From assembly GCA_028286685.1 (NCBI GenBank), contig JAQBRA010000003.1, forward strand, positions 1-61,291: 61,291 nucleotides of DNA. Direction: 5' to 3'. The DNA comes from Candidatus Adlerbacteria bacterium. GTDB taxonomy: Bacteria; Patescibacteriota; Minisyncoccia; Phycocordibacterales; SBAW01. The notes beneath the pieces are model-generated. The model was not told the origin of the DNA, made no database searches, and saw nothing but the letters and a program-made list of their open reading frames with translations. Below, one piece after another: positions 1 through 61,291 of this stretch. Positions within the stretch are counted from its first letter, which is position 1. Each line of letters starts with the position of its first letter. Made by a program: the position numbers and the translations under genes.

Positions 1-230
1 GTTCGGATTGAGGTCTGCAACTCGACCTCATGAAGCCGGAATCGCTAGTAATCGCGGGTCAGCTATACCGCGGTGAATACGTTCTCAAGTCTTGTACTCA
101 CCGCCCGTCAACTCAAGGGAGCCGGGAGTGCCTGAAGTGCGCCGCAAGGCGTATCACGGCAAGTTCGGTGACAGGGAGTAAGTCGTAACAAGGCACGGCT
201 AGCGGAAGCTGGTCGTGGAACAATTCAAAT
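1..230 (+). rRNA. rrs: 16S rRNA, 3'-terminal ~230 nt (partial; gene begins upstream of window)
   Basis: Conserved SSU blocks are present: GGAATCGCTAGTAATCG, GGTGAATACGTT, CCGCCCGTCA (101-110) and AAGTCGTAACAAGG (180-193). Helix 45 is intact: CACGGCTAGC-GGAA-GCTGGTCGTG (194-217). The 3' boundary is uncertain because the canonical GGATCACCTCCTT tail is replaced by GGAACAATTC. Confidence 0.92.
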
Positions 231-500
231 GAAATGCGTTTCTGTATCTCGTACGAGTACAGAAGCTGAATTGGCGATCTTTTGTCGCAAGACAAATGGC
301 ATAATGATGCTAATGCTAAATTGCATCCGGTACGCTCTCAAACAGCAATGTTTGGAAACCGATAGAGCACTCGATGCCTCACCCAAGTACGCTGTGGAGT
401 ACACGGAAGGAAAAGGCGGCAAAGAACGGAACAAGAGAAAAGTGTTTTCTCTTTACCTTGCACCCGGTGGTGCGTTTAAATGAACAAAAAAGCAGAAATT

Positions 501-527
501 CCCCAAGCCTAACCGGCGCGGGGCTTT
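501..527 (+). terminator. Possible intrinsic terminator (imperfect GC hairpin + T-tract) downstream of 16S
   Basis: CCCCAAGCC..GGCGCGGGG forms an imperfect stem (7 of 9 pairs) followed by CTTTTT. It is a looser relative of the hairpins at 837 and 1160. Confidence 0.4.
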
Positions 528-595
528 TTGCGTTATGCGTGGTAGAGTTCCTATGGTTGTACAGCAGTGCAGCCCAAACCTTCCGGAGGATTCCC

Positions 596-823
596 ATGGA
601 TCGCACACCCACTATGCCGTTCTATGTGGCAGCGGCTATCTTCCTTGTTATCGCCCTGAGTCGGATCATGCCCATTAAGGTGCTGCACCCGCTCTTCCTG
701 CAGCACCCGCAGAAGTTGGCGTTCGCTATCTTTCTGGTCATCGCAGTCCTTTTACTTGTTGCCGGTCTGATTGTTGCGTCCGACAACAATAATAAGAACA
801 GATCGGTACGCAGCGCTCGCTGA
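596..823 (+). CDS. Small (75 aa) predicted two-TM membrane protein, hypothetical
   Basis: Internal ATG at 596 of ORF 374..823. GGAGGA (585-590) lies 5 nt upstream. There are two hydrophobic stretches (FYVAAAIFLVIAL; AFAIFLVIAVLLLVAGLIVA). A terminator hairpin follows at 837-871. Confidence 0.5.
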   Translation: MDRTPTMPFYVAAAIFLVIALSRIMPIKVLHPLFLQHPQKLAFAIFLVIAVLLLVAGLIVASDNNNKNRSVRSAR

Positions 824-836
824 TCCTGTTCTCGGA

Positions 837-871
837 GCCCCGGCCGCTACCAAGCGCGCCGGGGCTATTTT
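837..871 (+). terminator. Intrinsic terminator after small membrane ORF
   Basis: GCCCCGGC (837-844) pairs with GCCGGGGC (858-865), followed by TATTTT. Confidence 0.65.
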
Positions 872-1159
872 CTTGCGTTATAAAAAAGCCGTGATAGGGT
901 AGAGGCAGAAAGGAATAGTAGGGGCAACCTCGCCCAAGCAAAAATAGGATAGCCTAAGTCCCACAACCCCAACTCTGGAAATGAGAAAGGCGCCACATGA
1001 CGCATTCTGCCCGGACTGCGCTCAACGTTCCCGCAGTTGCTTCTCTCCGGGAGGTGGCAATCTGTCCCTTGGGTGGTGCTCCGCCCGACGACGAGGGTGT
1101 CGACAACTACGACCCTGGATGACCGACTTTGTTCCTCAGTCCACTTTCAATACCAAAGA

Positions 1160-1192
1160 CCCCGGCGCCAAGCGCGCCGGGGTGCTTTTTTT
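1160..1192 (+). terminator. Strong intrinsic terminator
   Basis: A 9-bp GC stem, CCCCGGCGC (1160-1168) / GCGCCGGGG (1174-1182), has loop CAAGC and is followed by TGCTTTTTTT. Confidence 0.8.
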
Positions 1193-1201
1193 GCTGTTTT
1201 T

Positions 1202-1210
1202 TGGTAGTAT
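1202..1210 (+). promoter_or_regulatory. Extended -10-like element (TGgTAGTAT) upstream of tRNA-Ile
   Basis: TG at 1202-1203 and TAGTAT at 1205-1210, immediately after the terminator T-tract. The same TAGTAT hexamer recurs upstream of other genes (23220, 31879, 58484). Confidence 0.4.
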
Positions 1211-1232
1211 GGCCAAGTGTTTTTAGGTTCCC

Positions 1233-1255
1233 TGAAGGCTATCTGATAGCCTTCA
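1233..1255 (+). other. Perfect 10-bp stem / 3-nt loop hairpin in the tRNA-Ile leader
   Basis: TGAAGGCTAT-CTG-ATAGCCTTCA lies 10 nt upstream of the tRNA 5' end. It may be a processing or structural element. Confidence 0.55.
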
Positions 1256-1265
1256 ATTCACACAT

Positions 1266-1338
1266 GCGCGCTTAGCTCAGTTGGTAGAGCATTCGACTGA
1301 TACTCGAAAGGTCCTTGGTTCGATCCCAAGAGCGCGCA
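1266..1338 (+). tRNA. tRNA-Ile (anticodon GAU)
   Basis: Cloverleaf read by eye. Acceptor GCGCGCT/AGCGCGC, D-arm GCTC-AGTTGGTA-GAGC, anticodon stem TTCGA/TCGAA with loop CTGATAC, T-arm CTTGG-TTCGATC-CCAAG, discriminator A. No encoded CCA. Confidence 0.93.
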
Positions 1339-1412
1339 CACGTTGTCAAAAAGAGACCGGAGCGGGAGTAGAAAGTACAGACCATATTCACTTCGACGGC
1401 GCATACTGGTCT

Positions 1413-4133
1413 ATGGCCGAGCAACTTTGCGAAATCTGCGGCGTACGCTCCGCGGTAGCGCGCGTGAGCATAACTGAAAACGGCAAAAGCCGCATACTCA
1501 GCGTGTGTGCCATCGACCTCGCAAAATTGCAACAGAGATTCGGTTCACCCATGGAGCGCATGTTTTCACGCGGCGGCTTCGATGACATTTTTCCTGATTT
1601 TGAAGATGTGGGGGAATTCAGCTCCCGCATGGGGTACCCCTTGTCGCGGCATCGCGAGGCAGTTGATATAAGCAAATTTCTTCCGGACCACTCTAAAGAA
1701 CTACTAGGGGAAGCGGCACAGGCGGCTCTGAAGTTTAAAAGAAACGAGATAGATACCGAGCATCTCTTGTATGCACTGGCTGAAAGCGATGTGGTGAAGG
1801 AAATATTCAAAGGTTTCAAGATTGATCCGACGGAAATAAAAAGATATATCGACGACCACGCGCCCAAAGGAGCCTCCAAGCAGGCAAAGGGTAAAAAAGA
1901 ACCCGATATCACCGTCTCGCCGCGTATTAAAGAAATACTCGAACTCTCTTTTGCCGCTGCAAGAGAACTTGGGCATGGATATATCGGCCCCGAACATCTG
2001 TTAGTCGGGCTCATCCAGGAAGAGGACGGCATGGCGGGTGAATTGTTGCGAAAGTACGGACTCACCCTCCAAAATCTTCGCCAGCGAGTGCTCAAGGTTG
2101 TAGGCCGCGGAGCGCAAGAGGGTCGCGTGGAGAGCGCGAGCCCCACACCTACTCTGGACAAGTACGCCCGCGATTTGACGGCCCTCGCCCGCGAGGGAAA
2201 ACTTGATCCGGTCATCGGTCGGGCTCAGGAAATAGAAACGGCCATCGAAATATTGTCACGCCGGACAAAAAACAACCCTGTACTTATCGGCGAGCCGGGT
2301 GTAGGCAAGACTGCAATCGTGGAAGGGCTCGCCCAGCGGGTGGTAAACGACGAAGTGCCCGAAACGCTCTCAAACAAGCGGGTGGTTGAGCTCAACATTA
2401 ATTCGCTCGTCGCAGGTTCGAAGTATCGAGGCGAGTTTGAGGAACGGATCAAACAAGTGCTCGACGAAGTGGTGGGCAATCAAGACACTACTATCCTATT
2501 TATAGACGAGTTGCATACTATCGTCGGGGCTGGAGGATTCGGTGGAGACGAAGGAGGGCTGGATATCTCCAACGTCATCAAGCCCCATCTTGCGCGGGGC
2601 GAATTGCACTTAATTGGAGCGACCACTCTCGATGAATATCAAAAACATATCGAGAAGAACGCGGCGCTTGAGCGGCGTTTCCAGCCGGTATTAGTGGGCG
2701 AGCCCACGGTCGAGCAAACGATTGAGATACTGCGCGGCTTGCGCGATCGCTATGAGGCCCATCATAAAGTTAAAATTACCGACGAAGCTATTGTCGCTGC
2801 CGCGCAACTGAGCGACCGATACCTCACGAATCGGTTTCTCCCTGATAAGGCAATTGATCTAATAGACCAAGCGGCCTCGCGCGTGCGTATCCAAGCAGTA
2901 TCTCGGCCCCACGGAGCGGCGGAACTTGGAGAACGCATACGTCGATTGGAGCGCGAACGCGAATCGGCTTCGAGTCATCGGGAGTTCGAAGATGCAAAAA
3001 AACTTGAAGCCAAGAGCAAACTGCTAAAAGAACAGCGGGAAAAAACAGAACAGGCATGGCGGGAGAAAAAGAGCACGGCGACTTCGGAAGTGCGCCGCGA
3101 ACATATCACTGAAGTGATTTCAAAACTTACAGGTATTCCGGTCACCGACTTGTCGGAAGAAGAAAAACAGAAGCTTTTAAGAATGGAAGAGCGTCTTCAT
3201 GAGCGCGTGGTAGGGCAAGAAGAGGCCATCATAGCGGTGTCCGATGCCATACGCCGGTCGCGTGCGGGCCTGCGGGAGGGTACGCGTCCGGTAGCCACTT
3301 TTCTTTTCTTGGGACCTACGGGAGTCGGAAAGACCGAATTAGCCAAGACGCTCGCGTGGCTCATGTTCGGCGACGAGGATGCAATGATACGCATAGACAT
3401 GTCCGAGTATATGGAGCGCCATAGCATTGCGCGGCTCATCGGCGCACCGCCTGGTTATGTCGGATATCAAGAGGGGGGCCAACTTACCGAAGCCGTACGC
3501 CGCCGCCCGCATGCCGTACTTCTCCTTGATGAAATAGAAAAGGCTCACTCGGAGGTGTACAATTTACTGCTTCAAGTATTCGACGATGGCAGATTGACTG
3601 ATGGAAAAGGGCGTACCGTGGATTTCACAAATACTCTCATCATTGCGACCAGCAACATTGGCTCGCATCTTATCCAAGAAAATCTCCGGATAAAAAAGTC
3701 CAAGGACTCAGCGGCGCTTAAGGAGGAATTGGTTGGCGTGCTGAGGCTGCATTTTAAGCCGGAATTCCTTAATCGCATTGACGAGATAATCGTATTCCAT
3801 GCCCTCACGCAAGAACAGATACGGCTAATCGTAGAACTCCAGCTTGAACGAGTGCGGCGATTGGCACGCGGACAGGGTATAGAATTGCTATTTGATGAGA
3901 AAGTGACCCGGCGTCTTGCTGAGGCCGGATACGCTCCCGAGTTTGGCGCACGAGAGATTAAGCGCCAAATACAGATACTGATTGAAACCCCGCTCGCTCG
4001 CGACATGCTCTCGGGGCGTATTTTTGAGGGTGAGGTAGTTGACGTGAGCTTTGATGCGAAACTAAAAAGGGTGGTTCTCAGCCCGCGTCCGCAAAAAGAA
4101 GAAACTCGAAGTAAAAAAGAAACCGCGATATAG
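1413..4133 (+). CDS. Class I AAA+ Clp/Hsp100 chaperone (two ATPase modules; ClpC-length M-domain, ClpE-like N-terminal CxxC extension, no ClpP-docking loop)
   Basis: Two Clp_N repeats ([26 protein letters not shown]). Walker A motifs GEPGVGKT and [11 protein letters not shown]-like [11 protein letters not shown] in a ~70-aa M-domain. The start is set at ATG 1413 because the ORF-track start at 1281 lies inside tRNA-Ile. Confidence 0.9.
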
Positions 4134-4250
4134 CCTTCTGTGCCGGTCGCGAGAGCGGATGTTTTGCCCCTAAAATCGCTCGATTTTCTCCCGTACCTAT
4201 GTTAAAAAGTGGGGCAGTGGCCATGGTGGCCGTATAAGGGAGTGGTAGTG

Positions 4251-4793
4251 ATGCTCGACAGTTCCCGCACCAGTTCTTCCCAGGTTCTGCTGTCTCAAGT
4301 GCCGCCGCCTGTCTCTGGTCGTATCAAGTGGTTCGATTGGAAGAAAGGATTCGGATTCGTCACCCCGGAGGACGGATTATGCGATGCCTTTCTTAATATT
4401 GAAACGCTGCACAGGGGGGGATTCAAGGATGCTGCCGAGGGTTCCCAGATTACGTTCGACTTTACGGAAAGTCCCACTAAGGGCCGCCGTGTCAGCCGCG
4501 TCATCTCGATCACGCCTCCTGGACCGGAGTACCTGCCGCCGGTCAAATTACCTAAGACTCCGCCAGTCCTCAGAAATGTCGGCGACTGGCATCGCATGTC
4601 CTGCAAGTTATTCAATAGGGACAAGGGATTCGGTTTCGTCAATCGGGGAAAGGGCACGGAGGATGTCTTCCTGCACGTAACCGTCGTGCAGGCTGCGGGC
4701 ATGCCTGACCTGCAGGAAGGGCAGCAAGTCGAAGTGCGTTTCGGCAACGGCCCAAAAGGCCTTATGGTCGCCGAAATCCGCCCGATCAAGTAA
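4251..4793 (+). CDS. Tandem cold-shock-domain (2 x CSD) nucleic-acid-binding protein
   Basis: Two CSD units carry RNP1/RNP2-like motifs (KKGFGFVTP...AFLNI; DKGFGFVNR...VFLHV) and are joined by a Pro-rich linker. AAGGGAG lies 8 nt upstream of ATG 4251. Confidence 0.85.
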   Translation: MLDSSRTSSSQVLLSQVPPPVSGRIKWFDWKKGFGFVTPEDGLCDAFLNIETLHRGGFKDAAEGSQITFDFTESPTKGRRVSRVISITPPGPEYLPPVKLPKTPPVLRNVGDWHRMSCKLFNRDKGFGFVNRGKGTEDVFLHVTVVQAAGMPDLQEGQQVEVRFGNGPKGLMVAEIRPIK

Positions 4794-4814
4794 CTCAAAC
4801 AGTAAAATCTATAA

Positions 4815-4847
4815 TCGGGAGAGGCTCGCGCCTCTCCCGATTTTTTT
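4815..4847 (+). terminator. Intrinsic terminator after CSD gene
   Basis: TCGGGAGAGGC-TCGC-GCCTCTCCCGA is followed by TTTTTTT. Confidence 0.85.
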
Positions 4848-4863
4848 GTATAGTACGCACGTT

Positions 4864-4947
4864 GCCCAGGTGGCGTAATTGGTAGCCGCGCTGCGTTCAG
4901 GTCGCAGTTCCCGCAAGGGATTGGAGGTTCAAGTCCTCTCCTGGGCA
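4864..4947 (+). tRNA. tRNA-Leu (anticodon CAG), long variable arm
   Basis: Acceptor GCCCAGG/CCTGGGC, anticodon stem CTGCG/CGCAG with loop TTCAGGT, variable stem-loop TCCC-GCAA-GGGA, T-arm GGAGG-TTCAAGT-CCTCT. TATAGT (4849-4854) lies 9 nt upstream. Confidence 0.9.
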
Positions 4948-4948
4948 C

Positions 4949-4990
4949 AAATAGCACGAAATCCGCACTGCTGCGGATTTCGTGCTATTT
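4949..4990 (+). terminator. Long perfect hairpin/terminator after tRNA-Leu
   Basis: AAATAGCACGAAATCCGCA-CTGC-TGCGGATTTCGTGCTATTT has 19-bp arms. Confidence 0.75.
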
Positions 4991-5087
4991 GTGAGCCGGA
5001 GCGATGATTCGCCAGAAGGTGAATCCGCGAGACAGGGTCAGGCGCAGCCATGTCCCGCACTTGTGAACACGCCGAGCATAGAAATCA

Positions 5088-5116
5088 TTGACCGGTCCCG
5101 CTTAACGTGATATAGT
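5088..5116 (+). promoter_or_regulatory. Sigma70-like promoter of the RND efflux operon
   Basis: TTGACC (5088-5093), a 17-nt spacer, then TATAGT (5111-5116). The start codon at 5128 is 11 nt after the -10, implying a very short leader. Confidence 0.6.
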
Positions 5117-5127
5117 GAGTTCTTCAT

Positions 5128-6621
5128 ATGCAAGCAATCAAAAACTTCCTCAGCTACCTCAACAGCTTCTCCCGTCGCAGCAAAATAATCGCTGCGGCTG
5201 TTTTGGTCGTGGCCCTGATCGTCCTGACTCACTTGGGCGGCTCTGAGGCGCCCGTTGAAGGAGCTTCCACGCTGCCGCACGTCGAGATTGCATCCGTCGC
5301 CAGCCTCTCCGATAGCGGGGCGCCGCTGCCGGTCGTCGGCCGTGTCACCTCAGTGAGTCAGGCAAACATCACCGCAATCGGCGGCGGCCAAATCACCAGC
5401 CTGCCGGCCAAGCTCGGCAACCGCGTAGCCGCCGGCTCCATCTTGGCCAGCTTCGAGAACTCCAGCCAGCGCGCCGCCGTGCTCCAGGCCCAGGGTTCTT
5501 ACGATGCCGCGGTTGCCTCCCAGCAGTCGGTCTCTCCGGAAGACTCCCGCACTGCGGCCGTAAATGCCTACCGCTCGGCTTTTACCACGCTCGACACCGT
5601 GCTTGAGTCCCAGATAGACACGTTCTTCGGCGCTCCGGGCCCCTACGGCCCGCAGCTCCTCATAGACGCGCCTAACTACGATTATGGCGAGCTTTCGCGC
5701 GACCGCGCCGCCATAACCCAGACTATGCAGGCGTACCGCAGCCAGCTTGCCAGCGCCGATGCTGCCGACCCGGCGGCCCTTTTGGCCGAGGCGCAGCGCG
5801 TTACGCAAGAGGTTTCCGATTTCATAACTAAGCTTGCTGTCGCCGCAAACCGCCGCGAGTCGCGTGCCTCCGAGGACCAGCTGGCCGCGCTTAACGCCGC
5901 CCGCGCAAGCGTCAACTCGCTCAGCGCTACGCTCACGACCGCAGCCCAGTCTTACCGCTCCGGTTCGGTCGGCTCGACCGCCTCGACTGACGCTTCCATT
6001 ACCATTGCGCTCGGCGGCCTGCGCGCCGCCCAGGCAAGCCTCGAGAAGACCTACGTCCGCGCGCCAATCTCGGGCACTATAGTGAGCCTCCCCGTACACT
6101 TGGGCGACAACATCTCGCCGGGCGCTCAGGTAGCAATCATTTCCAATCCCGGCGCGCTTCAGATAGAGGCGTATGTCACACCGCAAGACGCTAAGACTTT
6201 GGCCGTGGGCGGCAAGGCTACGGTCGAGGGAACTATTCCGGCCACTATCGTCTTCGTTGCTCCTGCACTCGATCCGACAACCGGCAAGATCCAGGTCAAA
6301 CTCGGCTTCTCCGGCGATGCCAGCGCTCTCTCGGATGGCAGCTCGGTTTCCGTTACGCTTAACCGCTCGGCAGCCGGCGCGACCCAGAAGGCAACACAAA
6401 AGTCCGTCCCCACCATCCCGATTGCCGCCGCCAAAATCACTCCGGAGGGCCCGGTCGTCTTTACGGTCGCCTCCAGCACCTTGGTCGCGCACCCGGTTAC
6501 GTTCGGCGCAATCGTCGGCGGCCAGGTCGCCATCACCTTGGGTCTCACGCTCGACATGGACATAGTCATTGATGCGCGCGGACTCTCCGAGGGTCAGCAA
6601 GTGGTAGTAGACTCTAACTAG
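5128..6621 (+). CDS. Efflux RND periplasmic adaptor (HlyD/membrane fusion protein family)
   Basis: N-terminal TM anchor and long Ala-rich coiled-coil. Beta-barrel motif YVRAPISGTIVSLPVHLGDNISPGAQVAII. Sits immediately upstream of the RND pump. Confidence 0.8.
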   Translation: MQAIKNFLSYLNSFSRRSKIIAAAVLVVALIVLTHLGGSEAPVEGASTLPHVEIASVASLSDSGAPLPVVGRVTSVSQANITAIGGGQITSLPAKLGNRVAAGSILASFENSSQRAAVLQAQGSYDAAVASQQSVSPEDSRTAAVNAYRSAFTTLDTVLESQIDTFFGAPGPYGPQLLIDAPNYDYGELSRDRAAITQTMQAYRSQLASADAADPAALLAEAQRVTQEVSDFITKLAVAANRRESRASEDQLAALNAARASVNSLSATLTTAAQSYRSGSVGSTASTDASITIALGGLRAAQASLEKTYVRAPISGTIVSLPVHLGDNISPGAQVAIISNPGALQIEAYVTPQDAKTLAVGGKATVEGTIPATIVFVAPALDPTTGKIQVKLGFSGDASALSDGSSVSVTLNRSAAGATQKATQKSVPTIPIAAAKITPEGPVVFTVASSTLVAHPVTFGAIVGGQVAITLGLTLDMDIVIDARGLSEGQQVVVDSN

Positions 6622-6624
6622 CCT

Positions 6625-9600
6625 ATGCTTTGGCTCTGGAACTTCTTTTTAGAACGCCGCCAGCTCAGCTACGTACTTATCGTGGTGCTGCTTGTCGCGG
6701 GTGCCTACGCGGTCATCCGCATCCCTAAGGAAAATACGCCGCAGATCGACCTGGCAATAGCGGTAGTAACCGCGTCCTTGCCGGGCGCCTCGGCCGAGGA
6801 CATGGAGTCCCTGGTTACCAATAAATTAGAGGCTCAGATTTCCGGCGTCTCCAACATCGACACGCTTACTTCAAGTTCCGGCGACGGCATGTCCGTCATT
6901 ACGGTGCAGTTTACGGCCCAGGCCGATACCGACCAGTCCATCCAGGACCTGCGCGACGCGGTATCGCGCGCCCGCGCCAACCTGCCGGGCGATGTCGAAT
7001 CCCCGCAGGTAACCAAAATCAACTTTTCAGACCAGCCTATTATCGCCGTATCCATTTCCGGCGAGCGCACGCCTCTGGAGTTCTCCCGGCTCGGGACCGA
7101 CCTCCAAGACCAGCTCCTTAACATTTCCGGCGTCTCGCAGGTGCAGATCTCGGGTGTCCCCGAGCGCGAGGTCTCCGTCATTGTCCGCAAGGAGGCGCTC
7201 GAGCAGTACGGCTTGCGCGTTACCGACGTCATCCAGGCAATTTCTTCCGCTAATGCCGCGCTGCCTGCCGGCCGCATTTCCATGGACGGCGTCAGCTACA
7301 ACGTCAACTTCAAGGGCGGCATCACCGATCCCAGCCAGCTCCAAGATATCGCCATTTCCTCGACCGAAGGCGTCCCGGTATACCTGCGCGACATCGCCGA
7401 CATCCAAGACGGCCTCGCGGCCGCCACCACTTACTCGCGTGTCTCCCTGCACGGCGAGCCCAGCCGCGACGGCATCACGCTCCTTATTTACAAGCAGTCC
7501 TCGGCCGGCATCCAAGACACCGCCGAGCGCGTGGGCGGGTATCTCAAAGAATTACAAAGCACCACGCTCTCGGGCCTCGACGTGTTTGTCCCGCCTTCGA
7601 CCGACCAGGGCGTCCAGGTTAAAGAGCAGTTGGGTGACCTGACGGAAACGGGCCTCATTACCGTAGTCCTCGTCATCCTGGTGCTCTTGGTTACCATCGG
7701 CTGGCGCGAGTCGGTCGTCGCGGGCTTGGCTATACCGCTGTCGTTCCTCATCGCGTTTATCGGCCTCTACTTTACGGGCAACACGCTTAACTTCATCAGC
7801 CTCTTTGCGCTCATCTTGGCCGTGGGCATATTGGTCGACTCCGGCATCGTCGTAACCGAGGCTATCCATGCCCGCCTCAAGCACTACCCGACGCCGGTGC
7901 TTGCCGCCAAGGCGGCGCTCCACGACTACGCCTGGCCGCTCATCGCGGGCACCATGGCCACGGTCGCCGTGTTCGCGCCGCTTTTCTTCCTGACCGGCAT
8001 CATCGGTAAGTTCATCTCGGGCATCCCGTACACGCTCATTTTCGTGCTCATTGCCTCTATTTTCGTAGCGCTCGGCATCGTGCCCCTTATCGCAGTCCTC
8101 TTTACCAAGGGCGCTCCCAATCGGATGGAGCAAAAGCAGGAGGAGTACACCGCGGCGGTTACCAGCTGGTACACAAAGAAGCTGCGCGTGATACTCGAGC
8201 ATCGCCGCTACCAGAATATTTTCCTGACTGGGCTCTTTATCGCGATGATAGGCGCCTTTATGCTGCCGGTATTCGGGCTTGTGGGTGCCACCTTCTTCCC
8301 GAGCGGGGACACCGACTACGTCTATCTCAACCTGCAGAAGCCGCAGGGCACCGTCTTGGAGCAAACCGATCTTACTGTGCGCGAAGTCGAGGAAATCCTC
8401 TATAGCGACGAGGACGTTGACTCGTTCCAGACGACCGTGGGCGCCAGCTCCGCGCTCACGGGCGCGGGGACTTCCGGCTCCAACCAGGCCAACATCACCA
8501 TCAACCTCCACGAGGATCGCAAAAAGACCAGCGCTCAAATCGGGACCGAGCTCCAAGCCGCGCTGGCGGGAGTAAAGGGCGCCGATATCCAGGTACTGCA
8601 GGCCTCCGACGGCCCTCCTTCCGGCGCGCCTATCTTTATAGAATTCATAGGCGACGACCTGGGCGCACTCATAACCGCAGCCGACCGCGGCAAGCAGCTC
8701 CTCTCGTCCATGCCGAATGTGACTAATATTACCGCCACGACCCAGGCCAACGGCACCGAGTTTAACCTAGCAATTGATCGCGCCAAGGCCGCCTCCTTGG
8801 GGCTCAACACCAGCCTGGTGGGGCAGACCCTGCGCGCCGCTATCAACGGCACCAAGGCCACGAGCATCACGCAGAACAAGGAAAATATCGACGTGGTGGT
8901 AAAGCTCAACCTCAATCCGGCCTACACCGGCCCGGGCGACACCGCGCAAACCACTATCGACAGCATCAAGAACCTCGCAGTTGAGGGTGCGTCGGGCAAC
9001 ACGGTGCTGCTCGGCTCGGTGCTCAAGGATACGCTGGGCCTCAGCTCTGCCGCGATCGCGCATAAGGAAAAGAACCGCATCCAGACCGTATCCGCATATC
9101 CCGACGCCAGCACCAACGCGGCGGCCGTGGTCGCCGAGTTCCAAAAGAGGGAAGGGGAACTTAATCTGCAAGAGGGTGTCAGGGTTTCCTACGGCGGCGA
9201 GGCCGAGAGCATCAACGAGTCGTTTACGCAGATGTTCGTGGCGCTCCTCGCCGGCCTCGTCCTGATGTTCCTCATCCTCGTCATCTCCTTCAATTCCATC
9301 CGCTACACGTTCTACCTGCTCTACATCGTGCCACTCTCTCTCATCGGCGTTCTTGGCGGCTTGGCCCTCACGGGGCAGTCGCTGTCGTTTACCTCGCTCT
9401 TGGGCATCATCGGACTTGGCGGCGTCATCATCAACCATGCCATCATTCTCATGGATTCGCTGATCCACAACATGCACGCAAGCCCCGACAAGCCGATGAT
9501 CGACGTGGTCTTGGAGTCCGCGGAGAAGCGCTTCCGCCCCATCTTGCTTACGACTATTGCGACCGCCATCGGCATGATCCCGCTCGCGCTCTCCAATCCC

Positions 9601-9714
9601 ACCTGGGGCCCCTTCGCCTTTACCGTCATGTTCGGCCTTATCTTCGCTATCTGTCTGACCCTGGTAGTAGTCCCGGTCCTCTTCTTCCGCGCACCGCATC
9701 ACAAGTCTCAATAA
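6625..9714 (+). CDS. RND efflux transporter, AcrB/AcrD/AcrF (HAE1-like) family
   Basis: 1029 aa with a 12-TM/two-large-loop layout. Typical blocks include IPKENTPQIDL, ALILAVGILVDSGIVVTEAI and GLGGVIINHAIILMD. Confidence 0.92.
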   Translation: MLWLWNFFLERRQLSYVLIVVLLVAGAYAVIRIPKENTPQIDLAIAVVTASLPGASAEDMESLVTNKLEAQISGVSNIDTLTSSSGDGMSVITVQFTAQADTDQSIQDLRDAVSRARANLPGDVESPQVTKINFSDQPIIAVSISGERTPLEFSRLGTDLQDQLLNISGVSQVQISGVPEREVSVIVRKEALEQYGLRVTDVIQAISSANAALPAGRISMDGVSYNVNFKGGITDPSQLQDIAISSTEGVPVYLRDIADIQDGLAAATTYSRVSLHGEPSRDGITLLIYKQSSAGIQDTAERVGGYLKELQSTTLSGLDVFVPPSTDQGVQVKEQLGDLTETGLITVVLVILVLLVTIGWRESVVAGLAIPLSFLIAFIGLYFTGNTLNFISLFALILAVGILVDSGIVVTEAIHARLKHYPTPVLAAKAALHDYAWPLIAGTMATVAVFAPLFFLTGIIGKFISGIPYTLIFVLIASIFVALGIVPLIAVLFTKGAPNRMEQKQEEYTAAVTSWYTKKLRVILEHRRYQNIFLTGLFIAMIGAFMLPVFGLVGATFFPSGDTDYVYLNLQKPQGTVLEQTDLTVREVEEILYSDEDVDSFQTTVGASSALTGAGTSGSNQANITINLHEDRKKTSAQIGTELQAALAGVKGADIQVLQASDGPPSGAPIFIEFIGDDLGALITAADRGKQLLSSMPNVTNITATTQANGTEFNLAIDRAKAASLGLNTSLVGQTLRAAINGTKATSITQNKENIDVVVKLNLNPAYTGPGDTAQTTIDSIKNLAVEGASGNTVLLGSVLKDTLGLSSAAIAHKEKNRIQTVSAYPDASTNAAAVVAEFQKREGELNLQEGVRVSYGGEAESINESFTQMFVALLAGLVLMFLILVISFNSIRYTFYLLYIVPLSLIGVLGGLALTGQSLSFTSLLGIIGLGGVIINHAIILMDSLIHNMHASPDKPMIDVVLESAEKRFRPILLTTIATAIGMIPLALSNPTWGPFAFTVMFGLIFAICLTLVVVPVLFFRAPHHKSQ

Positions 9715-9724
9715 GGCGCATCTC

Positions 9725-10468
9725 ATGGCAGCTAAAAAACCCCAAAAACTCTATATATACGGCAAGCACTCGGTTGCCGAGGCCTTGCGGCACGCGCCGC
9801 GGTCCATACGCGCGCTCTATCTGGAGGAGCCGGGGGACAAAACGTTGTACGACTTGGCAAGCAAAGCCGGCATCCAGGTGGTACCTCTGGATCTCCGCCG
9901 CGTTACTTCAATGGTCGAGGGCACGGTCGCGCACCAAGGAGCCGTGGCGCTCGTCGGGGCGACCGAGCTCTTGGTGGATGCCGAGCGGTTTGTGGAATCA
10001 TTTAATCCGAAAGAGGGGAGTGTCCTGGTGTTTTTAAGCGAGGTGCAAGACCCGCACAATGTCGGCGCCATTATCCGTTCGGCCGCAGCCTTTGGTGCCG
10101 CAGCTGTGCTCTTGCCCATGCACAAGCAATCGCCTATAACCCCTGCGGTCATACGATCCTCGGCGGGTATGGCCTTTCAAATCCCGCTTGTGGGTGTGCC
10201 CAACCCGCAGCAGACCATTGCCGCTCTCAAAAAGAAGGGGGTCCGCGTGCTGGGGCTTGCAGCCGACGGCGCCGTGCCGCTGGCACAAGAGCCGTTTAAG
10301 GCGCCCACCATGCTCATTTTGGGCAACGAGGCCGAAGGCGTTGCGCCCTACGCCCGCGCGCTGTGCGATGCCATGCTTTCCATAGACATCGAACCCAAGG
10401 CCGAATCCCTCAATGTGGCGGCAAGCGCCGCGGTCGCCTTGTACGCCGCTCGCACCCGCAGGGCGTAG
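9725..10468 (+). CDS. rlmB: TrmH/SpoU-family RNA 2'-O-methyltransferase, group 3 (RlmB-like)
   Basis: N-terminal SpoU substrate-binding region (YGKHSVAEAL). SpoU motifs DPHNVGAIIRSAAAFG, LILGNEAEGV and ESLNVAASAAVALY. Confidence 0.8.
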   Translation: MAAKKPQKLYIYGKHSVAEALRHAPRSIRALYLEEPGDKTLYDLASKAGIQVVPLDLRRVTSMVEGTVAHQGAVALVGATELLVDAERFVESFNPKEGSVLVFLSEVQDPHNVGAIIRSAAAFGAAAVLLPMHKQSPITPAVIRSSAGMAFQIPLVGVPNPQQTIAALKKKGVRVLGLAADGAVPLAQEPFKAPTMLILGNEAEGVAPYARALCDAMLSIDIEPKAESLNVAASAAVALYAARTRRA

Positions 10469-10495
10469 CCTGCCGTCCCATACCCCCGACAACTT

Positions 10496-10912
10496 ATGGA
10501 AGTTAAGTCATTTACCTTAAACGAGACCCATCGAGCAGATTTTGAGTTTCTTCTTGCTGAGCTTTCCGGAAAAAAACGGGCATTGAATCTGGACGCACAC
10601 CCGAACGTGCATTGCGTAGGCGCTTTTGACGGAGAGAAGCTGGTCGGATTCGCGCAGCTTTTTGTTCTCCCTAAAACAACTTTTACCATGAGTCATCTTG
10701 AAGATGTCATAGTCCATCCCGAATATCGCAACCAGGGTATAGGGAAGCGGCTGGTTGAAGAGGCAATATCTTTAGCGAAACAGAAGGGCGTAAGCGTAGT
10801 CAATCTTACGACGAGGGAAGAGCGAAAAGACGCCGTAGCCTTGTTTGAGTACTTTGGTTTTGCCCGTCCAGGCAATATGACCCTCAGGCTTGTGCTTGAG
10901 CCGGAGGCCTAA
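10496..10912 (+). CDS. GNAT-family N-acetyltransferase
   Basis: Acetyl-CoA binding motif VHPEYRNQGIGKRLVEEAISLAKQKG; 138 aa. Confidence 0.8.
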   Translation: MEVKSFTLNETHRADFEFLLAELSGKKRALNLDAHPNVHCVGAFDGEKLVGFAQLFVLPKTTFTMSHLEDVIVHPEYRNQGIGKRLVEEAISLAKQKGVSVVNLTTREERKDAVALFEYFGFARPGNMTLRLVLEPEA

Positions 10913-10970
10913 GTAAGAGGAAATGGTACCAGATATCATTTTTCCAAAATCGCCGCTTCGATCTATAAGA

Positions 10971-10995
10971 CCCAGGGCGCGCGGCGCGCCCTGGG
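10971..10995. other. GC-rich perfect palindrome (12+1+12 nt)
   Basis: CCCAGGGCGCGC-G-GCGCGCCCTGGG lies between the GNAT gene and the next ORF. There is no flanking T-tract, so it is not a classical terminator. Confidence 0.5.
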
Positions 10996-11015
10996 AAGTG
11001 TCCTATACTATATCT

Positions 11016-11402
11016 ATGCAAATTTTAAAAAGCGTGGGCGCGGTGCTAGCGGGGTTTATTACAGTGGTAGTTTTATCAGTGGCCACGGATTTCCTGCTCG
11101 AGTCCATGGGAGTTTTCCCGCCCGTTTCCTCGGAAGGGCTTTTCGTTGCTTGGATGCTCGCCGTAGCGCTTTTGTACCGTATCGCATACACCATTTTGGG
11201 TGGGTACGTAACGGCCAAGCTTGCCCCGGCAAATCCGATGAAGCACGTATGGATACTTGCAGGGATGGGTTTGGTCGGCGGGGTACTGGGCGTCGTAGCG
11301 GGGTGGAATTTGTCGCCGCATTGGTATCCGATCGCAATAGCCGTTACGGCGGTCCCTTGCACGTGGCTCGGCGGATGGCTGAGGACTAGGCATTTGGCGT
11401 AA
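11016..11402 (+). CDS. Hypothetical integral membrane protein (~4 TM)
   Basis: Internal ATG 11016 of ORF 10923..11402, downstream of the palindrome. Hydrophobic helices run throughout. Confidence 0.55.
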   Translation: MQILKSVGAVLAGFITVVVLSVATDFLLESMGVFPPVSSEGLFVAWMLAVALLYRIAYTILGGYVTAKLAPANPMKHVWILAGMGLVGGVLGVVAGWNLSPHWYPIAIAVTAVPCTWLGGWLRTRHLA

Positions 11403-11426
11403 TAGTCCCACCGCCGTGCCGTTTCC

Positions 11427-11723
11427 ATGCGGACAGTTGCCGTATTTGCTACACTAATAACCATGAGATCAAAACTTGGAATGGCGTTCGCGGGCCTGTA
11501 TCTTGCCGCTGCAGCGTACCTTGTCATAACCCAGGGCCTTTTCGGCGAAAGCTTCATCGCGCTCATTCTCGGCATGCCGTGGACCTTGGCGCTTTCGTAC
11601 TTCGAGTTCGGCGGCGCCTCCGGCGCGCTCATGTACGCGCTTATCCTGGCACCCCTAGCACTCAATGCGGCCCTGTTGTACTGGATAGGCTCGCTCATTG
11701 GCCGCTTTGCCTCCCGCTCTTAA
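11427..11723 (+). CDS. Hypothetical small membrane protein
   Basis: 98-aa ORF with 3 hydrophobic segments. An alternative start exists at ATG 11463. Confidence 0.4.
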   Translation: MRTVAVFATLITMRSKLGMAFAGLYLAAAAYLVITQGLFGESFIALILGMPWTLALSYFEFGGASGALMYALILAPLALNAALLYWIGSLIGRFASRS

Positions 11724-11788
11724 GGCCCTTTCTTTTGCTACAATAAAGCAAGCGGGGCAGGGGTTTACTAATTTATCTAAACAAATAT

Positions 11789-12202
11789 ATGAGCTGGTGG
11801 AACATGGGCGGACTCAATCCGAAATTCAAGGACTTCGCAGACAAGCATCCCGACGCAACCGTGCTGGGCATGAGCTGGGCTTTGTACTGGCGCTTCGGCC
11901 TTTTGGTCCTCGCCATCGAGGCGGTGTTCTTCGGCCTCCTCTTTATTGCGGGCGCAACTTTCGGCGACTTCGGCGATCATCACCGTAAAGATATGCACAG
12001 GACGTACGGCGAGAGTATGGGTATGCCGATAGGGGGCAAGCTCAATATCGACGAGGTCTGCAACAGCGCCTTGGCGTACATGACCTTCCCCGACGCATCG
12101 AGCACCGAGGTGTTCCTGTCCGACTGCAAAGCAGGCGGGCACCCCGAGGTAGTCGAGCGCTACAAGGCCGACATGAACCTCGGCGACGGCGCCGCGATTT
12201 AG
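11789..12202 (+). CDS. Hypothetical membrane-anchored protein
   Basis: 137-aa ORF with one long hydrophobic segment (WALYWRFGLLVLAIEAVFFGLLFIAGATF). An intrinsic terminator follows at 12227-12257, which favours this strand over the antisense ORF 11777..12337. Confidence 0.45.
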   Translation: MSWWNMGGLNPKFKDFADKHPDATVLGMSWALYWRFGLLVLAIEAVFFGLLFIAGATFGDFGDHHRKDMHRTYGESMGMPIGGKLNIDEVCNSALAYMTFPDASSTEVFLSDCKAGGHPEVVERYKADMNLGDGAAI

Positions 12203-12226
12203 TCCCGCATAGCAGTTTTCCGAAAA

Positions 12227-12257
12227 GGCCGCCGCATTTATGGCGGCCTTTTCTTTT
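12227..12257 (+). terminator. Intrinsic terminator
   Basis: GGCCGCC-GCATTTAT-GGCGGCC is followed by TTTTCTTTT. Confidence 0.75.
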
Positions 12258-12322
12258 GCCCGCAAGGGTTGTAGGTTTTGTAGTAGAGAGCCGCAAGCCG
12301 GTGCAACCAAAAGGAGGTGTGC

Positions 12323-12829
12323 GTGGCCGATATCCATGATTTGGGCCGAGAGCGGGATCGCAAGGAGGTGGCAAAGCTCACCCAGGACGCAGCGGGTTTC
12401 CAGGGCTTTAAGATCGATCTCGTTACGTGCGGCGTATCCGTCACGTTCACCGGATACGTATTGAGCAGGGAAGACTCAAAAAAGTCTCAGCTCCGAGTCA
12501 TCGTATACGACACCTCGGGCCCGAGCGTCCGGCCCCTGGGGGCTGTCCACATGGAGCAGGAGCAGTGGGCCAAATTCGTCCAGCATGGCAACAGGCTTCT
12601 TGAGCCGCATGCCGTGCCGCCGCCCGAGTTTCCCAAATACCTGGTCCAGGTGGATGGGGAAGACTGGTACCTGGCCCTGCACGAAATTGTCCTGCGGTGC
12701 AGGGGCAAGGGGCCCAACGCCCAGTTGGTCGGAATGATACTCGATGCTACCTTCAAGACCCGTGAGATGAGCCCGGAGGAAAAGAAGAAAGTCTCCCTGG
12801 TCTTTAACGCCATGAGGAAATTAAAATAG
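12323..12829 (+). CDS. Hypothetical cytoplasmic protein
   Basis: GTG 12323 is preceded by AAGGAGG (12311-12317, 5-nt spacing). No TM segment and no family I recognise. A hairpin follows the stop. Confidence 0.5.
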   Translation: MADIHDLGRERDRKEVAKLTQDAAGFQGFKIDLVTCGVSVTFTGYVLSREDSKKSQLRVIVYDTSGPSVRPLGAVHMEQEQWAKFVQHGNRLLEPHAVPPPEFPKYLVQVDGEDWYLALHEIVLRCRGKGPNAQLVGMILDATFKTREMSPEEKKKVSLVFNAMRKLK

Positions 12830-12971
12830 ACCCAAGCCGGACCCACCTAGGGCCCGGCTTTTCTTATCCGGAGGCTGTTGCTTGACAATTGACAAAATAT
12901 GGGTTAGGTTGCCATATCCAACAGTCGCGCTTCAGCGAGGCTTCAGGGATGAAGCGTTAACCTCAATCTAT

Positions 12972-13625
12972 ATGCAAACCGCCATCCACATAGCTAAAAC
13001 CATTGCCCAGGGCATCCGCCGCGATATTCGCGTGCGCTGGGGCCTGGGAGCCGGCGCGTCGGTGCTCCTTTCGGCCGGGGTATTGGGCATGGGCGGCTCG
13101 CTCACGCCGGGGTTCTTGATGGCTTCCACTACTTCTCAGGTAGCGGAGGTCGCCCCGCTTTCTCCGGCTCCCCAAGCTCCTATAATTTTTCCCGTACAGG
13201 ATAAGGACGAGGGCTTTCTGGTAGACCGCTCCACCTCGACCGTAGCCGAGATCATCGGGTCTTTGCCCAAGGCTTCCCGCTACGAGCTTCTGGCCTACAA
13301 TAGCGGACTGAGCGATACGCTCAAGCAGGCGGGCACCGTTACCGTCTTCGTCCCGGCATCCGCACAATTTGACTACCTGCCGCGCGGCTACGTTTCCAAG
13401 CTCACTCGCCCCGAGGCCCGCCAGCTGGCGCTCGCGCACATCGTCGAGCGCGCCCTTCCTCTTGAGGAGTCGCTCAGCGGCAGTGTCTACACCGCCGGCA
13501 ACACGATCGTTAATTTCAATGTCGAAGGGGAGAACAGGGCGACCATTGGCGACGCCCGGATCCTCAAGGCCTACAAGGCAAAGAACGGCTACGTCTACAT
13601 CATCGACCGGGTACTGGTTCCCTAG
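12972..13625 (+). CDS. Fasciclin (FAS1) domain protein, membrane-anchored/secreted
   Basis: The C-terminal ~130 aa match the FAS1 pattern (TVFVPASAQFDYL...ALAHIV...NGYVYIIDRVLVP). N-terminal hydrophobic anchor. The start is chosen at ATG 12972. Confidence 0.75.
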   Translation: MQTAIHIAKTIAQGIRRDIRVRWGLGAGASVLLSAGVLGMGGSLTPGFLMASTTSQVAEVAPLSPAPQAPIIFPVQDKDEGFLVDRSTSTVAEIIGSLPKASRYELLAYNSGLSDTLKQAGTVTVFVPASAQFDYLPRGYVSKLTRPEARQLALAHIVERALPLEESLSGSVYTAGNTIVNFNVEGENRATIGDARILKAYKAKNGYVYIIDRVLVP

Positions 13626-13720
13626 TTCGGTCTCTTCTGTGCGCCAAACACCGCTTATTGACTTAGGTGGTGTTTTCTGTTATAGAATATACGGACTAGC
13701 ACCATAACTCGGGGATAATA

Positions 13721-14317
13721 ATGCTTCGCTTGATCATATTGGCCACTCTCTTTGGTTGCGTTTCAGCCGCTTCGGCGCAAGAAGTTCTGGTACAGTCGCC
13801 GCCGCAGTACGCGGGCAGCGAATTCTATAAAGAAGGAAGGCTAAAGACGCTCGACGGCCAAATCAAAAAGCTTCGCCAGTGGGTCGAAAAGAAGGACGGC
13901 CAGACCTTCGTGGTCATGGATGTGCTCGGGGAAAACGACAAAGTATTCATACGGTCGGTCCTTAATGCCGATACGCTGCTCGGCAGGGCCAAGCAGATGA
14001 TTACCCGCGAGGTCATTACTATTCGGGGCGGCGACTGCTCGGTGGCAACGCTGTACCCGATAGTGCTCAACAAGCACTACGGCTGCACGGCCCAGATGGA
14101 AGTCCGGATGGAAACAGAAGCAGAGGGGGACCAGTTCGAAGGGAAAAGGTCGCTCGTGTACAACCGGCTTAAACACGATGCGGAAGGCAAGCGCACTCAT
14201 CTGTGTGCCCGGGTTAAAGAAAGCTATCCTGACCTGGAGGGGGAGGCGGAAATTTGCTACACCCCCGACGGCAAATGGATAAGCGAGATGAATATCCTCA
14301 GCGCCGTTGAAAGGTAG
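13721..14317 (+). CDS. Hypothetical secreted protein
   Basis: Signal-peptide-like N-terminus MLRLIILATLFGCVSAASAQ; 198 aa. Confidence 0.55.
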   Translation: MLRLIILATLFGCVSAASAQEVLVQSPPQYAGSEFYKEGRLKTLDGQIKKLRQWVEKKDGQTFVVMDVLGENDKVFIRSVLNADTLLGRAKQMITREVITIRGGDCSVATLYPIVLNKHYGCTAQMEVRMETEAEGDQFEGKRSLVYNRLKHDAEGKRTHLCARVKESYPDLEGEAEICYTPDGKWISEMNILSAVER

Positions 14318-14350
14318 CAGGATACTCCGCGCAAGCGCGGCAAAACTAAA

Positions 14351-14381
14351 AAGCGAGGCTTCGGCCTCGCTTTTATTTTTT
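14351..14381. terminator. Bidirectional intrinsic terminator between convergent genes
   Basis: AAGCGAGGC-TTCG-GCCTCGCTT is flanked by A-tract and T-tract. Confidence 0.8.
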
Positions 14382-14390
14382 ATAAGTTTT

Positions 14391-15146
14391 TTACTCCTTC
14401 TTAAACCCCTCAAGCGCCTTCAAAAGCTCCATGGGCACCGTAAATACGACGGTGTTGGACTGGTCTGATGAGATATCGTTGATGCTTTGCAGGGTTCGCA
14501 GGTGGAGCGCTCCGGGCGACGCAGAAAGCACCCGTGCCGCCTCGGCCATGTTCTGCGATGCGGCCAGCTCGCCCTCGGAGGTTATGATGACCGCGCGCTT
14601 CTCGCGCTCGGCCTCGGCCTGCTTGGCAATCGTGCGCTCCATATTTTCCGGCAGCGACACGTCCTTCAGCTCCACGTTGTGGACCTTAAGCCCCCAGGCG
14701 GTCGTCTCCTTGTCGACAATCTCCTTAATGCGGTCGGCAATCTTGTCGCGGCTGGCCAAGAGCTCGTCGAGCGTTACTTCGCCCACGATGTTGCGCATGG
14801 TGGTCTGCGCGTACTGAGATATCGCGTACATAAAGTCCTCGATCTGGAGCACCGCCGCCTCGGCGGAGAATACGCTGTAATAGATAACGGCGTTGACGTT
14901 GACCGACACGTTGTCGCGGGTGATCGCCTTCTGGTCGGGAACATCCACGGCCTTCATGCGCATGTCCACCTTCTTGTGGAACTGGATAATGGGCCAGATA
15001 AGCCGCCAGCCAGGCTCCATGATCCCGGTATATTTCCCGAACGTAAACCGCACGCCCCGCTCGTACTGGTTTACCTGCCTGATGCTGATAAGGACGATAA
15101 GCGCCGCGACTGCGAGCACGGTCCACAAAATATACATAGGTTCCAT
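14391..15146 (-). CDS. SPFH/Band-7 (stomatin/slipin-like) membrane protein
   Basis: N-terminal TM followed by an SPFH core (YERGVRFTFGKY..., PDQKAITRDNVSVNVNAVIYY, AEAEREKRAVIITSEGE). The start is set at the internal ATG 15146. Confidence 0.88.
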   Translation of the reverse strand: MEPMYILWTVLAVAALIVLISIRQVNQYERGVRFTFGKYTGIMEPGWRLIWPIIQFHKKVDMRMKAVDVPDQKAITRDNVSVNVNAVIYYSVFSAEAAVLQIEDFMYAISQYAQTTMRNIVGEVTLDELLASRDKIADRIKEIVDKETTAWGLKVHNVELKDVSLPENMERTIAKQAEAEREKRAVIITSEGELAASQNMAEAARVLSASPGALHLRTLQSINDISSDQSNTVVFTVPMELLKALEGFKKE

Positions 15147-15294
15147 ATCGATAAAGCTAGCGGGTAAAGCTAAGGGTAGTATGAAGAAAGTGGGGGAGAT
15201 GCGCATCTCGGAGAAGTTTCCGTATTCTTTACATGTAGCAACTTTTGTTTTATATTCAAGCCAGATTCATCGGTTCCCAATGAAGGAGAAAGCT

Positions 15295-15900
15295 ATGCGG
15301 CTCGTGCAACCGATTGGCATTCCTGTCATGTCCCAAACCCCGCCGTCTCAGAAGGTGGTGCGGTATTACGAAAGCCAGCTTGAAAGGCTGACCGATACAT
15401 TACTAACCGGGCTTACCGGCGCTATGGCGTACTCCAAGCTTAATCAGCTTAAAAGCCTAGTACTCAGTGCGGCAACCAATTGGCCGGTCGCCCGCAACAA
15501 GATGCTGTTCGTTCCGGTCGTTCCGCTGGCATTTTTCGGCCAAAAGACCCTGAGGGTGATGCATCCTGAAGCGCATATGACTATGGGCTTCGAGGATATC
15601 CATACCAGGGTCGAGGTGGGCGCAAGTCCGTATTGGCTGGTCAACTTGCCGGAGGAAAGCATGCTCCGCATTTGGCATCTCAGTCTTGGCTGCTACAAGG
15701 TTACCTCTCATCCGCGGGAGTTTACCGCCGCCGAGCTTGTTGCAATAGCGACGCATAAAATCCATTTGCTTGGGATTGCAGGCATGAAGGCGTATGCCTC
15801 AACCTGCGGTGCCAGCGGACACCCGTGGTTGAGGTGTCATAACGGCGTCCCGCAGCTTACGGCGAACAACGAGCAGGTGGGCGGGTCAGTCCCGTTCTAA
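15295..15900 (+). CDS. Hypothetical protein
   Basis: ATG 15295 is preceded by AAGGAG (15283-15288). The upstream part of ORF 14893..15900 is antisense to the SPFH gene and is rejected. A terminator follows at 15910. Confidence 0.45.
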   Translation: MRLVQPIGIPVMSQTPPSQKVVRYYESQLERLTDTLLTGLTGAMAYSKLNQLKSLVLSAATNWPVARNKMLFVPVVPLAFFGQKTLRVMHPEAHMTMGFEDIHTRVEVGASPYWLVNLPEESMLRIWHLSLGCYKVTSHPREFTAAELVAIATHKIHLLGIAGMKAYASTCGASGHPWLRCHNGVPQLTANNEQVGGSVPF

Positions 15901-15909
15901 AGAAAAGTC

Positions 15910-15937
15910 AAAGGCCCCGCATCTGCGGGGCCTTTTT
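15910..15937. terminator. Bidirectional intrinsic terminator
   Basis: AAAGGCCCCGC-ATCT-GCGGGGCCTTT lies between convergent genes. Confidence 0.85.
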
Positions 15938-15944
15938 GTATAGT

Positions 15945-16637
15945 TTAATCCGTGCGGCCTTTTTCTTTTAGCAGTTGCAGGTCGCGCGACCAGGCTAATC
16001 CATCATGCCACTCAAGCGGCGCAAAATTGGTTTTGTACAGCGCTTTTGTGTCATACACCGTACCCAGGTAGTAATGCTCGAACCCTGCAGCTGCTGCGTC
16101 GCGGATACAATCAAGCATCATCCACAGTCCCAAAGACTGCTGTGCCAGGGACAGGTCGTAGGCGGAAAACCAGTAGTGCCGCATGCGGCCGCTCTGCGCC
16201 TCTAGCGCGTACCCGACGACTTTCATGCCTTGCCTATATTCGACTATAGTCGACACGACTCCCGGCTGCATCCAAAGCTCGATGCGTGCACGCGGGGCGA
16301 CATTGGGCCCGTGCCGCTGCGCAAAGTAGGCGGTCATAAATGCATAAAACCCCTCGTCGGCATCAAAGTCGCTAAGCGGTATGCGCCGCTTTTGAAACTG
16401 CCCGTCAAATTTCTTTGCAATGCGGCGGTTCTCGCTGTTCGGGCTAAACTCCGGCAGCGCAACCCGCGCGCTGCGCGTACTATAAAAAATACCCTGCAAT
16501 CCGCGTGTAGAGGAATAGGGGAGATATCCCTGCTCGTATAGCTCTTCTAGATTTTCTTCGTCGCGTTCAATGTAGCGCGTCTCTGGCCGGTCAATGTAGG
16601 AGTCAAAGTCAGGTGTAGGTGCTGCAGCGGTTCTCAT
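15945..16637 (-). CDS. Aminoacyl-tRNA-protein transferase-like protein (ATE/Bpt family, ATE_C-type; Cys motifs of ATE_N absent)
   Basis: The C-terminal pattern SLGLWMMLDCIRDAAAAGFEHYYLGTVYDTKALYKTNFAPLEWHDG..W parallels the Bpt/ATE1 C-domain. SPNSENRRIAKKF parallels the PS.SQRR block. Last gene of the mpl operon. Confidence 0.65.
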   Translation of the reverse strand: MRTAAAPTPDFDSYIDRPETRYIERDEENLEELYEQGYLPYSSTRGLQGIFYSTRSARVALPEFSPNSENRRIAKKFDGQFQKRRIPLSDFDADEGFYAFMTAYFAQRHGPNVAPRARIELWMQPGVVSTIVEYRQGMKVVGYALEAQSGRMRHYWFSAYDLSLAQQSLGLWMMLDCIRDAAAAGFEHYYLGTVYDTKALYKTNFAPLEWHDGLAWSRDLQLLKEKGRTD

Positions 16638-16639
16638 AT

Positions 16640-17539
16640 TTATTGTCCCAATTCAAACAATCCTACTCCTAAGGCAATCATTACTATGGCTGCTACTTGT
16701 ATGGCGTTCACCTCGGTCTTTTTTTGGGGGAATAGGAGAAAAAGTCCGAGCAGGAATACGCTTTGCGCGCCGCTTATGGAACTTGCATATGCTGCGACAG
16801 GCGCTAAGGCGATAGCAAAGTTTAGCAGCACAAACGACGCTTGGGACAATGACTCATTTACCACGCTAAATCCTAAAAACATCCTGCCTTGATGCTTAAT
16901 GCGATACATAAGTCCTTCGCGATATTGTCGTACGGCGATTAAGAGTATCAAGCCGAGTATCGTGACTCCAGCGTACTGCCAAAATGAGACCGCTCCGACA
17001 TTGTGCGTCATGTCTGATGCTGTGCGCACCATGTACTGGCAAATACTCCACACTAGAGTTACTCCTGCAAGTACGCCGAGAAGTCTAGAGGGTATGCTCC
17101 ACTCAAATTTGCCTACATCAAGCAGGTATGCGCCAACGATAAGCAGTGCTATTCCGGCAACGCCGAGCAGGGTAATATCCTGCCCGGTTGCAACTGCAAC
17201 CATGAGGAGCCATATGGAGGTAAGTTGAAAGAGCGGTACGACCTGGTAGACCGGGTACGTATTGAGCAGGTAAAAGTACGCCGTCCACATAAAAACCATG
17301 GGTATTGCCGAGAGAAGGGAGATTGTCAAAGGGAGTGCCTCCATATGCACGTCACCGACAACAAGCTTGAGAACGCAAACGCCTATGACGCTCAATAGTG
17401 TGGATATGAGTATGAGTCCGCCAATACGCTTATGGATATTGGAGTCCGACGATACCGAGTTGTGCTGCGTCAAATACTCGTCCAGGTAATTGACGAGAGC
17501 GAGGAGAAACACGCCCCCAAGTGCTGATAAAAGCCACAT
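16640..17539 (-). CDS. DMT/EamA-like 10-TM permease
   Basis: 299 aa with two 5-TM halves, each ending in a Gly-rich helix (GVAGIALLIVGAYLL; AAIVMIALGVGLFEL). Lies 3 nt from both neighbours. GC is lower than the flanks by eye. Confidence 0.6.
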   Translation of the reverse strand: MWLLSALGGVFLLALVNYLDEYLTQHNSVSSDSNIHKRIGGLILISTLLSVIGVCVLKLVVGDVHMEALPLTISLLSAIPMVFMWTAYFYLLNTYPVYQVVPLFQLTSIWLLMVAVATGQDITLLGVAGIALLIVGAYLLDVGKFEWSIPSRLLGVLAGVTLVWSICQYMVRTASDMTHNVGAVSFWQYAGVTILGLILLIAVRQYREGLMYRIKHQGRMFLGFSVVNESLSQASFVLLNFAIALAPVAAYASSISGAQSVFLLGLFLLFPQKKTEVNAIQVAAIVMIALGVGLFELGQ

Positions 17540-17542
17540 ATA

Positions 17543-18967
17543 TTAATTAAGCGGAAACTTTTCCTCTACCGCAGGCGGGAGCGATTTGATAAGCCCGCCC
17601 AGCTCGCCCGAGGTCAGCAGCAGGATTGCGTCCTGCTCGGCAGTGTCAGCCAAAATAGTTTGCAAGTCCTCGGCGCTGTGTATCGCCACTGTGTCCATGC
17701 CCGCGGCGCGCACGCGCTCAACGATCTCATCCTGCGTCAGCTGCGCATGGGTTGTGGCTCCCTGAGCCGCCGGCTCGTATATATAGACGCGGTCAGCGCC
17801 GTCAAAGACGGTATCGTACTGCGCAAGCGCAGCTTTGTTGCGCCAGGTAAAGGTATGCGGCTCAAACACCACAACCAGGCGCCGGGCAGGGAAGTGCAAT
17901 CGCATGGCCGCAATGGCAGATAGTGCTTTCTCGTGGCTACTGCCGAATCCTTCCAAGACCGGCACCAATGACCGGGGTGAGAGGAGCTCCATGCGGCGCT
18001 TTACACCCTCAAAGCTTGCCACTCCGGCCGCTAGCTCCTCCGGCGTCAATAAATGCTTCTCCAGCAAGAGTGCGCTAATACCCACGATATTCTCGACATT
18101 GTGCGCGCCCAGCTGGGTGGTCGAAAGGGTCGCGACTTTCTTTCCTTGATGCATCAAGTCAAAGGTCGTCGGCAGGCCGTAAGCGATATTGGCCGCATGC
18201 CACTCGTTGCGTTCATGCAAACCGTACTGCACCTTTTTGCCGGCAAAATCCTCGGCCAGCTTGCGCGCGAAGGGCTCGTCATTTACCACCAGCACGCCGT
18301 CTTGGGGCAGCATGCCCATAAGCGCGCGGAAGGGCTTTAAATAATCCTCGTGGGTAGGGTAGACGTTGACGTGGTCGTGCGTCGCCGCGGTCAGCAAGAC
18401 GTTGCGCGGGTTGTAGTGCAAAAATTTGGACCGGTCGTCCCAGTTGGCCGAGGGGTACTCGTCGCCCTCAAGCACGAACGCCGCTCCTTGCCCCAAGTGC
18501 GCATGCGCCGCAAAGCCCCGGGCAATCTCGCCCACAAAGTAGCTCGGGTCCTTGCCGGCATGCATCAGGCACCAGCTCAGGAGTGCCGTGCAGGTCGACT
18601 TGCCATAGCTTCCGGCGACGACCAGCGTTTCCTTACCGCTCGAGAGCTCTTCCAAAATATCGGCAAATGATTTGATGGGCAGGCCCGAATCAAAAGCCGC
18701 CTTAACCTCCTCGTTGCTCTCCGGGACCAGCTTGGCGTTCTTGCCGATTACTATAAGTGTTGCATCTGTGGGGATGTTTTCTTTTTTGTAGCCATGGGCA
18801 AACGCAATGCCCGCCTGCTCCAGGTAGTCAGACACCGGCGGATAAAAGCCCTCATCCGAGCCGCTGATCTCCCAGCCCGCTTCGCGCAACAGCAAGGCTA
18901 CGGCCGACATGCCCTTTCCGGCGATACCTATAAAATGCGCTTTTTTCGATGCCATACGGGCTATCAT
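17543..18967 (-). CDS. mpl: UDP-N-acetylmuramate:L-Ala-gamma-D-Glu-meso-DAP ligase (Mpl-type Mur ligase)
   Basis: HFIGIAGKGMSAVALLLREAGWEISGSDEGFYPPVSDYL and EGDEYPSANWDDRSKFLHYNPR match my recollection of E. coli Mpl (ANVYPPMSTLL; EADEYDCAFFDKRSKFVHYCPR) better than MurC. Confidence 0.85.
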   Translation of the reverse strand: MIARMASKKAHFIGIAGKGMSAVALLLREAGWEISGSDEGFYPPVSDYLEQAGIAFAHGYKKENIPTDATLIVIGKNAKLVPESNEEVKAAFDSGLPIKSFADILEELSSGKETLVVAGSYGKSTCTALLSWCLMHAGKDPSYFVGEIARGFAAHAHLGQGAAFVLEGDEYPSANWDDRSKFLHYNPRNVLLTAATHDHVNVYPTHEDYLKPFRALMGMLPQDGVLVVNDEPFARKLAEDFAGKKVQYGLHERNEWHAANIAYGLPTTFDLMHQGKKVATLSTTQLGAHNVENIVGISALLLEKHLLTPEELAAGVASFEGVKRRMELLSPRSLVPVLEGFGSSHEKALSAIAAMRLHFPARRLVVVFEPHTFTWRNKAALAQYDTVFDGADRVYIYEPAAQGATTHAQLTQDEIVERVRAAGMDTVAIHSAEDLQTILADTAEQDAILLLTSGELGGLIKSLPPAVEEKFPLN

Positions 18968-19027
18968 AACAGAGCGTATCTACTATGGTATGCTGTCGCC
19001 AGACCATCCTAACCGGGGAGAGTTCTC

Positions 19028-19297
19028 ATGAGTGACGCTGATCGCTTAAGGCAGTGCAACTCCAGTGGCGCCTTTGCTGCTTTTCTCAAAGAGCCCGGCG
19101 ACGCTCCCATGAGGGAGATCATCGCCAAAGCCGTAAGTCTGAGGGCAAACGGCGATGCAATGCGGATTGCTGCCGGCCTAAGCCAGGACGAGTTCGATCG
19201 GATACGCTCTGGCCAGCTCGAACCTGAGCCCGATCGAAGGAAAGAAATAATCGAGACCTGGCTTGCGCAAAAGCTTTTTGCCCAGGCTGCAGCCTAA
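19028..19297 (+). CDS. Hypothetical small protein (89 aa)
   Basis: GGGGAGAG (19015-19022) lies 5 nt upstream of the ATG, and a terminator hairpin lies downstream. No family I recognise. Confidence 0.4.
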   Translation: MSDADRLRQCNSSGAFAAFLKEPGDAPMREIIAKAVSLRANGDAMRIAAGLSQDEFDRIRSGQLEPEPDRRKEIIETWLAQKLFAQAAA

Positions 19298-19310
19298 GCA
19301 TCAGAGCGAA

Positions 19311-19341
19311 AGAGCTTCCGATAATCCGGAAGCTCTTTTTA
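19311..19341. terminator. Bidirectional hairpin terminator
   Basis: AGAGCTTCCG-ATAATC-CGGAAGCTCT plus a T-tract. It overlaps the murA stop codon. Confidence 0.7.
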
Positions 19342-20619
19342 TATTCCAACCCGCTCGATCTGCATCCCGATTGCGCGCAGGCGCTCGGCGATATTCTCGT
19401 ATCCGCGGTCTATGTGGTGGATGTTGCTGATTTCTGAGGTGCCGTCGGCTACGGCGGCGGCCACCAGGTAAGCCAAGCCCGCGCGTATATCCGGGCTCTC
19501 CATTTTCTTTCCCACCAGCCGGCGGGCTCCGTGTATCAGCACGCGGTGCGGGTCCATGGTCACAATATCAGCACCCATCACCCGCAATACCTCGACAAAC
19601 GCCAGGCGGTTGTCCCAAATAGTCTCAAATACGCGGCTCTCGCCTGTAACCTGGGTCAAAAGGGTAACCATAGGCGCCATGAGGTCGGTAGGGTAGCCCG
19701 GATATTCGTGCGTCTTTATATAGGCAGGGCGCAGCGCAGGGGTTGCCCTCACGCGCAAAAAATCAGGACCAGCTTCAATATCAGCGCCCATGGTGCGCAG
19801 CGTATGCAGCACGGCCTCCAGGTGCCCGGGCACGCACTGCTCAATCAGCAAATCTTTTGCGGCAAGTACGCCCAGCAGCAAAAAGCTGCCGGCTTCAATC
19901 CGGTCGGGTACGACCGCAAAGGGTTCTGCTGGCGCACGCAGCAATTCCTCTGTGCCGACAATAGTTATGGTCGGCGTGCCCGCGCCCGAAATCTGCGCGC
20001 CCGAGGCGTTAAGCAGGTCGGCAAGCCACACGATCTCGGGCTCTAAGGCCGCATTCTTTATAGTCGTGGTGCCGTCGGCCAGGACGGCAGCAAGCATTGC
20101 GGTCTCTGTCCCGGTTACCGACTGGATCCTAAAAAACAGCTCGGCGCCCTTCAGTCGTCCGCCGGGCACGCGCACGCCGTAGCTGCCGTCTTCTTTAACT
20201 ACCTTGGCGCCCATTTTTTCAAACGTCTCCAAAAACAAATCAATGGGCCGCTCGCCGATAATGTCGCCGCCCGGGTGGCTAAACAGCACTTCGCCGAAGC
20301 GCGCAAGCAAGGGTCCGGCCAAAACGATAGAGGCGCGCAGGGTGCTCATCATGGCGGCCGGTATGTGCGAGCCGCTCATGCCGCTCGTTGTCATATTTAA
20401 GGCGTCGCCGCTGCGGCTGGTGTTGCCGCCCAAAGCCTCCAGTATCTGCGCCATGCTCGCCACGTCGGCTATCGCCGGAACGTTGGTAAGCGCCAGCGGC
20501 GTGCGGTACAGCACGGAAGCGGCCATGGCCTTTAGTACCGCATTCTTAGCGCCCGCGGTCCGTATTGAGCCCTCAAGCGTGGGGGCGGCCGAGCCCGTAA
20601 TGCGGAATAGTTCTTGCAT
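19339..20619 (-). CDS. murA: UDP-N-acetylglucosamine 1-carboxyvinyltransferase
   Basis: 426 aa with typical motifs GAKNAVLKAMAASVL and the YPGYPTDLMAP block. Confidence 0.93.
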   Translation of the reverse strand: MQELFRITGSAAPTLEGSIRTAGAKNAVLKAMAASVLYRTPLALTNVPAIADVASMAQILEALGGNTSRSGDALNMTTSGMSGSHIPAAMMSTLRASIVLAGPLLARFGEVLFSHPGGDIIGERPIDLFLETFEKMGAKVVKEDGSYGVRVPGGRLKGAELFFRIQSVTGTETAMLAAVLADGTTTIKNAALEPEIVWLADLLNASGAQISGAGTPTITIVGTEELLRAPAEPFAVVPDRIEAGSFLLLGVLAAKDLLIEQCVPGHLEAVLHTLRTMGADIEAGPDFLRVRATPALRPAYIKTHEYPGYPTDLMAPMVTLLTQVTGESRVFETIWDNRLAFVEVLRVMGADIVTMDPHRVLIHGARRLVGKKMESPDIRAGLAYLVAAAVADGTSEISNIHHIDRGYENIAERLRAIGMQIERVGI

Positions 20620-20648
20620 GCAAAGGCAGTATAACGCACTCTACTTAT

Positions 20649-21566
20649 ATGGATCTACGCGCCAAAGTCGCCCTTGCGCCCTATACGACGTTTGCCTTAG
20701 GCGGGCCGGCCGCGCTCTTTTTGGAGGCACAGGCGCCGGGGGATATAAAGGAGGCGTACGCGCTGGCAAAACAGAAGGGCTTACCGGTGGTGGTGCTCGG
20801 CGGCGGGAGCAACGTGGTCGTGCCCGACGAGGGCCTTAATGCACTGGTGCTGCGCATTACAACTCAAGGCATAGGGCGCGAGGGCAGCACGCTGCGCTGC
20901 GCCGCAGGCGAGCCGCTTCTGGGGTTAGTTAAGTACGCGGCCGGGCAAGGCTTGGGCGGTCTTGAGCCGCTGGCGGGCATACCGGGTACGGTCGGCGGCG
21001 CGGTGCGTGGCAATGCAGGCGCCTTCGGCGTAGAAATTAAAGATGTATTAGTCTCGGCCCGCGCGCTTGATACGGAAACCGGCGAGGAAAAAGTATTTGC
21101 CAAAAGCGAGTGCGATTTTAGCTACCGCTCCAGCTTCTTCAAGCGGCACCCGCAGCTTATCGTGCTCGAGGCCGAGCTTGCGCTTGCGCCCGCCGACCCG
21201 ATGCAGGCGGACGCCAAAATAATGCACACGCTCGCCGAGCGCCATAAGCGCCATATCCAAGATATAAGATCGGCCGGCTCGTTCTTTAAAAATCCGGTCG
21301 TCTCTGTCGATCTTCAAAAATTGTTTAAGCAAGACAAAAGCCAAGAGTCCAAAGAGGGCAGGGTGCCGGCGGGCTGGCTTATGGATCGCGCGGGCCTGCG
21401 CGGTGCGCGCGTGGGAGGGGCCGTGGCAAGCGAATATCACACCAACTACTTCTTAAACGCCGGGGACGCCACTGCCGCTCAAGTGAAAGAGCTGGCCGCG
21501 CTGGCTAAAGAAAAAGTCTTCAAAGAGTTCGGCGTTACGCTCGAAGAGGAAGCGGTGATTTTATAA
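20649..21566 (+). CDS. murB: UDP-N-acetylenolpyruvoylglucosamine reductase
   Basis: FAD-binding N-domain (LGGGSNVVVPDEG, GIPGTVGGAVRGNAGAFG) and MurB C-domain (GSFFKNP, AGWLMDRAGL). Confidence 0.9.
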   Translation: MDLRAKVALAPYTTFALGGPAALFLEAQAPGDIKEAYALAKQKGLPVVVLGGGSNVVVPDEGLNALVLRITTQGIGREGSTLRCAAGEPLLGLVKYAAGQGLGGLEPLAGIPGTVGGAVRGNAGAFGVEIKDVLVSARALDTETGEEKVFAKSECDFSYRSSFFKRHPQLIVLEAELALAPADPMQADAKIMHTLAERHKRHIQDIRSAGSFFKNPVVSVDLQKLFKQDKSQESKEGRVPAGWLMDRAGLRGARVGGAVASEYHTNYFLNAGDATAAQVKELAALAKEKVFKEFGVTLEEEAVIL

Positions 21567-21572
21567 AAAATA

Positions 21573-21596
21573 CCCCTCGCCAAAGCGGGCGAGGGG
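21573..21596 (-). terminator. Hairpin terminator for the minus-strand gene 21604..22461
   Basis: CCCCTCGCC / GGCGAGGGG stem. The T-tract is present only on the minus strand (complement of AAAAAATA at 21565-21572). Confidence 0.6.
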
Positions 21597-21603
21597 GTCG
21601 TTG

Positions 21604-22461
21604 TCAGGTGTGCCGCACGATTGCCGCCAAGTAGCGGCCGCCGCCGTTGCGCGTGGTGGGCAGTTCGTCCGCCAAGTAGGCATGCTCGAGGTTTATCTGC
21701 TCGCTGGGCACCCCCAGCTCGGCAAACTGCGCTTTGATGATGGTAGGAACATTGATGTATATTCCTTTCTCGTCGACCCAGCCGCATGCGTCGCCATACT
21801 CTTGCGGCAACATATCTGCCGCCGGCACGTTGTACTTCAGGTGCTCGGGGTCCTCGTCGGCAAGCTTATGGAGAAAGTCCTTCGGCTTGATCGAATAAAA
21901 GACCCAGACCCGCAGGTGCCGGCGCAGGTACTGCGCCGGCGCAAGCGCGCTGACGATGCTGTTGACCACGCTCTCGTGGTGCCGCCCTCGCTTGTGGTTG
22001 CGCGTCTTGATGCGCTCCCGGTCGATGACGCAATCGCGTCCCGCGTGCGCAAATATCATTTCATGGCGCAGCGTTACGGCGATCATACTGCAGCCTCCGG
22101 CACTGAAGATGCCGGCGGTTTTCGGGCCGGGGAGCCAAGTGCCGTCCGCAGGCGCTTGCGCGTTGCGATAAAGCACGGACTTCCAGAGCGGGATCGTTTC
22201 CCCCATTGCGATAGGGTAGATGATCTTGCCGTTGAACTTCACCGGGCTCGGGGCGTACGCGTACTGTGCACCAAGCCCATGAAGCGCTTGGCCGACGCGC
22301 ATAGCTAAGTCGGGGTTCTTGTCCTCGTCGCCCGCCTTCTGCAGCGGGGCCAGGGACCAGTTGCGGCCTTCAAAGCATGCCGCAGAAAAGGTCGGCCCTC
22401 CCGGTACGGCAATCTTATTGCGTACCAGGGGCTTTACTTCCTCCAGTAAATCTAAGGCCAT
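21604..22461 (-). CDS. Hypothetical protein with distant YfiH/PgeF (DUF152, Cu-oxidase_4 fold)-like motif order
   Basis: ATG 22461 is preceded by AAGGAGGAGG (complement of 22465-22474). The motif order SAGGCSMIAV...IFAHAGRDC...YSIKP...LGVPSEQI...TTRNGGGRYLAAIV parallels TADC...HAGWRG...GP.I...GV...RR..GR of YfiH. The family assignment is low confidence. Confidence 0.55.
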   Translation of the reverse strand: MALDLLEEVKPLVRNKIAVPGGPTFSAACFEGRNWSLAPLQKAGDEDKNPDLAMRVGQALHGLGAQYAYAPSPVKFNGKIIYPIAMGETIPLWKSVLYRNAQAPADGTWLPGPKTAGIFSAGGCSMIAVTLRHEMIFAHAGRDCVIDRERIKTRNHKRGRHHESVVNSIVSALAPAQYLRRHLRVWVFYSIKPKDFLHKLADEDPEHLKYNVPAADMLPQEYGDACGWVDEKGIYINVPTIIKAQFAELGVPSEQINLEHAYLADELPTTRNGGGRYLAAIVRHT

Positions 22462-22544
22462 GGCCTCCTCCTTGGGTGAACGGTATCTAAAAATAAAATA
22501 ACATACTTTACGAGTTATGTAAAATGCGTTACTATGCAATTCTT

Positions 22545-23222
22545 ATGACCCGCCTCTCCATTGTGGCCACCCCCATAGGCAATCTCGAGGATATTACCCT
22601 GCGCGCTCTGCGTATTCTTAAGGAGGCCGACATTGTTGCGTGCGAGGACACCCGCGTTACCAAAAAGCTCCTGTCGCATTTTGATATCCATGTGCCGACC
22701 GTTTCATTCCATGCCAATTCGGGCCAATCAGGTTTCGACAAGATCATAAAGCTCCTGGAGGAGGGGAAGAATGTCGCGCTTGTTTCAGACGCAGGGACGC
22801 CCGGGGTGTCAGACCCGGGACTCGAGCTGGTATCCCAAGTGCGCGAGAAGCTGCCCGACATAAAGATAGAAACCATACCGGGCGCCTCATCGCTTACGGC
22901 GGCGCTTGCGGTCGCGGGCCTGCGCGTCCCCTCGTTCGTTTTTTACGGATTCTTGCCGCAAAAGAAGGGCCGCGAGACTTTGTTTAAGGAAATTGCAGGT
23001 AGTGAGCGCGCCAGCATATTTCTGGAGTCGCCGCACCGGATTATGAAGGCGCTTGAGTCGCTCAACAAAGCGTGCCCCGAGCGCCGCATAGGCCTCTTCC
23101 GCGAGCTGACCAAGATGTTTGAGGAGCATTTGATCGGCACGCCGGCTGAATTGCTCATAAAAATGGAGCAAGACCCCAACCATCAGCGCGGCGAATTTGT
23201 CGTAATAGTAGAGGGGGAGTAG
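22545..23222 (+). CDS. rsmI: 16S rRNA (cytidine1402-2'-O)-methyltransferase
   Basis: LSIVATPIGNLEDITLRALRILKEADIVACEDTR and DAGTPGVSDPG are typical RsmI/tetrapyrrole-methylase-fold motifs. Confidence 0.9.
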   Translation: MTRLSIVATPIGNLEDITLRALRILKEADIVACEDTRVTKKLLSHFDIHVPTVSFHANSGQSGFDKIIKLLEEGKNVALVSDAGTPGVSDPGLELVSQVREKLPDIKIETIPGASSLTAALAVAGLRVPSFVFYGFLPQKKGRETLFKEIAGSERASIFLESPHRIMKALESLNKACPERRIGLFRELTKMFEEHLIGTPAELLIKMEQDPNHQRGEFVVIVEGE

Positions 23223-23231
23223 TATAAGAGC

Positions 23232-23477
23232 ATGTCCAAAGAGATGCTTGTCATCGCGCTCGGCGTTCTCGTCGTCATTACGCCATACCTCGGCATACCA
23301 GGCTCCTGGAAGACCGTCCTCCTTATTGTTGCTGGCGTCGCCATAGCGGGCGCGGGCTTCCTGCTGCGCGGCGAGTCGCTGGCGCGCGGGGCGGGCCGCG
23401 GAGAGCGCGACCATTTTGTTGAAAATACCTCAGCCTCCTCATCCACTCGCGACCATGGCATCAGTTCGCTCAACTAA
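23232..23477 (+). CDS. Hypothetical small membrane protein (81 aa)
   Basis: Two hydrophobic helices. TAGTAT (23220-23225) lies 6 nt upstream of the ATG. Confidence 0.4.
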   Translation: MSKEMLVIALGVLVVITPYLGIPGSWKTVLLIVAGVAIAGAGFLLRGESLARGAGRGERDHFVENTSASSSTRDHGISSLN

Positions 23478-24576
23478 CTCCGGCCGCCGCTTCGGCCTCC
23501 ACGCGCTCGCGGTGCTGCTCGGCATAGGGTTTGTCATCGGTGCCGCCTATTTCTTTCTCCCGGCAGTCACGTCCGTTTCCTACACCGTAGGCGAAGCAAG
23601 CAGCACTCCCGCAACCGTTAAACCCAAGCCCAAGGTAGTGCTCGACAAGCAGGACTACGACCGCCGCCTGCTCGCCTTGGCTAAGGTCGCCACCTCCAGC
23701 CCCTGGTACGCCGCATTTTTAAATAATACCAAGGCCTCTACGACCGAGGCCAAGCCCCTGTGGCCCATCCGCACCGCCTACCCGAAAGAGGGCGCGATAC
23801 TGCCGTTCAAGCGCATCGTGGCCTACTACGGCAATTTTTATTCCACGAAAATGGGGATACTCGGCGAGTACGAAAAAGCAGAGGTGCTTTCGCGCCTTCG
23901 GGCCGAGGTTGCCGCGTGGGAGGCCGCCGACCCGACAACGCCCGTTGTGCCGGCTATCGAGTACATAGATGTTACCGCGCAGGGAGCGCCGGGCAAAGAC
24001 GGCAAGTACCGACTGCGCATGCCCGACACCCAAGTAGATAAGGCAATTGAATACGCCAAAGAAATAAACGGCATCGTCATACTCGATATACAGGTGGGTC
24101 TTTCTTCCGTGCAGGAAGAGGTTCCGCTGCTCGATAAGTACTGGGCTATGCCGCAGGTGCACCTGGCAATTGATCCGGAGTTCGACATGCAGGGCACTAA
24201 CAAGCCGGGCGACGTTATCGGCACCACCGACGCGGCAACTATCAACTGGGCTATAGAGTACCTGGCCAAGTTCGTGCGCGAGCACGACTTGCCGCCCAAG
24301 ATTCTCCTGTTGCACCGCTTTACCCAGAAGATGATTACGGACTACCAGGACATCAAGCCATTGCCCGAGGTGCAGGTCATTATGCAGATGGACGGATGGG
24401 GCTCGCCGGCGCGCAAAAAGAATACGTACTACCAGGTGGTGGAGCCCGAACCGGTGCAATTTACGGGCATAAAATTGTTCTACAAAAACGACCTCAAGGA
24501 AGAGCCGCCGCGCTTGCTTACGAAAGAAGAGGTCCTCAAGCTCAACCCGGCCCCCGTATTCATCCAGTACCAGTAG
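23455..24576 (+). CDS. Hypothetical membrane-anchored extracytoplasmic protein
   Basis: N-terminal anchor LHALAVLLGIGFVIGAAYFFL followed by a ~330-aa globular domain with no family I recognise. The start is chosen at ATG 23455. Confidence 0.6.
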   Translation: MASVRSTNSGRRFGLHALAVLLGIGFVIGAAYFFLPAVTSVSYTVGEASSTPATVKPKPKVVLDKQDYDRRLLALAKVATSSPWYAAFLNNTKASTTEAKPLWPIRTAYPKEGAILPFKRIVAYYGNFYSTKMGILGEYEKAEVLSRLRAEVAAWEAADPTTPVVPAIEYIDVTAQGAPGKDGKYRLRMPDTQVDKAIEYAKEINGIVILDIQVGLSSVQEEVPLLDKYWAMPQVHLAIDPEFDMQGTNKPGDVIGTTDAATINWAIEYLAKFVREHDLPPKILLLHRFTQKMITDYQDIKPLPEVQVIMQMDGWGSPARKKNTYYQVVEPEPVQFTGIKLFYKNDLKEEPPRLLTKEEVLKLNPAPVFIQYQ

Positions 24577-24642
24577 GTACGTAGCTAATTACGTAATTAA
24601 GTCAGTATCCGGCCTAATAAAAACAAACGGTACAATAGGGCC

Positions 24643-25623
24643 ATGATTTTGGCACAAAAAATAGTTCTGGTGCTTGCAGTCCTTGCGGCGGCCTACTTTG
24701 GGTTTTTGCACTTTTCGCAACCAGGGCAAGAAATACGGGAGGCTTCGGAAACTATACTTTTATACGAAGATGGTGATTTTAAAGTTACAAAAGATAGCAG
24801 ACATGTTTACATAAACGGGGAAATTATAAAAGTCGACAACGCGGGGCCAAACTATGGGAATGAGCCAGATGCGGCGACGTTTGTATATGTTGGAGGAAAT
24901 GGAGAGTATTTCAAGGATAAGGATTTTGTATACCACACAACGTGGCAGTATTTTTCCGGCCGGGAGGTCGCTGACTTGGAAAGTTTTGAAGTGGTTGGCG
25001 AAGAGTACACCAAAGATGCAGTCCATGTGTACTGGGGCAGGGAGCCTCTTCTTGAAGCCGACCCTGCAACTTTTGTTGTTTTTGACTCGGTTCGATCTTG
25101 CGGTCAGCATTGCACGTATTCCGCGGGGGATAAGAACCATAAGTATTTGCAAAACCAAGTAGTGCAAGCAGATAGTGTGCCGTCGTTGCAAAAATTGGAC
25201 GATACTTTTGCGACAGACGGTACTTTTGTATATGCAGTCTACTCGCCGACCCTTGATCTATATGCTAATCCTCCCGTCAAATTGGAAGGCATTGATGCTA
25301 AAACTTTCAAACTCCGTTGCCTTTTGGGCGGGTTATATGAGTTTGCGTGCGACTCATCGCACTTGATCAGTCCTGGTTTGGCTGTAGTTGTAAAAGGGAA
25401 TTATGACCTTGCGTCTTTGCAAAAACTGGAAGGCGGCTACTTTAAGGATAAGCAGTATGTGTATCGGCTGCATCATTCAAACGCCATGGACAGGGTAGAG
25501 GGTGCTGATCTGGATACGTTTACATTTGTTAATGATGATTCTATCGATGCGCAGGATAAAAATCAGGTCTATTTTTGCGGCATACTCTTCGATCCTAATA
25601 ATTCTGCAAGAGCCTGCTACTGA
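24643..25623 (+). CDS. DKNYY-repeat family protein
   Basis: Repeated D/K-x-x-Y-V-Y type units (KDKDFVYHT, KDAVHVYWG, DKNHKYLQ, DGTFVYAVY, KDKQYVYRL, DKNQVYFCG) and an N-terminal TM. Visibly lower GC than neighbours. Confidence 0.8.
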   Translation: MILAQKIVLVLAVLAAAYFGFLHFSQPGQEIREASETILLYEDGDFKVTKDSRHVYINGEIIKVDNAGPNYGNEPDAATFVYVGGNGEYFKDKDFVYHTTWQYFSGREVADLESFEVVGEEYTKDAVHVYWGREPLLEADPATFVVFDSVRSCGQHCTYSAGDKNHKYLQNQVVQADSVPSLQKLDDTFATDGTFVYAVYSPTLDLYANPPVKLEGIDAKTFKLRCLLGGLYEFACDSSHLISPGLAVVVKGNYDLASLQKLEGGYFKDKQYVYRLHHSNAMDRVEGADLDTFTFVNDDSIDAQDKNQVYFCGILFDPNNSARACY

Positions 25624-25686
25624 TTCAAGCCCCCATCTTTATTCAGTATCAATAAGGTGGTATGCTCCGAATTAGGAGGATCTCGC

Positions 25687-25860
25687 ATGGCTGAGAAAGT
25701 CGTAGTCCTTGCCGAGCGCAAGGGACACAAGCAGACGGCGCCGTTTGTGTCGTATGACGGCAACCCGGAAAACGGTGATTATGGAGCCTGGGCCAGGTAC
25801 GTTATGGGAAAGGAAGGCGAGGTAGTCTCGCTTAAGCCTAAAACGCCGAAAGAAATATGA
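25687..25860 (+). CDS. Hypothetical small protein (57 aa)
   Basis: AGGAGG (25674-25679) lies 7 nt upstream of ATG 25687. Confidence 0.45.
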   Translation: MAEKVVVLAERKGHKQTAPFVSYDGNPENGDYGAWARYVMGKEGEVVSLKPKTPKEI

Positions 25861-25901
25861 GCCGCAGTCCCGCCACATGGCGGGGCTTCCTGTTGCCCAA
25901 T

Positions 25902-25909
25902 GGTATAAT
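25902..25909 (+). promoter_or_regulatory. Extended -10 element TGgTATAAT
   Basis: A consensus TATAAT (25904-25909) with upstream TG lies 7 nt before ATG 25917, which predicts a leaderless mRNA. Confidence 0.55.
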
Positions 25910-25916
25910 TAAGGCA

Positions 25917-27971
25917 ATGCTTGAGGACCAAAACAAGATAAACTACTTCGCCGAGACCAACTCCCGCGGCAAGCCGCTGGCGTTCGGCATCAAGCGCCGC
26001 GACCGGGGGCGCCACATGTACGTCATCGGCAAGACCGGCATGGGCAAGTCGACCCTGCTGGAGAACATGGCCATCCAGGACATCCGCAACGGCGAGGGCA
26101 TGGCCTTTATAGACCCGCACGGCTCTACCGCCGAGCGCATCATGGAGTACGTCCCGGCACACCGCATAAAAGACGTGGTGTACTTCGCCCCATTCGACAT
26201 CGAGCATCCAGTGGCATTCAACGTGATGGAGGACGTGGGCTACGACAAGCGCCACTTGGTAGTCTCTGGCCTCATGTCGGCGTTCCAAAAGATCTGGGAG
26301 GACGCCTGGAGTGCCCGCATGGAGTACATCCTCACTAACACGCTCCTGGCACTCCTGGAGTACGAGGGCGCGACCCTGCTCGACGTCAATCGTATGCTCT
26401 CCGGAACCTTTAAGAAAACCGGCTCGGGGATAGAGTCGGTCAAGGACTCGAACGCCTTCCGCTACAAGGTGGTGCAGAACATATCCGATCCCTTGGTAAA
26501 GAAATTCTGGGTTGATGAGTACTACGGATACACCGAGCGCTACATCCAGGAGGCGACTCCGGCAATCCAGAACAAGGTGGGGCAGTTCACCTCCAATCCG
26601 CTCATCCGCAATATTATAGGCCAAGCCAAATCCTCTTTCGATATCCGAGAGCTCATGGATCAGAAGAAGATACTCATAATCAACCTCTCCAAGGGTCGCG
26701 TGGGCGAGGTCAACACCAATCTTCTGGGCTCCATGCTCGTGACCAAGATCTACCTGGCAGCCATGTCGCGCGCCGACGTGTCGGCGGAGACGATGAAAAA
26801 CCTGCCCTCCTTCTACATCTACGTAGACGAGTTCCAAAACTTTGCCAATAAGAGCTTCGCCGACATCCTCTCAGAGGCCCGCAAGTACAAACTCAACCTC
26901 ATCATCGCGCACCAGTACGTTGAGCAGATGGAGGAAGAGGTGCGCGACGCGGTCTTCGGCAACGTGGGTACCACGGTGTCCTTCCGCGTGGGGCCGTTTG
27001 ATGCCGAAACCTTAGAGACCGTGTTCGCGCCGCAATTCGAGGCGGCCGACTTGGTCAACCTCGGCTTCGCGCAAATCTACCTCACGCTCATGATAGACGG
27101 GGTAGGGAGTCCGCCGTTCTCCGCGACGACGCTCCCGCCGTTTGACCCTTCGCCCGAAGACAATACGAAAGCGGTGCTTGCCGCCTCGCGCGAGCAGTTT
27201 GCCAAGGCCCGCGCCGAGGTCGAGGCTGATGTAGCCCGGTGGCAGAATTCCGAGATGGTTGCAGCCGAGCCTCCCAAGCCCAAGTACGGCACGTTCAAGC
27301 CTTCCACGGCCTCGCACTCCGCGCCAGCAGCTCCGCGACCTGCTGCTTCTTTCGACAGACCGCAAGACCGGCCCGCAGCAGTAGTGGTACAGGTCCCCGT
27401 AGCGCCCGCGCCTTCAGTAGTGCAGGCGGTCAGGGTAGAGGCACCAGCGCCCCAGCCGGCCCCAACAGTGCACGTCCACGCGCCGGTGCATGTGCCGCCA
27501 GCCCAGATCCATATACATCAGGCTCCGGAGCGTGCCCCGCGTCCCGCGCCCAAGGCCTGGGTTGCACCGGTGGCCCCAAAGCCCAAGCCAGCACCCGCAG
27601 CTTCCGTGCCGCGCCCAGAGCCTCCGGCGCCGCCCCTAGAGGGAGCTACCAGTTTGCGCGACGCCTTGGCAGCCGTTACCAAAAGGGCCGAGCCTGCCCC
27701 CGTGCCGGCCCCTAAAGAGTCCCAAAAGCCCTCAGGGCAGGCTAAATCGGCTCCGGTACATCAGCCGCACCACGACGCTCTCAAAGAGACTTTGCACCGG
27801 GTAGCACCCAAGGCTGAGGCTCCTGCATCGCCAGCCACTGGGGATAACATGAAGACCACATCTGCCGCCAGTGTAAAATCAAGCCATCACGCAAGCCCTC
27901 CTGCAGGACTTCCTCCGGAGGTTTTGCGCGAGATGCTGGCAGTTGACGAGCTTGATGAGACCCGCGAGTAA
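25917..27971 (+). CDS. Type IV secretion coupling-protein-like (TraD/VirD4/TraG-D_C type) P-loop ATPase with ~240-aa Pro/Ala-rich C-terminal tail; no N-terminal TM segments
   Basis: Walker A VIGKTGMGKST and Walker B FYIYVDEFQNF. The block KYKLNLIIAHQYVEQM...GNVGTTVSFRVG is typical of the family. The tail is low-complexity (APAPQPAPTVHVHAPVHVPPAQIHIH...). Confidence 0.85.
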   Translation: MLEDQNKINYFAETNSRGKPLAFGIKRRDRGRHMYVIGKTGMGKSTLLENMAIQDIRNGEGMAFIDPHGSTAERIMEYVPAHRIKDVVYFAPFDIEHPVAFNVMEDVGYDKRHLVVSGLMSAFQKIWEDAWSARMEYILTNTLLALLEYEGATLLDVNRMLSGTFKKTGSGIESVKDSNAFRYKVVQNISDPLVKKFWVDEYYGYTERYIQEATPAIQNKVGQFTSNPLIRNIIGQAKSSFDIRELMDQKKILIINLSKGRVGEVNTNLLGSMLVTKIYLAAMSRADVSAETMKNLPSFYIYVDEFQNFANKSFADILSEARKYKLNLIIAHQYVEQMEEEVRDAVFGNVGTTVSFRVGPFDAETLETVFAPQFEAADLVNLGFAQIYLTLMIDGVGSPPFSATTLPPFDPSPEDNTKAVLAASREQFAKARAEVEADVARWQNSEMVAAEPPKPKYGTFKPSTASHSAPAAPRPAASFDRPQDRPAAVVVQVPVAPAPSVVQAVRVEAPAPQPAPTVHVHAPVHVPPAQIHIHQAPERAPRPAPKAWVAPVAPKPKPAPAASVPRPEPPAPPLEGATSLRDALAAVTKRAEPAPVPAPKESQKPSGQAKSAPVHQPHHDALKETLHRVAPKAEAPASPATGDNMKTTSAASVKSSHHASPPAGLPPEVLREMLAVDELDETRE

Positions 27972-29478
27972 ATTCCTCTTCGCTTCTCTTATTTCCATAT
28001 CGTTTATGCTGCCTGCCGCCGCTCGCGCGGCAGTTGTCATTTCCGAGGTCATGTACAACCCCAAGGGGACCGACTCGGGCCACGAGTGGGTCGAGTTGTA
28101 TAACGACGGGGCTGATCCGGTAGTGCTGGTGGGCGGCAGCGGCAAAGGCTCGTGGCGCATTGCCGACAGCTCCAACCACACGCTTGCCGTGCCCTCAGGC
28201 GGGGTAGGGCACGGGTCTTTAACCATTGCGGCTGGCGGCTATCTTATTGTTTCAACCGACCCGGCCGCATTCGATGCCGAGTTTGGCAATCCACCGTACT
28301 CGGTTATAAAATCCTCACTGTCCCTTAATAACACGGGCACTACAGTTTCTCTTATCGACGGGGCAGGCGCCACGACTAGTTCTTTTACGTACGCCAGCAG
28401 TATGGGCGGCGATGACAACGGCAACAGCTTGCAGCGTACCGCCGGCGGGTGGCTGCAGGCGCTGCCCACGCCGGGTGCCGCAAACGCCACCGAGGAATAT
28501 TTGCCGCCCGAGGAAGAAAGCTCGCACTCTGGTTCAAGCGGCGGCACGACGCCGGCGTCTTCATATGTGCCGCCGCCCGCGCCCACCGTGTTCGCCGATG
28601 CGGGGGCCGACCGTGCGGTTATTGTTGGCGCTGATACGCTTTTGCGTGCCCGCGCGTACAACCGCGACCAAAAGAATCTCTCCGGCGCTAAGTTCTCCTG
28701 GAACTTTGGAGACGGTACTACGGCGCAAGGTGCAAAAGTCCTGCATCATTTTCCCTACCCGGGCGAGTACGCGGTCGAGCTCCATGTGGCCGGCGACGAC
28801 TTTTCCGTTTCTTCGCGCGTGCGCATAACCGCCAAAGAGGTTTCAGTCGGCTTAGCGCCCTTGCCAGGCGGCGGGGTAGCAATTGAAAACAATGCAGACC
28901 AGGACCTCGACCTTTCGTTTTGGAGGGTAGTTCAAGAGGAGGCTGAATTTACGCTGCCCGAGTACTCATCTGTACTCAAAGGCGGCATCATGCGTATAAG
29001 TGCTGAAGCGCTGGGTTTTGAGGCGACTGCGCAGACCGAGCTGCGCTACCCAAACGGTAAGCCGGTGGTCTCGTCTGCCGCAGTAAAAGAAGTGGAGCCA
29101 GTGCTCCTACCAAATGCTGCCCCCGAGCCGGTGCCAGAGCCAGCGGTAGAGCCCGAGCCGCAGCCAGAGCCAGAGTTTCAAGCTGTGCCGGCATACATGC
29201 CTCCTGCGCCAGTGCTGCAAGAGACTCCGATCGTACCGGCACCAGAGCCGGTGGTAGTACCCGAGTCCGCTCCCGAGCCGCAAGAGTCAAATGTAGAGCC
29301 GCTTGCCGCTGCGGCAGCGCACAGCGGTGTTGCGCTCCCGCCCTGGTTCTACACACTCGCGCTCCTGGCGCTTATTTCCTTCGGCTTAGCGGGCGTATAT
29401 CACGCAAAATATATACGGCAGGAGCGCGCCTTAGCGGCGGAAACTTATCCTTCCGCGCAAGAGTTTACTATTGAGTAA
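27955..29478 (+). CDS. Surface protein with lamin-tail domain (LTD) + PKD domain + PEP-rich stalk + C-terminal TM anchor
   Basis: Signal peptide. LTD signature VVISEVMYNPKGTDSGHEWVELYN. PKD signature FSWNFGDGTTAQG...YPGEYAVELHV. PEPVPEPAVEPEPQPEPE repeats. C-terminal anchor WFYTLALLALISFGLAGVY. The start overlaps the upstream stop by 17 nt. Confidence 0.8.
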   Translation: MRPASKFLFASLISISFMLPAAARAAVVISEVMYNPKGTDSGHEWVELYNDGADPVVLVGGSGKGSWRIADSSNHTLAVPSGGVGHGSLTIAAGGYLIVSTDPAAFDAEFGNPPYSVIKSSLSLNNTGTTVSLIDGAGATTSSFTYASSMGGDDNGNSLQRTAGGWLQALPTPGAANATEEYLPPEEESSHSGSSGGTTPASSYVPPPAPTVFADAGADRAVIVGADTLLRARAYNRDQKNLSGAKFSWNFGDGTTAQGAKVLHHFPYPGEYAVELHVAGDDFSVSSRVRITAKEVSVGLAPLPGGGVAIENNADQDLDLSFWRVVQEEAEFTLPEYSSVLKGGIMRISAEALGFEATAQTELRYPNGKPVVSSAAVKEVEPVLLPNAAPEPVPEPAVEPEPQPEPEFQAVPAYMPPAPVLQETPIVPAPEPVVVPESAPEPQESNVEPLAAAAAHSGVALPPWFYTLALLALISFGLAGVYHAKYIRQERALAAETYPSAQEFTIE

Positions 29479-29506
29479 CCGCCCCAGTCGCGGTAGGGTA
29501 ATTGCA

Positions 29507-30361
29507 ATGGCCGACAAAAAGCTAATGGTGGTAACCGGCGGGGCCGGCTTTATCGGCTCGCATCTTTGCGAGCGCCTGGTAGGCGACGGCCACCAGGTTA
29601 TTTCGCTCGACAACTACTTTACCGGTAGCAAAGAGAACCATGTCGAAGGGGTAGAGTACCGCGAGGGCCATACCAAAGACATAGAAAGGCTCGTTCCTGA
29701 AACGCCCGACCTTGTCTATCACTTGGGCGAGTACTCGCGCGTCGAAATAAGCCTCACCGAGCCCGATGTCGTCTGGGACTTAAACAAGGCCGGCACGTTC
29801 GGCATATTTGAATTCTGCCGTAAAAAGAAGGTAAAGGTGGTCTATGCCGGGTCCTCGACCAAGTTCGGTGACGGAGGCTTGGGTCGCGTGCAGAGCCCAT
29901 ATGCCTGGACGAAAGCAAGCAACACGGAGCTTCTTCAAAACTATGGCAGCTGGTACGGCCTACCGTTTGCTATTACCTATTTTTATAATGTGTACGGCCC
30001 CCGCGAGCGCGCCGGCCGGTATGGCACGCTAGTAGAAATTTTCCGCCAAAAGCATCTTAAGGGCGAGCCGCTTACTGTTACGGCGCCTGGCACTCAAAAG
30101 CGAAATTTTACGCATGTCGATGATATTGTAGACGGTCTTATCCTGGTGGGGGAAAAAGGCGAGGGGGACGAGTTTGGCTTGGGCGCCGCTGAGCCGTACT
30201 CAGTCCTCGAGGTTGCGGAACTGTTCGGCGATCCTATCGAAATGATGCCGGAGGCTCAGGGTAATCGCATGGATGCGGCGCTCGATACTACCAAATCCCG
30301 CGCGCTTGGCTGGTCGCAGAAGCGCTTCCTGCGCGACTACATCAAAACCGCAATCCAATGA
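29507..30361 (+). CDS. NAD-dependent sugar-nucleotide epimerase/dehydratase (UDP-glucuronate decarboxylase/UXS-like SDR)
   Basis: VVTGGAGFIGSHLCERLVGDGHQVISLDNYFTGSKENH and the YAWTK catalytic YxxxK. Confidence 0.85.
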   Translation: MADKKLMVVTGGAGFIGSHLCERLVGDGHQVISLDNYFTGSKENHVEGVEYREGHTKDIERLVPETPDLVYHLGEYSRVEISLTEPDVVWDLNKAGTFGIFEFCRKKKVKVVYAGSSTKFGDGGLGRVQSPYAWTKASNTELLQNYGSWYGLPFAITYFYNVYGPRERAGRYGTLVEIFRQKHLKGEPLTVTAPGTQKRNFTHVDDIVDGLILVGEKGEGDEFGLGAAEPYSVLEVAELFGDPIEMMPEAQGNRMDAALDTTKSRALGWSQKRFLRDYIKTAIQ

Positions 30362-31560
30362 AGCGCGTCCTCATATTTTCCCTGGCCTATTACCCGCGGT
30401 ATGTGGGCGGTGCCGAGGTTGCTATTAAGGAAAAGACTGACCGTATAACGGATATCGAGTTCCATATGGTCACGCTACGCTACGACTCGACGCTGCCTAA
30501 GGTTGAAAAAGTGGGGAACGTGCTCGTGCACCGCATCGGCTTTACCCGGCCCAATGCGACCATGGCCGATTTGAAGAAATTCCCGCTCCACTACAACAAA
30601 TACTGGTTCCAGTTTGCGGCGGCCTTCAAGGCGCTCTCGCTCAATCACAAGTACCGCTATGACGCGACCTGGGCCATGATGGCGCATTCGACCGGCGTGC
30701 CGGCCGCGCTGTTTAAGTTGTTCAAGCCTAAAGTGCCCTATGTGCTGGAGCTGCAGGAAGGCGACCCGCCTGAGTATATAGAGAAGCTCATGCGCCCCTT
30801 GTGGCCGCTTTTCTCGCGCGCATTTACGACCGCTACCGTCGTATCAGTCATTTCCACTTTTCTCGGGAGATGGGCTAAGAGCCGCGGATTCAAAGGCTCA
30901 ATCGAGCTGGTGCCTAATGCGGTTAATACCAAGCATTTCTCGCAGCAGTACGAGGAAAGCGAACTTGCAGCGCTTAAGGAAAAATTGGGCAAAAAAGAGG
31001 GCGACGTCTATATTATTACAACCTCGCGCCTCGTGCATAAAAATGCCATCGATGATGTCATCAGTGCTTTAGCTCTGCTGCCAAAAAATATTTACTTCCT
31101 AATACTCGGTATCGGCCCGGACGAAGACAAGCTCAAGGCTCTCGCAAAAGATCTGAGCGTTAGCGAGCGCGTCAAATGGATAGGGCAGGTAGACCACAAG
31201 GAAATGCCCAAGTATTTGAAAGTGTCTGACATATTTACGCGCCCGAGCCGTTCTGAAGGTATGGGCAACTCCTTTGTCGAGGCTATGGCTGCAGAATTGC
31301 CGGTTATCGCGACGCAGGAAGGCGGCATTGCAGACTTCCTTTTTGATGCCAAAAGGAACCCCAATAAGCCTGTGACCGGCTGGGCCGTCGATCGTGATAA
31401 TCCTACACAAATTGCCGAGGCGGTGGGGGAGATTCTCGGTAACCCGGAACAAGTGCGGACAGTTATACAGAATGCGCGCGAACTGGCATTCAGTAAGTAC
31501 GACTGGGATTTGATCGCCCGCGACATGCGGGAAAAAGTTTTTGCCAAAGTTTTGTCATAA
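30358..31560 (+). CDS. Glycosyltransferase family 4
   Basis: C-terminal GT-B motif SEGMGNSFVEAMAAELPVIATQEGGIADFL. The ATGA start overlaps the upstream stop. Confidence 0.85.
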   Translation: MKRVLIFSLAYYPRYVGGAEVAIKEKTDRITDIEFHMVTLRYDSTLPKVEKVGNVLVHRIGFTRPNATMADLKKFPLHYNKYWFQFAAAFKALSLNHKYRYDATWAMMAHSTGVPAALFKLFKPKVPYVLELQEGDPPEYIEKLMRPLWPLFSRAFTTATVVSVISTFLGRWAKSRGFKGSIELVPNAVNTKHFSQQYEESELAALKEKLGKKEGDVYIITTSRLVHKNAIDDVISALALLPKNIYFLILGIGPDEDKLKALAKDLSVSERVKWIGQVDHKEMPKYLKVSDIFTRPSRSEGMGNSFVEAMAAELPVIATQEGGIADFLFDAKRNPNKPVTGWAVDRDNPTQIAEAVGEILGNPEQVRTVIQNARELAFSKYDWDLIARDMREKVFAKVLS

Positions 31561-31597
31561 ACTTTTTCCCGAGTTTTTCCGTAATCCCATAAGGGGG

Positions 31598-31606
31598 TGT
31601 GGATAA
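31598..31606. promoter_or_regulatory. Perfect DnaA-box 9-mer (TGTGGATAA = complement of TTATCCACA) in a 344-nt intergenic gap
   Basis: Exact consensus. The flanking 11-mer GTGTGGATAAC is the reverse complement of the 11-mer GTTATCCACAC containing the box at 61170-61178. Confidence 0.35.
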
Positions 31607-31904
31607 CTTCTCGGCTAGGGCGGGGGAGCAAGCTCGATTTGACGAGATTTAAAAGTGTGTCTTCATGTTGGTCTTCAGGTTCGGAGTCCTTAGCTACACC
31701 ACTTTGCTAGCCTGGGGCGTGCTGGCATAGTTGTTCAGAAAAATAGTCTGGCCCGATAGCATCTTATGCGATACGGGAGACCCGAGGACTTTTTTATGGA
31801 CAACTGTGCCGCCCGTTCTTTGCACCCGACTCCCCTGTTTTCTTTACTATTTCTCCCCTGCCTTAATCCCCTTTTATCTAGTATTGTTTGGACAAGTCTC
31901 CCCT

Positions 31905-32912
31905 ATGGATATTCTCATCGCTACCGGCGTCTACCCTCCCGAGTCCGGCGGACCGGCCACTTATACCAAGCTGCTTGAGGACCGGCTGCCTGGCCTAGGG
32001 TTCAAAGTTACCGTGCTGCCATTCCGGGTAGTGCGGCATTTGCCGCCGGGTATTCGCCACATCGCGTACTTCTTCAAGCTGCTGCGCCTTTCCCGCGGCG
32101 TACGGCTTATCTATGCGCAAGACCCAGTGTCTGTAGGCCTTCCTGCGGCTCTTGCCGCCTTTGTGGCGCGCAAAAGATTCATGGTGCGCCTAGGCGGCGA
32201 CTACGCCTGGGAGCAGGCGCGCCAGCGCTTTGGCGTTACCGACGAGCTCGACGACTTCCAAACCAAGCGCTACGGCCTTGGGGTCGGGCTCCTGCGCGCG
32301 GTCCAGCGATTCGTGGTGCGCCGCGCCCAGGCGGTCGTGGTGCCCAGTGAATATATGAAAAGGATCGTGGGCGCCTGGATAAGCAATCCGGAGAAAGTGC
32401 ACCGCATCTACTCAAGCATCCATCTGCCGCCCCCTACTGAACTCCCAACTGACCGCCCCGAGGGTTTCCTGGTCCTCTCCTTCGGCCGCCGGGTGCCGTG
32501 GAAGGGCTTCGAGGCGCTCGAGCGCGTATCAGCGGGGGAGCCGTGGGCGCTAAAAATATTCAGCGATCTCCCCTATCCGAGCGCCATGGGCTGGCTTAAA
32601 AGCGCGGACGTCTACGTCAACAATTCCACCTATGAAGGCCTCTCGCACCAGCTGGTCGAGGCGTTTGCGCTTGGCACGCCGGTCATTGCCACTAACGTAG
32701 GCGGCAATCCCGAGCTGGTCGACAACGAAACAGGTATCCTTATTCCGCCTAAAGATGACGATGCGCTCCGCGACGCAATCAGGTCCGTGCAGGCCGATCC
32801 GGAGGCTGCCAAGGCGCGTACGGCAAGGGCGCAAGAAAAAGCAAAAGAGTTCAGTATCGGCGCCACTGTCGGGCAAGTCGTATCCCTCATTAAAAACGTA
32901 TGCGCGTCCTAA
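31905..32912 (+). CDS. Glycosyltransferase family 4
   Basis: MDILIATGVYPPESGGPATY N-terminus and YEGLSHQLVEAFALGTPVIATNVGGNPELV motif. The start is at ATG 31905; the ORF-track N-extension is not protein-like. Confidence 0.82.
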   Translation: MDILIATGVYPPESGGPATYTKLLEDRLPGLGFKVTVLPFRVVRHLPPGIRHIAYFFKLLRLSRGVRLIYAQDPVSVGLPAALAAFVARKRFMVRLGGDYAWEQARQRFGVTDELDDFQTKRYGLGVGLLRAVQRFVVRRAQAVVVPSEYMKRIVGAWISNPEKVHRIYSSIHLPPPTELPTDRPEGFLVLSFGRRVPWKGFEALERVSAGEPWALKIFSDLPYPSAMGWLKSADVYVNNSTYEGLSHQLVEAFALGTPVIATNVGGNPELVDNETGILIPPKDDDALRDAIRSVQADPEAAKARTARAQEKAKEFSIGATVGQVVSLIKNVCAS

Positions 32913-33793
32913 CTATCACCGGCGACAAGCGGTTCGGCCCCGGCCACGAGCGCTACGAGCTTATGCGCTCCGCAGTCGATGAACTTGCAGTTATATATTG
33001 GGGCCGTGACGCGCTCTTCCCCAAGATGCCCCAAGGTTCGTTTGATGTCGTCACGGCTCAAGACCCATTGGGGCGCGGGCTCTTTGGCCTGTATGCCGCG
33101 TGGAGAAAAAAGGCGCAGTTCAATGTGCAGGTGCATATGGATCTTGAGTCGCTCCAGGGCTTTAGGCGTGCGCTGGCGCGGTTTGTCCTGGGTCGCGCTG
33201 ATTCAGTCCGCGCCGTATCGGAAAAAATAAAAAGCCAGGCAGGGAAGTTGGGTGCGCGTGCAGGGGTAGCGGTGCTGCCGTTATACATAGACATCGAGCG
33301 GTTCAAGGCGCTCAAGCCCGAGCCGCACGAGGGCAAGGTGGTGCTCTGGGTGGGCCGCTTCGAGAATGAAAAAGATCCGTTGCTTGCCCTCGAGGTATTT
33401 AAAAAAATCAGAGCGCGGGGGACTGAGGCTTCTTTTGTCATGCTCGGCACGGGCAGCCTGGAGATGCGCCTCAAAGAAGCGGCAGCCGGCTCCCCCGTTT
33501 CTTTCCCCGGCTGGCAAGACCCGCTTTCCTACTTGGCGCAGGCCGACGTCGTGCTTTCAACTTCAAAATACGAAAGTTGGGGAGCGAGCATGGTCGAGGC
33601 ATTGGCTGCTGGGGTGCCCGTAGTGGCCCCAGAGGTTGGTATAGCTCGTGAGGCTGGCGCAACGGTAGTTTCGCTTGATATGCTGGACCAGGCCTGCGTG
33701 CAAATCCTGCAGTTGGGCATGCGCGGGCAGCTCACCGTGAATCTCTTGTCTGAAGAAGAGTGGGTCAAACGTTGGAAAGAAACTCTCGTATGA
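32900..33793 (+). CDS. Glycosyltransferase, GT4-like (short)
   Basis: YESWGASMVEALAAGVPVVAPEVG motif. Overlaps the upstream gene by 13 nt. Confidence 0.75.
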   Translation: MRVLTITGDKRFGPGHERYELMRSAVDELAVIYWGRDALFPKMPQGSFDVVTAQDPLGRGLFGLYAAWRKKAQFNVQVHMDLESLQGFRRALARFVLGRADSVRAVSEKIKSQAGKLGARAGVAVLPLYIDIERFKALKPEPHEGKVVLWVGRFENEKDPLLALEVFKKIRARGTEASFVMLGTGSLEMRLKEAAAGSPVSFPGWQDPLSYLAQADVVLSTSKYESWGASMVEALAAGVPVVAPEVGIAREAGATVVSLDMLDQACVQILQLGMRGQLTVNLLSEEEWVKRWKETLV

Positions 33794-34671
33794 TATTACT
33801 GATCACCACCCAGGTAGTAGATCCCCAAGACCCGATTCTTGGATTTTTCTGCCGTTGGATAGAGGAGTTTGCAAAGCATTGCGAGGGTATCGAGGTGATC
33901 TGCTTGCGCGAAGGCGCCCATAGTTTGCCTGTCAATGTGCGCGTGCATGCGCTTGGTTCCGGCAACAAGCTTATGCGCGCCTGGCGGCTATTGCGGCTCT
34001 CCCAAAAACTGCATTACGAAGCGGTGTTAGTCCATATGAACCCGGAGTATTTGGTGGCTGCCGGATGGCTGTGGCGCTTGAAAGGCAAGCGCAGCGCGCT
34101 GTGGTATACGCACAAGAGCGTCGACCTCAAGCTGCGCTTAGCTGCATTTTTTGCCGATGTTATCCTTACGGCTTCGAAAGAAAGCTTCCGTCTCCCCAGC
34201 CGCAAGCTGCGAGTCATGGGCCATGGCATCGACACCGACTTTTTCTCGCCGAATGACGGCATTCCGCGCGGCAGCAACCTGCTCTCCGTAGGACGGCTTA
34301 TGCCCAGTAAGCGCCACGACTTGGCGATACGCGCGGCAGCGCAAGCGGGCGTGGCGCTGCATATTGCCGGCAGCGGGCCCGAGCAGGCGCGCCTGGAGGC
34401 GCTCGCAGATGAGCTGGGAGTAAAGGTGACATTCCTGGGTGGCATTAACCAGGCGCAGCTTAAGGACGAATATCGCCGGGCCGCAAAGCTCATACATGCG
34501 AGCGAGACCGGTAGTCTCGACAAAGTGGTGCTGGAGGCGCTGGCGTGCGGGCTTTCCGTTGCCACGAGCGACCCGGCGCTCAAGCCTCTGGAGTCAGCCG
34601 ACCCATCCTACGTGCGGCAAAACCATTCGCTTGCTACACTCATACCCAAGATACTCGGCAATCTCTCATGA
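33790..34671 (+). CDS. Glycosyltransferase, GT4-like
   Basis: GT-B C-terminal region (ETGSLDKVVLEALACGLSVATSD). ATGA overlap with the upstream stop. Confidence 0.7.
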   Translation: MILLITTQVVDPQDPILGFFCRWIEEFAKHCEGIEVICLREGAHSLPVNVRVHALGSGNKLMRAWRLLRLSQKLHYEAVLVHMNPEYLVAAGWLWRLKGKRSALWYTHKSVDLKLRLAAFFADVILTASKESFRLPSRKLRVMGHGIDTDFFSPNDGIPRGSNLLSVGRLMPSKRHDLAIRAAAQAGVALHIAGSGPEQARLEALADELGVKVTFLGGINQAQLKDEYRRAAKLIHASETGSLDKVVLEALACGLSVATSDPALKPLESADPSYVRQNHSLATLIPKILGNLS

Positions 34672-35321
34672 CCTCTCCCCATCAATTCGGCCTCAGGCAC
34701 ACCTTCTTGCATTTGTATGCCGGTCAGTCGCTCATGCGCATCCTTATGAACCGCGAACTTTCCCACGAAACGCTGCGCGGCCGAGTGGCTGACATTGGTG
34801 GCGGCCACGAGCCCGACTATTTCGAATATTTTAAAACCGACAGTAGTATCACACTCGAGCGTCTAGACGGCTCTTTTTCCGGTATCGATTTCGAAAAGGA
34901 CTCCCTTCCGTTTCAGTCGGGCGCCATGGATACTGTCATACTGTGCAACGTGCTCGAGCACATATATAACTACCGGTACCTGCTCGCCGAAGTGCACCGC
35001 ATCCTTTCTGCGGAAGGCCGGCTTATTGGCGTCGTGCCCTTCTGGGTCGGATACCACCCGGATCCGCATGACTACTTCCGCTATACCGAGGAGGCGTTGC
35101 GCCGAATCCTGAAAGACGCAGGGTTTAAAGATGTCAGCATCAAGCCGCTGGGAGGCGGCCCCTTGCTCGCTAACTTCAATACCCTGGTGCTCTCCGTGCC
35201 GCGCCTGCTGCGCCCCGTGCTCTACCTTTGGTATGCGGGACTCAATCATGTCTTTATCCACTTGCGTCCCAAGAGCGCGCGCCGCCAGCCGCTCGGGTTT
35301 GTCTTTACGGCTTTGCGCTAG
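34668..35321 (+). CDS. Class I SAM-dependent methyltransferase (Methyltransf_11-like)
   Basis: VADIGGGHEPDYF motif I and VILCNVLEHIYNYRYLLAEVHRILSAEGRLIGVVPF. ATGA overlap with the upstream stop. Confidence 0.75.
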   Translation: MTSPHQFGLRHTFLHLYAGQSLMRILMNRELSHETLRGRVADIGGGHEPDYFEYFKTDSSITLERLDGSFSGIDFEKDSLPFQSGAMDTVILCNVLEHIYNYRYLLAEVHRILSAEGRLIGVVPFWVGYHPDPHDYFRYTEEALRRILKDAGFKDVSIKPLGGGPLLANFNTLVLSVPRLLRPVLYLWYAGLNHVFIHLRPKSARRQPLGFVFTALR

Positions 35322-35525
35322 GTACGGACTTTATTGCTAAAGGCGTATTTCTTGCATGAGCGGGACCGTGAGGCGTAGCTGCACTACTTTTGCGTAGATA
35401 TTCTTATGTCGCACATCCTACGCGAACTAGCGGCAGATAAAGCATGCTGTGTCTAGCATGGAGGGTTATTTTTTGGTATAGTCTGCTCGGACATTAGTTC
35501 GACCAACCAACAGGAGGAGCGCACG

Positions 35526-37049
35526 ATGCGCAGCATCTGTCTTATTACGCCACCATCAGCGTTCTTGCTGGATGAGCGGGTATTCGTGAGTCTCGGCATC
35601 CTTAAAGTTGCCGCTATGCTTGAAAAAGCGAACAAAAAGGTCAACTTCCTCGATCTGTCAGGCGTTCAGAATTATCTTGAAGCGCTTGAGGATTACCTGC
35701 GGACCTCGCCTGACGACATGGTCGGCATCACCACTACGACGCCGCAACTGCCATCGGTCATAAAGATCCTGGCGGTCATAAGAAGCGTGCGGCCTAACCT
35801 CAGGGTTATATTAGGCGGCCCGCATGTAACCCTCGTCTACTCCGCCAAAAAGATGGAGATAAAGCGTAAGGTGGCGGGCGGACGCGGACATGCGGCAGCC
35901 GCGCAGCTTGAGAGCCTTTTTGATGTCCTGGTTTCCGGCGACGGCGAACTGGCCATCTTTGAAGCGATCAAAAGCGACGCGCCAAAAGTCGTGGACGGGG
36001 ATGATCCTAAGGGTGGACTCTTCCTCACCGACAAGATGTTTACCGAGTTGCCGCTCCCTGCGCGCCACCTGGTAGACCTTAGGTCGTACCACTATTCGAT
36101 CGAGGGTTTTCCGGCCACGAGCCTCATCGCTCAGCTAGGGTGCCCGTTCGGATGCGGGTTCTGCGGCGGGCGAAACTCCAAGTCACTGCGCCAGATCCGT
36201 AACCGGGACACGGCGAGTATCCTTGCCGAGGTGGAGCATCTCCACCGCGAGCACGGGCACACCGGCTTTATGTTCTACGACGACGAGCTCAACGTGAGCA
36301 CGTCGTTCGTGGAGCTTATGGACGGGCTCACGGCCCTGCAGGAGAGGCTTGATGTCGAGTTTCGCCTGAGGGGCTTCGTCAAGGCGGAGCTCTTTGCTCG
36401 GGACCCGAAGCAGGCCCCGGCCATGTACCGGGCCGGCTTTCGCTGGCTTTTGTGCGGGTTCGAGGCCGCGCATCCGCGGATCCTGGTAAACATCGACAAG
36501 CGCGCAACGCTTGACGATAACGACCGGTGCGTGGACCTCGCCAAAGAAGCGGGGCTCAAGATCAAGGCGCTTATGTCGTGCGGCCATCCCGGCGAAACGG
36601 AAGAGTCGGTGCTCGCGATCAAGGACTGGCTTATCCGCAAGCGGGTGGACGACTTTGACTGCACGGTCATCACGACGTATCCCGGTACGCCGTACTACGA
36701 CCTGGCAGAGCCAAGTCCTCAGCTGAGCGCACGGGAGGGCAGGAGCGTCTGGAGCTACCGGCACCCGAAGACCGGTGACTGTCTGCATGCGTACGAGCTC
36801 GACTACACGCGCGAAGCGGACTACTACAAGGGCGACCCTGACGACTACAAGGCGTATGTCTTTACCGACCATTTGTCGGCAGACAGGATTGTCGCCCTGC
36901 GCAAGCGGGTCGAGGATGAGGTCAGGGCAAAGCTTGGCATCCCCTATAACGCGGGGGCGCCCGGCGTCCGCTACGAGCACTCGATGGGGCAAGGCCTTCC
37001 AGCCTCTATCCTTCGTTCTGCAGCATCACTAAAACTACTCTCCGCCTAG
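35526..37049 (+). CDS. B12-binding (class B) radical SAM enzyme
   Basis: N-terminal cobalamin-binding-type domain (GILKVAAMLEKANKKVNFLDL...VGITTTTP...VILGGPHVT). CxxxCxxC cluster CPFGCGFCGG. AGGAGG (35512-35517) lies 8 nt upstream, and TGGTATAGT (35474-35482) lies further upstream. Confidence 0.88.
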   Translation: MRSICLITPPSAFLLDERVFVSLGILKVAAMLEKANKKVNFLDLSGVQNYLEALEDYLRTSPDDMVGITTTTPQLPSVIKILAVIRSVRPNLRVILGGPHVTLVYSAKKMEIKRKVAGGRGHAAAAQLESLFDVLVSGDGELAIFEAIKSDAPKVVDGDDPKGGLFLTDKMFTELPLPARHLVDLRSYHYSIEGFPATSLIAQLGCPFGCGFCGGRNSKSLRQIRNRDTASILAEVEHLHREHGHTGFMFYDDELNVSTSFVELMDGLTALQERLDVEFRLRGFVKAELFARDPKQAPAMYRAGFRWLLCGFEAAHPRILVNIDKRATLDDNDRCVDLAKEAGLKIKALMSCGHPGETEESVLAIKDWLIRKRVDDFDCTVITTYPGTPYYDLAEPSPQLSAREGRSVWSYRHPKTGDCLHAYELDYTREADYYKGDPDDYKAYVFTDHLSADRIVALRKRVEDEVRAKLGIPYNAGAPGVRYEHSMGQGLPASILRSAASLKLLSA

Positions 37050-37065
37050 TGCGGGGAGCAAAGCC

Positions 37066-37097
37066 CCTCTCCGCTCCGGCGGAGAGGTTTTCTTTTT
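37066..37097 (+). terminator. Intrinsic terminator after radical SAM gene
   Basis: CCTCTCCGC-TCCG-GCGGAGAGG is followed by TTTTCTTTTT. Confidence 0.85.
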
Positions 37098-37242
37098 GGC
37101 GGCAGGCCATTATCGAAGTCCATAAGGACGAATGGCGGGGGTGGTTCGAGCAATTCTTTCAGGCGTGCGGCTTCAAGGTTAGCTGGGACAAGGATCTGCT
37201 CATACCAAAAAGGTAGCGCTTTTGTGCTACAGTAGCCCTGAT

Positions 37243-38997
37243 ATGTGCGCCATACTCGGCCTCAACTCCCCGGACCAGGACCTTATCGGGCTTATGAATG
37301 CGGCCGCCGCCCATCGCGGGCCCGACGATACGGGTATCTTTCTGGATACGGCGGTGGGGCTCGGGCACAATCGCCTTTCCATTCTCGACCTTTCAGTATC
37401 CGGCCATCAGCCCATGGAGGCCCAAGGTTTGCAGATAGTTTTCAACGGCGAGATATACAACTTTAAAGAATTGCGCGCAGAGCTTGAGGCCCGAGGCGAT
37501 ACGTTCCGCTCGCATACCGATACGGAGGTGATACTGCGCGGCTATGCGCGCGAAGGCGTAGAGTATTTTAAAAAGCTGCGCGGCATGTGGGCGCTCGCCC
37601 TGTACGACGCTGCCGCAGGCACGCTCGTGCTCGCGCGCGATCCGTTCGGCATCAAGCCGCTCTACTACTACGAGCGCGAGGGCCGCTTCGCCTTCGCTTC
37701 CGAGCTGCGAGCACTCAGGCCGGTGCTCAGCCGCTATGGGGCTACCGACAATAAGCTAGCGCATCGGCTCTACTTTACATTGGGCTACATTCCGGCGCCG
37801 CATTCGCCGTTTGAAGAAGTTAAAAAGGTGTTGCCAGGGGAAGTGCTTTCTTATAATCTTGCCAGCAAGGTCCTTTCCCGGGTTGCGACTATCAAGCCGT
37901 ATGAGGACATACGGCAGACGCTCCAAGAAGCCCTGGAGGATACGGTGCGCGCGCATTTCGTCTCCGACGTGCCGGTCGGACTTTTTTACTCCGGAGGCAT
38001 AGACTCAACCTTGCTTTTGGCGACTGCAAAAAAGTTGGGGTTTAACCCCGCGGCGTTTTTCCTGCGCATCCCCAATCGGCTCGACAATGAGTACGCGCTA
38101 GCGGCCGCTAAAGAGTTGGGCGTTACGCCGGTTGTTATCGAGTTTGACGAGTCGCAAGCGCAGGAAGCGCTCAATCGCGCGCGACAGACGCTCGACGAGC
38201 CGTTTGCCGACTCCTCATATATTCCGACCGAGTACCTCTCAAGCCAAGTCGCCAAGACGCACAAGGTGGTTCTTTCCGGCGAGGGCGGAGACGAGTTCTT
38301 TGGCGGTTATCATCGCCACAACCACCTGCTTGGTCTGCGCCAAGGCATGCGGCTCGTGCCTGCAGCGCTAGTGCGCCTGCTGCCGTCGCGATTGCGGCGC
38401 GCTGTGGAGTCCAAAATAAACCGCGACGCATACGCCGCGTATGTCGAGTTTATCCGTCTCGACGAGGGCCTGGTTTCGCGCGAGGAAGCGGTGGCTTTCT
38501 TGCGCGGCAGGGTGGCGGGGCAGCATGACAATCTCGGCCTTTCTCTCGACCAAGAGATCTACCTTCCCGACGACCTGCTCTTTAAGATCGACCGCGCCGG
38601 CATGCGCCACGGACTCGAGGGCCGTGTCCCCTTCCTGGATAGGCGTTTTTTTGCGGCGGCACGCGCACTATCGGCCAGAGAGCGTCATGGCGGGGGAGCC
38701 ACCGGCAAAGCACTGCTTAAGGACCTTCTCGGCGCGTCCCTATCGCGTGCACTCGTAGACAGGCCCAAGCAGGGCTTTAGTATGCCGCTCAAACTAGCGG
38801 CAGGCCTCTCTGATGAAGCGTTTGCATCGGCTGCAGCAGAGGCGCAAAAGCATCCCGAGCTGGTACCCTTAGCGCCCGCCTTGGTCTCGTCGCTTGCCCA
38901 AAGCTCCTCTGCTCGGAGTAAATTTAGGAAAGAGTATCCACAGCTGTCATACGTGATACTTATGTGGGCTGGCTGGCGGGAGAGCTTTACACTATAA
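37243..38997 (+). CDS. Asparagine synthase (glutamine-hydrolysing) family amidotransferase, copy 1
   Basis: Met-Cys N-terminus (MCAILG) of Ntn amidotransferases, HRGPDD, FNGEIYNF, and the SGGIDS PP-loop (here YSGGIDST). Confidence 0.9.
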   Translation: MCAILGLNSPDQDLIGLMNAAAAHRGPDDTGIFLDTAVGLGHNRLSILDLSVSGHQPMEAQGLQIVFNGEIYNFKELRAELEARGDTFRSHTDTEVILRGYAREGVEYFKKLRGMWALALYDAAAGTLVLARDPFGIKPLYYYEREGRFAFASELRALRPVLSRYGATDNKLAHRLYFTLGYIPAPHSPFEEVKKVLPGEVLSYNLASKVLSRVATIKPYEDIRQTLQEALEDTVRAHFVSDVPVGLFYSGGIDSTLLLATAKKLGFNPAAFFLRIPNRLDNEYALAAAKELGVTPVVIEFDESQAQEALNRARQTLDEPFADSSYIPTEYLSSQVAKTHKVVLSGEGGDEFFGGYHRHNHLLGLRQGMRLVPAALVRLLPSRLRRAVESKINRDAYAAYVEFIRLDEGLVSREEAVAFLRGRVAGQHDNLGLSLDQEIYLPDDLLFKIDRAGMRHGLEGRVPFLDRRFFAAARALSARERHGGGATGKALLKDLLGASLSRALVDRPKQGFSMPLKLAAGLSDEAFASAAAEAQKHPELVPLAPALVSSLAQSSSARSKFRKEYPQLSYVILMWAGWRESFTL

Positions 38998-38999
38998 GT

Positions 39000-40139
39000 A
39001 TGCGCGAGCGGCTTACCAATCTCATACTTCTTGCGCGCTGCGGATTGCGGTTTATAAGGCATGGCTCGGCCAAGAAAATCCCGTCTTATCCTAGATCCGT
39101 AGTTATTGTCCAATTCGGCAAACTTGGCGACATGGTGTGTACGACTCCAATGTTTAGAGCCATAAAGAACACTTCGCCAAGTACTCGCGTCATCGTGGTG
39201 GGCGACAAAGTAGGCGGCCAGATACTTGCTGGCAACACCGATGTCGACCGCTACATTGTGTGCGGCAAAGATATACGTGCTGCCCTAGTAGAGCTTAAGA
39301 AAGAAGGGGTACAGGCGGGTATAACTGCAGGCCCGAGCATCCGGGCTTTCTGTCTCCTGTATCTTGCGGGCATGCCGCTAGTACTGGCCCCGCGCGTAGA
39401 AGGCAGTGAGAGTTCCGAGAGCCGCCTGTACCGCTTGGTGCGCAGGCTGGGCGTGCTTATGCCGCACACTATAGGCTCGTACGCGCCGCGCGAGTACCTT
39501 AGGCTCCTGGAGCCTCTGGGCATACAAACAGACGACACGACCAAGCATGTTGCCGTAGCGCCCGAAGCAGCTGCCCGCGTCGATGCACTTTTGCGGGAGA
39601 GCAGGGCAGAGAGCGCCTTCTTGGTGGGCATATCGGCATCGGCAGGCAATAAGATAAAGAACTGGCTTCCTGAGCGCTTTGCGGCAGTAGCGGAGCATTT
39701 GGCGGGGCGGTACGGCGCGACGATAGTCCTGATAGGCGGGCCCGGTGACAAGCAAGAAAGCGACGCGGTGCGCGCGCATAGTCCGGCAGACATGCGCTGC
39801 ATAGATACCACCGGCGCGCTTTCCGTTGAAGAGCTCAAGGCCCTGGTGGCCCGCCTGGGGCTTTTTATCAGCGTTGATACCGGGCCTATCTATATTGCCG
39901 AGGCGCTCGGGGTCCCCACCATAGACATTGTGGGCCCTATGGATGAACGTGAGCAGCCGCCGATAGGCGAGCGGCATGCGGTGGTCGTGCCCCCGTTCCC
40001 GCGCAAGCCCCAGCTCTATATAATGAGTCCCGGAAATTATAATTATGCCGAGGCTAGGCGCCAGGCAGAGAGTATCTCGGTCGCGCAGGTTGTCGCTGTT
40101 GCAGACGAGCTTATGGGCCGTGTGCATAATGCCGCTTGA
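39000..40139 (+). CDS. Glycosyltransferase family 9 (heptosyltransferase-like), copy 1
   Basis: VIVQFGKLGDMVCTTPMFRAIK and SVDTGPIYIAEALGVPTIDIVGP are GT9 hallmark blocks. Confidence 0.8.
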   Translation: MRERLTNLILLARCGLRFIRHGSAKKIPSYPRSVVIVQFGKLGDMVCTTPMFRAIKNTSPSTRVIVVGDKVGGQILAGNTDVDRYIVCGKDIRAALVELKKEGVQAGITAGPSIRAFCLLYLAGMPLVLAPRVEGSESSESRLYRLVRRLGVLMPHTIGSYAPREYLRLLEPLGIQTDDTTKHVAVAPEAAARVDALLRESRAESAFLVGISASAGNKIKNWLPERFAAVAEHLAGRYGATIVLIGGPGDKQESDAVRAHSPADMRCIDTTGALSVEELKALVARLGLFISVDTGPIYIAEALGVPTIDIVGPMDEREQPPIGERHAVVVPPFPRKPQLYIMSPGNYNYAEARRQAESISVAQVVAVADELMGRVHNAA

Positions 40140-41058
40140 GCCGGTATACTGCGGTGATATGGCGGGCCAGGGCAATGAGAAAGTATTTACTACGGCCCAT
40201 GGGACCTTTACCATGGACACGCAAAGCGACGCCAAGATAAGCGGCGTATTCTCGGGCGACCACTACCATCACCAGGAGACGCTCGACCTCCTGCCGTACC
40301 TGGCGGCGCGGGGCGGCACGATTGTAGACGTGGGCGCTCATGTAGGCACTTTGGCGATCCCGTTTGCCCAGTATGCCAGCAAGGTTATCGCTTTTGAGCC
40401 GACTCCGGCCACGTTCGGCTTTTTGCAGAAGAATATCGCCCTTAATACGGCTCCGGTCGATGCCCGCAACAAGGGGCTGGGGGCGGCTCTTGGCCGCGCT
40501 GCATCGGTCGTACTTCATGATTTTAGCGCGGCCGCTAACACGCTTTCGGTAGGCGAGGGCGACATCGAAATCTCGACGCTTGACGCGGAGGTTCCTGCGG
40601 CCGATTTTGTAAAGATAGACGTCGAGGGTATGGAGCTCGGCGTGCTCCAGGGAGGGAGCCGCCTCTGGCAAGAGTCGAAGCCGCCCATACTGTTTGAGGT
40701 AAATCTATTCGCGCTTCGGCGCCATGGCACGGCTGCGGCCGATCTCCAGGGCTTTCTCAAGCAGTACGGCTACTCGCTGTACTACCCGGTGCAAAAGGCA
40801 GGCCGGCTGCATTTGGCAAAAATCTGGAGCCTCAGCCTCTTTGTGCTGTGTATCGCTCCGCGCTCGTTTATGTTCGGCGGGCCAAGCGCCCCGTTTGACG
40901 TCGTGGCGATACCCCGCGGGCACGCGCTGTCGGCGCCGCTGCCGCGCATCTCTGCAGGCGCCATGCTCCTAAAGCTGATCGGTGGCAATCTTTCCCAAAA
41001 AATACGCCGCCTGCTCTCTATTTTTGCGGCAAGCGATAAATTGCAAAGCGCCCGTTAA
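40129..41058 (+). CDS. FkbM-family methyltransferase, copy 1
   Basis: IVDVGAHVGTLAIPFA, AFEPTPATFGFLQKNI and DFVKIDVEGMELGVLQG. The 3' end overlaps the convergent gene by 41 nt. Confidence 0.8.
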   Translation: MPLEPVYCGDMAGQGNEKVFTTAHGTFTMDTQSDAKISGVFSGDHYHHQETLDLLPYLAARGGTIVDVGAHVGTLAIPFAQYASKVIAFEPTPATFGFLQKNIALNTAPVDARNKGLGAALGRAASVVLHDFSAAANTLSVGEGDIEISTLDAEVPAADFVKIDVEGMELGVLQGGSRLWQESKPPILFEVNLFALRRHGTAAADLQGFLKQYGYSLYYPVQKAGRLHLAKIWSLSLFVLCIAPRSFMFGGPSAPFDVVAIPRGHALSAPLPRISAGAMLLKLIGGNLSQKIRRLLSIFAASDKLQSAR

Positions 41059-42517
41059 TGGTTGTCAGAAGTGTGAGTCCTGCTTGGGGAGCTTTCCAAG
41101 AAATGTCCTTTTTGTCTTCTATTGCAAATGCGTTTTCAACATCGCTCGAGCTGGAGAGATAAAAGATTCCATAGGGATGATTCGGCGTGTCGCGGGGCGT
41201 ATAAATTGCCGCGTATATCGACAGCGTAGGGCTAGCCAGCACAGCCGCGGGAGGCTCATGCTGCAAATATTCAAACAGAGGGGCGTAGGCTTGCGCGCTC
41301 CGGGCCTCCGGGGCGTGATTGTTATAGAAGTGCTTTTGAGCAAATGCGCCGTGCGTAAATAGTACGGCAATAGCCAGTGCGCAAAGTGCGTCGTTTGCCC
41401 ATAGAGGAGTCCACCGCCTTAGGAACTCCATTCCGACCAGTGCGAGCACAATTCCAGTCAGCGGTTTGGTAATGTACCAATGATAATGGCCGGGCTGCAG
41501 ATAAAATCCTGTCAGTACGTGCTGGTTAAGGACGATAAACAGCGCTGCGCCGCAAAAGATAAAATATTGGCGCGATTGGGCGAGGCGCGCGGGCCAAAAG
41601 AAAACAGGCACAACGAGCAGGACCACAAGCCACAAGCCAAGTTCGGGCGAGTGGCTAGCCATTGCCCCCAGATTATTGGAAACTTCTGAGTAGGCGGGGT
41701 GGGCTCGAGCTTGCACGAAGTTAATAAAGAAAGGCGTGGCGTATACCAAGGCAAGCACGCCGATCGCAAAAATACGCCCGCTTCGGAGAATGTCTTTTTG
41801 GTGCAAGGCACTTCCAAACACTATAAGCAGCAATACGCCCAAGAACGACCAGGTATATACGGATAGATACAGCGACAAGCCGATAAGTGAGCCTAGTGTG
41901 GCTATCTCTGCGAGACTCGGTTTTCGGTTATGTAGGCGGTACAGCATCCATAGCGAGCCAAACAGCACGAGTCCGGTCATCGATGGGTTTATCGGCCGGG
42001 CCCACGTAATTCCATCGACAATACTCAATCCATGCATAAACGCCAGGATTTCGCGCGGATTGCTCATGAGTGCCGTTGCAAGCATCCCCGCTGTTGCTGC
42101 CAAAAGCGCAGTACTCCTGGTGCGACTTATTGAAAATGCAAATCCGTATATGAGAAGGAATATCCCGGCAGGGAAAAGTGCCTTGGTGGCTATATTTATA
42201 GCTGGGGCGGCCATGCCAAATGCGCGGCCGAACTGGGCCACTACCACCTCTCCCAGTCCCGGCATAAGATAGGGCACGCTCTTGTCTGGCATAAAGATAT
42301 TTCCCATACGCCAGTCTCCCTCATAAGCCGCTTGTATGCGTGCCAGATAATGCTCCTCGGCATCCTGACCCATAAGAGCAATGCCTTTGTACTCGGGCGT
42401 TGTGGCAAAGTAGGCGTACGGCGCTATGCACAGGAGGCCCATAGCAGCCGCCAAGGCATATGCTGCGCCATGGTGTCGGGTGTGCGCGAATAGCTTATAA
42501 AGAACGGTAAATGACAT
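41018..42517 (-). CDS. Polytopic membrane protein (>=10 TM), candidate GT-C-fold glycosyltransferase/glycan polymerase
   Basis: 499 aa, hydrophobic throughout, with a soluble ~60-aa C-terminal tail. Sits directly downstream of (and overlaps) a GtrA-like gene. The family call is inference. Confidence 0.55.
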   Translation of the reverse strand: MSFTVLYKLFAHTRHHGAAYALAAAMGLLCIAPYAYFATTPEYKGIALMGQDAEEHYLARIQAAYEGDWRMGNIFMPDKSVPYLMPGLGEVVVAQFGRAFGMAAPAINIATKALFPAGIFLLIYGFAFSISRTRSTALLAATAGMLATALMSNPREILAFMHGLSIVDGITWARPINPSMTGLVLFGSLWMLYRLHNRKPSLAEIATLGSLIGLSLYLSVYTWSFLGVLLLIVFGSALHQKDILRSGRIFAIGVLALVYATPFFINFVQARAHPAYSEVSNNLGAMASHSPELGLWLVVLLVVPVFFWPARLAQSRQYFIFCGAALFIVLNQHVLTGFYLQPGHYHWYITKPLTGIVLALVGMEFLRRWTPLWANDALCALAIAVLFTHGAFAQKHFYNNHAPEARSAQAYAPLFEYLQHEPPAAVLASPTLSIYAAIYTPRDTPNHPYGIFYLSSSSDVENAFAIEDKKDISWKAPQAGLTLLTTINGRFAIYRLPQK

Positions 42518-42884
42518 TTTTATTGAAAGAGAACGAGAGCAGGGTAGTGGTAAGGGCGCTTATTGATATGGATATCAGATAATGTATGCCCAGCAAAGTA
42601 GTAAGCATGTATACGAGAGCGGCGTTGAGGGCGAATATGACTAGGTAGCTAGCAATGAAAAGCATGTATTTTTTATGGTATCCGCTTTTGTTGTGGTCAG
42701 GAAAGGTAAAAAGTGCGTTTAAGACGAAGCTGCAGGTCCAGCCGCACAGCACCCCGATAGTAAATGCCCAAAAATACCAAAAGCCGAAAACAACGACAAA
42801 AGTATGCGTGACAGCGAGGTTAATGATCAGCCCCGTTCCTCCTACGAAACAGAAGCGTATAAATTTTCCTAAATTTCTCTTCAT
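42495..42884 (-). CDS. GtrA-family membrane protein (polyprenyl-phosphate-sugar translocation family)
   Basis: FIRFCFVGGTGLIINLAVTHTF... and 4 TM in ~129 aa. The start is at the internal ATG 42884. Confidence 0.8.
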   Translation of the reverse strand: MKRNLGKFIRFCFVGGTGLIINLAVTHTFVVVFGFWYFWAFTIGVLCGWTCSFVLNALFTFPDHNKSGYHKKYMLFIASYLVIFALNAALVYMLTTLLGIHYLISISISALTTTLLSFSFNKNVIYRSL

Positions 42885-42885
42885 A

Positions 42886-43653
42886 TTAAATTTTGACTGC
42901 GGTAAGCGTCCATCCCATGTGATTTGCAGGGGAAACAACCTCAATGTTAGAAAGCGCTAAGCCGTGCGTAAGTCCCAGGACTTCCTCGCGAGTCCAATAA
43001 TTAGCGACGGCTGGGATAAGCTGGTCAAATACGATGCTGTGCACGTGCCAGAAAGGGAACGTAGATAGTTGCTGCAAGTATGCAATGCGCCGGCGCAGCA
43101 AAGGAATGGCGAGGTAATAGAGCGGCGCTGAGCAGAGATAGGACAGCGCATGTATGAGCGGCAAGGGGAGTCGAGAGGTAATAAGCTTACGCACCGGGTC
43201 TACAAAGCTGACTATCCACTCGTTTCCTTCATAGCTATAGACCCATACGACCAGTTGTCCGCCCGGGCGCAGGGCTCGGGTAAAATTCTCAAGCGCTAGC
43301 CGCGGCTGGCGCACATGGTGCAGCACTCCTATGCACATAACCGTATCAAATGCGCTATCCCAAGGCATTTTTGAAATATCATGCCGGACGACGGTGGCGT
43401 TTGGAAACGACTCGAGTGTCTTGCGTGCCGCAGCAAGGGAATGCTCATCGTTATCAAATGCGGTTACGCTCTTGGCGCCCCATGCCAGGGGCCAATAGCT
43501 GTTGCGCCCCATGCCGCAACCGGCATCAAGGATATCTTTGCCTGCGAAGTCCTCAGGCCCCATGCCGGTCCAGTTGCGGAACTGGCCCTCGTACAAAGGG
43601 GAAATTGCGGCATATTTGTTCCACTCGTATCCAAATCGTTCTTCTGAAGCCAT
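42886..43653 (-). CDS. Class I SAM-dependent methyltransferase
   Basis: ILDAGCGMGRNS motif I, and VMCIGVLHHVRQPRLALENFTRALRPGGQLVVWVY. Confidence 0.8.
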   Translation of the reverse strand: MASEERFGYEWNKYAAISPLYEGQFRNWTGMGPEDFAGKDILDAGCGMGRNSYWPLAWGAKSVTAFDNDEHSLAAARKTLESFPNATVVRHDISKMPWDSAFDTVMCIGVLHHVRQPRLALENFTRALRPGGQLVVWVYSYEGNEWIVSFVDPVRKLITSRLPLPLIHALSYLCSAPLYYLAIPLLRRRIAYLQQLSTFPFWHVHSIVFDQLIPAVANYWTREEVLGLTHGLALSNIEVVSPANHMGWTLTAVKI

Positions 43654-43654
43654 A

Positions 43655-44230
43655 TTATTTGATGCAGGTAAACTGGAATTCTATCTCGTCAAAGCCGCCG
43701 ACCCAGAAACACCAGATGCGGCTTGCGAGCGCAGGCGAGAGGTTTGCAAAGAAGGAAATGACGGCATTTATCCCCGACAAAAGCGCGATAGTGATGCGGC
43801 CGTAGCCCATGTAAGGAAGCAGGTAGGGGAAGGCAAACCACTTAAGCCGCATGCTCTCCAGTTTAAAATCGACGCCAAAGTATCCCGATTTGGTAAAATT
43901 CTTATTAAAATAAAGCGGAAAGGTAACGTCAAATCCGTGCTCATGCTCGGCATGAGTAAAGCCGCGTGAAAAGTGCGGGACTTTTATGTGCAACGCGCCT
44001 CCCGGCGCCATAATACGATGAAGTTCAGTCATGACCTTAAAAGGCTTCTCAAGATGCTCAAGGCAGTGGGACATCTCAATCTCATCGATGCTTCCGTCGG
44101 CCCAGGGGTAAGGAAATACATTAAGATCGCAAACGAAGTCAGGCTTCGTCTCGGCGGTCCAATCTACGGTCGAAAAGCCTGTTTTCTTGCGGTCTCCGGA
44201 GCCTAAATCTAGTTTTAAATAAGTCGGCAT
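43655..44230 (-). CDS. Class I SAM-dependent methyltransferase (Methyltransf_11-like), paralog of 48933..49484
   Basis: LDLGSGDRKK..., EMSHCLEHLEKPFKVMTELHRIMAPGGALHIKVPHF. Confidence 0.75.
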   Translation of the reverse strand: MPTYLKLDLGSGDRKKTGFSTVDWTAETKPDFVCDLNVFPYPWADGSIDEIEMSHCLEHLEKPFKVMTELHRIMAPGGALHIKVPHFSRGFTHAEHEHGFDVTFPLYFNKNFTKSGYFGVDFKLESMRLKWFAFPYLLPYMGYGRITIALLSGINAVISFFANLSPALASRIWCFWVGGFDEIEFQFTCIK

Positions 44231-44289
44231 GGGGCGGGGCTAGTGTTGCCACATATCGTACCATAAGCCGGGGTACAAAAGATGCCGGT

Positions 44290-44973
44290 CTAGAGCTTTC
44301 TAAATGGAGCGTCAGTCGGAACAAACACCAAGTCTGCCTGCATAAGCCGTCCGTCTATAATCGCGCCTTCCACCATGTCGTAGACCGAGAATCCGTGGTC
44401 TTTCATGTAGCTCACCACATCTGCCAATTCGACCCCTCCTTCGTATTGCCGGGCGATAGAAGTTTCGACCACGACTGCCGCAGAATTCTTAAGGGTCTCT
44501 TGTGCGCCCTTTAGTACCTCCATTTCTGCGCCCTCAACATCAATCTTAATCAAATAGGGTGCGGGCAGATTGCCAGTCAGACTGTCAAGCGGCATAACGC
44601 GGACCTCGACCTGCGCGGCCTCCGGGCGGTTTGCATAGCGCAGCGAGGATGCCTTGCGCCCGTTTTTGTAAAGCTTAACGATACCTTCCTGCGCTCCGCA
44701 GAACACTTTCTCAACTCGGGCGGGGAGCTGTGCGGCAAGCCTGTCCAGTAGTTCCCTATATTCAGGATTGGCTTCCACTAAAAGCATGGGGTAGCCCTTA
44801 AACACGTCATACAGCTCGGGCGTCCCCTCTGCTACGCCAATATCGATAACCGAGCCGATAGGTGTCCGGCGCTTAAGCTCTCGCAAGCCTGCTTCAAAAG
44901 TATGCAGCGGGGCGTTGACGGAGCGTATCTCCTTACCCGCGAGGCCCAATATTTTGTTGATAAGCTTTTTCAT
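44290..44973 (-). CDS. FkbM-family methyltransferase, copy 2
   Basis: VIDIGVAEGTPELYDVF, LLVEANPEY and LIKIDVEGAEMEVLKGA. The start overlaps the asnB-like stop (ATGA type). Confidence 0.8.
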   Translation of the reverse strand: MKKLINKILGLAGKEIRSVNAPLHTFEAGLRELKRRTPIGSVIDIGVAEGTPELYDVFKGYPMLLVEANPEYRELLDRLAAQLPARVEKVFCGAQEGIVKLYKNGRKASSLRYANRPEAAQVEVRVMPLDSLTGNLPAPYLIKIDVEGAEMEVLKGAQETLKNSAAVVVETSIARQYEGGVELADVVSYMKDHGFSVYDMVEGAIIDGRLMQADLVFVPTDAPFRKL

Positions 44974-46841
44974 ACAGAGTCGATCCAGCGATCGTACCAT
45001 AACTGGAATATCAGGAGCGTCCAAAGCTTCTTTCCGTAATTGCGCTTGCCGGATAAGTGGTCTTCCAAGAGGCGTGAGACCTCTTTAGTGTTAAAAAGCC
45101 CGGATTTGTCGATGTTCCTCTCGGACAAAACATCCTTTGCCAAGCTGCTGAGCTCTCCCTTAAGCCATCCAGCCACCGGCGCGGCAAAGCCTTGCTTGGG
45201 GCGGTCGAGTATGGCGTCCGGCAGGCGCCCGCGCATAAGGGTGCGCAGCATATGTTTGCCGCGGCCACTCTTGTATTTAAGCTCTGGCGGCAGCGCCAAC
45301 AAAAATTCTACCAGGTCGTGCGACAAAAACGGCGCGCGTACTTCCAGCCCGTACGCCATGCTTGCGCGGTCCACTTTTACCAAGACCTGGTCCATGAGGT
45401 AGGTGCGCATGTATAAATGAGACAATGCGCTGACTTTCGAGAGCTTAGGGCATTCCGCATGCCATTGCGCGATAAGTTCTTCTGTTATTCCGCTCGATTG
45501 CTCTGCTGCATCGGGCGAGAGTAGCGTTTGCAGTTCGTCCTCCCTAAAGCTCCCCAGCCATTGCAAATGCCGCACCGCCTGATTGTCGGAGTAGTCGTGG
45601 GTAAACTTGCGCGCCTTAAAATCAAGCCCCATGTAGCCGCTCGAGGCCGGCAAGAGGTCGACTATGCGGCGCAAGGTGCTGCGCATGCTTGCGGGCAGCC
45701 GCCCGTAAAGCCGGGCGTACTCCTCGGCCTTAAAAGTAGGGTAGCCCAGTAAAAGTTCGTCCGCGCCGTCGCCGCCGAGCGCTACGGTTACGTGCTCTCG
45801 AGTAAACTGCGACAACAGTAAGGTTGGCAATATCGAGGCGTCCGCCATCGGTTCATCGAGCACGTGCGGCAGTTTTTCCACCAGCGCCAAAGCTTCCTTC
45901 CCGTTCAGTATTTTTTCGTAATGCTCCGTGCCCAGGTGCTTGGCAACCAACCTTGCCTGCGTAGACTCATCAAAGCTCTTTTCGCTGAAGCCGATTGAAA
46001 ATGTCTTTATCTTTTGCGCCGATGCTTTCGAGGCATAGTAGGCAACCGTCGAGCTGTCTATGCCGCCGGAGAGAAAGACTCCAAGCGGCACGTCGGCTAT
46101 CATGCGCTCGCGGGTAGCGTTTTCAAGCAGAGAGTCAAAGCGTGCCAGTGCCTCTGCTTCAGTCAGTGCCGTAGCGGATACGCTGGGGTTCCAATAGGGC
46201 GCAATGCTTATCGTGCCGTCCTTAAGGCGCAGGTACGAGCCCGGCATAAGCTTGTGCACGCCCTTATATATAGAGCGCGGTGTAGGCACGTATTCGCGCC
46301 CGAGGTAGTGGGCCAGCGAGCGTAGGTCGATCTCGTGCGGGCACTCCGGATGCGCGCGCAGGGCTTTAAGCTCCGAGCCGAATATAAAAGTATGCGGCGT
46401 CTGAGTCCAGTACAGGGGCTTCTTGCCCAAGCGGTCGCGCACCAAGATAAACTCTCCGGTCTGTGAGTCAAAGAGCGCAAAGGCGAACATGCCGCGCAGC
46501 CGCCTAAAGCTCTCCGTGCCCCAGGTAGCATAAGCGGCCAAGATAACCTCCGTGTCGGAATGGAGTTTGAAGGGGTAGGAGCTGAGTTCCTTTTTAAGCT
46601 CGGCAAAATTATATATTTCGCCATTGAAGGTAATGCGGTAGCGTCCCTCTGCGCTTGCCATGGGTTGCGTTGCGCTCGAAGAAAGGTCAATAATGGCAAG
46701 TCGCGTGTGAGCGAGGCCCGCGCGTCCATCCGCAGACACCCAGGTACCCGATGCATCCGGCCCGCGGTGCTTCAGGCATGCGCTCATAGCTTCGAGCGCC
46801 TGCTCGTTTCCATTACCCAGATAGCCGGCTATACCGCACAT
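44970..46841 (-). CDS. Asparagine synthase (glutamine-hydrolysing) family amidotransferase, copy 2
   Basis: MCGIAGY N-terminus at ATG 46841, HRGPDA, FNGEIYNF, and the LSGGIDSS PP-loop. Confidence 0.9.
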   Translation of the reverse strand: MCGIAGYLGNGNEQALEAMSACLKHRGPDASGTWVSADGRAGLAHTRLAIIDLSSSATQPMASAEGRYRITFNGEIYNFAELKKELSSYPFKLHSDTEVILAAYATWGTESFRRLRGMFAFALFDSQTGEFILVRDRLGKKPLYWTQTPHTFIFGSELKALRAHPECPHEIDLRSLAHYLGREYVPTPRSIYKGVHKLMPGSYLRLKDGTISIAPYWNPSVSATALTEAEALARFDSLLENATRERMIADVPLGVFLSGGIDSSTVAYYASKASAQKIKTFSIGFSEKSFDESTQARLVAKHLGTEHYEKILNGKEALALVEKLPHVLDEPMADASILPTLLLSQFTREHVTVALGGDGADELLLGYPTFKAEEYARLYGRLPASMRSTLRRIVDLLPASSGYMGLDFKARKFTHDYSDNQAVRHLQWLGSFREDELQTLLSPDAAEQSSGITEELIAQWHAECPKLSKVSALSHLYMRTYLMDQVLVKVDRASMAYGLEVRAPFLSHDLVEFLLALPPELKYKSGRGKHMLRTLMRGRLPDAILDRPKQGFAAPVAGWLKGELSSLAKDVLSERNIDKSGLFNTKEVSRLLEDHLSGKRNYGKKLWTLLIFQLWYDRWIDSV

Positions 46842-46866
46842 ATGGTTTATATGGTACAACGGGAGC

Positions 46867-47835
46867 GTGGAAACTGCTCGCGATCCAAAAAGTCTTATAT
46901 CGATAGTTATCCCGGTTTATAACGAGGCGCTTAGCCTGCCCGGACTCTTTGATCGCCTTGGCGAAGTGCTTGCCGTACTCGGCCGACCGTACGAGGTCAT
47001 TATGGTAGACGACGGATCCAAGGACGGCTCATTTGATAAAATAGTCGAATTGGCAAAAGGTCGTCCTGTAACTGCAATCCGCCTCAAGCGCAACTTCGGC
47101 CAGACAGCCGCGCTCTCGGCTGGCATCGAGCAGGCGAAGGGCGAAATAATCGTAACGCTCGATTCGGATTTGGAAAACGATCCGCGCGACATCCCACTCC
47201 TTCTTAAAAAAATGGACGAAGGCTTTGATGTCGTCTCCGGATGGCGCCAAGCCCGATGGAAAGGCTCGTTCCTTTCCCGCAAATTGCCGTCCGTTGCGGC
47301 CAACTGGCTTATCTCGACGCTCTCGGGCGTACCGCTCCATGATTACGGCTGCACGCTCAAGGCGTATCGCGCCGACCTGGTAAAGGGCGTGGTTCTTTAC
47401 GGCGACATGCATCGCTTTATCCCTGCATACGCTTCGTGGCAGGGTGGGGTAGTGGCCGAAGTGCCAGTGTCGTACGCGCCGCGCCTGCACGGCAAGAGCA
47501 ATTACGGTATGGGCCGCATCATCCGCGTGCTGCTCGATCTGGTAGTCGTAGTATTTATGCACAAGTACATGAACCGCCCCATGCACTTCTTCGGCGGATG
47601 GGGGCTTGTGAGTTTCAGTGCTGGTGCCTTCTTCGGCGCGCTTTCCATCGTGCTTAAGATTATGGAGTTGCGCGATTTCGTCGAGACCCCTCTGCCGCTG
47701 TGGAGCGCGCTTTTTATAATCGTCGGCGTGCAGATGGTGATGTTTGGCGTTGTGGGGGAGATGCTTATGCGCACCTATTACGAGTCGCAGGGTCGCCGCC
47801 CGTACGTGGTCAAAGACAAGGTTGCGGTATCCTAA
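46867..47835 (+). CDS. GT2 polyprenyl-phosphate glycosyltransferase (GtrB/ArnC/DPM1-like) with two C-terminal TM helices
   Basis: ISIVIPVYNE, VIMVDDGSKDGS and TLDSDLENDP (DxD). C-terminal TM pair. GTG start lies 25 nt from the divergent asnB-like start. Confidence 0.85.
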   Translation: METARDPKSLISIVIPVYNEALSLPGLFDRLGEVLAVLGRPYEVIMVDDGSKDGSFDKIVELAKGRPVTAIRLKRNFGQTAALSAGIEQAKGEIIVTLDSDLENDPRDIPLLLKKMDEGFDVVSGWRQARWKGSFLSRKLPSVAANWLISTLSGVPLHDYGCTLKAYRADLVKGVVLYGDMHRFIPAYASWQGGVVAEVPVSYAPRLHGKSNYGMGRIIRVLLDLVVVVFMHKYMNRPMHFFGGWGLVSFSAGAFFGALSIVLKIMELRDFVETPLPLWSALFIIVGVQMVMFGVVGEMLMRTYYESQGRRPYVVKDKVAVS

Positions 47836-47839
47836 GGGT

Positions 47840-48940
47840 ATGAAGTTGCTGTACGCCGCCTTTGTACGCCTGCCCACCGAAAAGGCGCATGGCGCCCAGA
47901 TTGTGCGCACCTGCGAGGCATTGGCGCGGCAGGGCATGGCAGTAGTGCTGGCAATTCCGGGCCGCAAGACTTCCATTGCGCAGGATGTTTTTGAATACTA
48001 CGGCGCTGAGCGTACCTTTGCGGTTGTATCCTTGCCGGTTGCCGATCTTGTGGGGCTCGGGCGCATCGGCTTTCTCTGGTCGTCACTTCTCTTTGCTTGC
48101 CGCATTTCCCGCCGAGCCAAAGCGCAAGGGTCCGACTGCATCTATTCGCGTGACAAGACGGTTCTTGTGGCGCTTAATTTATTAAGCCGCGTTCCTCTGG
48201 TATGGGAAATCCACGGTAGCGAGCCCTTGTGGGCGCTGCGCATCCTTAGCAGGGCAAAATTCGTGGCGATAACCGCAGGCATACGCGACGACCTTGTGGC
48301 CCGCGGAGTTCCGCCCCAAAGCATTTGCGTAGCGCATGACGGCATTGACCTGGACTCGTTTGCCGATACTGAGCCTCAGGGCGTCGCGCGCAGCCGGCTC
48401 GGGATCCCGCTTGGAAGAAAGACGGTCATGTACATAGGTCGCCTCGATGGCTGGAAGGGGACAGGTACCCTGCTTGAAGCATCTGAGCTTCTACCCGATG
48501 ATGTGCAGGTGGCTATTATTGGCGGAGAGCAAGAGCAGGTTAAGTGGCTGCGCAGCCGGTACCCGCACGTGCTGTTTTTGGGCTTTCTGCCGTACCGCGA
48601 CATTGCGCGCAACGAGGCCGCTGCCGATGTGCTCGTGCTTCCGAATACGGCTAAAGACATTACCTCGCTTAAGTACACCTCGCCGCTCAAGCTCTTTGCC
48701 TACATGGCCTCCGGAGTGCCCATGGTGGTGTCTGACTTGCCCTCCCTGCGCGAGATTATTTCGGAAAAAGAGGCTTTTCTAATAGAGCCTGATAATGCCC
48801 AGACGCTTGCAGGGGCGATCATGGCGGCACTCAAGGCGCCCGATGCCCAGGAGCGCGCGCGACGGGCAAAAGAGCGCGTAGCCGAGTATACTTGGGACAA
48901 GCGCGCCGAGCGCATCGTAAAGCATGTCAGCCATGTCTAA
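47840..48940 (+). CDS. Glycosyltransferase family 4
   Basis: RLPTEKAHGAQIV N-domain and SPLKLFAYMASGVPMVVSDLPSLREII C-domain. Confidence 0.8.
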   Translation: MKLLYAAFVRLPTEKAHGAQIVRTCEALARQGMAVVLAIPGRKTSIAQDVFEYYGAERTFAVVSLPVADLVGLGRIGFLWSSLLFACRISRRAKAQGSDCIYSRDKTVLVALNLLSRVPLVWEIHGSEPLWALRILSRAKFVAITAGIRDDLVARGVPPQSICVAHDGIDLDSFADTEPQGVARSRLGIPLGRKTVMYIGRLDGWKGTGTLLEASELLPDDVQVAIIGGEQEQVKWLRSRYPHVLFLGFLPYRDIARNEAAADVLVLPNTAKDITSLKYTSPLKLFAYMASGVPMVVSDLPSLREIISEKEAFLIEPDNAQTLAGAIMAALKAPDAQERARRAKERVAEYTWDKRAERIVKHVSHV

Positions 48941-49484
48941 AAAGCTAAACTTGGGATGCGGGACCGATATCCGCGATGGATGGGTTAATCTCGACTCGGC
49001 CGCGCTTCCGGGCGTTGATGTAGTCCACGATATAAATATTCTGCCGCTGCCGTTTGAGGAAGGCCTCTTTGATGAGATCGTCTGCCAGGATATCCTCGAG
49101 CACATTGCCGACTATACGCCGCTCCTAAAGGAGCTGCACCGAGTGCTGGTCCCCGGGGGGCTCGTGCATATACGAGTGCCGCACTTTACCTCCAAGAACA
49201 ACTTTACCGACCCGACGCATCGTCGCATGTTTTCTACGTCTACCTTCGATTTTTTCACTAAGAACACACGCTGGCACAAGGCCCGCCATTACTACTTTGA
49301 CTTCTCCTTCAGCGATATACCCAAGCTCGAGCTGACCTTCGAGCTCTCTTCGCGCGCTTTTTTCTACAACAAATGGGTCGCTCCCGTAGTAAATAAAAGC
49401 CGGCACCGTCTCGCCATGTACGAGTCGACGCTCTGGTCGAGGCTGTTTCCGGCCGTCAATATTTGCGTAACGCTTAAAAAATAA
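48933..49484 (+). CDS. Class I SAM-dependent methyltransferase (Methyltransf_11-like)
   Basis: LNLGCGTDIRDGWVNLD and CQDILEHIADYTPLLKELHRVLVPGGLVHIRVPHF. An alternative start exists at 48924. Confidence 0.75.
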   Translation: MSKKLNLGCGTDIRDGWVNLDSAALPGVDVVHDINILPLPFEEGLFDEIVCQDILEHIADYTPLLKELHRVLVPGGLVHIRVPHFTSKNNFTDPTHRRMFSTSTFDFFTKNTRWHKARHYYFDFSFSDIPKLELTFELSSRAFFYNKWVAPVVNKSRHRLAMYESTLWSRLFPAVNICVTLKK

Positions 49485-50602
49485 TGCGCATAGGCTTTGA
49501 TGCAGTGGCGGCTATAGGACGAAGCGGAAATGCCACGTATTCCTACGAGCTCATATCCCATGTGATGCGGCGTGGCGCGGCAAACCGGTATTATCTTTTT
49601 TCCTACTTGCACGACATGGGGAGGCCTCTGTTTAAGAAAGGCGCAGGCCATACAGAGGTGCACTCGCAGCTGGTAGCAAGCCTGTTCCCGCTTCCACACC
49701 TGCACCAGGTCAACGACTTTCTGCTGCGTTTGCATGCGCGTGCGCGCCGGGTCGATATATTTCATTTTACGAACCCGCTCAATTACATAGATGGCCCCTT
49801 TAAGAAAGTTGTCACGGTGCATGACCTTGCGCCGCTGCATGACCCATCTTGGACGAAGGAGCATTCCGGCAGGTTGTTCAAGGAGAGGCTCGGCGCGGTG
49901 GCGCGTGCCGATGCGATTATTGCGGTATCGAAATTCACCAAGCAAGACATTGTGGAAAAGCTGGGTGTCGCGCCTGAGCGCATAACGGTCGTGTACGAAG
50001 GGGCCGGAAATATCTTCTATCCCGACGAGGATAAGGCCGGCATTGCCGCATTGGTGGGCGACAGTAGGTATGTTTTGTGCGTCGGCCAGCTGCAGCCCCG
50101 CAAGAATAACCGCAACCTGCTCCTGGCGTTCGCTTCGATCGCTCCCGACTTCCCCGACACCAAGCTGGTGTTTGCAGGGTCGGCAGTAAGCCCGGAGTAT
50201 CTGCAGGGCCTTAAAGATGCGGCTGCGGCAAGCGGGGTAGAGGGCTCCATAGTATTTGCAGGTTCGGTTGGTAATGACTTTCTGCGCCGGCTTTATACCC
50301 ACGCTTTCTGTTTTGCATATCCGTCTTTCTTCGAAGGATTCGGCCTGCCCATACTCGAGTCGCTCCAATGCGGCGTGCCGGTCATCACCTCTGATGCCTC
50401 TTCATTGCCGGAGGTGGCGGGGGATGCAGGCTTACTGGTTAACCCACACTCGGTAGAAAGCATTGCCGCGGCGCTCAGACAGCTTCTCTGTGACACTGCC
50501 GTAAAAGATCGGCTTCTTTTGGCCATACCTGCCCAGCTGGCAAAGTTCAGCTGGAAAAAAGCCGCAGAGGAAACCCTTAAAGTATATGAAAGCCTCTCCT
50601 AG
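49484..50602 (+). CDS. Glycosyltransferase family 4
   Basis: FEGFGLPILESLQCGVPVITSDASSLPEVAGDAGLLVNP. The ATG overlaps the upstream TAA by 1 nt. Confidence 0.85.
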   Translation: MRIGFDAVAAIGRSGNATYSYELISHVMRRGAANRYYLFSYLHDMGRPLFKKGAGHTEVHSQLVASLFPLPHLHQVNDFLLRLHARARRVDIFHFTNPLNYIDGPFKKVVTVHDLAPLHDPSWTKEHSGRLFKERLGAVARADAIIAVSKFTKQDIVEKLGVAPERITVVYEGAGNIFYPDEDKAGIAALVGDSRYVLCVGQLQPRKNNRNLLLAFASIAPDFPDTKLVFAGSAVSPEYLQGLKDAAAASGVEGSIVFAGSVGNDFLRRLYTHAFCFAYPSFFEGFGLPILESLQCGVPVITSDASSLPEVAGDAGLLVNPHSVESIAAALRQLLCDTAVKDRLLLAIPAQLAKFSWKKAAEETLKVYESLS

Positions 50603-51665
50603 CAATATGCGCTTTATTACCGTGCTGTTCGGCCCGCTGGGAGACGCCCTCATGGCGCTGGCGCTTTTTGACGATATACAGAGAGCCGCTCCCGATGCAA
50701 CCTTGCTGATACTTACGCGCCGCAACGCCGGCATGATGAGCACTCTTGCGACTGAATACCCGCAGGTGAGCGTGGCCGAGATTCCGCGCGGCTTGGGGGT
50801 GCTGCCTTTTTTTGCGCGCATTATCTTGCGGCCCGGCTGGACTCTGCTTACGCTCGGACTGGTATCTATTGGCTACTCCTTGCCGCTGCGGCTCTTTTTC
50901 CTGTGTATGAGGCTCATCCCGGGCAACCGCACTGTCGGGTTCCACGACCCGGTGCTCCAGGTGGCGCTCGATTTCGATATTAAGCTCCTCATGATAAATA
51001 ACCTGAGGCGCCTTCTCCCGTACGTTCTGCCGCAATGGCGAGCATGCGACGAGGCACCCCGCCTACGCATCCGCAAAGATAAACCGGCGGCCTTTCCCTA
51101 TGCTAAGGGGGCGTATATTGTCGCACACCTCTTTGGAGTCAGTATTCCGCACACTTTGCCGCCGCATCGCTGGCGCTCGATATTTGCGCACCTGCGCGCG
51201 CACTATCCGGGATATGAAATAGTGCTGACAGGCACGCCCTCGCAGCGCTCCGCAGCCCAAGAGGTTGCGGAGGGGCTCGACGGGGCGAGCATACGCACCG
51301 ACCTTTCAATGCACGAACTGGCGTACCTCATCGACAGCGCGGCGCTCTATATCGGTATAGATACCGGCGTCACGCACCTGGCCGGACTATTGCAGCAAAA
51401 GAGCCTGGTTATCAGGCACTGCGCCGACCCCACGTGGGTGCCGACCTATAATCCGCATGCGCGCATCCTGCTCAACTCAAGCCGCTGCACCCCGCAAGAC
51501 CCGATGCTCTGCGCGCTTATAAGCGAAGGGGGCCGCGAGTATCGCCGCTCTACATACGACATATCAGACCGGCTCATCCTTGAGTCGGCAGCGCTCGCGC
51601 TCTCCTCGGATGCGCGCCAGGTGCCGGGCTTTGCCGGCCTTATCGACGAGAAAGGGTCCGCTTAA
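50586..51665 (+). CDS. Glycosyltransferase family 9 (heptosyltransferase-like), copy 2
   Basis: VLFGPLGDALMALALFDDIQ and IGIDTGVTHLAGLL. The 3' end overlaps the convergent gene by 26 nt. Confidence 0.78.
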   Translation: MKASPSNMRFITVLFGPLGDALMALALFDDIQRAAPDATLLILTRRNAGMMSTLATEYPQVSVAEIPRGLGVLPFFARIILRPGWTLLTLGLVSIGYSLPLRLFFLCMRLIPGNRTVGFHDPVLQVALDFDIKLLMINNLRRLLPYVLPQWRACDEAPRLRIRKDKPAAFPYAKGAYIVAHLFGVSIPHTLPPHRWRSIFAHLRAHYPGYEIVLTGTPSQRSAAQEVAEGLDGASIRTDLSMHELAYLIDSAALYIGIDTGVTHLAGLLQQKSLVIRHCADPTWVPTYNPHARILLNSSRCTPQDPMLCALISEGGREYRRSTYDISDRLILESAALALSSDARQVPGFAGLIDEKGSA

Positions 51666-52602
51666 TCTGCGCGTATGCGCGCGGGAAGCGCGACCGCAAA
51701 AACCACCTCCACTGTTGGCTAAAGTAGCGGTTGATATTATGTTGCGTCTTAGAGCTGTAGTCGTCCGCTTGGGTGTTTGCCAGCAAAACCGGGGGGTGCT
51801 CAAGAGGAAAAGAGAGGGGGGTAGTGGGCAGGTTGGCGAACTCGTCTTCCATAGACAAGCCTTCTCTCCAGTGGGCGGCCTCGTGATCGATGCCGATGTT
51901 GCTCACAAGATTCGTTTTAGGATTGATGCAAAGCCCGCGGTTTATGTTGCAGGCAAAGAGCCACGGGCCTTCCCATGTATCGGCCTTACCCGCCCAGTTT
52001 CGCTCAAATAATATTTCCCAGCGCTCGCGCACCGCAGCGTCAGGGAATACGTCTCTCAGGAGTCCTTGTTTTTTGACGGAGGGCCAAGCTTCCATAGGGC
52101 GCTCGTCATACTTCTGCCAGGCGCGTCGCCACGTGGCCCATCCCCATAAGTTGGCCGTTACTGAAAAGTAATAGCTCTCCGGGCAGTTATAGCCGGCGTT
52201 GCCCCGCTGGAAATTGTCTCCGCTGATCTGCATCACCCTCTCATCGTCCTTGTATTTCTCCAGCAGCTCCTCGCAGTAGGGGAAGAAGGTCGGGTCGGGC
52301 AGGCAATCATCTTCCAAAAATATCGCACGATCCACGTGCTCAAATACCCACGATATGCCCGTAGGAGGGCCCTTTTTGACGCTTAAGTTTTCTGGAGCGT
52401 AGCGCCGCTGCACCTCGCACTCCCAGTCGACGTTTTCGGTCATGGCACGGGTGGCGTCGGTGCGCTTTCTTTCCGCCTCATTGCGGGGGCCGTCCGCAAT
52501 AATAAAGAGCTGTTTGGGTCGGGCTTGGCGTATGGCCTCAAATACCCGCGCTGTTTTCTCGGGGCGGTTAAATATGATAAAAGCGACGGGGGTATTAAGC
52601 AT
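51640..52602 (-). CDS. GT-A-fold glycosyltransferase-like protein (GNT-I/GT2-like)
   Basis: VAFIIFNRPEKTARVFEAIRQARPKQLFIIADGPRN and LEDDCLP (DxD-like). The start is at the internal ATG 52602. Confidence 0.55.
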   Translation of the reverse strand: MLNTPVAFIIFNRPEKTARVFEAIRQARPKQLFIIADGPRNEAERKRTDATRAMTENVDWECEVQRRYAPENLSVKKGPPTGISWVFEHVDRAIFLEDDCLPDPTFFPYCEELLEKYKDDERVMQISGDNFQRGNAGYNCPESYYFSVTANLWGWATWRRAWQKYDERPMEAWPSVKKQGLLRDVFPDAAVRERWEILFERNWAGKADTWEGPWLFACNINRGLCINPKTNLVSNIGIDHEAAHWREGLSMEDEFANLPTTPLSFPLEHPPVLLANTQADDYSSKTQHNINRYFSQQWRWFLRSRFPRAYAQIKRTLSRR

Positions 52603-53890
52603 TATCCTCGTTATATTCCCCTGGATTGCGCCTCGAGGCAATGCGGTACAGCGTGTAGCTGCTGAGACCTCCGGCAAAGCGTGCTGCGACGACCGCGACT
52701 ATAAGCCCCCACAACCCCCACCCGACTACTCCTATGAGCGTAAAGAGTATCTTGGAGGTGTGACTTATTACTCCGTCAATATACTGCTCCTTTATAAGAC
52801 GCTTGGAGGTGAGATAGGACATGCTCGGTATAAAGGGGAGCGATAGCAGGTAGAGCGCATAAAACTGCGAATATGGCACTGCGTTCATGTAGCGCGGAAA
52901 GAGCATCTCAAACAGGTAGGGCGCCAGCGGTATATAAACTGCGCTCGACACGATGCCGAAAGCCAGCAACAACAGCGATTTGTTGCGCATGCTGTTGCGG
53001 ATGTTGGCTGAAAGGTGGCTCGCAAACCGGGCCTGCAGCATGCCGTCAAGATTTTTTAGCGGCCCCTTCAGTTGGTCGGGTATGCCGGTGGCAAAGTTGT
53101 ATACCGCCAGTTGAGCCGGCCCTACGAATTGAAAGAGCAGTATCTGGTCGAGGTTGCTGGCCACGCCGCCTAATATGCCCATAAAGCTTAGGTGCTTGCT
53201 GTAGGTAAGCATGCCCGGATCTTTCTGGCCCCGCTCTGCCCGGTAGGCCTTAAGAGTGCGGTAGTAAAAAAAGAGAGCCCCGGCGGCATTAGAGATAAAA
53301 TATGCCAGCACTACTGCGAGCGGGTCGTGGGTCAGGAACGCCGTGGCAATAAGCGCCGCTGAGGGAAGGAGCATTACGGCGCCGATCATATAGATGGTCT
53401 GCCGGGCAAAGTCCTTTTTTGCCGCTAAAAAGGGCGAGTACAGATTGGCGCTGGCGATAAAGGGTGCCAGGCAGCCGCCAACCAGCATCCCGACACCCAG
53501 CAGGAAGTTGCCTTGTAAAAGATAGTAGCCGCCGATGGCGAGCGCGCCTGCAAACATAAGGATGCTCCATCGCAGACTGATACGAAATCCTTCGGGCAGT
53601 GCCCCGTCAAAGCCCCGGGCGGCCGACTGCAGTACCGAGGTGCTCAGCCCGCTGAGCGAGGCAATAGACAAAAGAGACACAAGCGATAGTACGTACTTAT
53701 ATTGCCCGTACTGGTCCTGGTTCAAATAGCGCGCCAGCAACACCGAAACGGCAAGTACGGACAAGGAGGACACAATCTGTCCCACTATTGCCCAAAACCC
53801 GCCATGAGCGAGGTACAGCATGTCTACTTTGGTATACTGCTCGCTCCAGCGCAAAAGGCGGTAGGTAAGCTCCCTTGAGCGGGTGATCAT
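52595..53890 (-). CDS. Polysaccharide/oligosaccharide flippase (Wzx, MOP superfamily)
   Basis: 431 aa, ~12 TM. The N-terminal pattern ...GGFWAIVGQIVSSLSVLAVSVLLARYLNQDQYGQYKYVLSL is typical of polysaccharide biosynthesis (Wzx-like) proteins. Confidence 0.8.
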   Translation of the reverse strand: MITRSRELTYRLLRWSEQYTKVDMLYLAHGGFWAIVGQIVSSLSVLAVSVLLARYLNQDQYGQYKYVLSLVSLLSIASLSGLSTSVLQSAARGFDGALPEGFRISLRWSILMFAGALAIGGYYLLQGNFLLGVGMLVGGCLAPFIASANLYSPFLAAKKDFARQTIYMIGAVMLLPSAALIATAFLTHDPLAVVLAYFISNAAGALFFYYRTLKAYRAERGQKDPGMLTYSKHLSFMGILGGVASNLDQILLFQFVGPAQLAVYNFATGIPDQLKGPLKNLDGMLQARFASHLSANIRNSMRNKSLLLLAFGIVSSAVYIPLAPYLFEMLFPRYMNAVPYSQFYALYLLSLPFIPSMSYLTSKRLIKEQYIDGVISHTSKILFTLIGVVGWGLWGLIVAVVAARFAGGLSSYTLYRIASRRNPGEYNEDNA

Positions 53891-53980
53891 ATAAGCCTAT
53901 TCTAACCCGTTTGGGACCCTAAAAGTTCCCTTTTCAGGGCTCCAATTTTACCGCCCAAAGTAATAGTATAGTTAGGAGGA

Positions 53981-54400
53981 ATGACGACTTTCATAAAAAA
54001 CACCTACCTGTACCTGGTAACCCTGCCGGACCGCCTGTACCCCTTTAGGTGCGAGATAGAAGGGCAGTGGGTACGCGGCCGGCGCTCCTACGAGCAGGCG
54101 GTCGAGCGGGCGCTTGTGCAGCATGGGCTGCACCGGCTGGGGTACAAGCTCACGCTCTATCGCGAGACCTTTCATTTTGTAGGGTCGGTCGTGCTCGTCG
54201 TCGCAGCCACCATAGTTTCCAAAACATTCTTCGGGAGCGAGACCGCGCTGTATGTGCTGCTTGGTACGGTAATAGTGGCCCTGTTCTTCCAGGAGTTTTA
54301 CCTGCATCCAAAACTGTACGGGCAGCGATATAAGAAGGGAGTCATAGACCTGCTTTCCTGGATAACTCCCATGGCCGCGTACTTCTTCCTGTTCAAATAA
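53981..54400 (+). CDS. Hypothetical membrane protein (139 aa)
   Basis: Three hydrophobic helices in the C-terminal half. TATAGT (53967-53972) lies 8 nt upstream. The AGGAGG at 53974-53979 is only 1 nt from the ATG, so it is probably not a functional SD. Confidence 0.5.
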   Translation: MTTFIKNTYLYLVTLPDRLYPFRCEIEGQWVRGRRSYEQAVERALVQHGLHRLGYKLTLYRETFHFVGSVVLVVAATIVSKTFFGSETALYVLLGTVIVALFFQEFYLHPKLYGQRYKKGVIDLLSWITPMAAYFFLFK

Positions 54401-54472
54401 AGCAACCTTTACATTCTTCAGCCTGCGTGTTACTTTTCTCTCCGGAACAGAATCACAACCCAGGAGGATGTT

Positions 54473-54904
54473 ATGAGATGCGCCCTGATCGTTGCCGGCC
54501 TGCTCTCGGTTTTTGCAGGAGCGGGACTAGCTTATGCGGAAGCCCCGGAATCTGCGCCGAGTTCGCAAATGGCCGAGCCTGCTCCGGCAAAGCGCGTGTA
54601 TTGGAATGCGGTCGCGGGCGGTATCTGGAACAGCGCCGACGGTGCCGTTCAGGTTGCTATCGGCTACTCCGGCGCTCGGAATTCGTCGTCTGAAGCAAAA
54701 GCCAGCGCGTTACGGGCATGCAAGCAGTCGGGAAGGAACTGCGAAGCGGGCGAGGCTTTCAATTTCGGCTGTCTCTATATAACCACCGGGCGAAAAAAAG
54801 GTGCCGCCGGCTGGGTATCGCGCGCTACGTCTGCCGACACCACAAAGCGCTGCAACGAAGTATATGCAAGCTGCAAGACGCCCATCGGCGGCTGCGTCGA
54901 GTAG
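54473..54904 (+). CDS. Secreted Cys-containing protein, DUF4189-like
   Basis: Signal peptide MRCALIVAGLLSVFAGAGLAYA. The pattern GYSGARNSSSEAKASALRACKQSGRNCEAGEAFNFGC resembles DUF4189. AGGAGG (54462-54467) lies 5 nt upstream. Confidence 0.55.
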   Translation: MRCALIVAGLLSVFAGAGLAYAEAPESAPSSQMAEPAPAKRVYWNAVAGGIWNSADGAVQVAIGYSGARNSSSEAKASALRACKQSGRNCEAGEAFNFGCLYITTGRKKGAAGWVSRATSADTTKRCNEVYASCKTPIGGCVE

Positions 54905-55004
54905 TAACAAGTAAACTTGCCGCCCTGGAACTCCGGGGCGGCTTTTCTTTTTACCTATCCGGCTGTATTGTCTTTTGCAGCACTGGTTCATCAGGGAGAA
55001 AGAT

Positions 55005-55298
55005 ATGAATCGCGTAGAGGCTAGAAAAGCCGTTGAGGCGCTCGCCCAGTTTGATGAAGATACGAGTCTCCTCATGGCAAACAGGGAAGAGTTGCTGGCC
55101 GTGCACCCCAACCAATGGGCGGCGGTCTACAAGGGCGACATAAGCGTTGCTCGTGCGTTGACGGAGTGCGTCAGGGGGCTGGGCGAGAATGCGCCGTTTG
55201 CAGCGATGACCTTCCTCGACCCCAGCCGCAAGACCTTCATTCTCGCCAAGGGCCCCCAAAGCCTCAATCCGCTCGATCTTTTGGCTGAGCGGCCTTAA
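55005..55298 (+). CDS. Hypothetical small protein (97 aa), possibly DUF5678-like
   Basis: AGGGAG (54993-54998) lies 6 nt upstream. The segment ELLAVHPNQWAAVYKGDISVA resembles DUF5678-type small proteins (weak). Confidence 0.4.
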   Translation: MNRVEARKAVEALAQFDEDTSLLMANREELLAVHPNQWAAVYKGDISVARALTECVRGLGENAPFAAMTFLDPSRKTFILAKGPQSLNPLDLLAERP

Positions 55299-55466
55299 TC
55301 GAAATCTGTCCGGCGAGCCTCATGACAACGTACATTATGGCGTAACGATTACCGAGGCGGTCGAAAAAGCTATTACATAAAGAGCGTCTGTTATTACATT
55401 GGCGACCACTATCTGTGGCCGCCAATTATTTTTAGCGAAACGGTCCCCAGTAATCCACAGGGGCCC

Positions 55467-55494
55467 TTGCCCTCATAATAAAGTGGCGTATTAT
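55467..55494 (+). promoter_or_regulatory. Sigma70-like promoter (TTGCCC-16-TATTAT)
   Basis: The -10 ends 7 nt before ATG 55502, which predicts a leaderless transcript. Confidence 0.5.
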
Positions 55495-55501
55495 TTAATT
55501 C

Positions 55502-56056
55502 ATGAATGATTCACTCAGACGCCTCTGGCGGTGGGTGCGCTGGCCTCTAACTCTTTTGGCCCTGGGTTTTATTGTGCTGGTTGCTTGGCGTCTTAAGCTG
55601 CTCTATGAGCAGGATGACACTAATGCTGCGGTGGCGGCCATACACGCCAACCGGCTTACTCAAGAAGATGTATTTGGCGATCTGCCGCCCGAGCCTAACG
55701 AGGCGGAAAATAACGCGACCCTGGCGGGCATCGACTCAAATAACAATGGCATCCGCGACGATGTCGAGCGTGCCATTTACTTTAAGTATCAAGAATCAGC
55801 TAAGGCAGCTGCTCCAGCATTCCAGTACGCCAAGGCACTCCAGATGGAATTCACCCGTGTCTATAATTCCGAAACTTTGGTGGCGGTGATACAAGAGGAG
55901 GGTAGAGGTTATTCCTGTGTATATGGGAGAGAAGAGGAAGTTGAGAATTTAGTTTTCAATACGGAAATGAGAAAGAAATTTAGAGAAGATATTCGAGAGA
56001 AGTTTATGACTTCCTATAAATCATTAAATGAAGAAGATTGCGACATTATCCTTTAG
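55502..56056 (+). CDS. Hypothetical membrane-anchored protein with EF-hand/dockerin-like Ca-loop
   Basis: N-terminal TM (WPLTLLALGFIVLVAW) and a DSNNNGIRDDVE loop. Lower GC than the flanks. Overlaps the next gene by 29 nt. Confidence 0.5.
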   Translation: MNDSLRRLWRWVRWPLTLLALGFIVLVAWRLKLLYEQDDTNAAVAAIHANRLTQEDVFGDLPPEPNEAENNATLAGIDSNNNGIRDDVERAIYFKYQESAKAAAPAFQYAKALQMEFTRVYNSETLVAVIQEEGRGYSCVYGREEEVENLVFNTEMRKKFREDIREKFMTSYKSLNEEDCDIIL

Positions 56057-58454
56057 TTTTCTACTGCTCACACCATTAGTGACGCAGGCTGCATGTATCA
56101 GCCAGGGCTCAACAGTTGTCTACATAAACGGGATTTTTACTAATTTGGCGACTGCACAAGCTGATTTGGACAAACTAAGAACTGAGTATAGAAAGCAGAC
56201 TAAAGATTATTCAGTTGATTTTATAAACGGCTACAACGAATCACACTTGGCAGGCGCAGGGGATCTGGTCCAAAGTGTTGCCCAAATGATGGGGTCTTCG
56301 GTATCCGGCTACGACCTCAATACCATTCTTCTGCAAATTCATCCTCAAATAACGACGCGCAAGGTTCTCCTGGTTGGTCATTCGCAGGGCGCCTTTTATG
56401 CGAATGCCTTGTACGACTATTTCCTTTCGCATGGTGCGCCGCGCCAGGCAACAGGCGTATACGCCATAGGTACGCCGGCCCTTTCAGTTGCCGACGGCGG
56501 CGGGTATTTAAATTCCACGAATGACACCATGCTCAATACTATTGATGCAGTGGTCGGTGCGTCGCCGCTTTCGTGCAACATCACGCTCCCTGTTGCCGAC
56601 GCCGACAAATCCAGCACATGGCCGGGTCATGGGCTTAGTCGTGCCTACTTGGCGGAGGGCGCTGACAGGGTGGTGGGTGATATCAAGGCAGAACTTGATG
56701 CGCTCAAGTCGGTGTCTGCATCGGAAACAGGCGAGTGCTTTACGCCGCCAGCCCAAGGCATCGGCTACCAGGCAGCCAAGGCGGGCTTTGTGGTGGCCGA
56801 CACGACAGCCAATGGTGTTAAGGCGGGATTGGGCGCCGCGCAAGTAGCGGGTGTTGCCATAGCAAACGCCATGGGCGCTACGGCAGCGGGCGCATTTAAC
56901 TTGGCTAAAAAAGTCGCAAGCGATGCGGGGGTAACGGCCGGCGGCCTGGCTGAAATATCGCAGGCAGCCGACGGCGAGCATCGCCCGACCAACTTTGATA
57001 TTTTCTCCAAACTCTATGGATCGAGCCTGACCAAAGACGAGTATGTAGAGTTCTTGGGCAGTGCCGTAGCTACCGCTCCGGTGTTTGCTCCCGATCCCGA
57101 ACCGGTAGTGCAGGAAACAGTAGAGTCGAAAACACCTGAGACAAAAATAATTTATCTAGGCAATGCGCGCGGCCCAGCCGAACCGGGCTTGGCCGATAAT
57201 GCTGCTGAGACTCCCGCTAATGATCCTGTGGCAACGACCTCGGATCCCGTTGCCTCAACAACAGATCCGGTTGCAACAACTACGCCGCTTGCGGCATCCT
57301 CTACTCCTTCGGCCTTGGCAGGAACAATCGTTATAAGCGAACTTTCATGGGGCGGCACCTGGTCCGACCCGGCCGATCAGTGGATAGAACTCTATAACCG
57401 CTCAAACGACGACATAGACTTGGCCAGCACGTCGCTCGTTGTAGACAGTAGCGTCCCTGTTCTGTTGGCGGGCACCATCCACTCGAAAGGTTTTGTGGTC
57501 ATTCAGCGCGTAAGCGGCGCGATACGCGGCGGCAATCCTCCCGAAGTTCTAACAATTAATTTTGGCTTGCTCGGCAGCGACCCTTCGCAACTCTCTCTTA
57601 TTGATACCGACGGCAAGCTTATCGATGCGACTCCTGCCAAGGGCGCCTGCGGCAACCACTGGTGTGCCGGGAGTTTAGCCAATGACGGCTATGCCGATGC
57701 ATACGGCAATGCGACGCCAGTGTCTATGGAGCGCATCGATGCAGGTGAGGAGGGGACCGATCCGGATAACTGGGCATCAAATGACGGCTTTACGATACAG
57801 AGGAGCGAGCGCAACCAGCAACCCATAGTGGGAACGCCCGGCGCAGAAAACAGTAAACATTGGCCAGTTCGAGGATTCTTCTGTGGAGAAGATGGTGAAA
57901 TGCTGCTGCCTGGCGAACCGGCAGTTGCGTACGAGCCTGGGGACTCAGGTTGCACTGCGCTCATGGGCGCGCCTCGCGGGATCTCAGTCGGCGGCTCAAT
58001 ATTTGTGGGTGAGGTTGGTAGTTCCACTGAACTGCGAGGCATTAATTTCCCGGGCCGTTTCTCCGGCGGCAACCGCAAATGGGGCACGGTCAATTTCTCC
58101 GATCCGGAGCCAGGCGAATACTTTGTGGGGATGTGGGAGTACAGCACCGACATCGGTTCAAACTTTAGCGCCAACCGCATAGGCGATATGTATTCTTACC
58201 TCAAGACTGGTGTTCAAAACGACGGCACGTCCGGCGCCCCCAACCTGAACTACGTCGTAATACCTTTCATAATCGAAGGCGCGGCTGCGCCTGCAGGACT
58301 CCTTAGGTCAGCCGGCGCTCCTGATCCGGAACATTTCCAGCCTGATGACACTAAAACAACTGAAGATCTGCCAAGCAACGACTCTGCTCCCGATGCTGAA
58401 TCCGATGATTCCGGACTGGACCTTGTCCAGGACCGTAATGTTGGCTCCTCGTAA
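56028..58454 (+). CDS. Large secreted protein: N-terminal alpha/beta-hydrolase (lipase-like, GHSQG) domain + Ala/Pro linker + lamin-tail domain (LTD) + C-terminal domain
   Basis: Signal peptide MKKIATLSFSFLLLTPLVTQA. Nucleophile elbow LLVGHSQGAFYA. LTD signature IVISELSWGGTWSDPADQWIELYN. Confidence 0.8.
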   Translation: MKKIATLSFSFLLLTPLVTQAACISQGSTVVYINGIFTNLATAQADLDKLRTEYRKQTKDYSVDFINGYNESHLAGAGDLVQSVAQMMGSSVSGYDLNTILLQIHPQITTRKVLLVGHSQGAFYANALYDYFLSHGAPRQATGVYAIGTPALSVADGGGYLNSTNDTMLNTIDAVVGASPLSCNITLPVADADKSSTWPGHGLSRAYLAEGADRVVGDIKAELDALKSVSASETGECFTPPAQGIGYQAAKAGFVVADTTANGVKAGLGAAQVAGVAIANAMGATAAGAFNLAKKVASDAGVTAGGLAEISQAADGEHRPTNFDIFSKLYGSSLTKDEYVEFLGSAVATAPVFAPDPEPVVQETVESKTPETKIIYLGNARGPAEPGLADNAAETPANDPVATTSDPVASTTDPVATTTPLAASSTPSALAGTIVISELSWGGTWSDPADQWIELYNRSNDDIDLASTSLVVDSSVPVLLAGTIHSKGFVVIQRVSGAIRGGNPPEVLTINFGLLGSDPSQLSLIDTDGKLIDATPAKGACGNHWCAGSLANDGYADAYGNATPVSMERIDAGEEGTDPDNWASNDGFTIQRSERNQQPIVGTPGAENSKHWPVRGFFCGEDGEMLLPGEPAVAYEPGDSGCTALMGAPRGISVGGSIFVGEVGSSTELRGINFPGRFSGGNRKWGTVNFSDPEPGEYFVGMWEYSTDIGSNFSANRIGDMYSYLKTGVQNDGTSGAPNLNYVVIPFIIEGAAAPAGLLRSAGAPDPEHFQPDDTKTTEDLPSNDSAPDAESDDSGLDLVQDRNVGSS

Positions 58455-58460
58455 AGGCTT

Positions 58461-58489
58461 TTGCCTCGCTGGATAGGGTGGGGTAGTAT
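58461..58489 (+). promoter_or_regulatory. Sigma70-like promoter (TTGCCT-17-TAGTAT)
   Basis: The -10 ends 9 nt before ATG 58499. Confidence 0.55.
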
Positions 58490-58498
58490 TACTCCATT

Positions 58499-60742
58499 AT
58501 GAATTACACAACGTACCTGCGCTGGGGGGTTATTAGCGCTCTTTTTGCCACGCTTTTTATACCGTTTGTCATCGCCGACGGGCAGTCGTTTACCAACCTC
58601 TTCTTCCCGTACATCACGGGCAAGAACTTTCTCTTCCGCATTTTGGTAGAGATCGCCCTGGCGCTCTACGTCATCCTCGCTATTCGCGACCCCAAGTACC
58701 GGCCGCGCATGAGCTGGCTCATGTGGGCGGGGCTGGCCTTTGTGGCATGGATGGCTGTCGCAACGGCACTATCCGTTGATCCGCTTAAGAGCTTCTGGAG
58801 CAACTTCGAGCGCATGGAGGGCTATGTCGGCCTCTTCCATGTCTTTGTCTTCTTTGTCATCTCGGGCGCGGTGCTTGCGGCGGGCAACTTGTGGGAGCGC
58901 TTCTTCAACACCTCGATAGGCGCCTCTATGGTGATGGGCCTGTACGCGCTCTTTCAGGGGCTTGAGCTGTTCGGTCTGCATCCTTCCTCGCAGTCGGGAG
59001 CGCGCGCGGACACCAGCTTCGGCAACGCTACCTACTTGGCGGTGTACATGCTCTTCAATATCTTTATTACGCTGTTTATGCTCTCGCGCGCCTCGGCCCG
59101 TGGCCGCGTTGCTCCTTGGCTCCAGAGCGCCTACGGCTTGGCGCTCGTCCTGCAATTTACCGGCCTCTATCTGACGCAGACTCGCGGCGCGCTCTTGGGC
59201 GCCATTGGCGGCATCATTATCGCCATGATCTGGATCTCCTGGCGCGCAGACAGCGAGGCCAAGTGGAAGAATTTGCGCAGCTGGTCGCTGGGCGGCCTGG
59301 TAGTTATCGTGCTTTTGGCGGGCGGCTTCCTGGCCTTGCGCGATACGCTCAAGACCCAGGGCGGCACGATAGGGCGCCTCGCTTCGATATCGTTTAATGA
59401 TCCGACGACTATCGCCCGTTTCAAGTACATCTGGCCTACCGCACTGGCTGGGGTGAAGGAGCGCCCGCTCATCGGGTGGGGCCAGGAAAACTTCAGCTTC
59501 GTCTTCAACGAGCATTACCGCCCCGAAATGTGGAGCCAGGAGCAGTGGTTTGATAGGGCGCACAACCAGTTCCTCGACTGGCTCGTTGCGGGCGGCATTC
59601 CGGCGTTCCTCCTCTATATATCGTTCTTCGTGCTTGCGGCATGGTCTATCATCCGCTCCGATAGGCTGAGCGTGCCCGAACAGGCGGCGCTCCTGGGCGT
59701 CTTAGCGGGCATCGGGTTTAACAACCTGTTCGTCTTCGACAACCTCATGAGCTCGGTCTACTTCTTCGCCATCTTGGCGTTTGTGCACGGATTGAGCGCG
59801 CGCGAATTGCCGGGCAAGCTCTGGCTGTCGCGCCCCGCGAGCGACCACGCGGTTGCGGTTGCCGCTCCTCTTATAGTCATTGCAGTATTGGTCGGCGGCT
59901 GGGCGCTCAATGCACCGGGCATGGCACGCGCATCATCGCTTACGCGAACGCTTTCTTCAGCGCAGGATCCGGCAGCAGCTCTAGCGGGCTACAAAGAATC
60001 TCTCGGTGCCGGCGCTTGGCCGGGTACGCCGCTTGGCTACCAAGAGGCAACCGAGCAGCTGGTCAGCTACGCCGGCAACAGCATTGCGCCCTCACAGGTG
60101 GCAACCCCGGTAAAGCAGGAGTACTACCAGCTCTCGCTGGATGCAGCGAGCAAGCTTATGGAGGGGCGTCCGGGCGATGCACGCCTCGAGCTCTTCTTGA
60201 GTGGCTTGTATGGCCAATTCGGACAGCTGGCCGATGCGCTCGCGCACGCGCAGAAAGCGCTTGAGCTTTCTCCGGGCAAGCAGCAGATACTCTTCCAGCT
60301 AGGATTGGTGCAGTTGAGCGCCGACGACAAGGCCGCCGCCGTGGCGACGTTCAAGCAGGCCTATGACGAGGCCCCGGAGAATGAGCAGGCGCTGGTCTAC
60401 TACGCCGCAGGCCTGTATGCCGTCGGCAATGTATCCGCGGCCGATGCGCTGCTTGTTGGCCGCTACGGATCTGCGGTCGTAGACAATGCTCAGCTCGTGC
60501 AGATTTTCACCCAGCTTAAGATGTACGACCGCGTCATTGCGGTATGGAAGCTGCGCGTCGAGAAGAACCCTAAAGACCTCGACACCAACTTGGGGCTGGC
60601 GCAGGCGTACTTTATGGCGGGCCGCATGGCAGAGACTATCGCGCAGCTCAAGAAGATGCAGCAGGACAACCCCACGCAGGCTGCCGCAATACAAAACCTC
60701 ATCGACCAGATCAACAAGGGCGAGATCAAGCCCGGACAGTAA
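58499..60742 (+). CDS. O-antigen ligase/polymerase-family (Wzy_C) membrane protein fused to C-terminal TPR repeats
   Basis: ~12 TM. Wzy_C-type blocks LYLTQTRGALLGAIGG and RAHNQFLDWLVAGGIPAFLLY. The C-terminal ~270 aa contain TPR-like repeats (LGLAQAYFMAGRMAETIAQLKKM). Confidence 0.82.
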   Translation: MNYTTYLRWGVISALFATLFIPFVIADGQSFTNLFFPYITGKNFLFRILVEIALALYVILAIRDPKYRPRMSWLMWAGLAFVAWMAVATALSVDPLKSFWSNFERMEGYVGLFHVFVFFVISGAVLAAGNLWERFFNTSIGASMVMGLYALFQGLELFGLHPSSQSGARADTSFGNATYLAVYMLFNIFITLFMLSRASARGRVAPWLQSAYGLALVLQFTGLYLTQTRGALLGAIGGIIIAMIWISWRADSEAKWKNLRSWSLGGLVVIVLLAGGFLALRDTLKTQGGTIGRLASISFNDPTTIARFKYIWPTALAGVKERPLIGWGQENFSFVFNEHYRPEMWSQEQWFDRAHNQFLDWLVAGGIPAFLLYISFFVLAAWSIIRSDRLSVPEQAALLGVLAGIGFNNLFVFDNLMSSVYFFAILAFVHGLSARELPGKLWLSRPASDHAVAVAAPLIVIAVLVGGWALNAPGMARASSLTRTLSSAQDPAAALAGYKESLGAGAWPGTPLGYQEATEQLVSYAGNSIAPSQVATPVKQEYYQLSLDAASKLMEGRPGDARLELFLSGLYGQFGQLADALAHAQKALELSPGKQQILFQLGLVQLSADDKAAAVATFKQAYDEAPENEQALVYYAAGLYAVGNVSAADALLVGRYGSAVVDNAQLVQIFTQLKMYDRVIAVWKLRVEKNPKDLDTNLGLAQAYFMAGRMAETIAQLKKMQQDNPTQAAAIQNLIDQINKGEIKPGQ

Positions 60743-60812
60743 TAGCAGAGGTGTATACTAAGGGGCGTGAGTGCAACCAGCGGGTTGTACCAAAACACAG
60801 TCCTGCGAAAGC

Positions 60813-60834
60813 GGCCCTCCTCGGGGGCCATTTT
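60813..60834 (+). terminator. Weak hairpin + T-tract after Wzy_C-TPR gene
   Basis: GGCCC-TCCTCGG-GGGCC is followed by ATTTT. The stem is only 5 bp. Confidence 0.4.
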
Positions 60835-60839
60835 CGTTT

Positions 60840-60965
60840 CCAAAATTAAATAGGCTAGCGTATCGCTTCGTTGCCTGCGTTGCGAATCCCTGCGCCCTAG
60901 CTCGCTAGGCCTTAGGGATATCGCGCCTTGGCGCCTCGCGCTCCATCTAGCCTATTTAATTTTGG
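60840..60965. repeat. 126-nt extended hairpin with perfect 19-bp AT-rich terminal inverted repeats
   Basis: CCAAAATTAAATAGGCTAG (60840-60858) is the exact reverse complement of CTAGCCTATTTAATTTTGG (60947-60965). The interior also pairs imperfectly (GCGAATCCCT/AGGGATATCGC; CCTAG/CTAGG). Confidence 0.8.
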
Positions 60966-61062
60966 TCCTATACTAATAAGGTGCGCTTCGGGCGGGGAGC
61001 GGGGCACTCACATTAGGACAATGTTTTGGAGCTCGCCTTCCGCTTCCCGCTCGCAGCGCAAC

Positions 61063-61092
61063 AAAATCCGCTTGATGCATCAAGCGGATTTT
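61063..61092. terminator. Perfect 30-nt palindrome / bidirectional terminator-like hairpin
   Basis: AAAATCCGCTTGATG|CATCAAGCGGATTTT has A-tract and T-tract on both sides. Confidence 0.7.
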
Positions 61093-61101
61093 GCTTTTCA
61101 T

Positions 61102-61206
61102 GGGATTAAAAAATTAAAAGCAAAAATAAATTATTTTTAATTCAAAAAAGTTTTTTAAAAAATTAAAAGTTATCCACACATTGAAATTATTTTTCATTGT
61201 ATATGC
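61102..61206. other. Candidate replication-origin unwinding region (extremely AT-rich ~100 bp) with DnaA box and 15-nt direct repeats
   Basis: AT-rich stretch in an otherwise GC-rich window. TTAAAAAATTAAAAG occurs at 61106-61120 and 61155-61169. TTATCCACA lies at 61170-61178. Confidence 0.45.
61170..61178 (+). promoter_or_regulatory. Perfect consensus DnaA box TTATCCACA
   Basis: Exact 9-mer, directly abutting the second AT-rich direct repeat. Confidence 0.5.
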
Positions 61207-61291
61207 AGATGTTCTGTTCGATACTTGTGTGTAGAGCATCGAACAAGTGTTTGCTGTGTCTCCTAGGACACACAGGTAAACGCGGTCGAAC

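Follow-up and report, generated by a model that had tools for sequence, protein, structure and literature searches.

A Mur-family ligase gene coupled to an ATE-like transferase gene across Parcubacteria/Paceibacteria suggests a tRNA-dependent step in cell-wall peptide synthesis

Why should a gene for an ATE-like protein share an operon with a gene for a ligase of the MurC/Mpl family? The question arises from a 61,291-nucleotide stretch of a soil Patescibacteria genome (hereafter the window, meaning the whole stretch that was analysed). The original prediction had described here three minus-strand genes, for a ligase, a permease and a transferase, that are closed by a bidirectional terminator, and the direct reading of the window sequence shows that the three open reading frames and the terminator are real (Table 1). 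Of the two 3-nt spacers that had been reported, the first is indeed 3 nt long (TAA-tat-ATG), whereas the second measures 2 nt (TAA-at-ATG). The terminator, an 11-bp stem in which eight pairs are GC, together with a T-rich tail, was the strongest terminator-like site in a scan of 15.2–22.7 kb; because an A-run lies on its opposite side, it is potentially bidirectional, as had been claimed. Upstream of the ligase gene and on the same strand is murA, from which murB diverges, and the scan found no terminator in the interval between murA and the ligase gene. The window sequence occurs in DNA metagenome runs only, and in none of the RNA runs.

Table 1. Features of the window around the ligase and ATE-like genes
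Feature	Coordinates	Strand	Evidence
Intrinsic terminator at operon end	15910..15935	(-)	GGCCCCGC-AGAT-GCGGGGCC, flanked by A and T runs
ATE-like aminoacyl-tRNA-transferase-fold protein, 230 aa	15945..16637	(-)	Pfam, NCBIfam, alignment, AF2, Foldseek
EamA/DMT-type permease, 299 aa, ~10 TM	16640..17539	(-)	EamA in family relatives, hydrophobic segments
UDP-MurNAc:amino-acid/peptide ligase, MurC/Mpl family, 474 aa	17543..18967	(-)	Mur ligase domains, motifs
murA, UDP-GlcNAc 1-carboxyvinyltransferase	19339..20619	(-)	NCBIfam TIGR01072, 446 bits, above cutoff
murB, UDP-N-acetylmuramate dehydrogenase	20649..21566	(+)	NCBIfam TIGR00179, 218 bits, above cutoff
Predicted PgeF/YfiH-like hydrolase, 285 aa	21604..22461	(-)	AF2 and Foldseek, Asp-Cys-His triad

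The pairing of the ligase gene with the ATE-like gene is strongly conserved and translationally coupled across Parcubacteria/Paceibacteria, where it was found in dozens of related species. First, the ligase gene is the immediate upstream neighbour of the ATE-like gene on the same strand in 47 of 60 loci; a 4-nt stop/start overlap joins the two in 24 loci, and the gap or overlap is 15 nt or less in 42. Second, the gene downstream of the ATE-like gene belongs to 43 different families among 62 loci. Third, the adjacency is kept despite a swap of the gene order (locus L030) and despite insertions (the window, L058 and L069). Fourth, in the reciprocal search from ligase homologues, the ATE-like gene lay directly downstream in four of five patescibacterial ligase loci. 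The linkage between an ATE-like protein and a Mur ligase, which had been proposed from the window alone, is thus borne out by its conservation. The overlap by itself is weak evidence, because small streamlined genomes pack unrelated genes tightly. The adjacency is missing in about a fifth of the patescibacterial loci, and the Flavobacteriales homologues of the ATE-like gene adjoin the gene for AspRS rather than a ligase gene. Elsewhere outside the phylum, one homologue adjoins an S13 DD-carboxypeptidase gene (L080), one lies near murB (L078) and one near an Mpl-like ligase gene (L079). The peptidoglycan context is also apparent from the other neighbours in the window or related loci, which include murA, murB, alanine racemase and glutamate racemase, together with a class IV aminotransferase, a sugar-1-P nucleotidyltransferase and an AmgK-like kinase. 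No fusion of ligase and transferase was found among the best 120 matches of either family.

The permease, in contrast, is a window-specific insertion between the ligase and ATE-like genes. Its sequence matches no Pfam or NCBIfam model but contains about 10 hydrophobic stretches, and EamA (PF00892) is matched by 27 of its 30 family relatives. None of 80 related loci contains a homologue. In the nearest relative (L029), which is among them, about 34 bp stand in place of the gene. The permease gene is also a compositional outlier, with a GC3 of 0.54 against 0.62–0.79 in the neighbouring genes. We therefore rejected the permease as a member of the module. The proposal that it imports peptides for the other two proteins is unsupported on the same grounds, and the import step of a salvage model has no conserved basis. 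Some members of the class live as parasites of murein-free archaea (PMC10936435), which also argues against salvage of host peptides as a general role.

What kind of enzyme is the ATE-like protein? Pfam assigns ATE_C (PF04377) to residues 100–210 with 31.9 bits against a cutoff of 25, and Acetyltransf_6 with 42.4 bits, and finds neither ATE_N (PF04376) nor FemABX (PF02388). Searches of PDB sequences with single sequences and family profiles returned nothing, and the protein was resolved, like the PgeF-like protein described below, only by structure prediction followed by a fold search. The AF2 model (pLDDT 92.8) consists of one GNAT core and a small N-domain. The best 50 of 79 Foldseek matches at E <= 0.001 are all aminoacyl-tRNA-dependent transferases, headed by ATE1 (E 4e-9, TMq 0.65) and followed by FemX (E about 2e-6), MprF/aaPGS, LFTR (L/F-transferase) and Sba18, so that the fold class first named from the sequence is upheld. 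Besides the ATE_C/GNAT core, the protein contains a basic SENRR helix, which is invariant, and the motif KALYKTNF with its YK pair (Y201-K202); conservation of the helix and of the pair reaches at least 97% over 75 sequences. In both Ate1 and FemX the catalytic residues include a Tyr/Phe-Lys pair (PMC9351520), and we liken Y201-K202, by motif and not by superposition, to Y303-K304, the catalytic pair of klAte1 (PMC9351520). The zinc-binding cysteines in the ATE_N region of klAte1 are C23, C26, C95 and C96 (PMC9351520). Their counterparts had been said to be missing from the window's protein, and this is correct: its single cysteine is C177, and an alignment of 75 homologues shows no conserved cysteine within the first 100 residues.

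These features raise the possibility that the protein is a divergent Bpt-type N-degron writer, which would attach an amino acid to protein N-termini and take no part in peptidoglycan-precursor chemistry. Its place behind the ligase would then reflect operon packing in a reduced genome, or control of a cell-wall enzyme by degradation. ATE1 is the best structural match, and the protein is of Bpt-like size, passes the ATE_C threshold and aligns with the NCBIfam arginyltransferase models over residues 55–218. Like Bpt/ATE1, it carries a motif of the KxLYKxxFxPxE type, which includes a Tyr-Lys pair, as well as a basic helix that would suit tRNA binding, and the conserved R55 and R58 of its N-terminal part could form a basic pocket that reads the acidic N-terminal residue recognised by ATE/Bpt enzymes (PMC9351520). 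That the fold and motifs are closest to protein-modifying ATE/Bpt enzymes and not to Fem counts against a role in peptidoglycan synthesis; in one locus (L089), moreover, a ClpS-AAA fusion gene adjoins the ligase homologue. However, the best score of the protein is 49.8 bits against an arginyltransferase equivalog cutoff of 267, with cutoffs of 170–358 over all such models, and its homologues in Bacteroidota and Acidobacteriota score a similar 37–50 bits. The ATE_N match and the C4 zinc-finger cysteines of Bpt/ATE1 are lacking, and neither ClpS, ClpA nor Aat was found within the window or in 87 loci that extend about 7 kb to either side. In addition, the gene is operonic with a Mur ligase gene, and packing alone would not be expected to keep one neighbour while all others vary. 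We consider an N-degron writer unlikely on this evidence. A Clp_N-bearing AAA+ protein encoded at about 1.4–4.1 kb of the window was also considered as an N-degron unfoldase and rejected, because it is of the ClpB type (47% identity to EcClpB, 38% to EcClpA) and has no IGL/IGF ClpP-docking loop; the earlier remark that the window contains no ClpS or ClpA therefore stands.

The original prediction had passed over a further gene of the window, at 21604–22461, which is annotated as "hypothetical" in every source name returned. Its product matched no Pfam (PF02578 included) or NCBIfam model, and PDB sequence searches with single sequences and family profiles gave nothing. Its AF2 model (pLDDT 94.3), however, had 18 significant Foldseek matches in the PDB (E <= 5e-8), all of them YfiH/PgeF, including YfiH bound to UDP-MurNAc-L-Ser, whereas the next match had an E of 0.08. 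D106, C124 and H139 are invariant among 32 family sequences, and their motifs align by hhalign with those of the EcYfiH triad, Asp89, Cys107 and His124 (PMC8844914), with an Asp-to-Cys spacing of 18 residues in both. We therefore regard the protein as a predicted, divergent UDP-MurNAc-amino-acid hydrolase of the PgeF/YfiH type. It differs from PgeF/YfiH (DUF152) in being about 40 residues longer, in escaping the family models, and in the linkage of its gene to that of the ligase it would proofread. In relatives the gene usually lies directly upstream of the ligase gene, whereas in the window murB and murA stand between them; about 26 of 80 loci have it in the vicinity of the ATE-like gene, and it is the third recurrent member of the neighbourhood. 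The ATE-like, ligase and PgeF-like proteins are all small and soluble.

The ligase contains the N, M and C domains of Mur ligases (Pfam). The public gene call gives it 455 aa; because that call cuts into a motif kept by homologues, HFIGIAGKGMS, the longer start is the right one. It shares with MurC and Mpl the three domains, including the UDP-MurNAc-binding N-domain, but falls below both curated NCBIfam cutoffs, with 252.3 bits against 335.1 for murC (TIGR01082) and 219.3 against 388.7 for mpl (TIGR01081). Direct comparison places it nearer to E. coli Mpl (186 bits) than to E. coli MurC (122 bits), and its N and M domains are Mpl-like, with the motif YPPVS (YPPxS in Mpl) and a 7-residue insertion that ends in SKF (SANWDDRSKF). 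In 2011, Das et al. reportedly described (S/T)AFFDKRSK as an Mpl motif; SANWDDRSK matches it at six of nine positions, in a stretch that varies within the ligase family. The C domain, with the motifs EGFGSSHEK and FEPHTFTWRN, matches neither enzyme: FAHH and EPRSNT of Mpl are replaced by FGSS(H/Y) and EPHTF(S/T), so that the HH of (Y/F)(G/A)HHP becomes SS and FEPHTF[ST]WRN stands where MurC has PHRxxR. MurC binds L-Ala through Tyr346, His348, His376, Arg377 and Arg380. These residues are not kept in the ligase, which has F-G-S-S instead of Y-G-H-H; its PHTFTWR shares a PHxFT core with MurC and, against PHRFTRTR, keeps the His, loses both Arg and has an Arg one position later. Together with the ATE-like gene that usually follows it, these features mark a hybrid ligase and a distinct subfamily of the MurC/Mpl family. 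The label Mpl, under which the protein was first described, is accordingly one of two candidates, MurC being the other: the N and M domains, the closer kinship to E. coli Mpl and the stand-alone homologues outside the phylum speak for it, and the C domain, the higher NCBIfam score for murC and the adjoining murA and murB speak against it.

Might the ATE-like enzyme then act before the ligase? It would build or repair a peptide, for example by extending a gamma-D-Glu-X fragment at its free alpha-amine with L-Ala taken from Ala-tRNA, and an Mpl-like ligase would load the product onto UDP-MurNAc in a tRNA-dependent recycling shunt. Several observations are in keeping with such a route, namely the Mpl-type features of the ligase, the family name Mpl in IMG, and the recurrence of enzymes that form D-amino acids nearby; a gamma-linked D-Glu N-terminus also resembles the acidic residue read by ATE/Bpt enzymes. 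Moreover, ligases 67–79% identical to this one stand alone in non-patescibacterial genomes, which presumably have their own MurC, and one of them adjoins an M14 peptidase gene. The shunt nevertheless appears improbable to us. The C domain lacks FAHH and EPRSNT and is more MurC-like than Mpl-like (117 vs 79), the NCBIfam ranking favours murC, no importer is conserved, and murein is absent from some hosts. In cultivated relatives, MurD/MurD2, MurE and MurF are accompanied by one K01924 gene each, possibly of the present subtype, so that a stepwise pathway exists; they list no K02558. Because the relatives have MurD or MurD2/MurL, we gave less weight to a dipeptide shunt around MurC and MurD. We give a similarly low probability to the version in which the ATE-like enzyme makes or repairs a short peptide for the ligase and the PgeF-like hydrolase proofreads the products. 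If the ATE-like enzyme did supply the ligase, the stem peptide would derive partly from tRNA-bound amino acids and not from ATP-dependent Mur ligases alone.

The conserved unit comprises two or three genes, for the PgeF-like hydrolase, the MurC/Mpl-family ligase and the ATE-like transferase, and not the series of ligase, permease and transferase. We favour, at about an even chance, the view that these genes form a cytoplasmic module for peptidoglycan precursors, with the ATE-like enzyme aminoacylating a stem-peptide intermediate. The analysis establishes the fold and family of the gene products, the conserved coupling and the peptidoglycan setting; the tRNA dependence of the ATE-like enzyme, its acceptor and its donor amino acid are what we infer. 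In such a module, UDP-MurNAc would receive its first residue, or possibly a short peptide, from the ligase, the PgeF-like enzyme would clear wrongly attached products, and the ATE-like enzyme would draw on aminoacyl-tRNA to make a peptide bond with a free amine of a stem-peptide intermediate. In the likeliest version, which is Fem-like, a branch residue would be joined to the side chain at position 3 of a soluble UDP-MurNAc-peptide, as in the FemX reaction of Weissella. FemX of Weissella viridescens is a soluble enzyme whose acceptor is the cytoplasmic UDP-MurNAc-pentapeptide. Its aminoacyl-tRNA-dependent GNAT-type fold is shared by the ATE-like protein, and its reaction is of the kind that the gene context suggests; however, Fem proteins have about 330–420 aa, two GNAT lobes and PF02388, whereas the protein described here has a single core on an ATE/Bpt scaffold without the zinc finger. 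UDP-MurNAc-L-Ala, the product of MurC, has no free amine, which leaves without a mechanistic explanation why the gene is coupled to this ligase and not to MurE or MurF. A canonical FemAB protein is present in at least one genome of the class, so that the Fem function is not necessarily vacant.

The acceptor could also lie elsewhere, in a lipid head group (as for MprF/aaPGS), a polysaccharide amine or a metabolite (as for Sba18-type enzymes), with the link to the ligase amounting to envelope co-regulation only. The structural matches do include MprF/aaPGS domains and Sba18, and envelope polysaccharide genes are abundant in the window. We find this improbable for a soluble protein of 230 aa that has no membrane domain and whose conserved pairing is with a ligase of cytoplasmic nucleotide precursors, not with an enzyme of lipid or polysaccharide synthesis.

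No description of the ligase/ATE-like arrangement was found in open-access papers and bioRxiv. To our knowledge, tRNA-dependent cell-wall steps are known only from FemABX/MurM enzymes, and ATE/Bpt-type enzymes only as writers of protein N-degrons. The conserved pairing suggests that the synthesis of cell-wall peptides includes a tRNA-dependent step not described before, and the analysis adds an unannotated PgeF-like family and a third subfamily of MurC/Mpl ligases. Should the ATE-like protein prove to be a conventional N-degron enzyme, the conservation of the operon would still point to control of cell-wall synthesis by degradation. If the module is real, an ATE-type enzyme without a zinc finger, coupled class-wide to a UDP-MurNAc ligase, would join the fields of tRNA-dependent cell-wall synthesis and N-degrons. 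The class in question consists of ultrasmall symbiotic bacteria, and we know of no determination of the cell-wall chemistry of Patescibacteria; the module, if true, would provide a first handle on it.

How stable is the association of the ligase gene with the gene for the ATE-like protein? Scanning one genome per species yielded 80 loci encoding relatives of this protein, nearly all from Parcubacteria/Paceibacteria and a few from Bacteroidota and Acidobacteriota; the Parcubacteria/Paceibacteria lineages represented were Adler-, Nomura-, Kaiser-, Zambryski-, Jorgensen-, Yanofsky-, Wolfe-, Campbell- and Lloydbacteria and Minisyncoccia. Upstream sequence of 1.5 kb or more was available at 60 loci of patescibacterial type; there, the ligase gene was the immediate upstream neighbor on the same strand in 47 and lay within 1.2 kb in 50; the ligase stop and the transferase start overlapped by 4 nt in 24 of these loci and were no more than 15 nt apart in 42. 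The gene downstream of the ATE-like gene belonged to 43 different families over 62 loci. The flanking genes have been reshuffled many times, and the ligase-transferase pair has stayed together, even through an order swap (locus L030) and small insertions (loci L058 and L069). The reciprocal test started from seven ligase homologues on long contigs, five of them in patescibacterial contexts, and in four of these five the ATE-like gene followed directly with a 4-nt overlap. That small genomes tightly pack genes with no functional relation is a caveat to any peptidoglycan-linked reading of this pairing. The genes inserted in L058 (2045-2407) and L069 (between 6347 and 6920), which are unrelated loci, both encode a four-helix-bundle '23S rRNA intervening sequence protein' (PF05635) and lie between the ligase and ATE-like genes. 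At L029, the nearest relative, the ATE-like gene (7001-7694) occupies two separate frames, 7001-7243 and 7236-7691, owing to a frameshift or an assembly error.

Genes of the operon and its neighborhood in the window
Feature	Length (aa)	Coordinates	Strand	Remark
ATE-like ORF	230	15945-16637	minus	
Permease ORF	299	16640-17539	minus	
Ligase ORF	474	17543-18967	minus	
murA		19339-20619	minus	
PgeF-like protein	285	21604-22461	minus	YfiH/PgeF fold of model

The three minus-strand ORFs of the operon lie exactly where the original prediction placed them. It gave 3 nt for each spacer, which is correct for one junction (TAA-tat-ATG), but the other (TAA-at-ATG) measures 2 nt. The terminator proposed to close the operon was also recovered: a terminator scan of the window from 15.2 to 22.7 kb gave as its best site a strong hairpin (15935-15910, minus strand), whose 11-bp stem contains 8 GC pairs and precedes a T-run, with an A-run on the opposite side. 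Because no terminator was detected between murA and the ligase gene, the transcription unit may begin at murA. Just past the terminator, a second window-specific insertion relative to L029 (15141-15954) carries a plus-strand ORF within 14893-15900, which probably starts near 15250, is preceded by a good sigma-70-like site (15228-15256) and converges on the ATE-like gene.

The permease, to which an import step had been assigned, does not share this conservation. It has about 10 hydrophobic segments and no direct Pfam match, and EamA was matched by 27 of 30 relatives in an exhaustive search. First, none of the 80 loci contains a permease homologue at an E-value of 1e-5. Second, L029, whose ligase is 84% identical and whose genes between murB and the fasciclin gene are arranged in the same order, has about 34 bp where the window has the permease gene. 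Third, the GC3 of the permease gene is 0.54, versus 0.62-0.79 in its neighbors. The permease is a recent insertion into the operon, outside the conserved module. Salvage of host-murein peptides by import was accordingly rejected as a general role, because no importer is conserved and because some members of the class, as described in PMC10936435, parasitise methanogens, hosts without murein.

What kind of enzyme is the ATE-like protein? It matches Acetyltransf_6 (42 bits) and ATE_C (31.9 bits; cutoff 25), scores only 50 bits with the NCBIfam arginyltransferase models (cutoffs 170-358), and gave no match in a PDB sequence search, its family profile included. An AlphaFold model built from 20 homologues (pLDDT 92.8, pTM 0.90) was compared by Foldseek, and the best 50 of 79 matches (E ≤ 0.001) were all aminoacyl-tRNA-dependent transferases, headed by ATE1 (E 4e-9, TMq about 0.65) and then FemX, an MprF/aaPGS domain, L/F-transferase and Sba18; the predicted kinship with FemX/Bpt-type folds is thus supported. 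At least 97% conserved among 75 family members are Y201-K202 (KALYKTNF), the helix S68-E69-N70-R71-R72, R55 and R58. The Ate1 structure has a catalytic Tyr-Lys pair in common with FemX, and its ATE_N holds a C4 zinc finger (PMC9351520). Judged by motif, the Tyr-Lys pair appears to be present in the ATE-like protein, whereas the zinc finger is missing: as noted for the window's copy, the Cys motifs are absent, with no cysteine conserved in the N-terminal 100 residues across the 75 members. Public annotations call such proteins 'arginyl-tRNA-protein transferase' or 'GNAT family N-acetyltransferase'.

The protein might be a Bpt-like enzyme acting on N-degrons, which we consider unlikely. Within the window, the reported lack of ClpS and ClpA holds. 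The Clp_N-bearing AAA+ protein encoded at about 1.4-4.1 kb was rejected as a ClpA, being of the ClpB type by identity (47% to EcClpB vs 38% to EcClpA) and devoid of a ClpP-docking loop. Queries with E. coli ClpS, ClpA and Aat gave no further match, either within the window or across 87 loci; since these are locus neighborhoods rather than whole genomes, this absence is weak negative evidence. The same end of the window (1-4133) holds the 3′ end of 16S rRNA (1-230), about 1 kb further on tRNA-Ile (1266-1339), and then directly the ClpB-type disaggregase gene; no 23S rRNA follows, and the rRNA genes are therefore unlinked here.

Is the ligase a MurC or an Mpl? All three Mur ligase domains are present. 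On the Mpl side, E. coli Mpl outscores MurC (186 vs 122 bits), the YPPxS motif is present, as is the 7-residue insertion that in Mpl carries the signature (S/T)AFFDKRSK, although it reads SANWDDRSK here, and IMG names the family Mpl. On the MurC side, the NCBIfam murC model scores above mpl (252 vs 219, both under cutoff), MurC enzymes are its best PDB matches, the C domain, which selects the substrate, resembles MurC more than Mpl (117 vs 79, summed BLOSUM), and the gene lies beside murA and murB with a recurrent PgeF-like partner, the known substrates of PgeF being MurC products. The C-domain motifs EGFGSS[Y/H]EK and FEPHTF[S/T]WRN match neither. Also on the MurC side, PMC10936435 lists MurD or MurD2/MurL, MurE and MurF for cultivated representatives of the class, together with a single K01924 gene each, possibly of another subtype than the window's ligase, and no K02558. 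Two ligases that share the unusual C-domain motifs, at 67% and 79% identity to the one in the window, stand alone in high-GC, clearly non-patescibacterial contexts (L087:6001-7419 and L089:6001-7410, on 64-66% GC contigs), which we counted toward Mpl, as these organisms are expected to have their own MurC. Neither has an ATE-like or PgeF-like neighbor; L087 contains MetH, MTHFR, GST and DUF3551, and L089 a molybdopterin oxidoreductase, a ClpS-AAA fusion and an M14 peptidase. Apparently, only the ligase was transferred across phyla. Public annotations read 'Mpl' or 'Mur ligase domain-containing protein'; we treat it as a putative third subfamily beside MurC and Mpl. We lean slightly toward its serving as the cell's MurC; that it joins peptides is doubtful, and some weight is left for something else. 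That the transferase acts upstream, building or repairing a peptide that the ligase then loads, seems improbable.

A third partner recurs. The PgeF-like protein has no Pfam or NCBIfam match, and all source names returned are 'hypothetical'. Its model (pLDDT 94.3) matches 18 PDB chains at E ≤ 5e-8, all YfiH/PgeF (DUF152) and including YfiH bound to UDP-MurNAc-L-Ser; the next match has an E-value of only 0.08. The invariant residues D106, C124 and H139 align by hhalign with the E. coli YfiH triad Asp89-Cys107-His124 (PMC8844914), with an identical Asp-to-Cys spacing of 18 residues. PgeF takes off L-Ser or Gly wrongly attached to UDP-MurNAc by MurC (PMC12280929). About 26 of the 80 loci have a member of this family next to the ligase or ATE-like gene, in most cases immediately before the ligase and in some after the transferase; in the window and L029, murB and murA separate it from the ligase gene. 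In many genomes of the class, a recurrent block (window 22524-23222 and 25857-27971; L084, L086, L088, L090) that encodes RsmI, a T4SS-coupling-protein-like ATPase and an LTD/PKD surface protein is oriented divergently to the PgeF-like and ligase genes.

Loci without an adjacent ligase have, beside the ATE-like gene, alanine racemase (L028, L040, L074), a sugar-1-P nucleotidyltransferase (L040, L061, L066, L074), a NanE/AmgK-like kinase fusion (L066, L068) or a class IV aminotransferase (L013-L015, L017); in L085, glutamate racemase follows the ATE-like gene. Homologues outside the phylum, equally far under the arginyltransferase cutoffs, adjoin AspRS (L076, L077) or an S13 DD-carboxypeptidase (L080), or lie two genes from murB (L078) or 1 kb from a stand-alone Mpl-like ligase (L079). 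An altogether different acceptor for the enzyme is a slim prospect. In the two Flavobacteriales genomes, the aspartyl-tRNA synthetase gene is immediately upstream on the same strand (L076:5159-6901, L077:5173-6921), which may hint at the donor tRNA or be a coincidence. Elsewhere, the window encodes an HlyD-type membrane fusion protein and a full-length AcrB-type RND pump (1029 aa) at 5128-9714, unexpected finds in a lineage thought to be single-membraned. It also has a large envelope-glycan locus (29471-52000) that comprises an epimerase, glycosyltransferases (at least six of GT4 and two of GT9), two paralogous asparagine synthases, a B12-radical SAM enzyme and several methyltransferases, and to which a Wzx-like flippase (52595-53890) and a Wzy_C/TPR protein (58499-60742) also belong.

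PMC10936435 documents a canonical FemAB protein for at least one genome of the class: PMX_810_sub_00540 (supplementary file 4), beside DivIB in a cultivated Yanofskyibacterium. The portion of that annotation covered, from a possibly incomplete bin, holds no other PF13480 and no PF01225 (MurC/Mpl-type) match. Either this counts against an unfilled Fem role, or it is a hint of complementary distribution, in which Fem and the ATE-like/ligase pair could be alternatives. Our searches of the open-access literature yielded no account of coupling between an ATE-type protein and a Mur ligase, nor any of the 285-aa PgeF-like family or of this ligase subtype.

We give about an even chance to a cytoplasmic peptidoglycan-precursor module, with a Fem-like version as its leading form; other, unlisted readings take up what this and the three alternatives leave. 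In such a module, the ligase would load UDP-MurNAc with the first residue or perhaps with a peptide, wrong products would be edited by the PgeF-like hydrolase, and the ATE-like enzyme would acylate a free amine of a stem-peptide intermediate from aminoacyl-tRNA, most simply as Fem-like branch addition on a soluble UDP-MurNAc-peptide. This function of the module is a proposal, open to direct testing.
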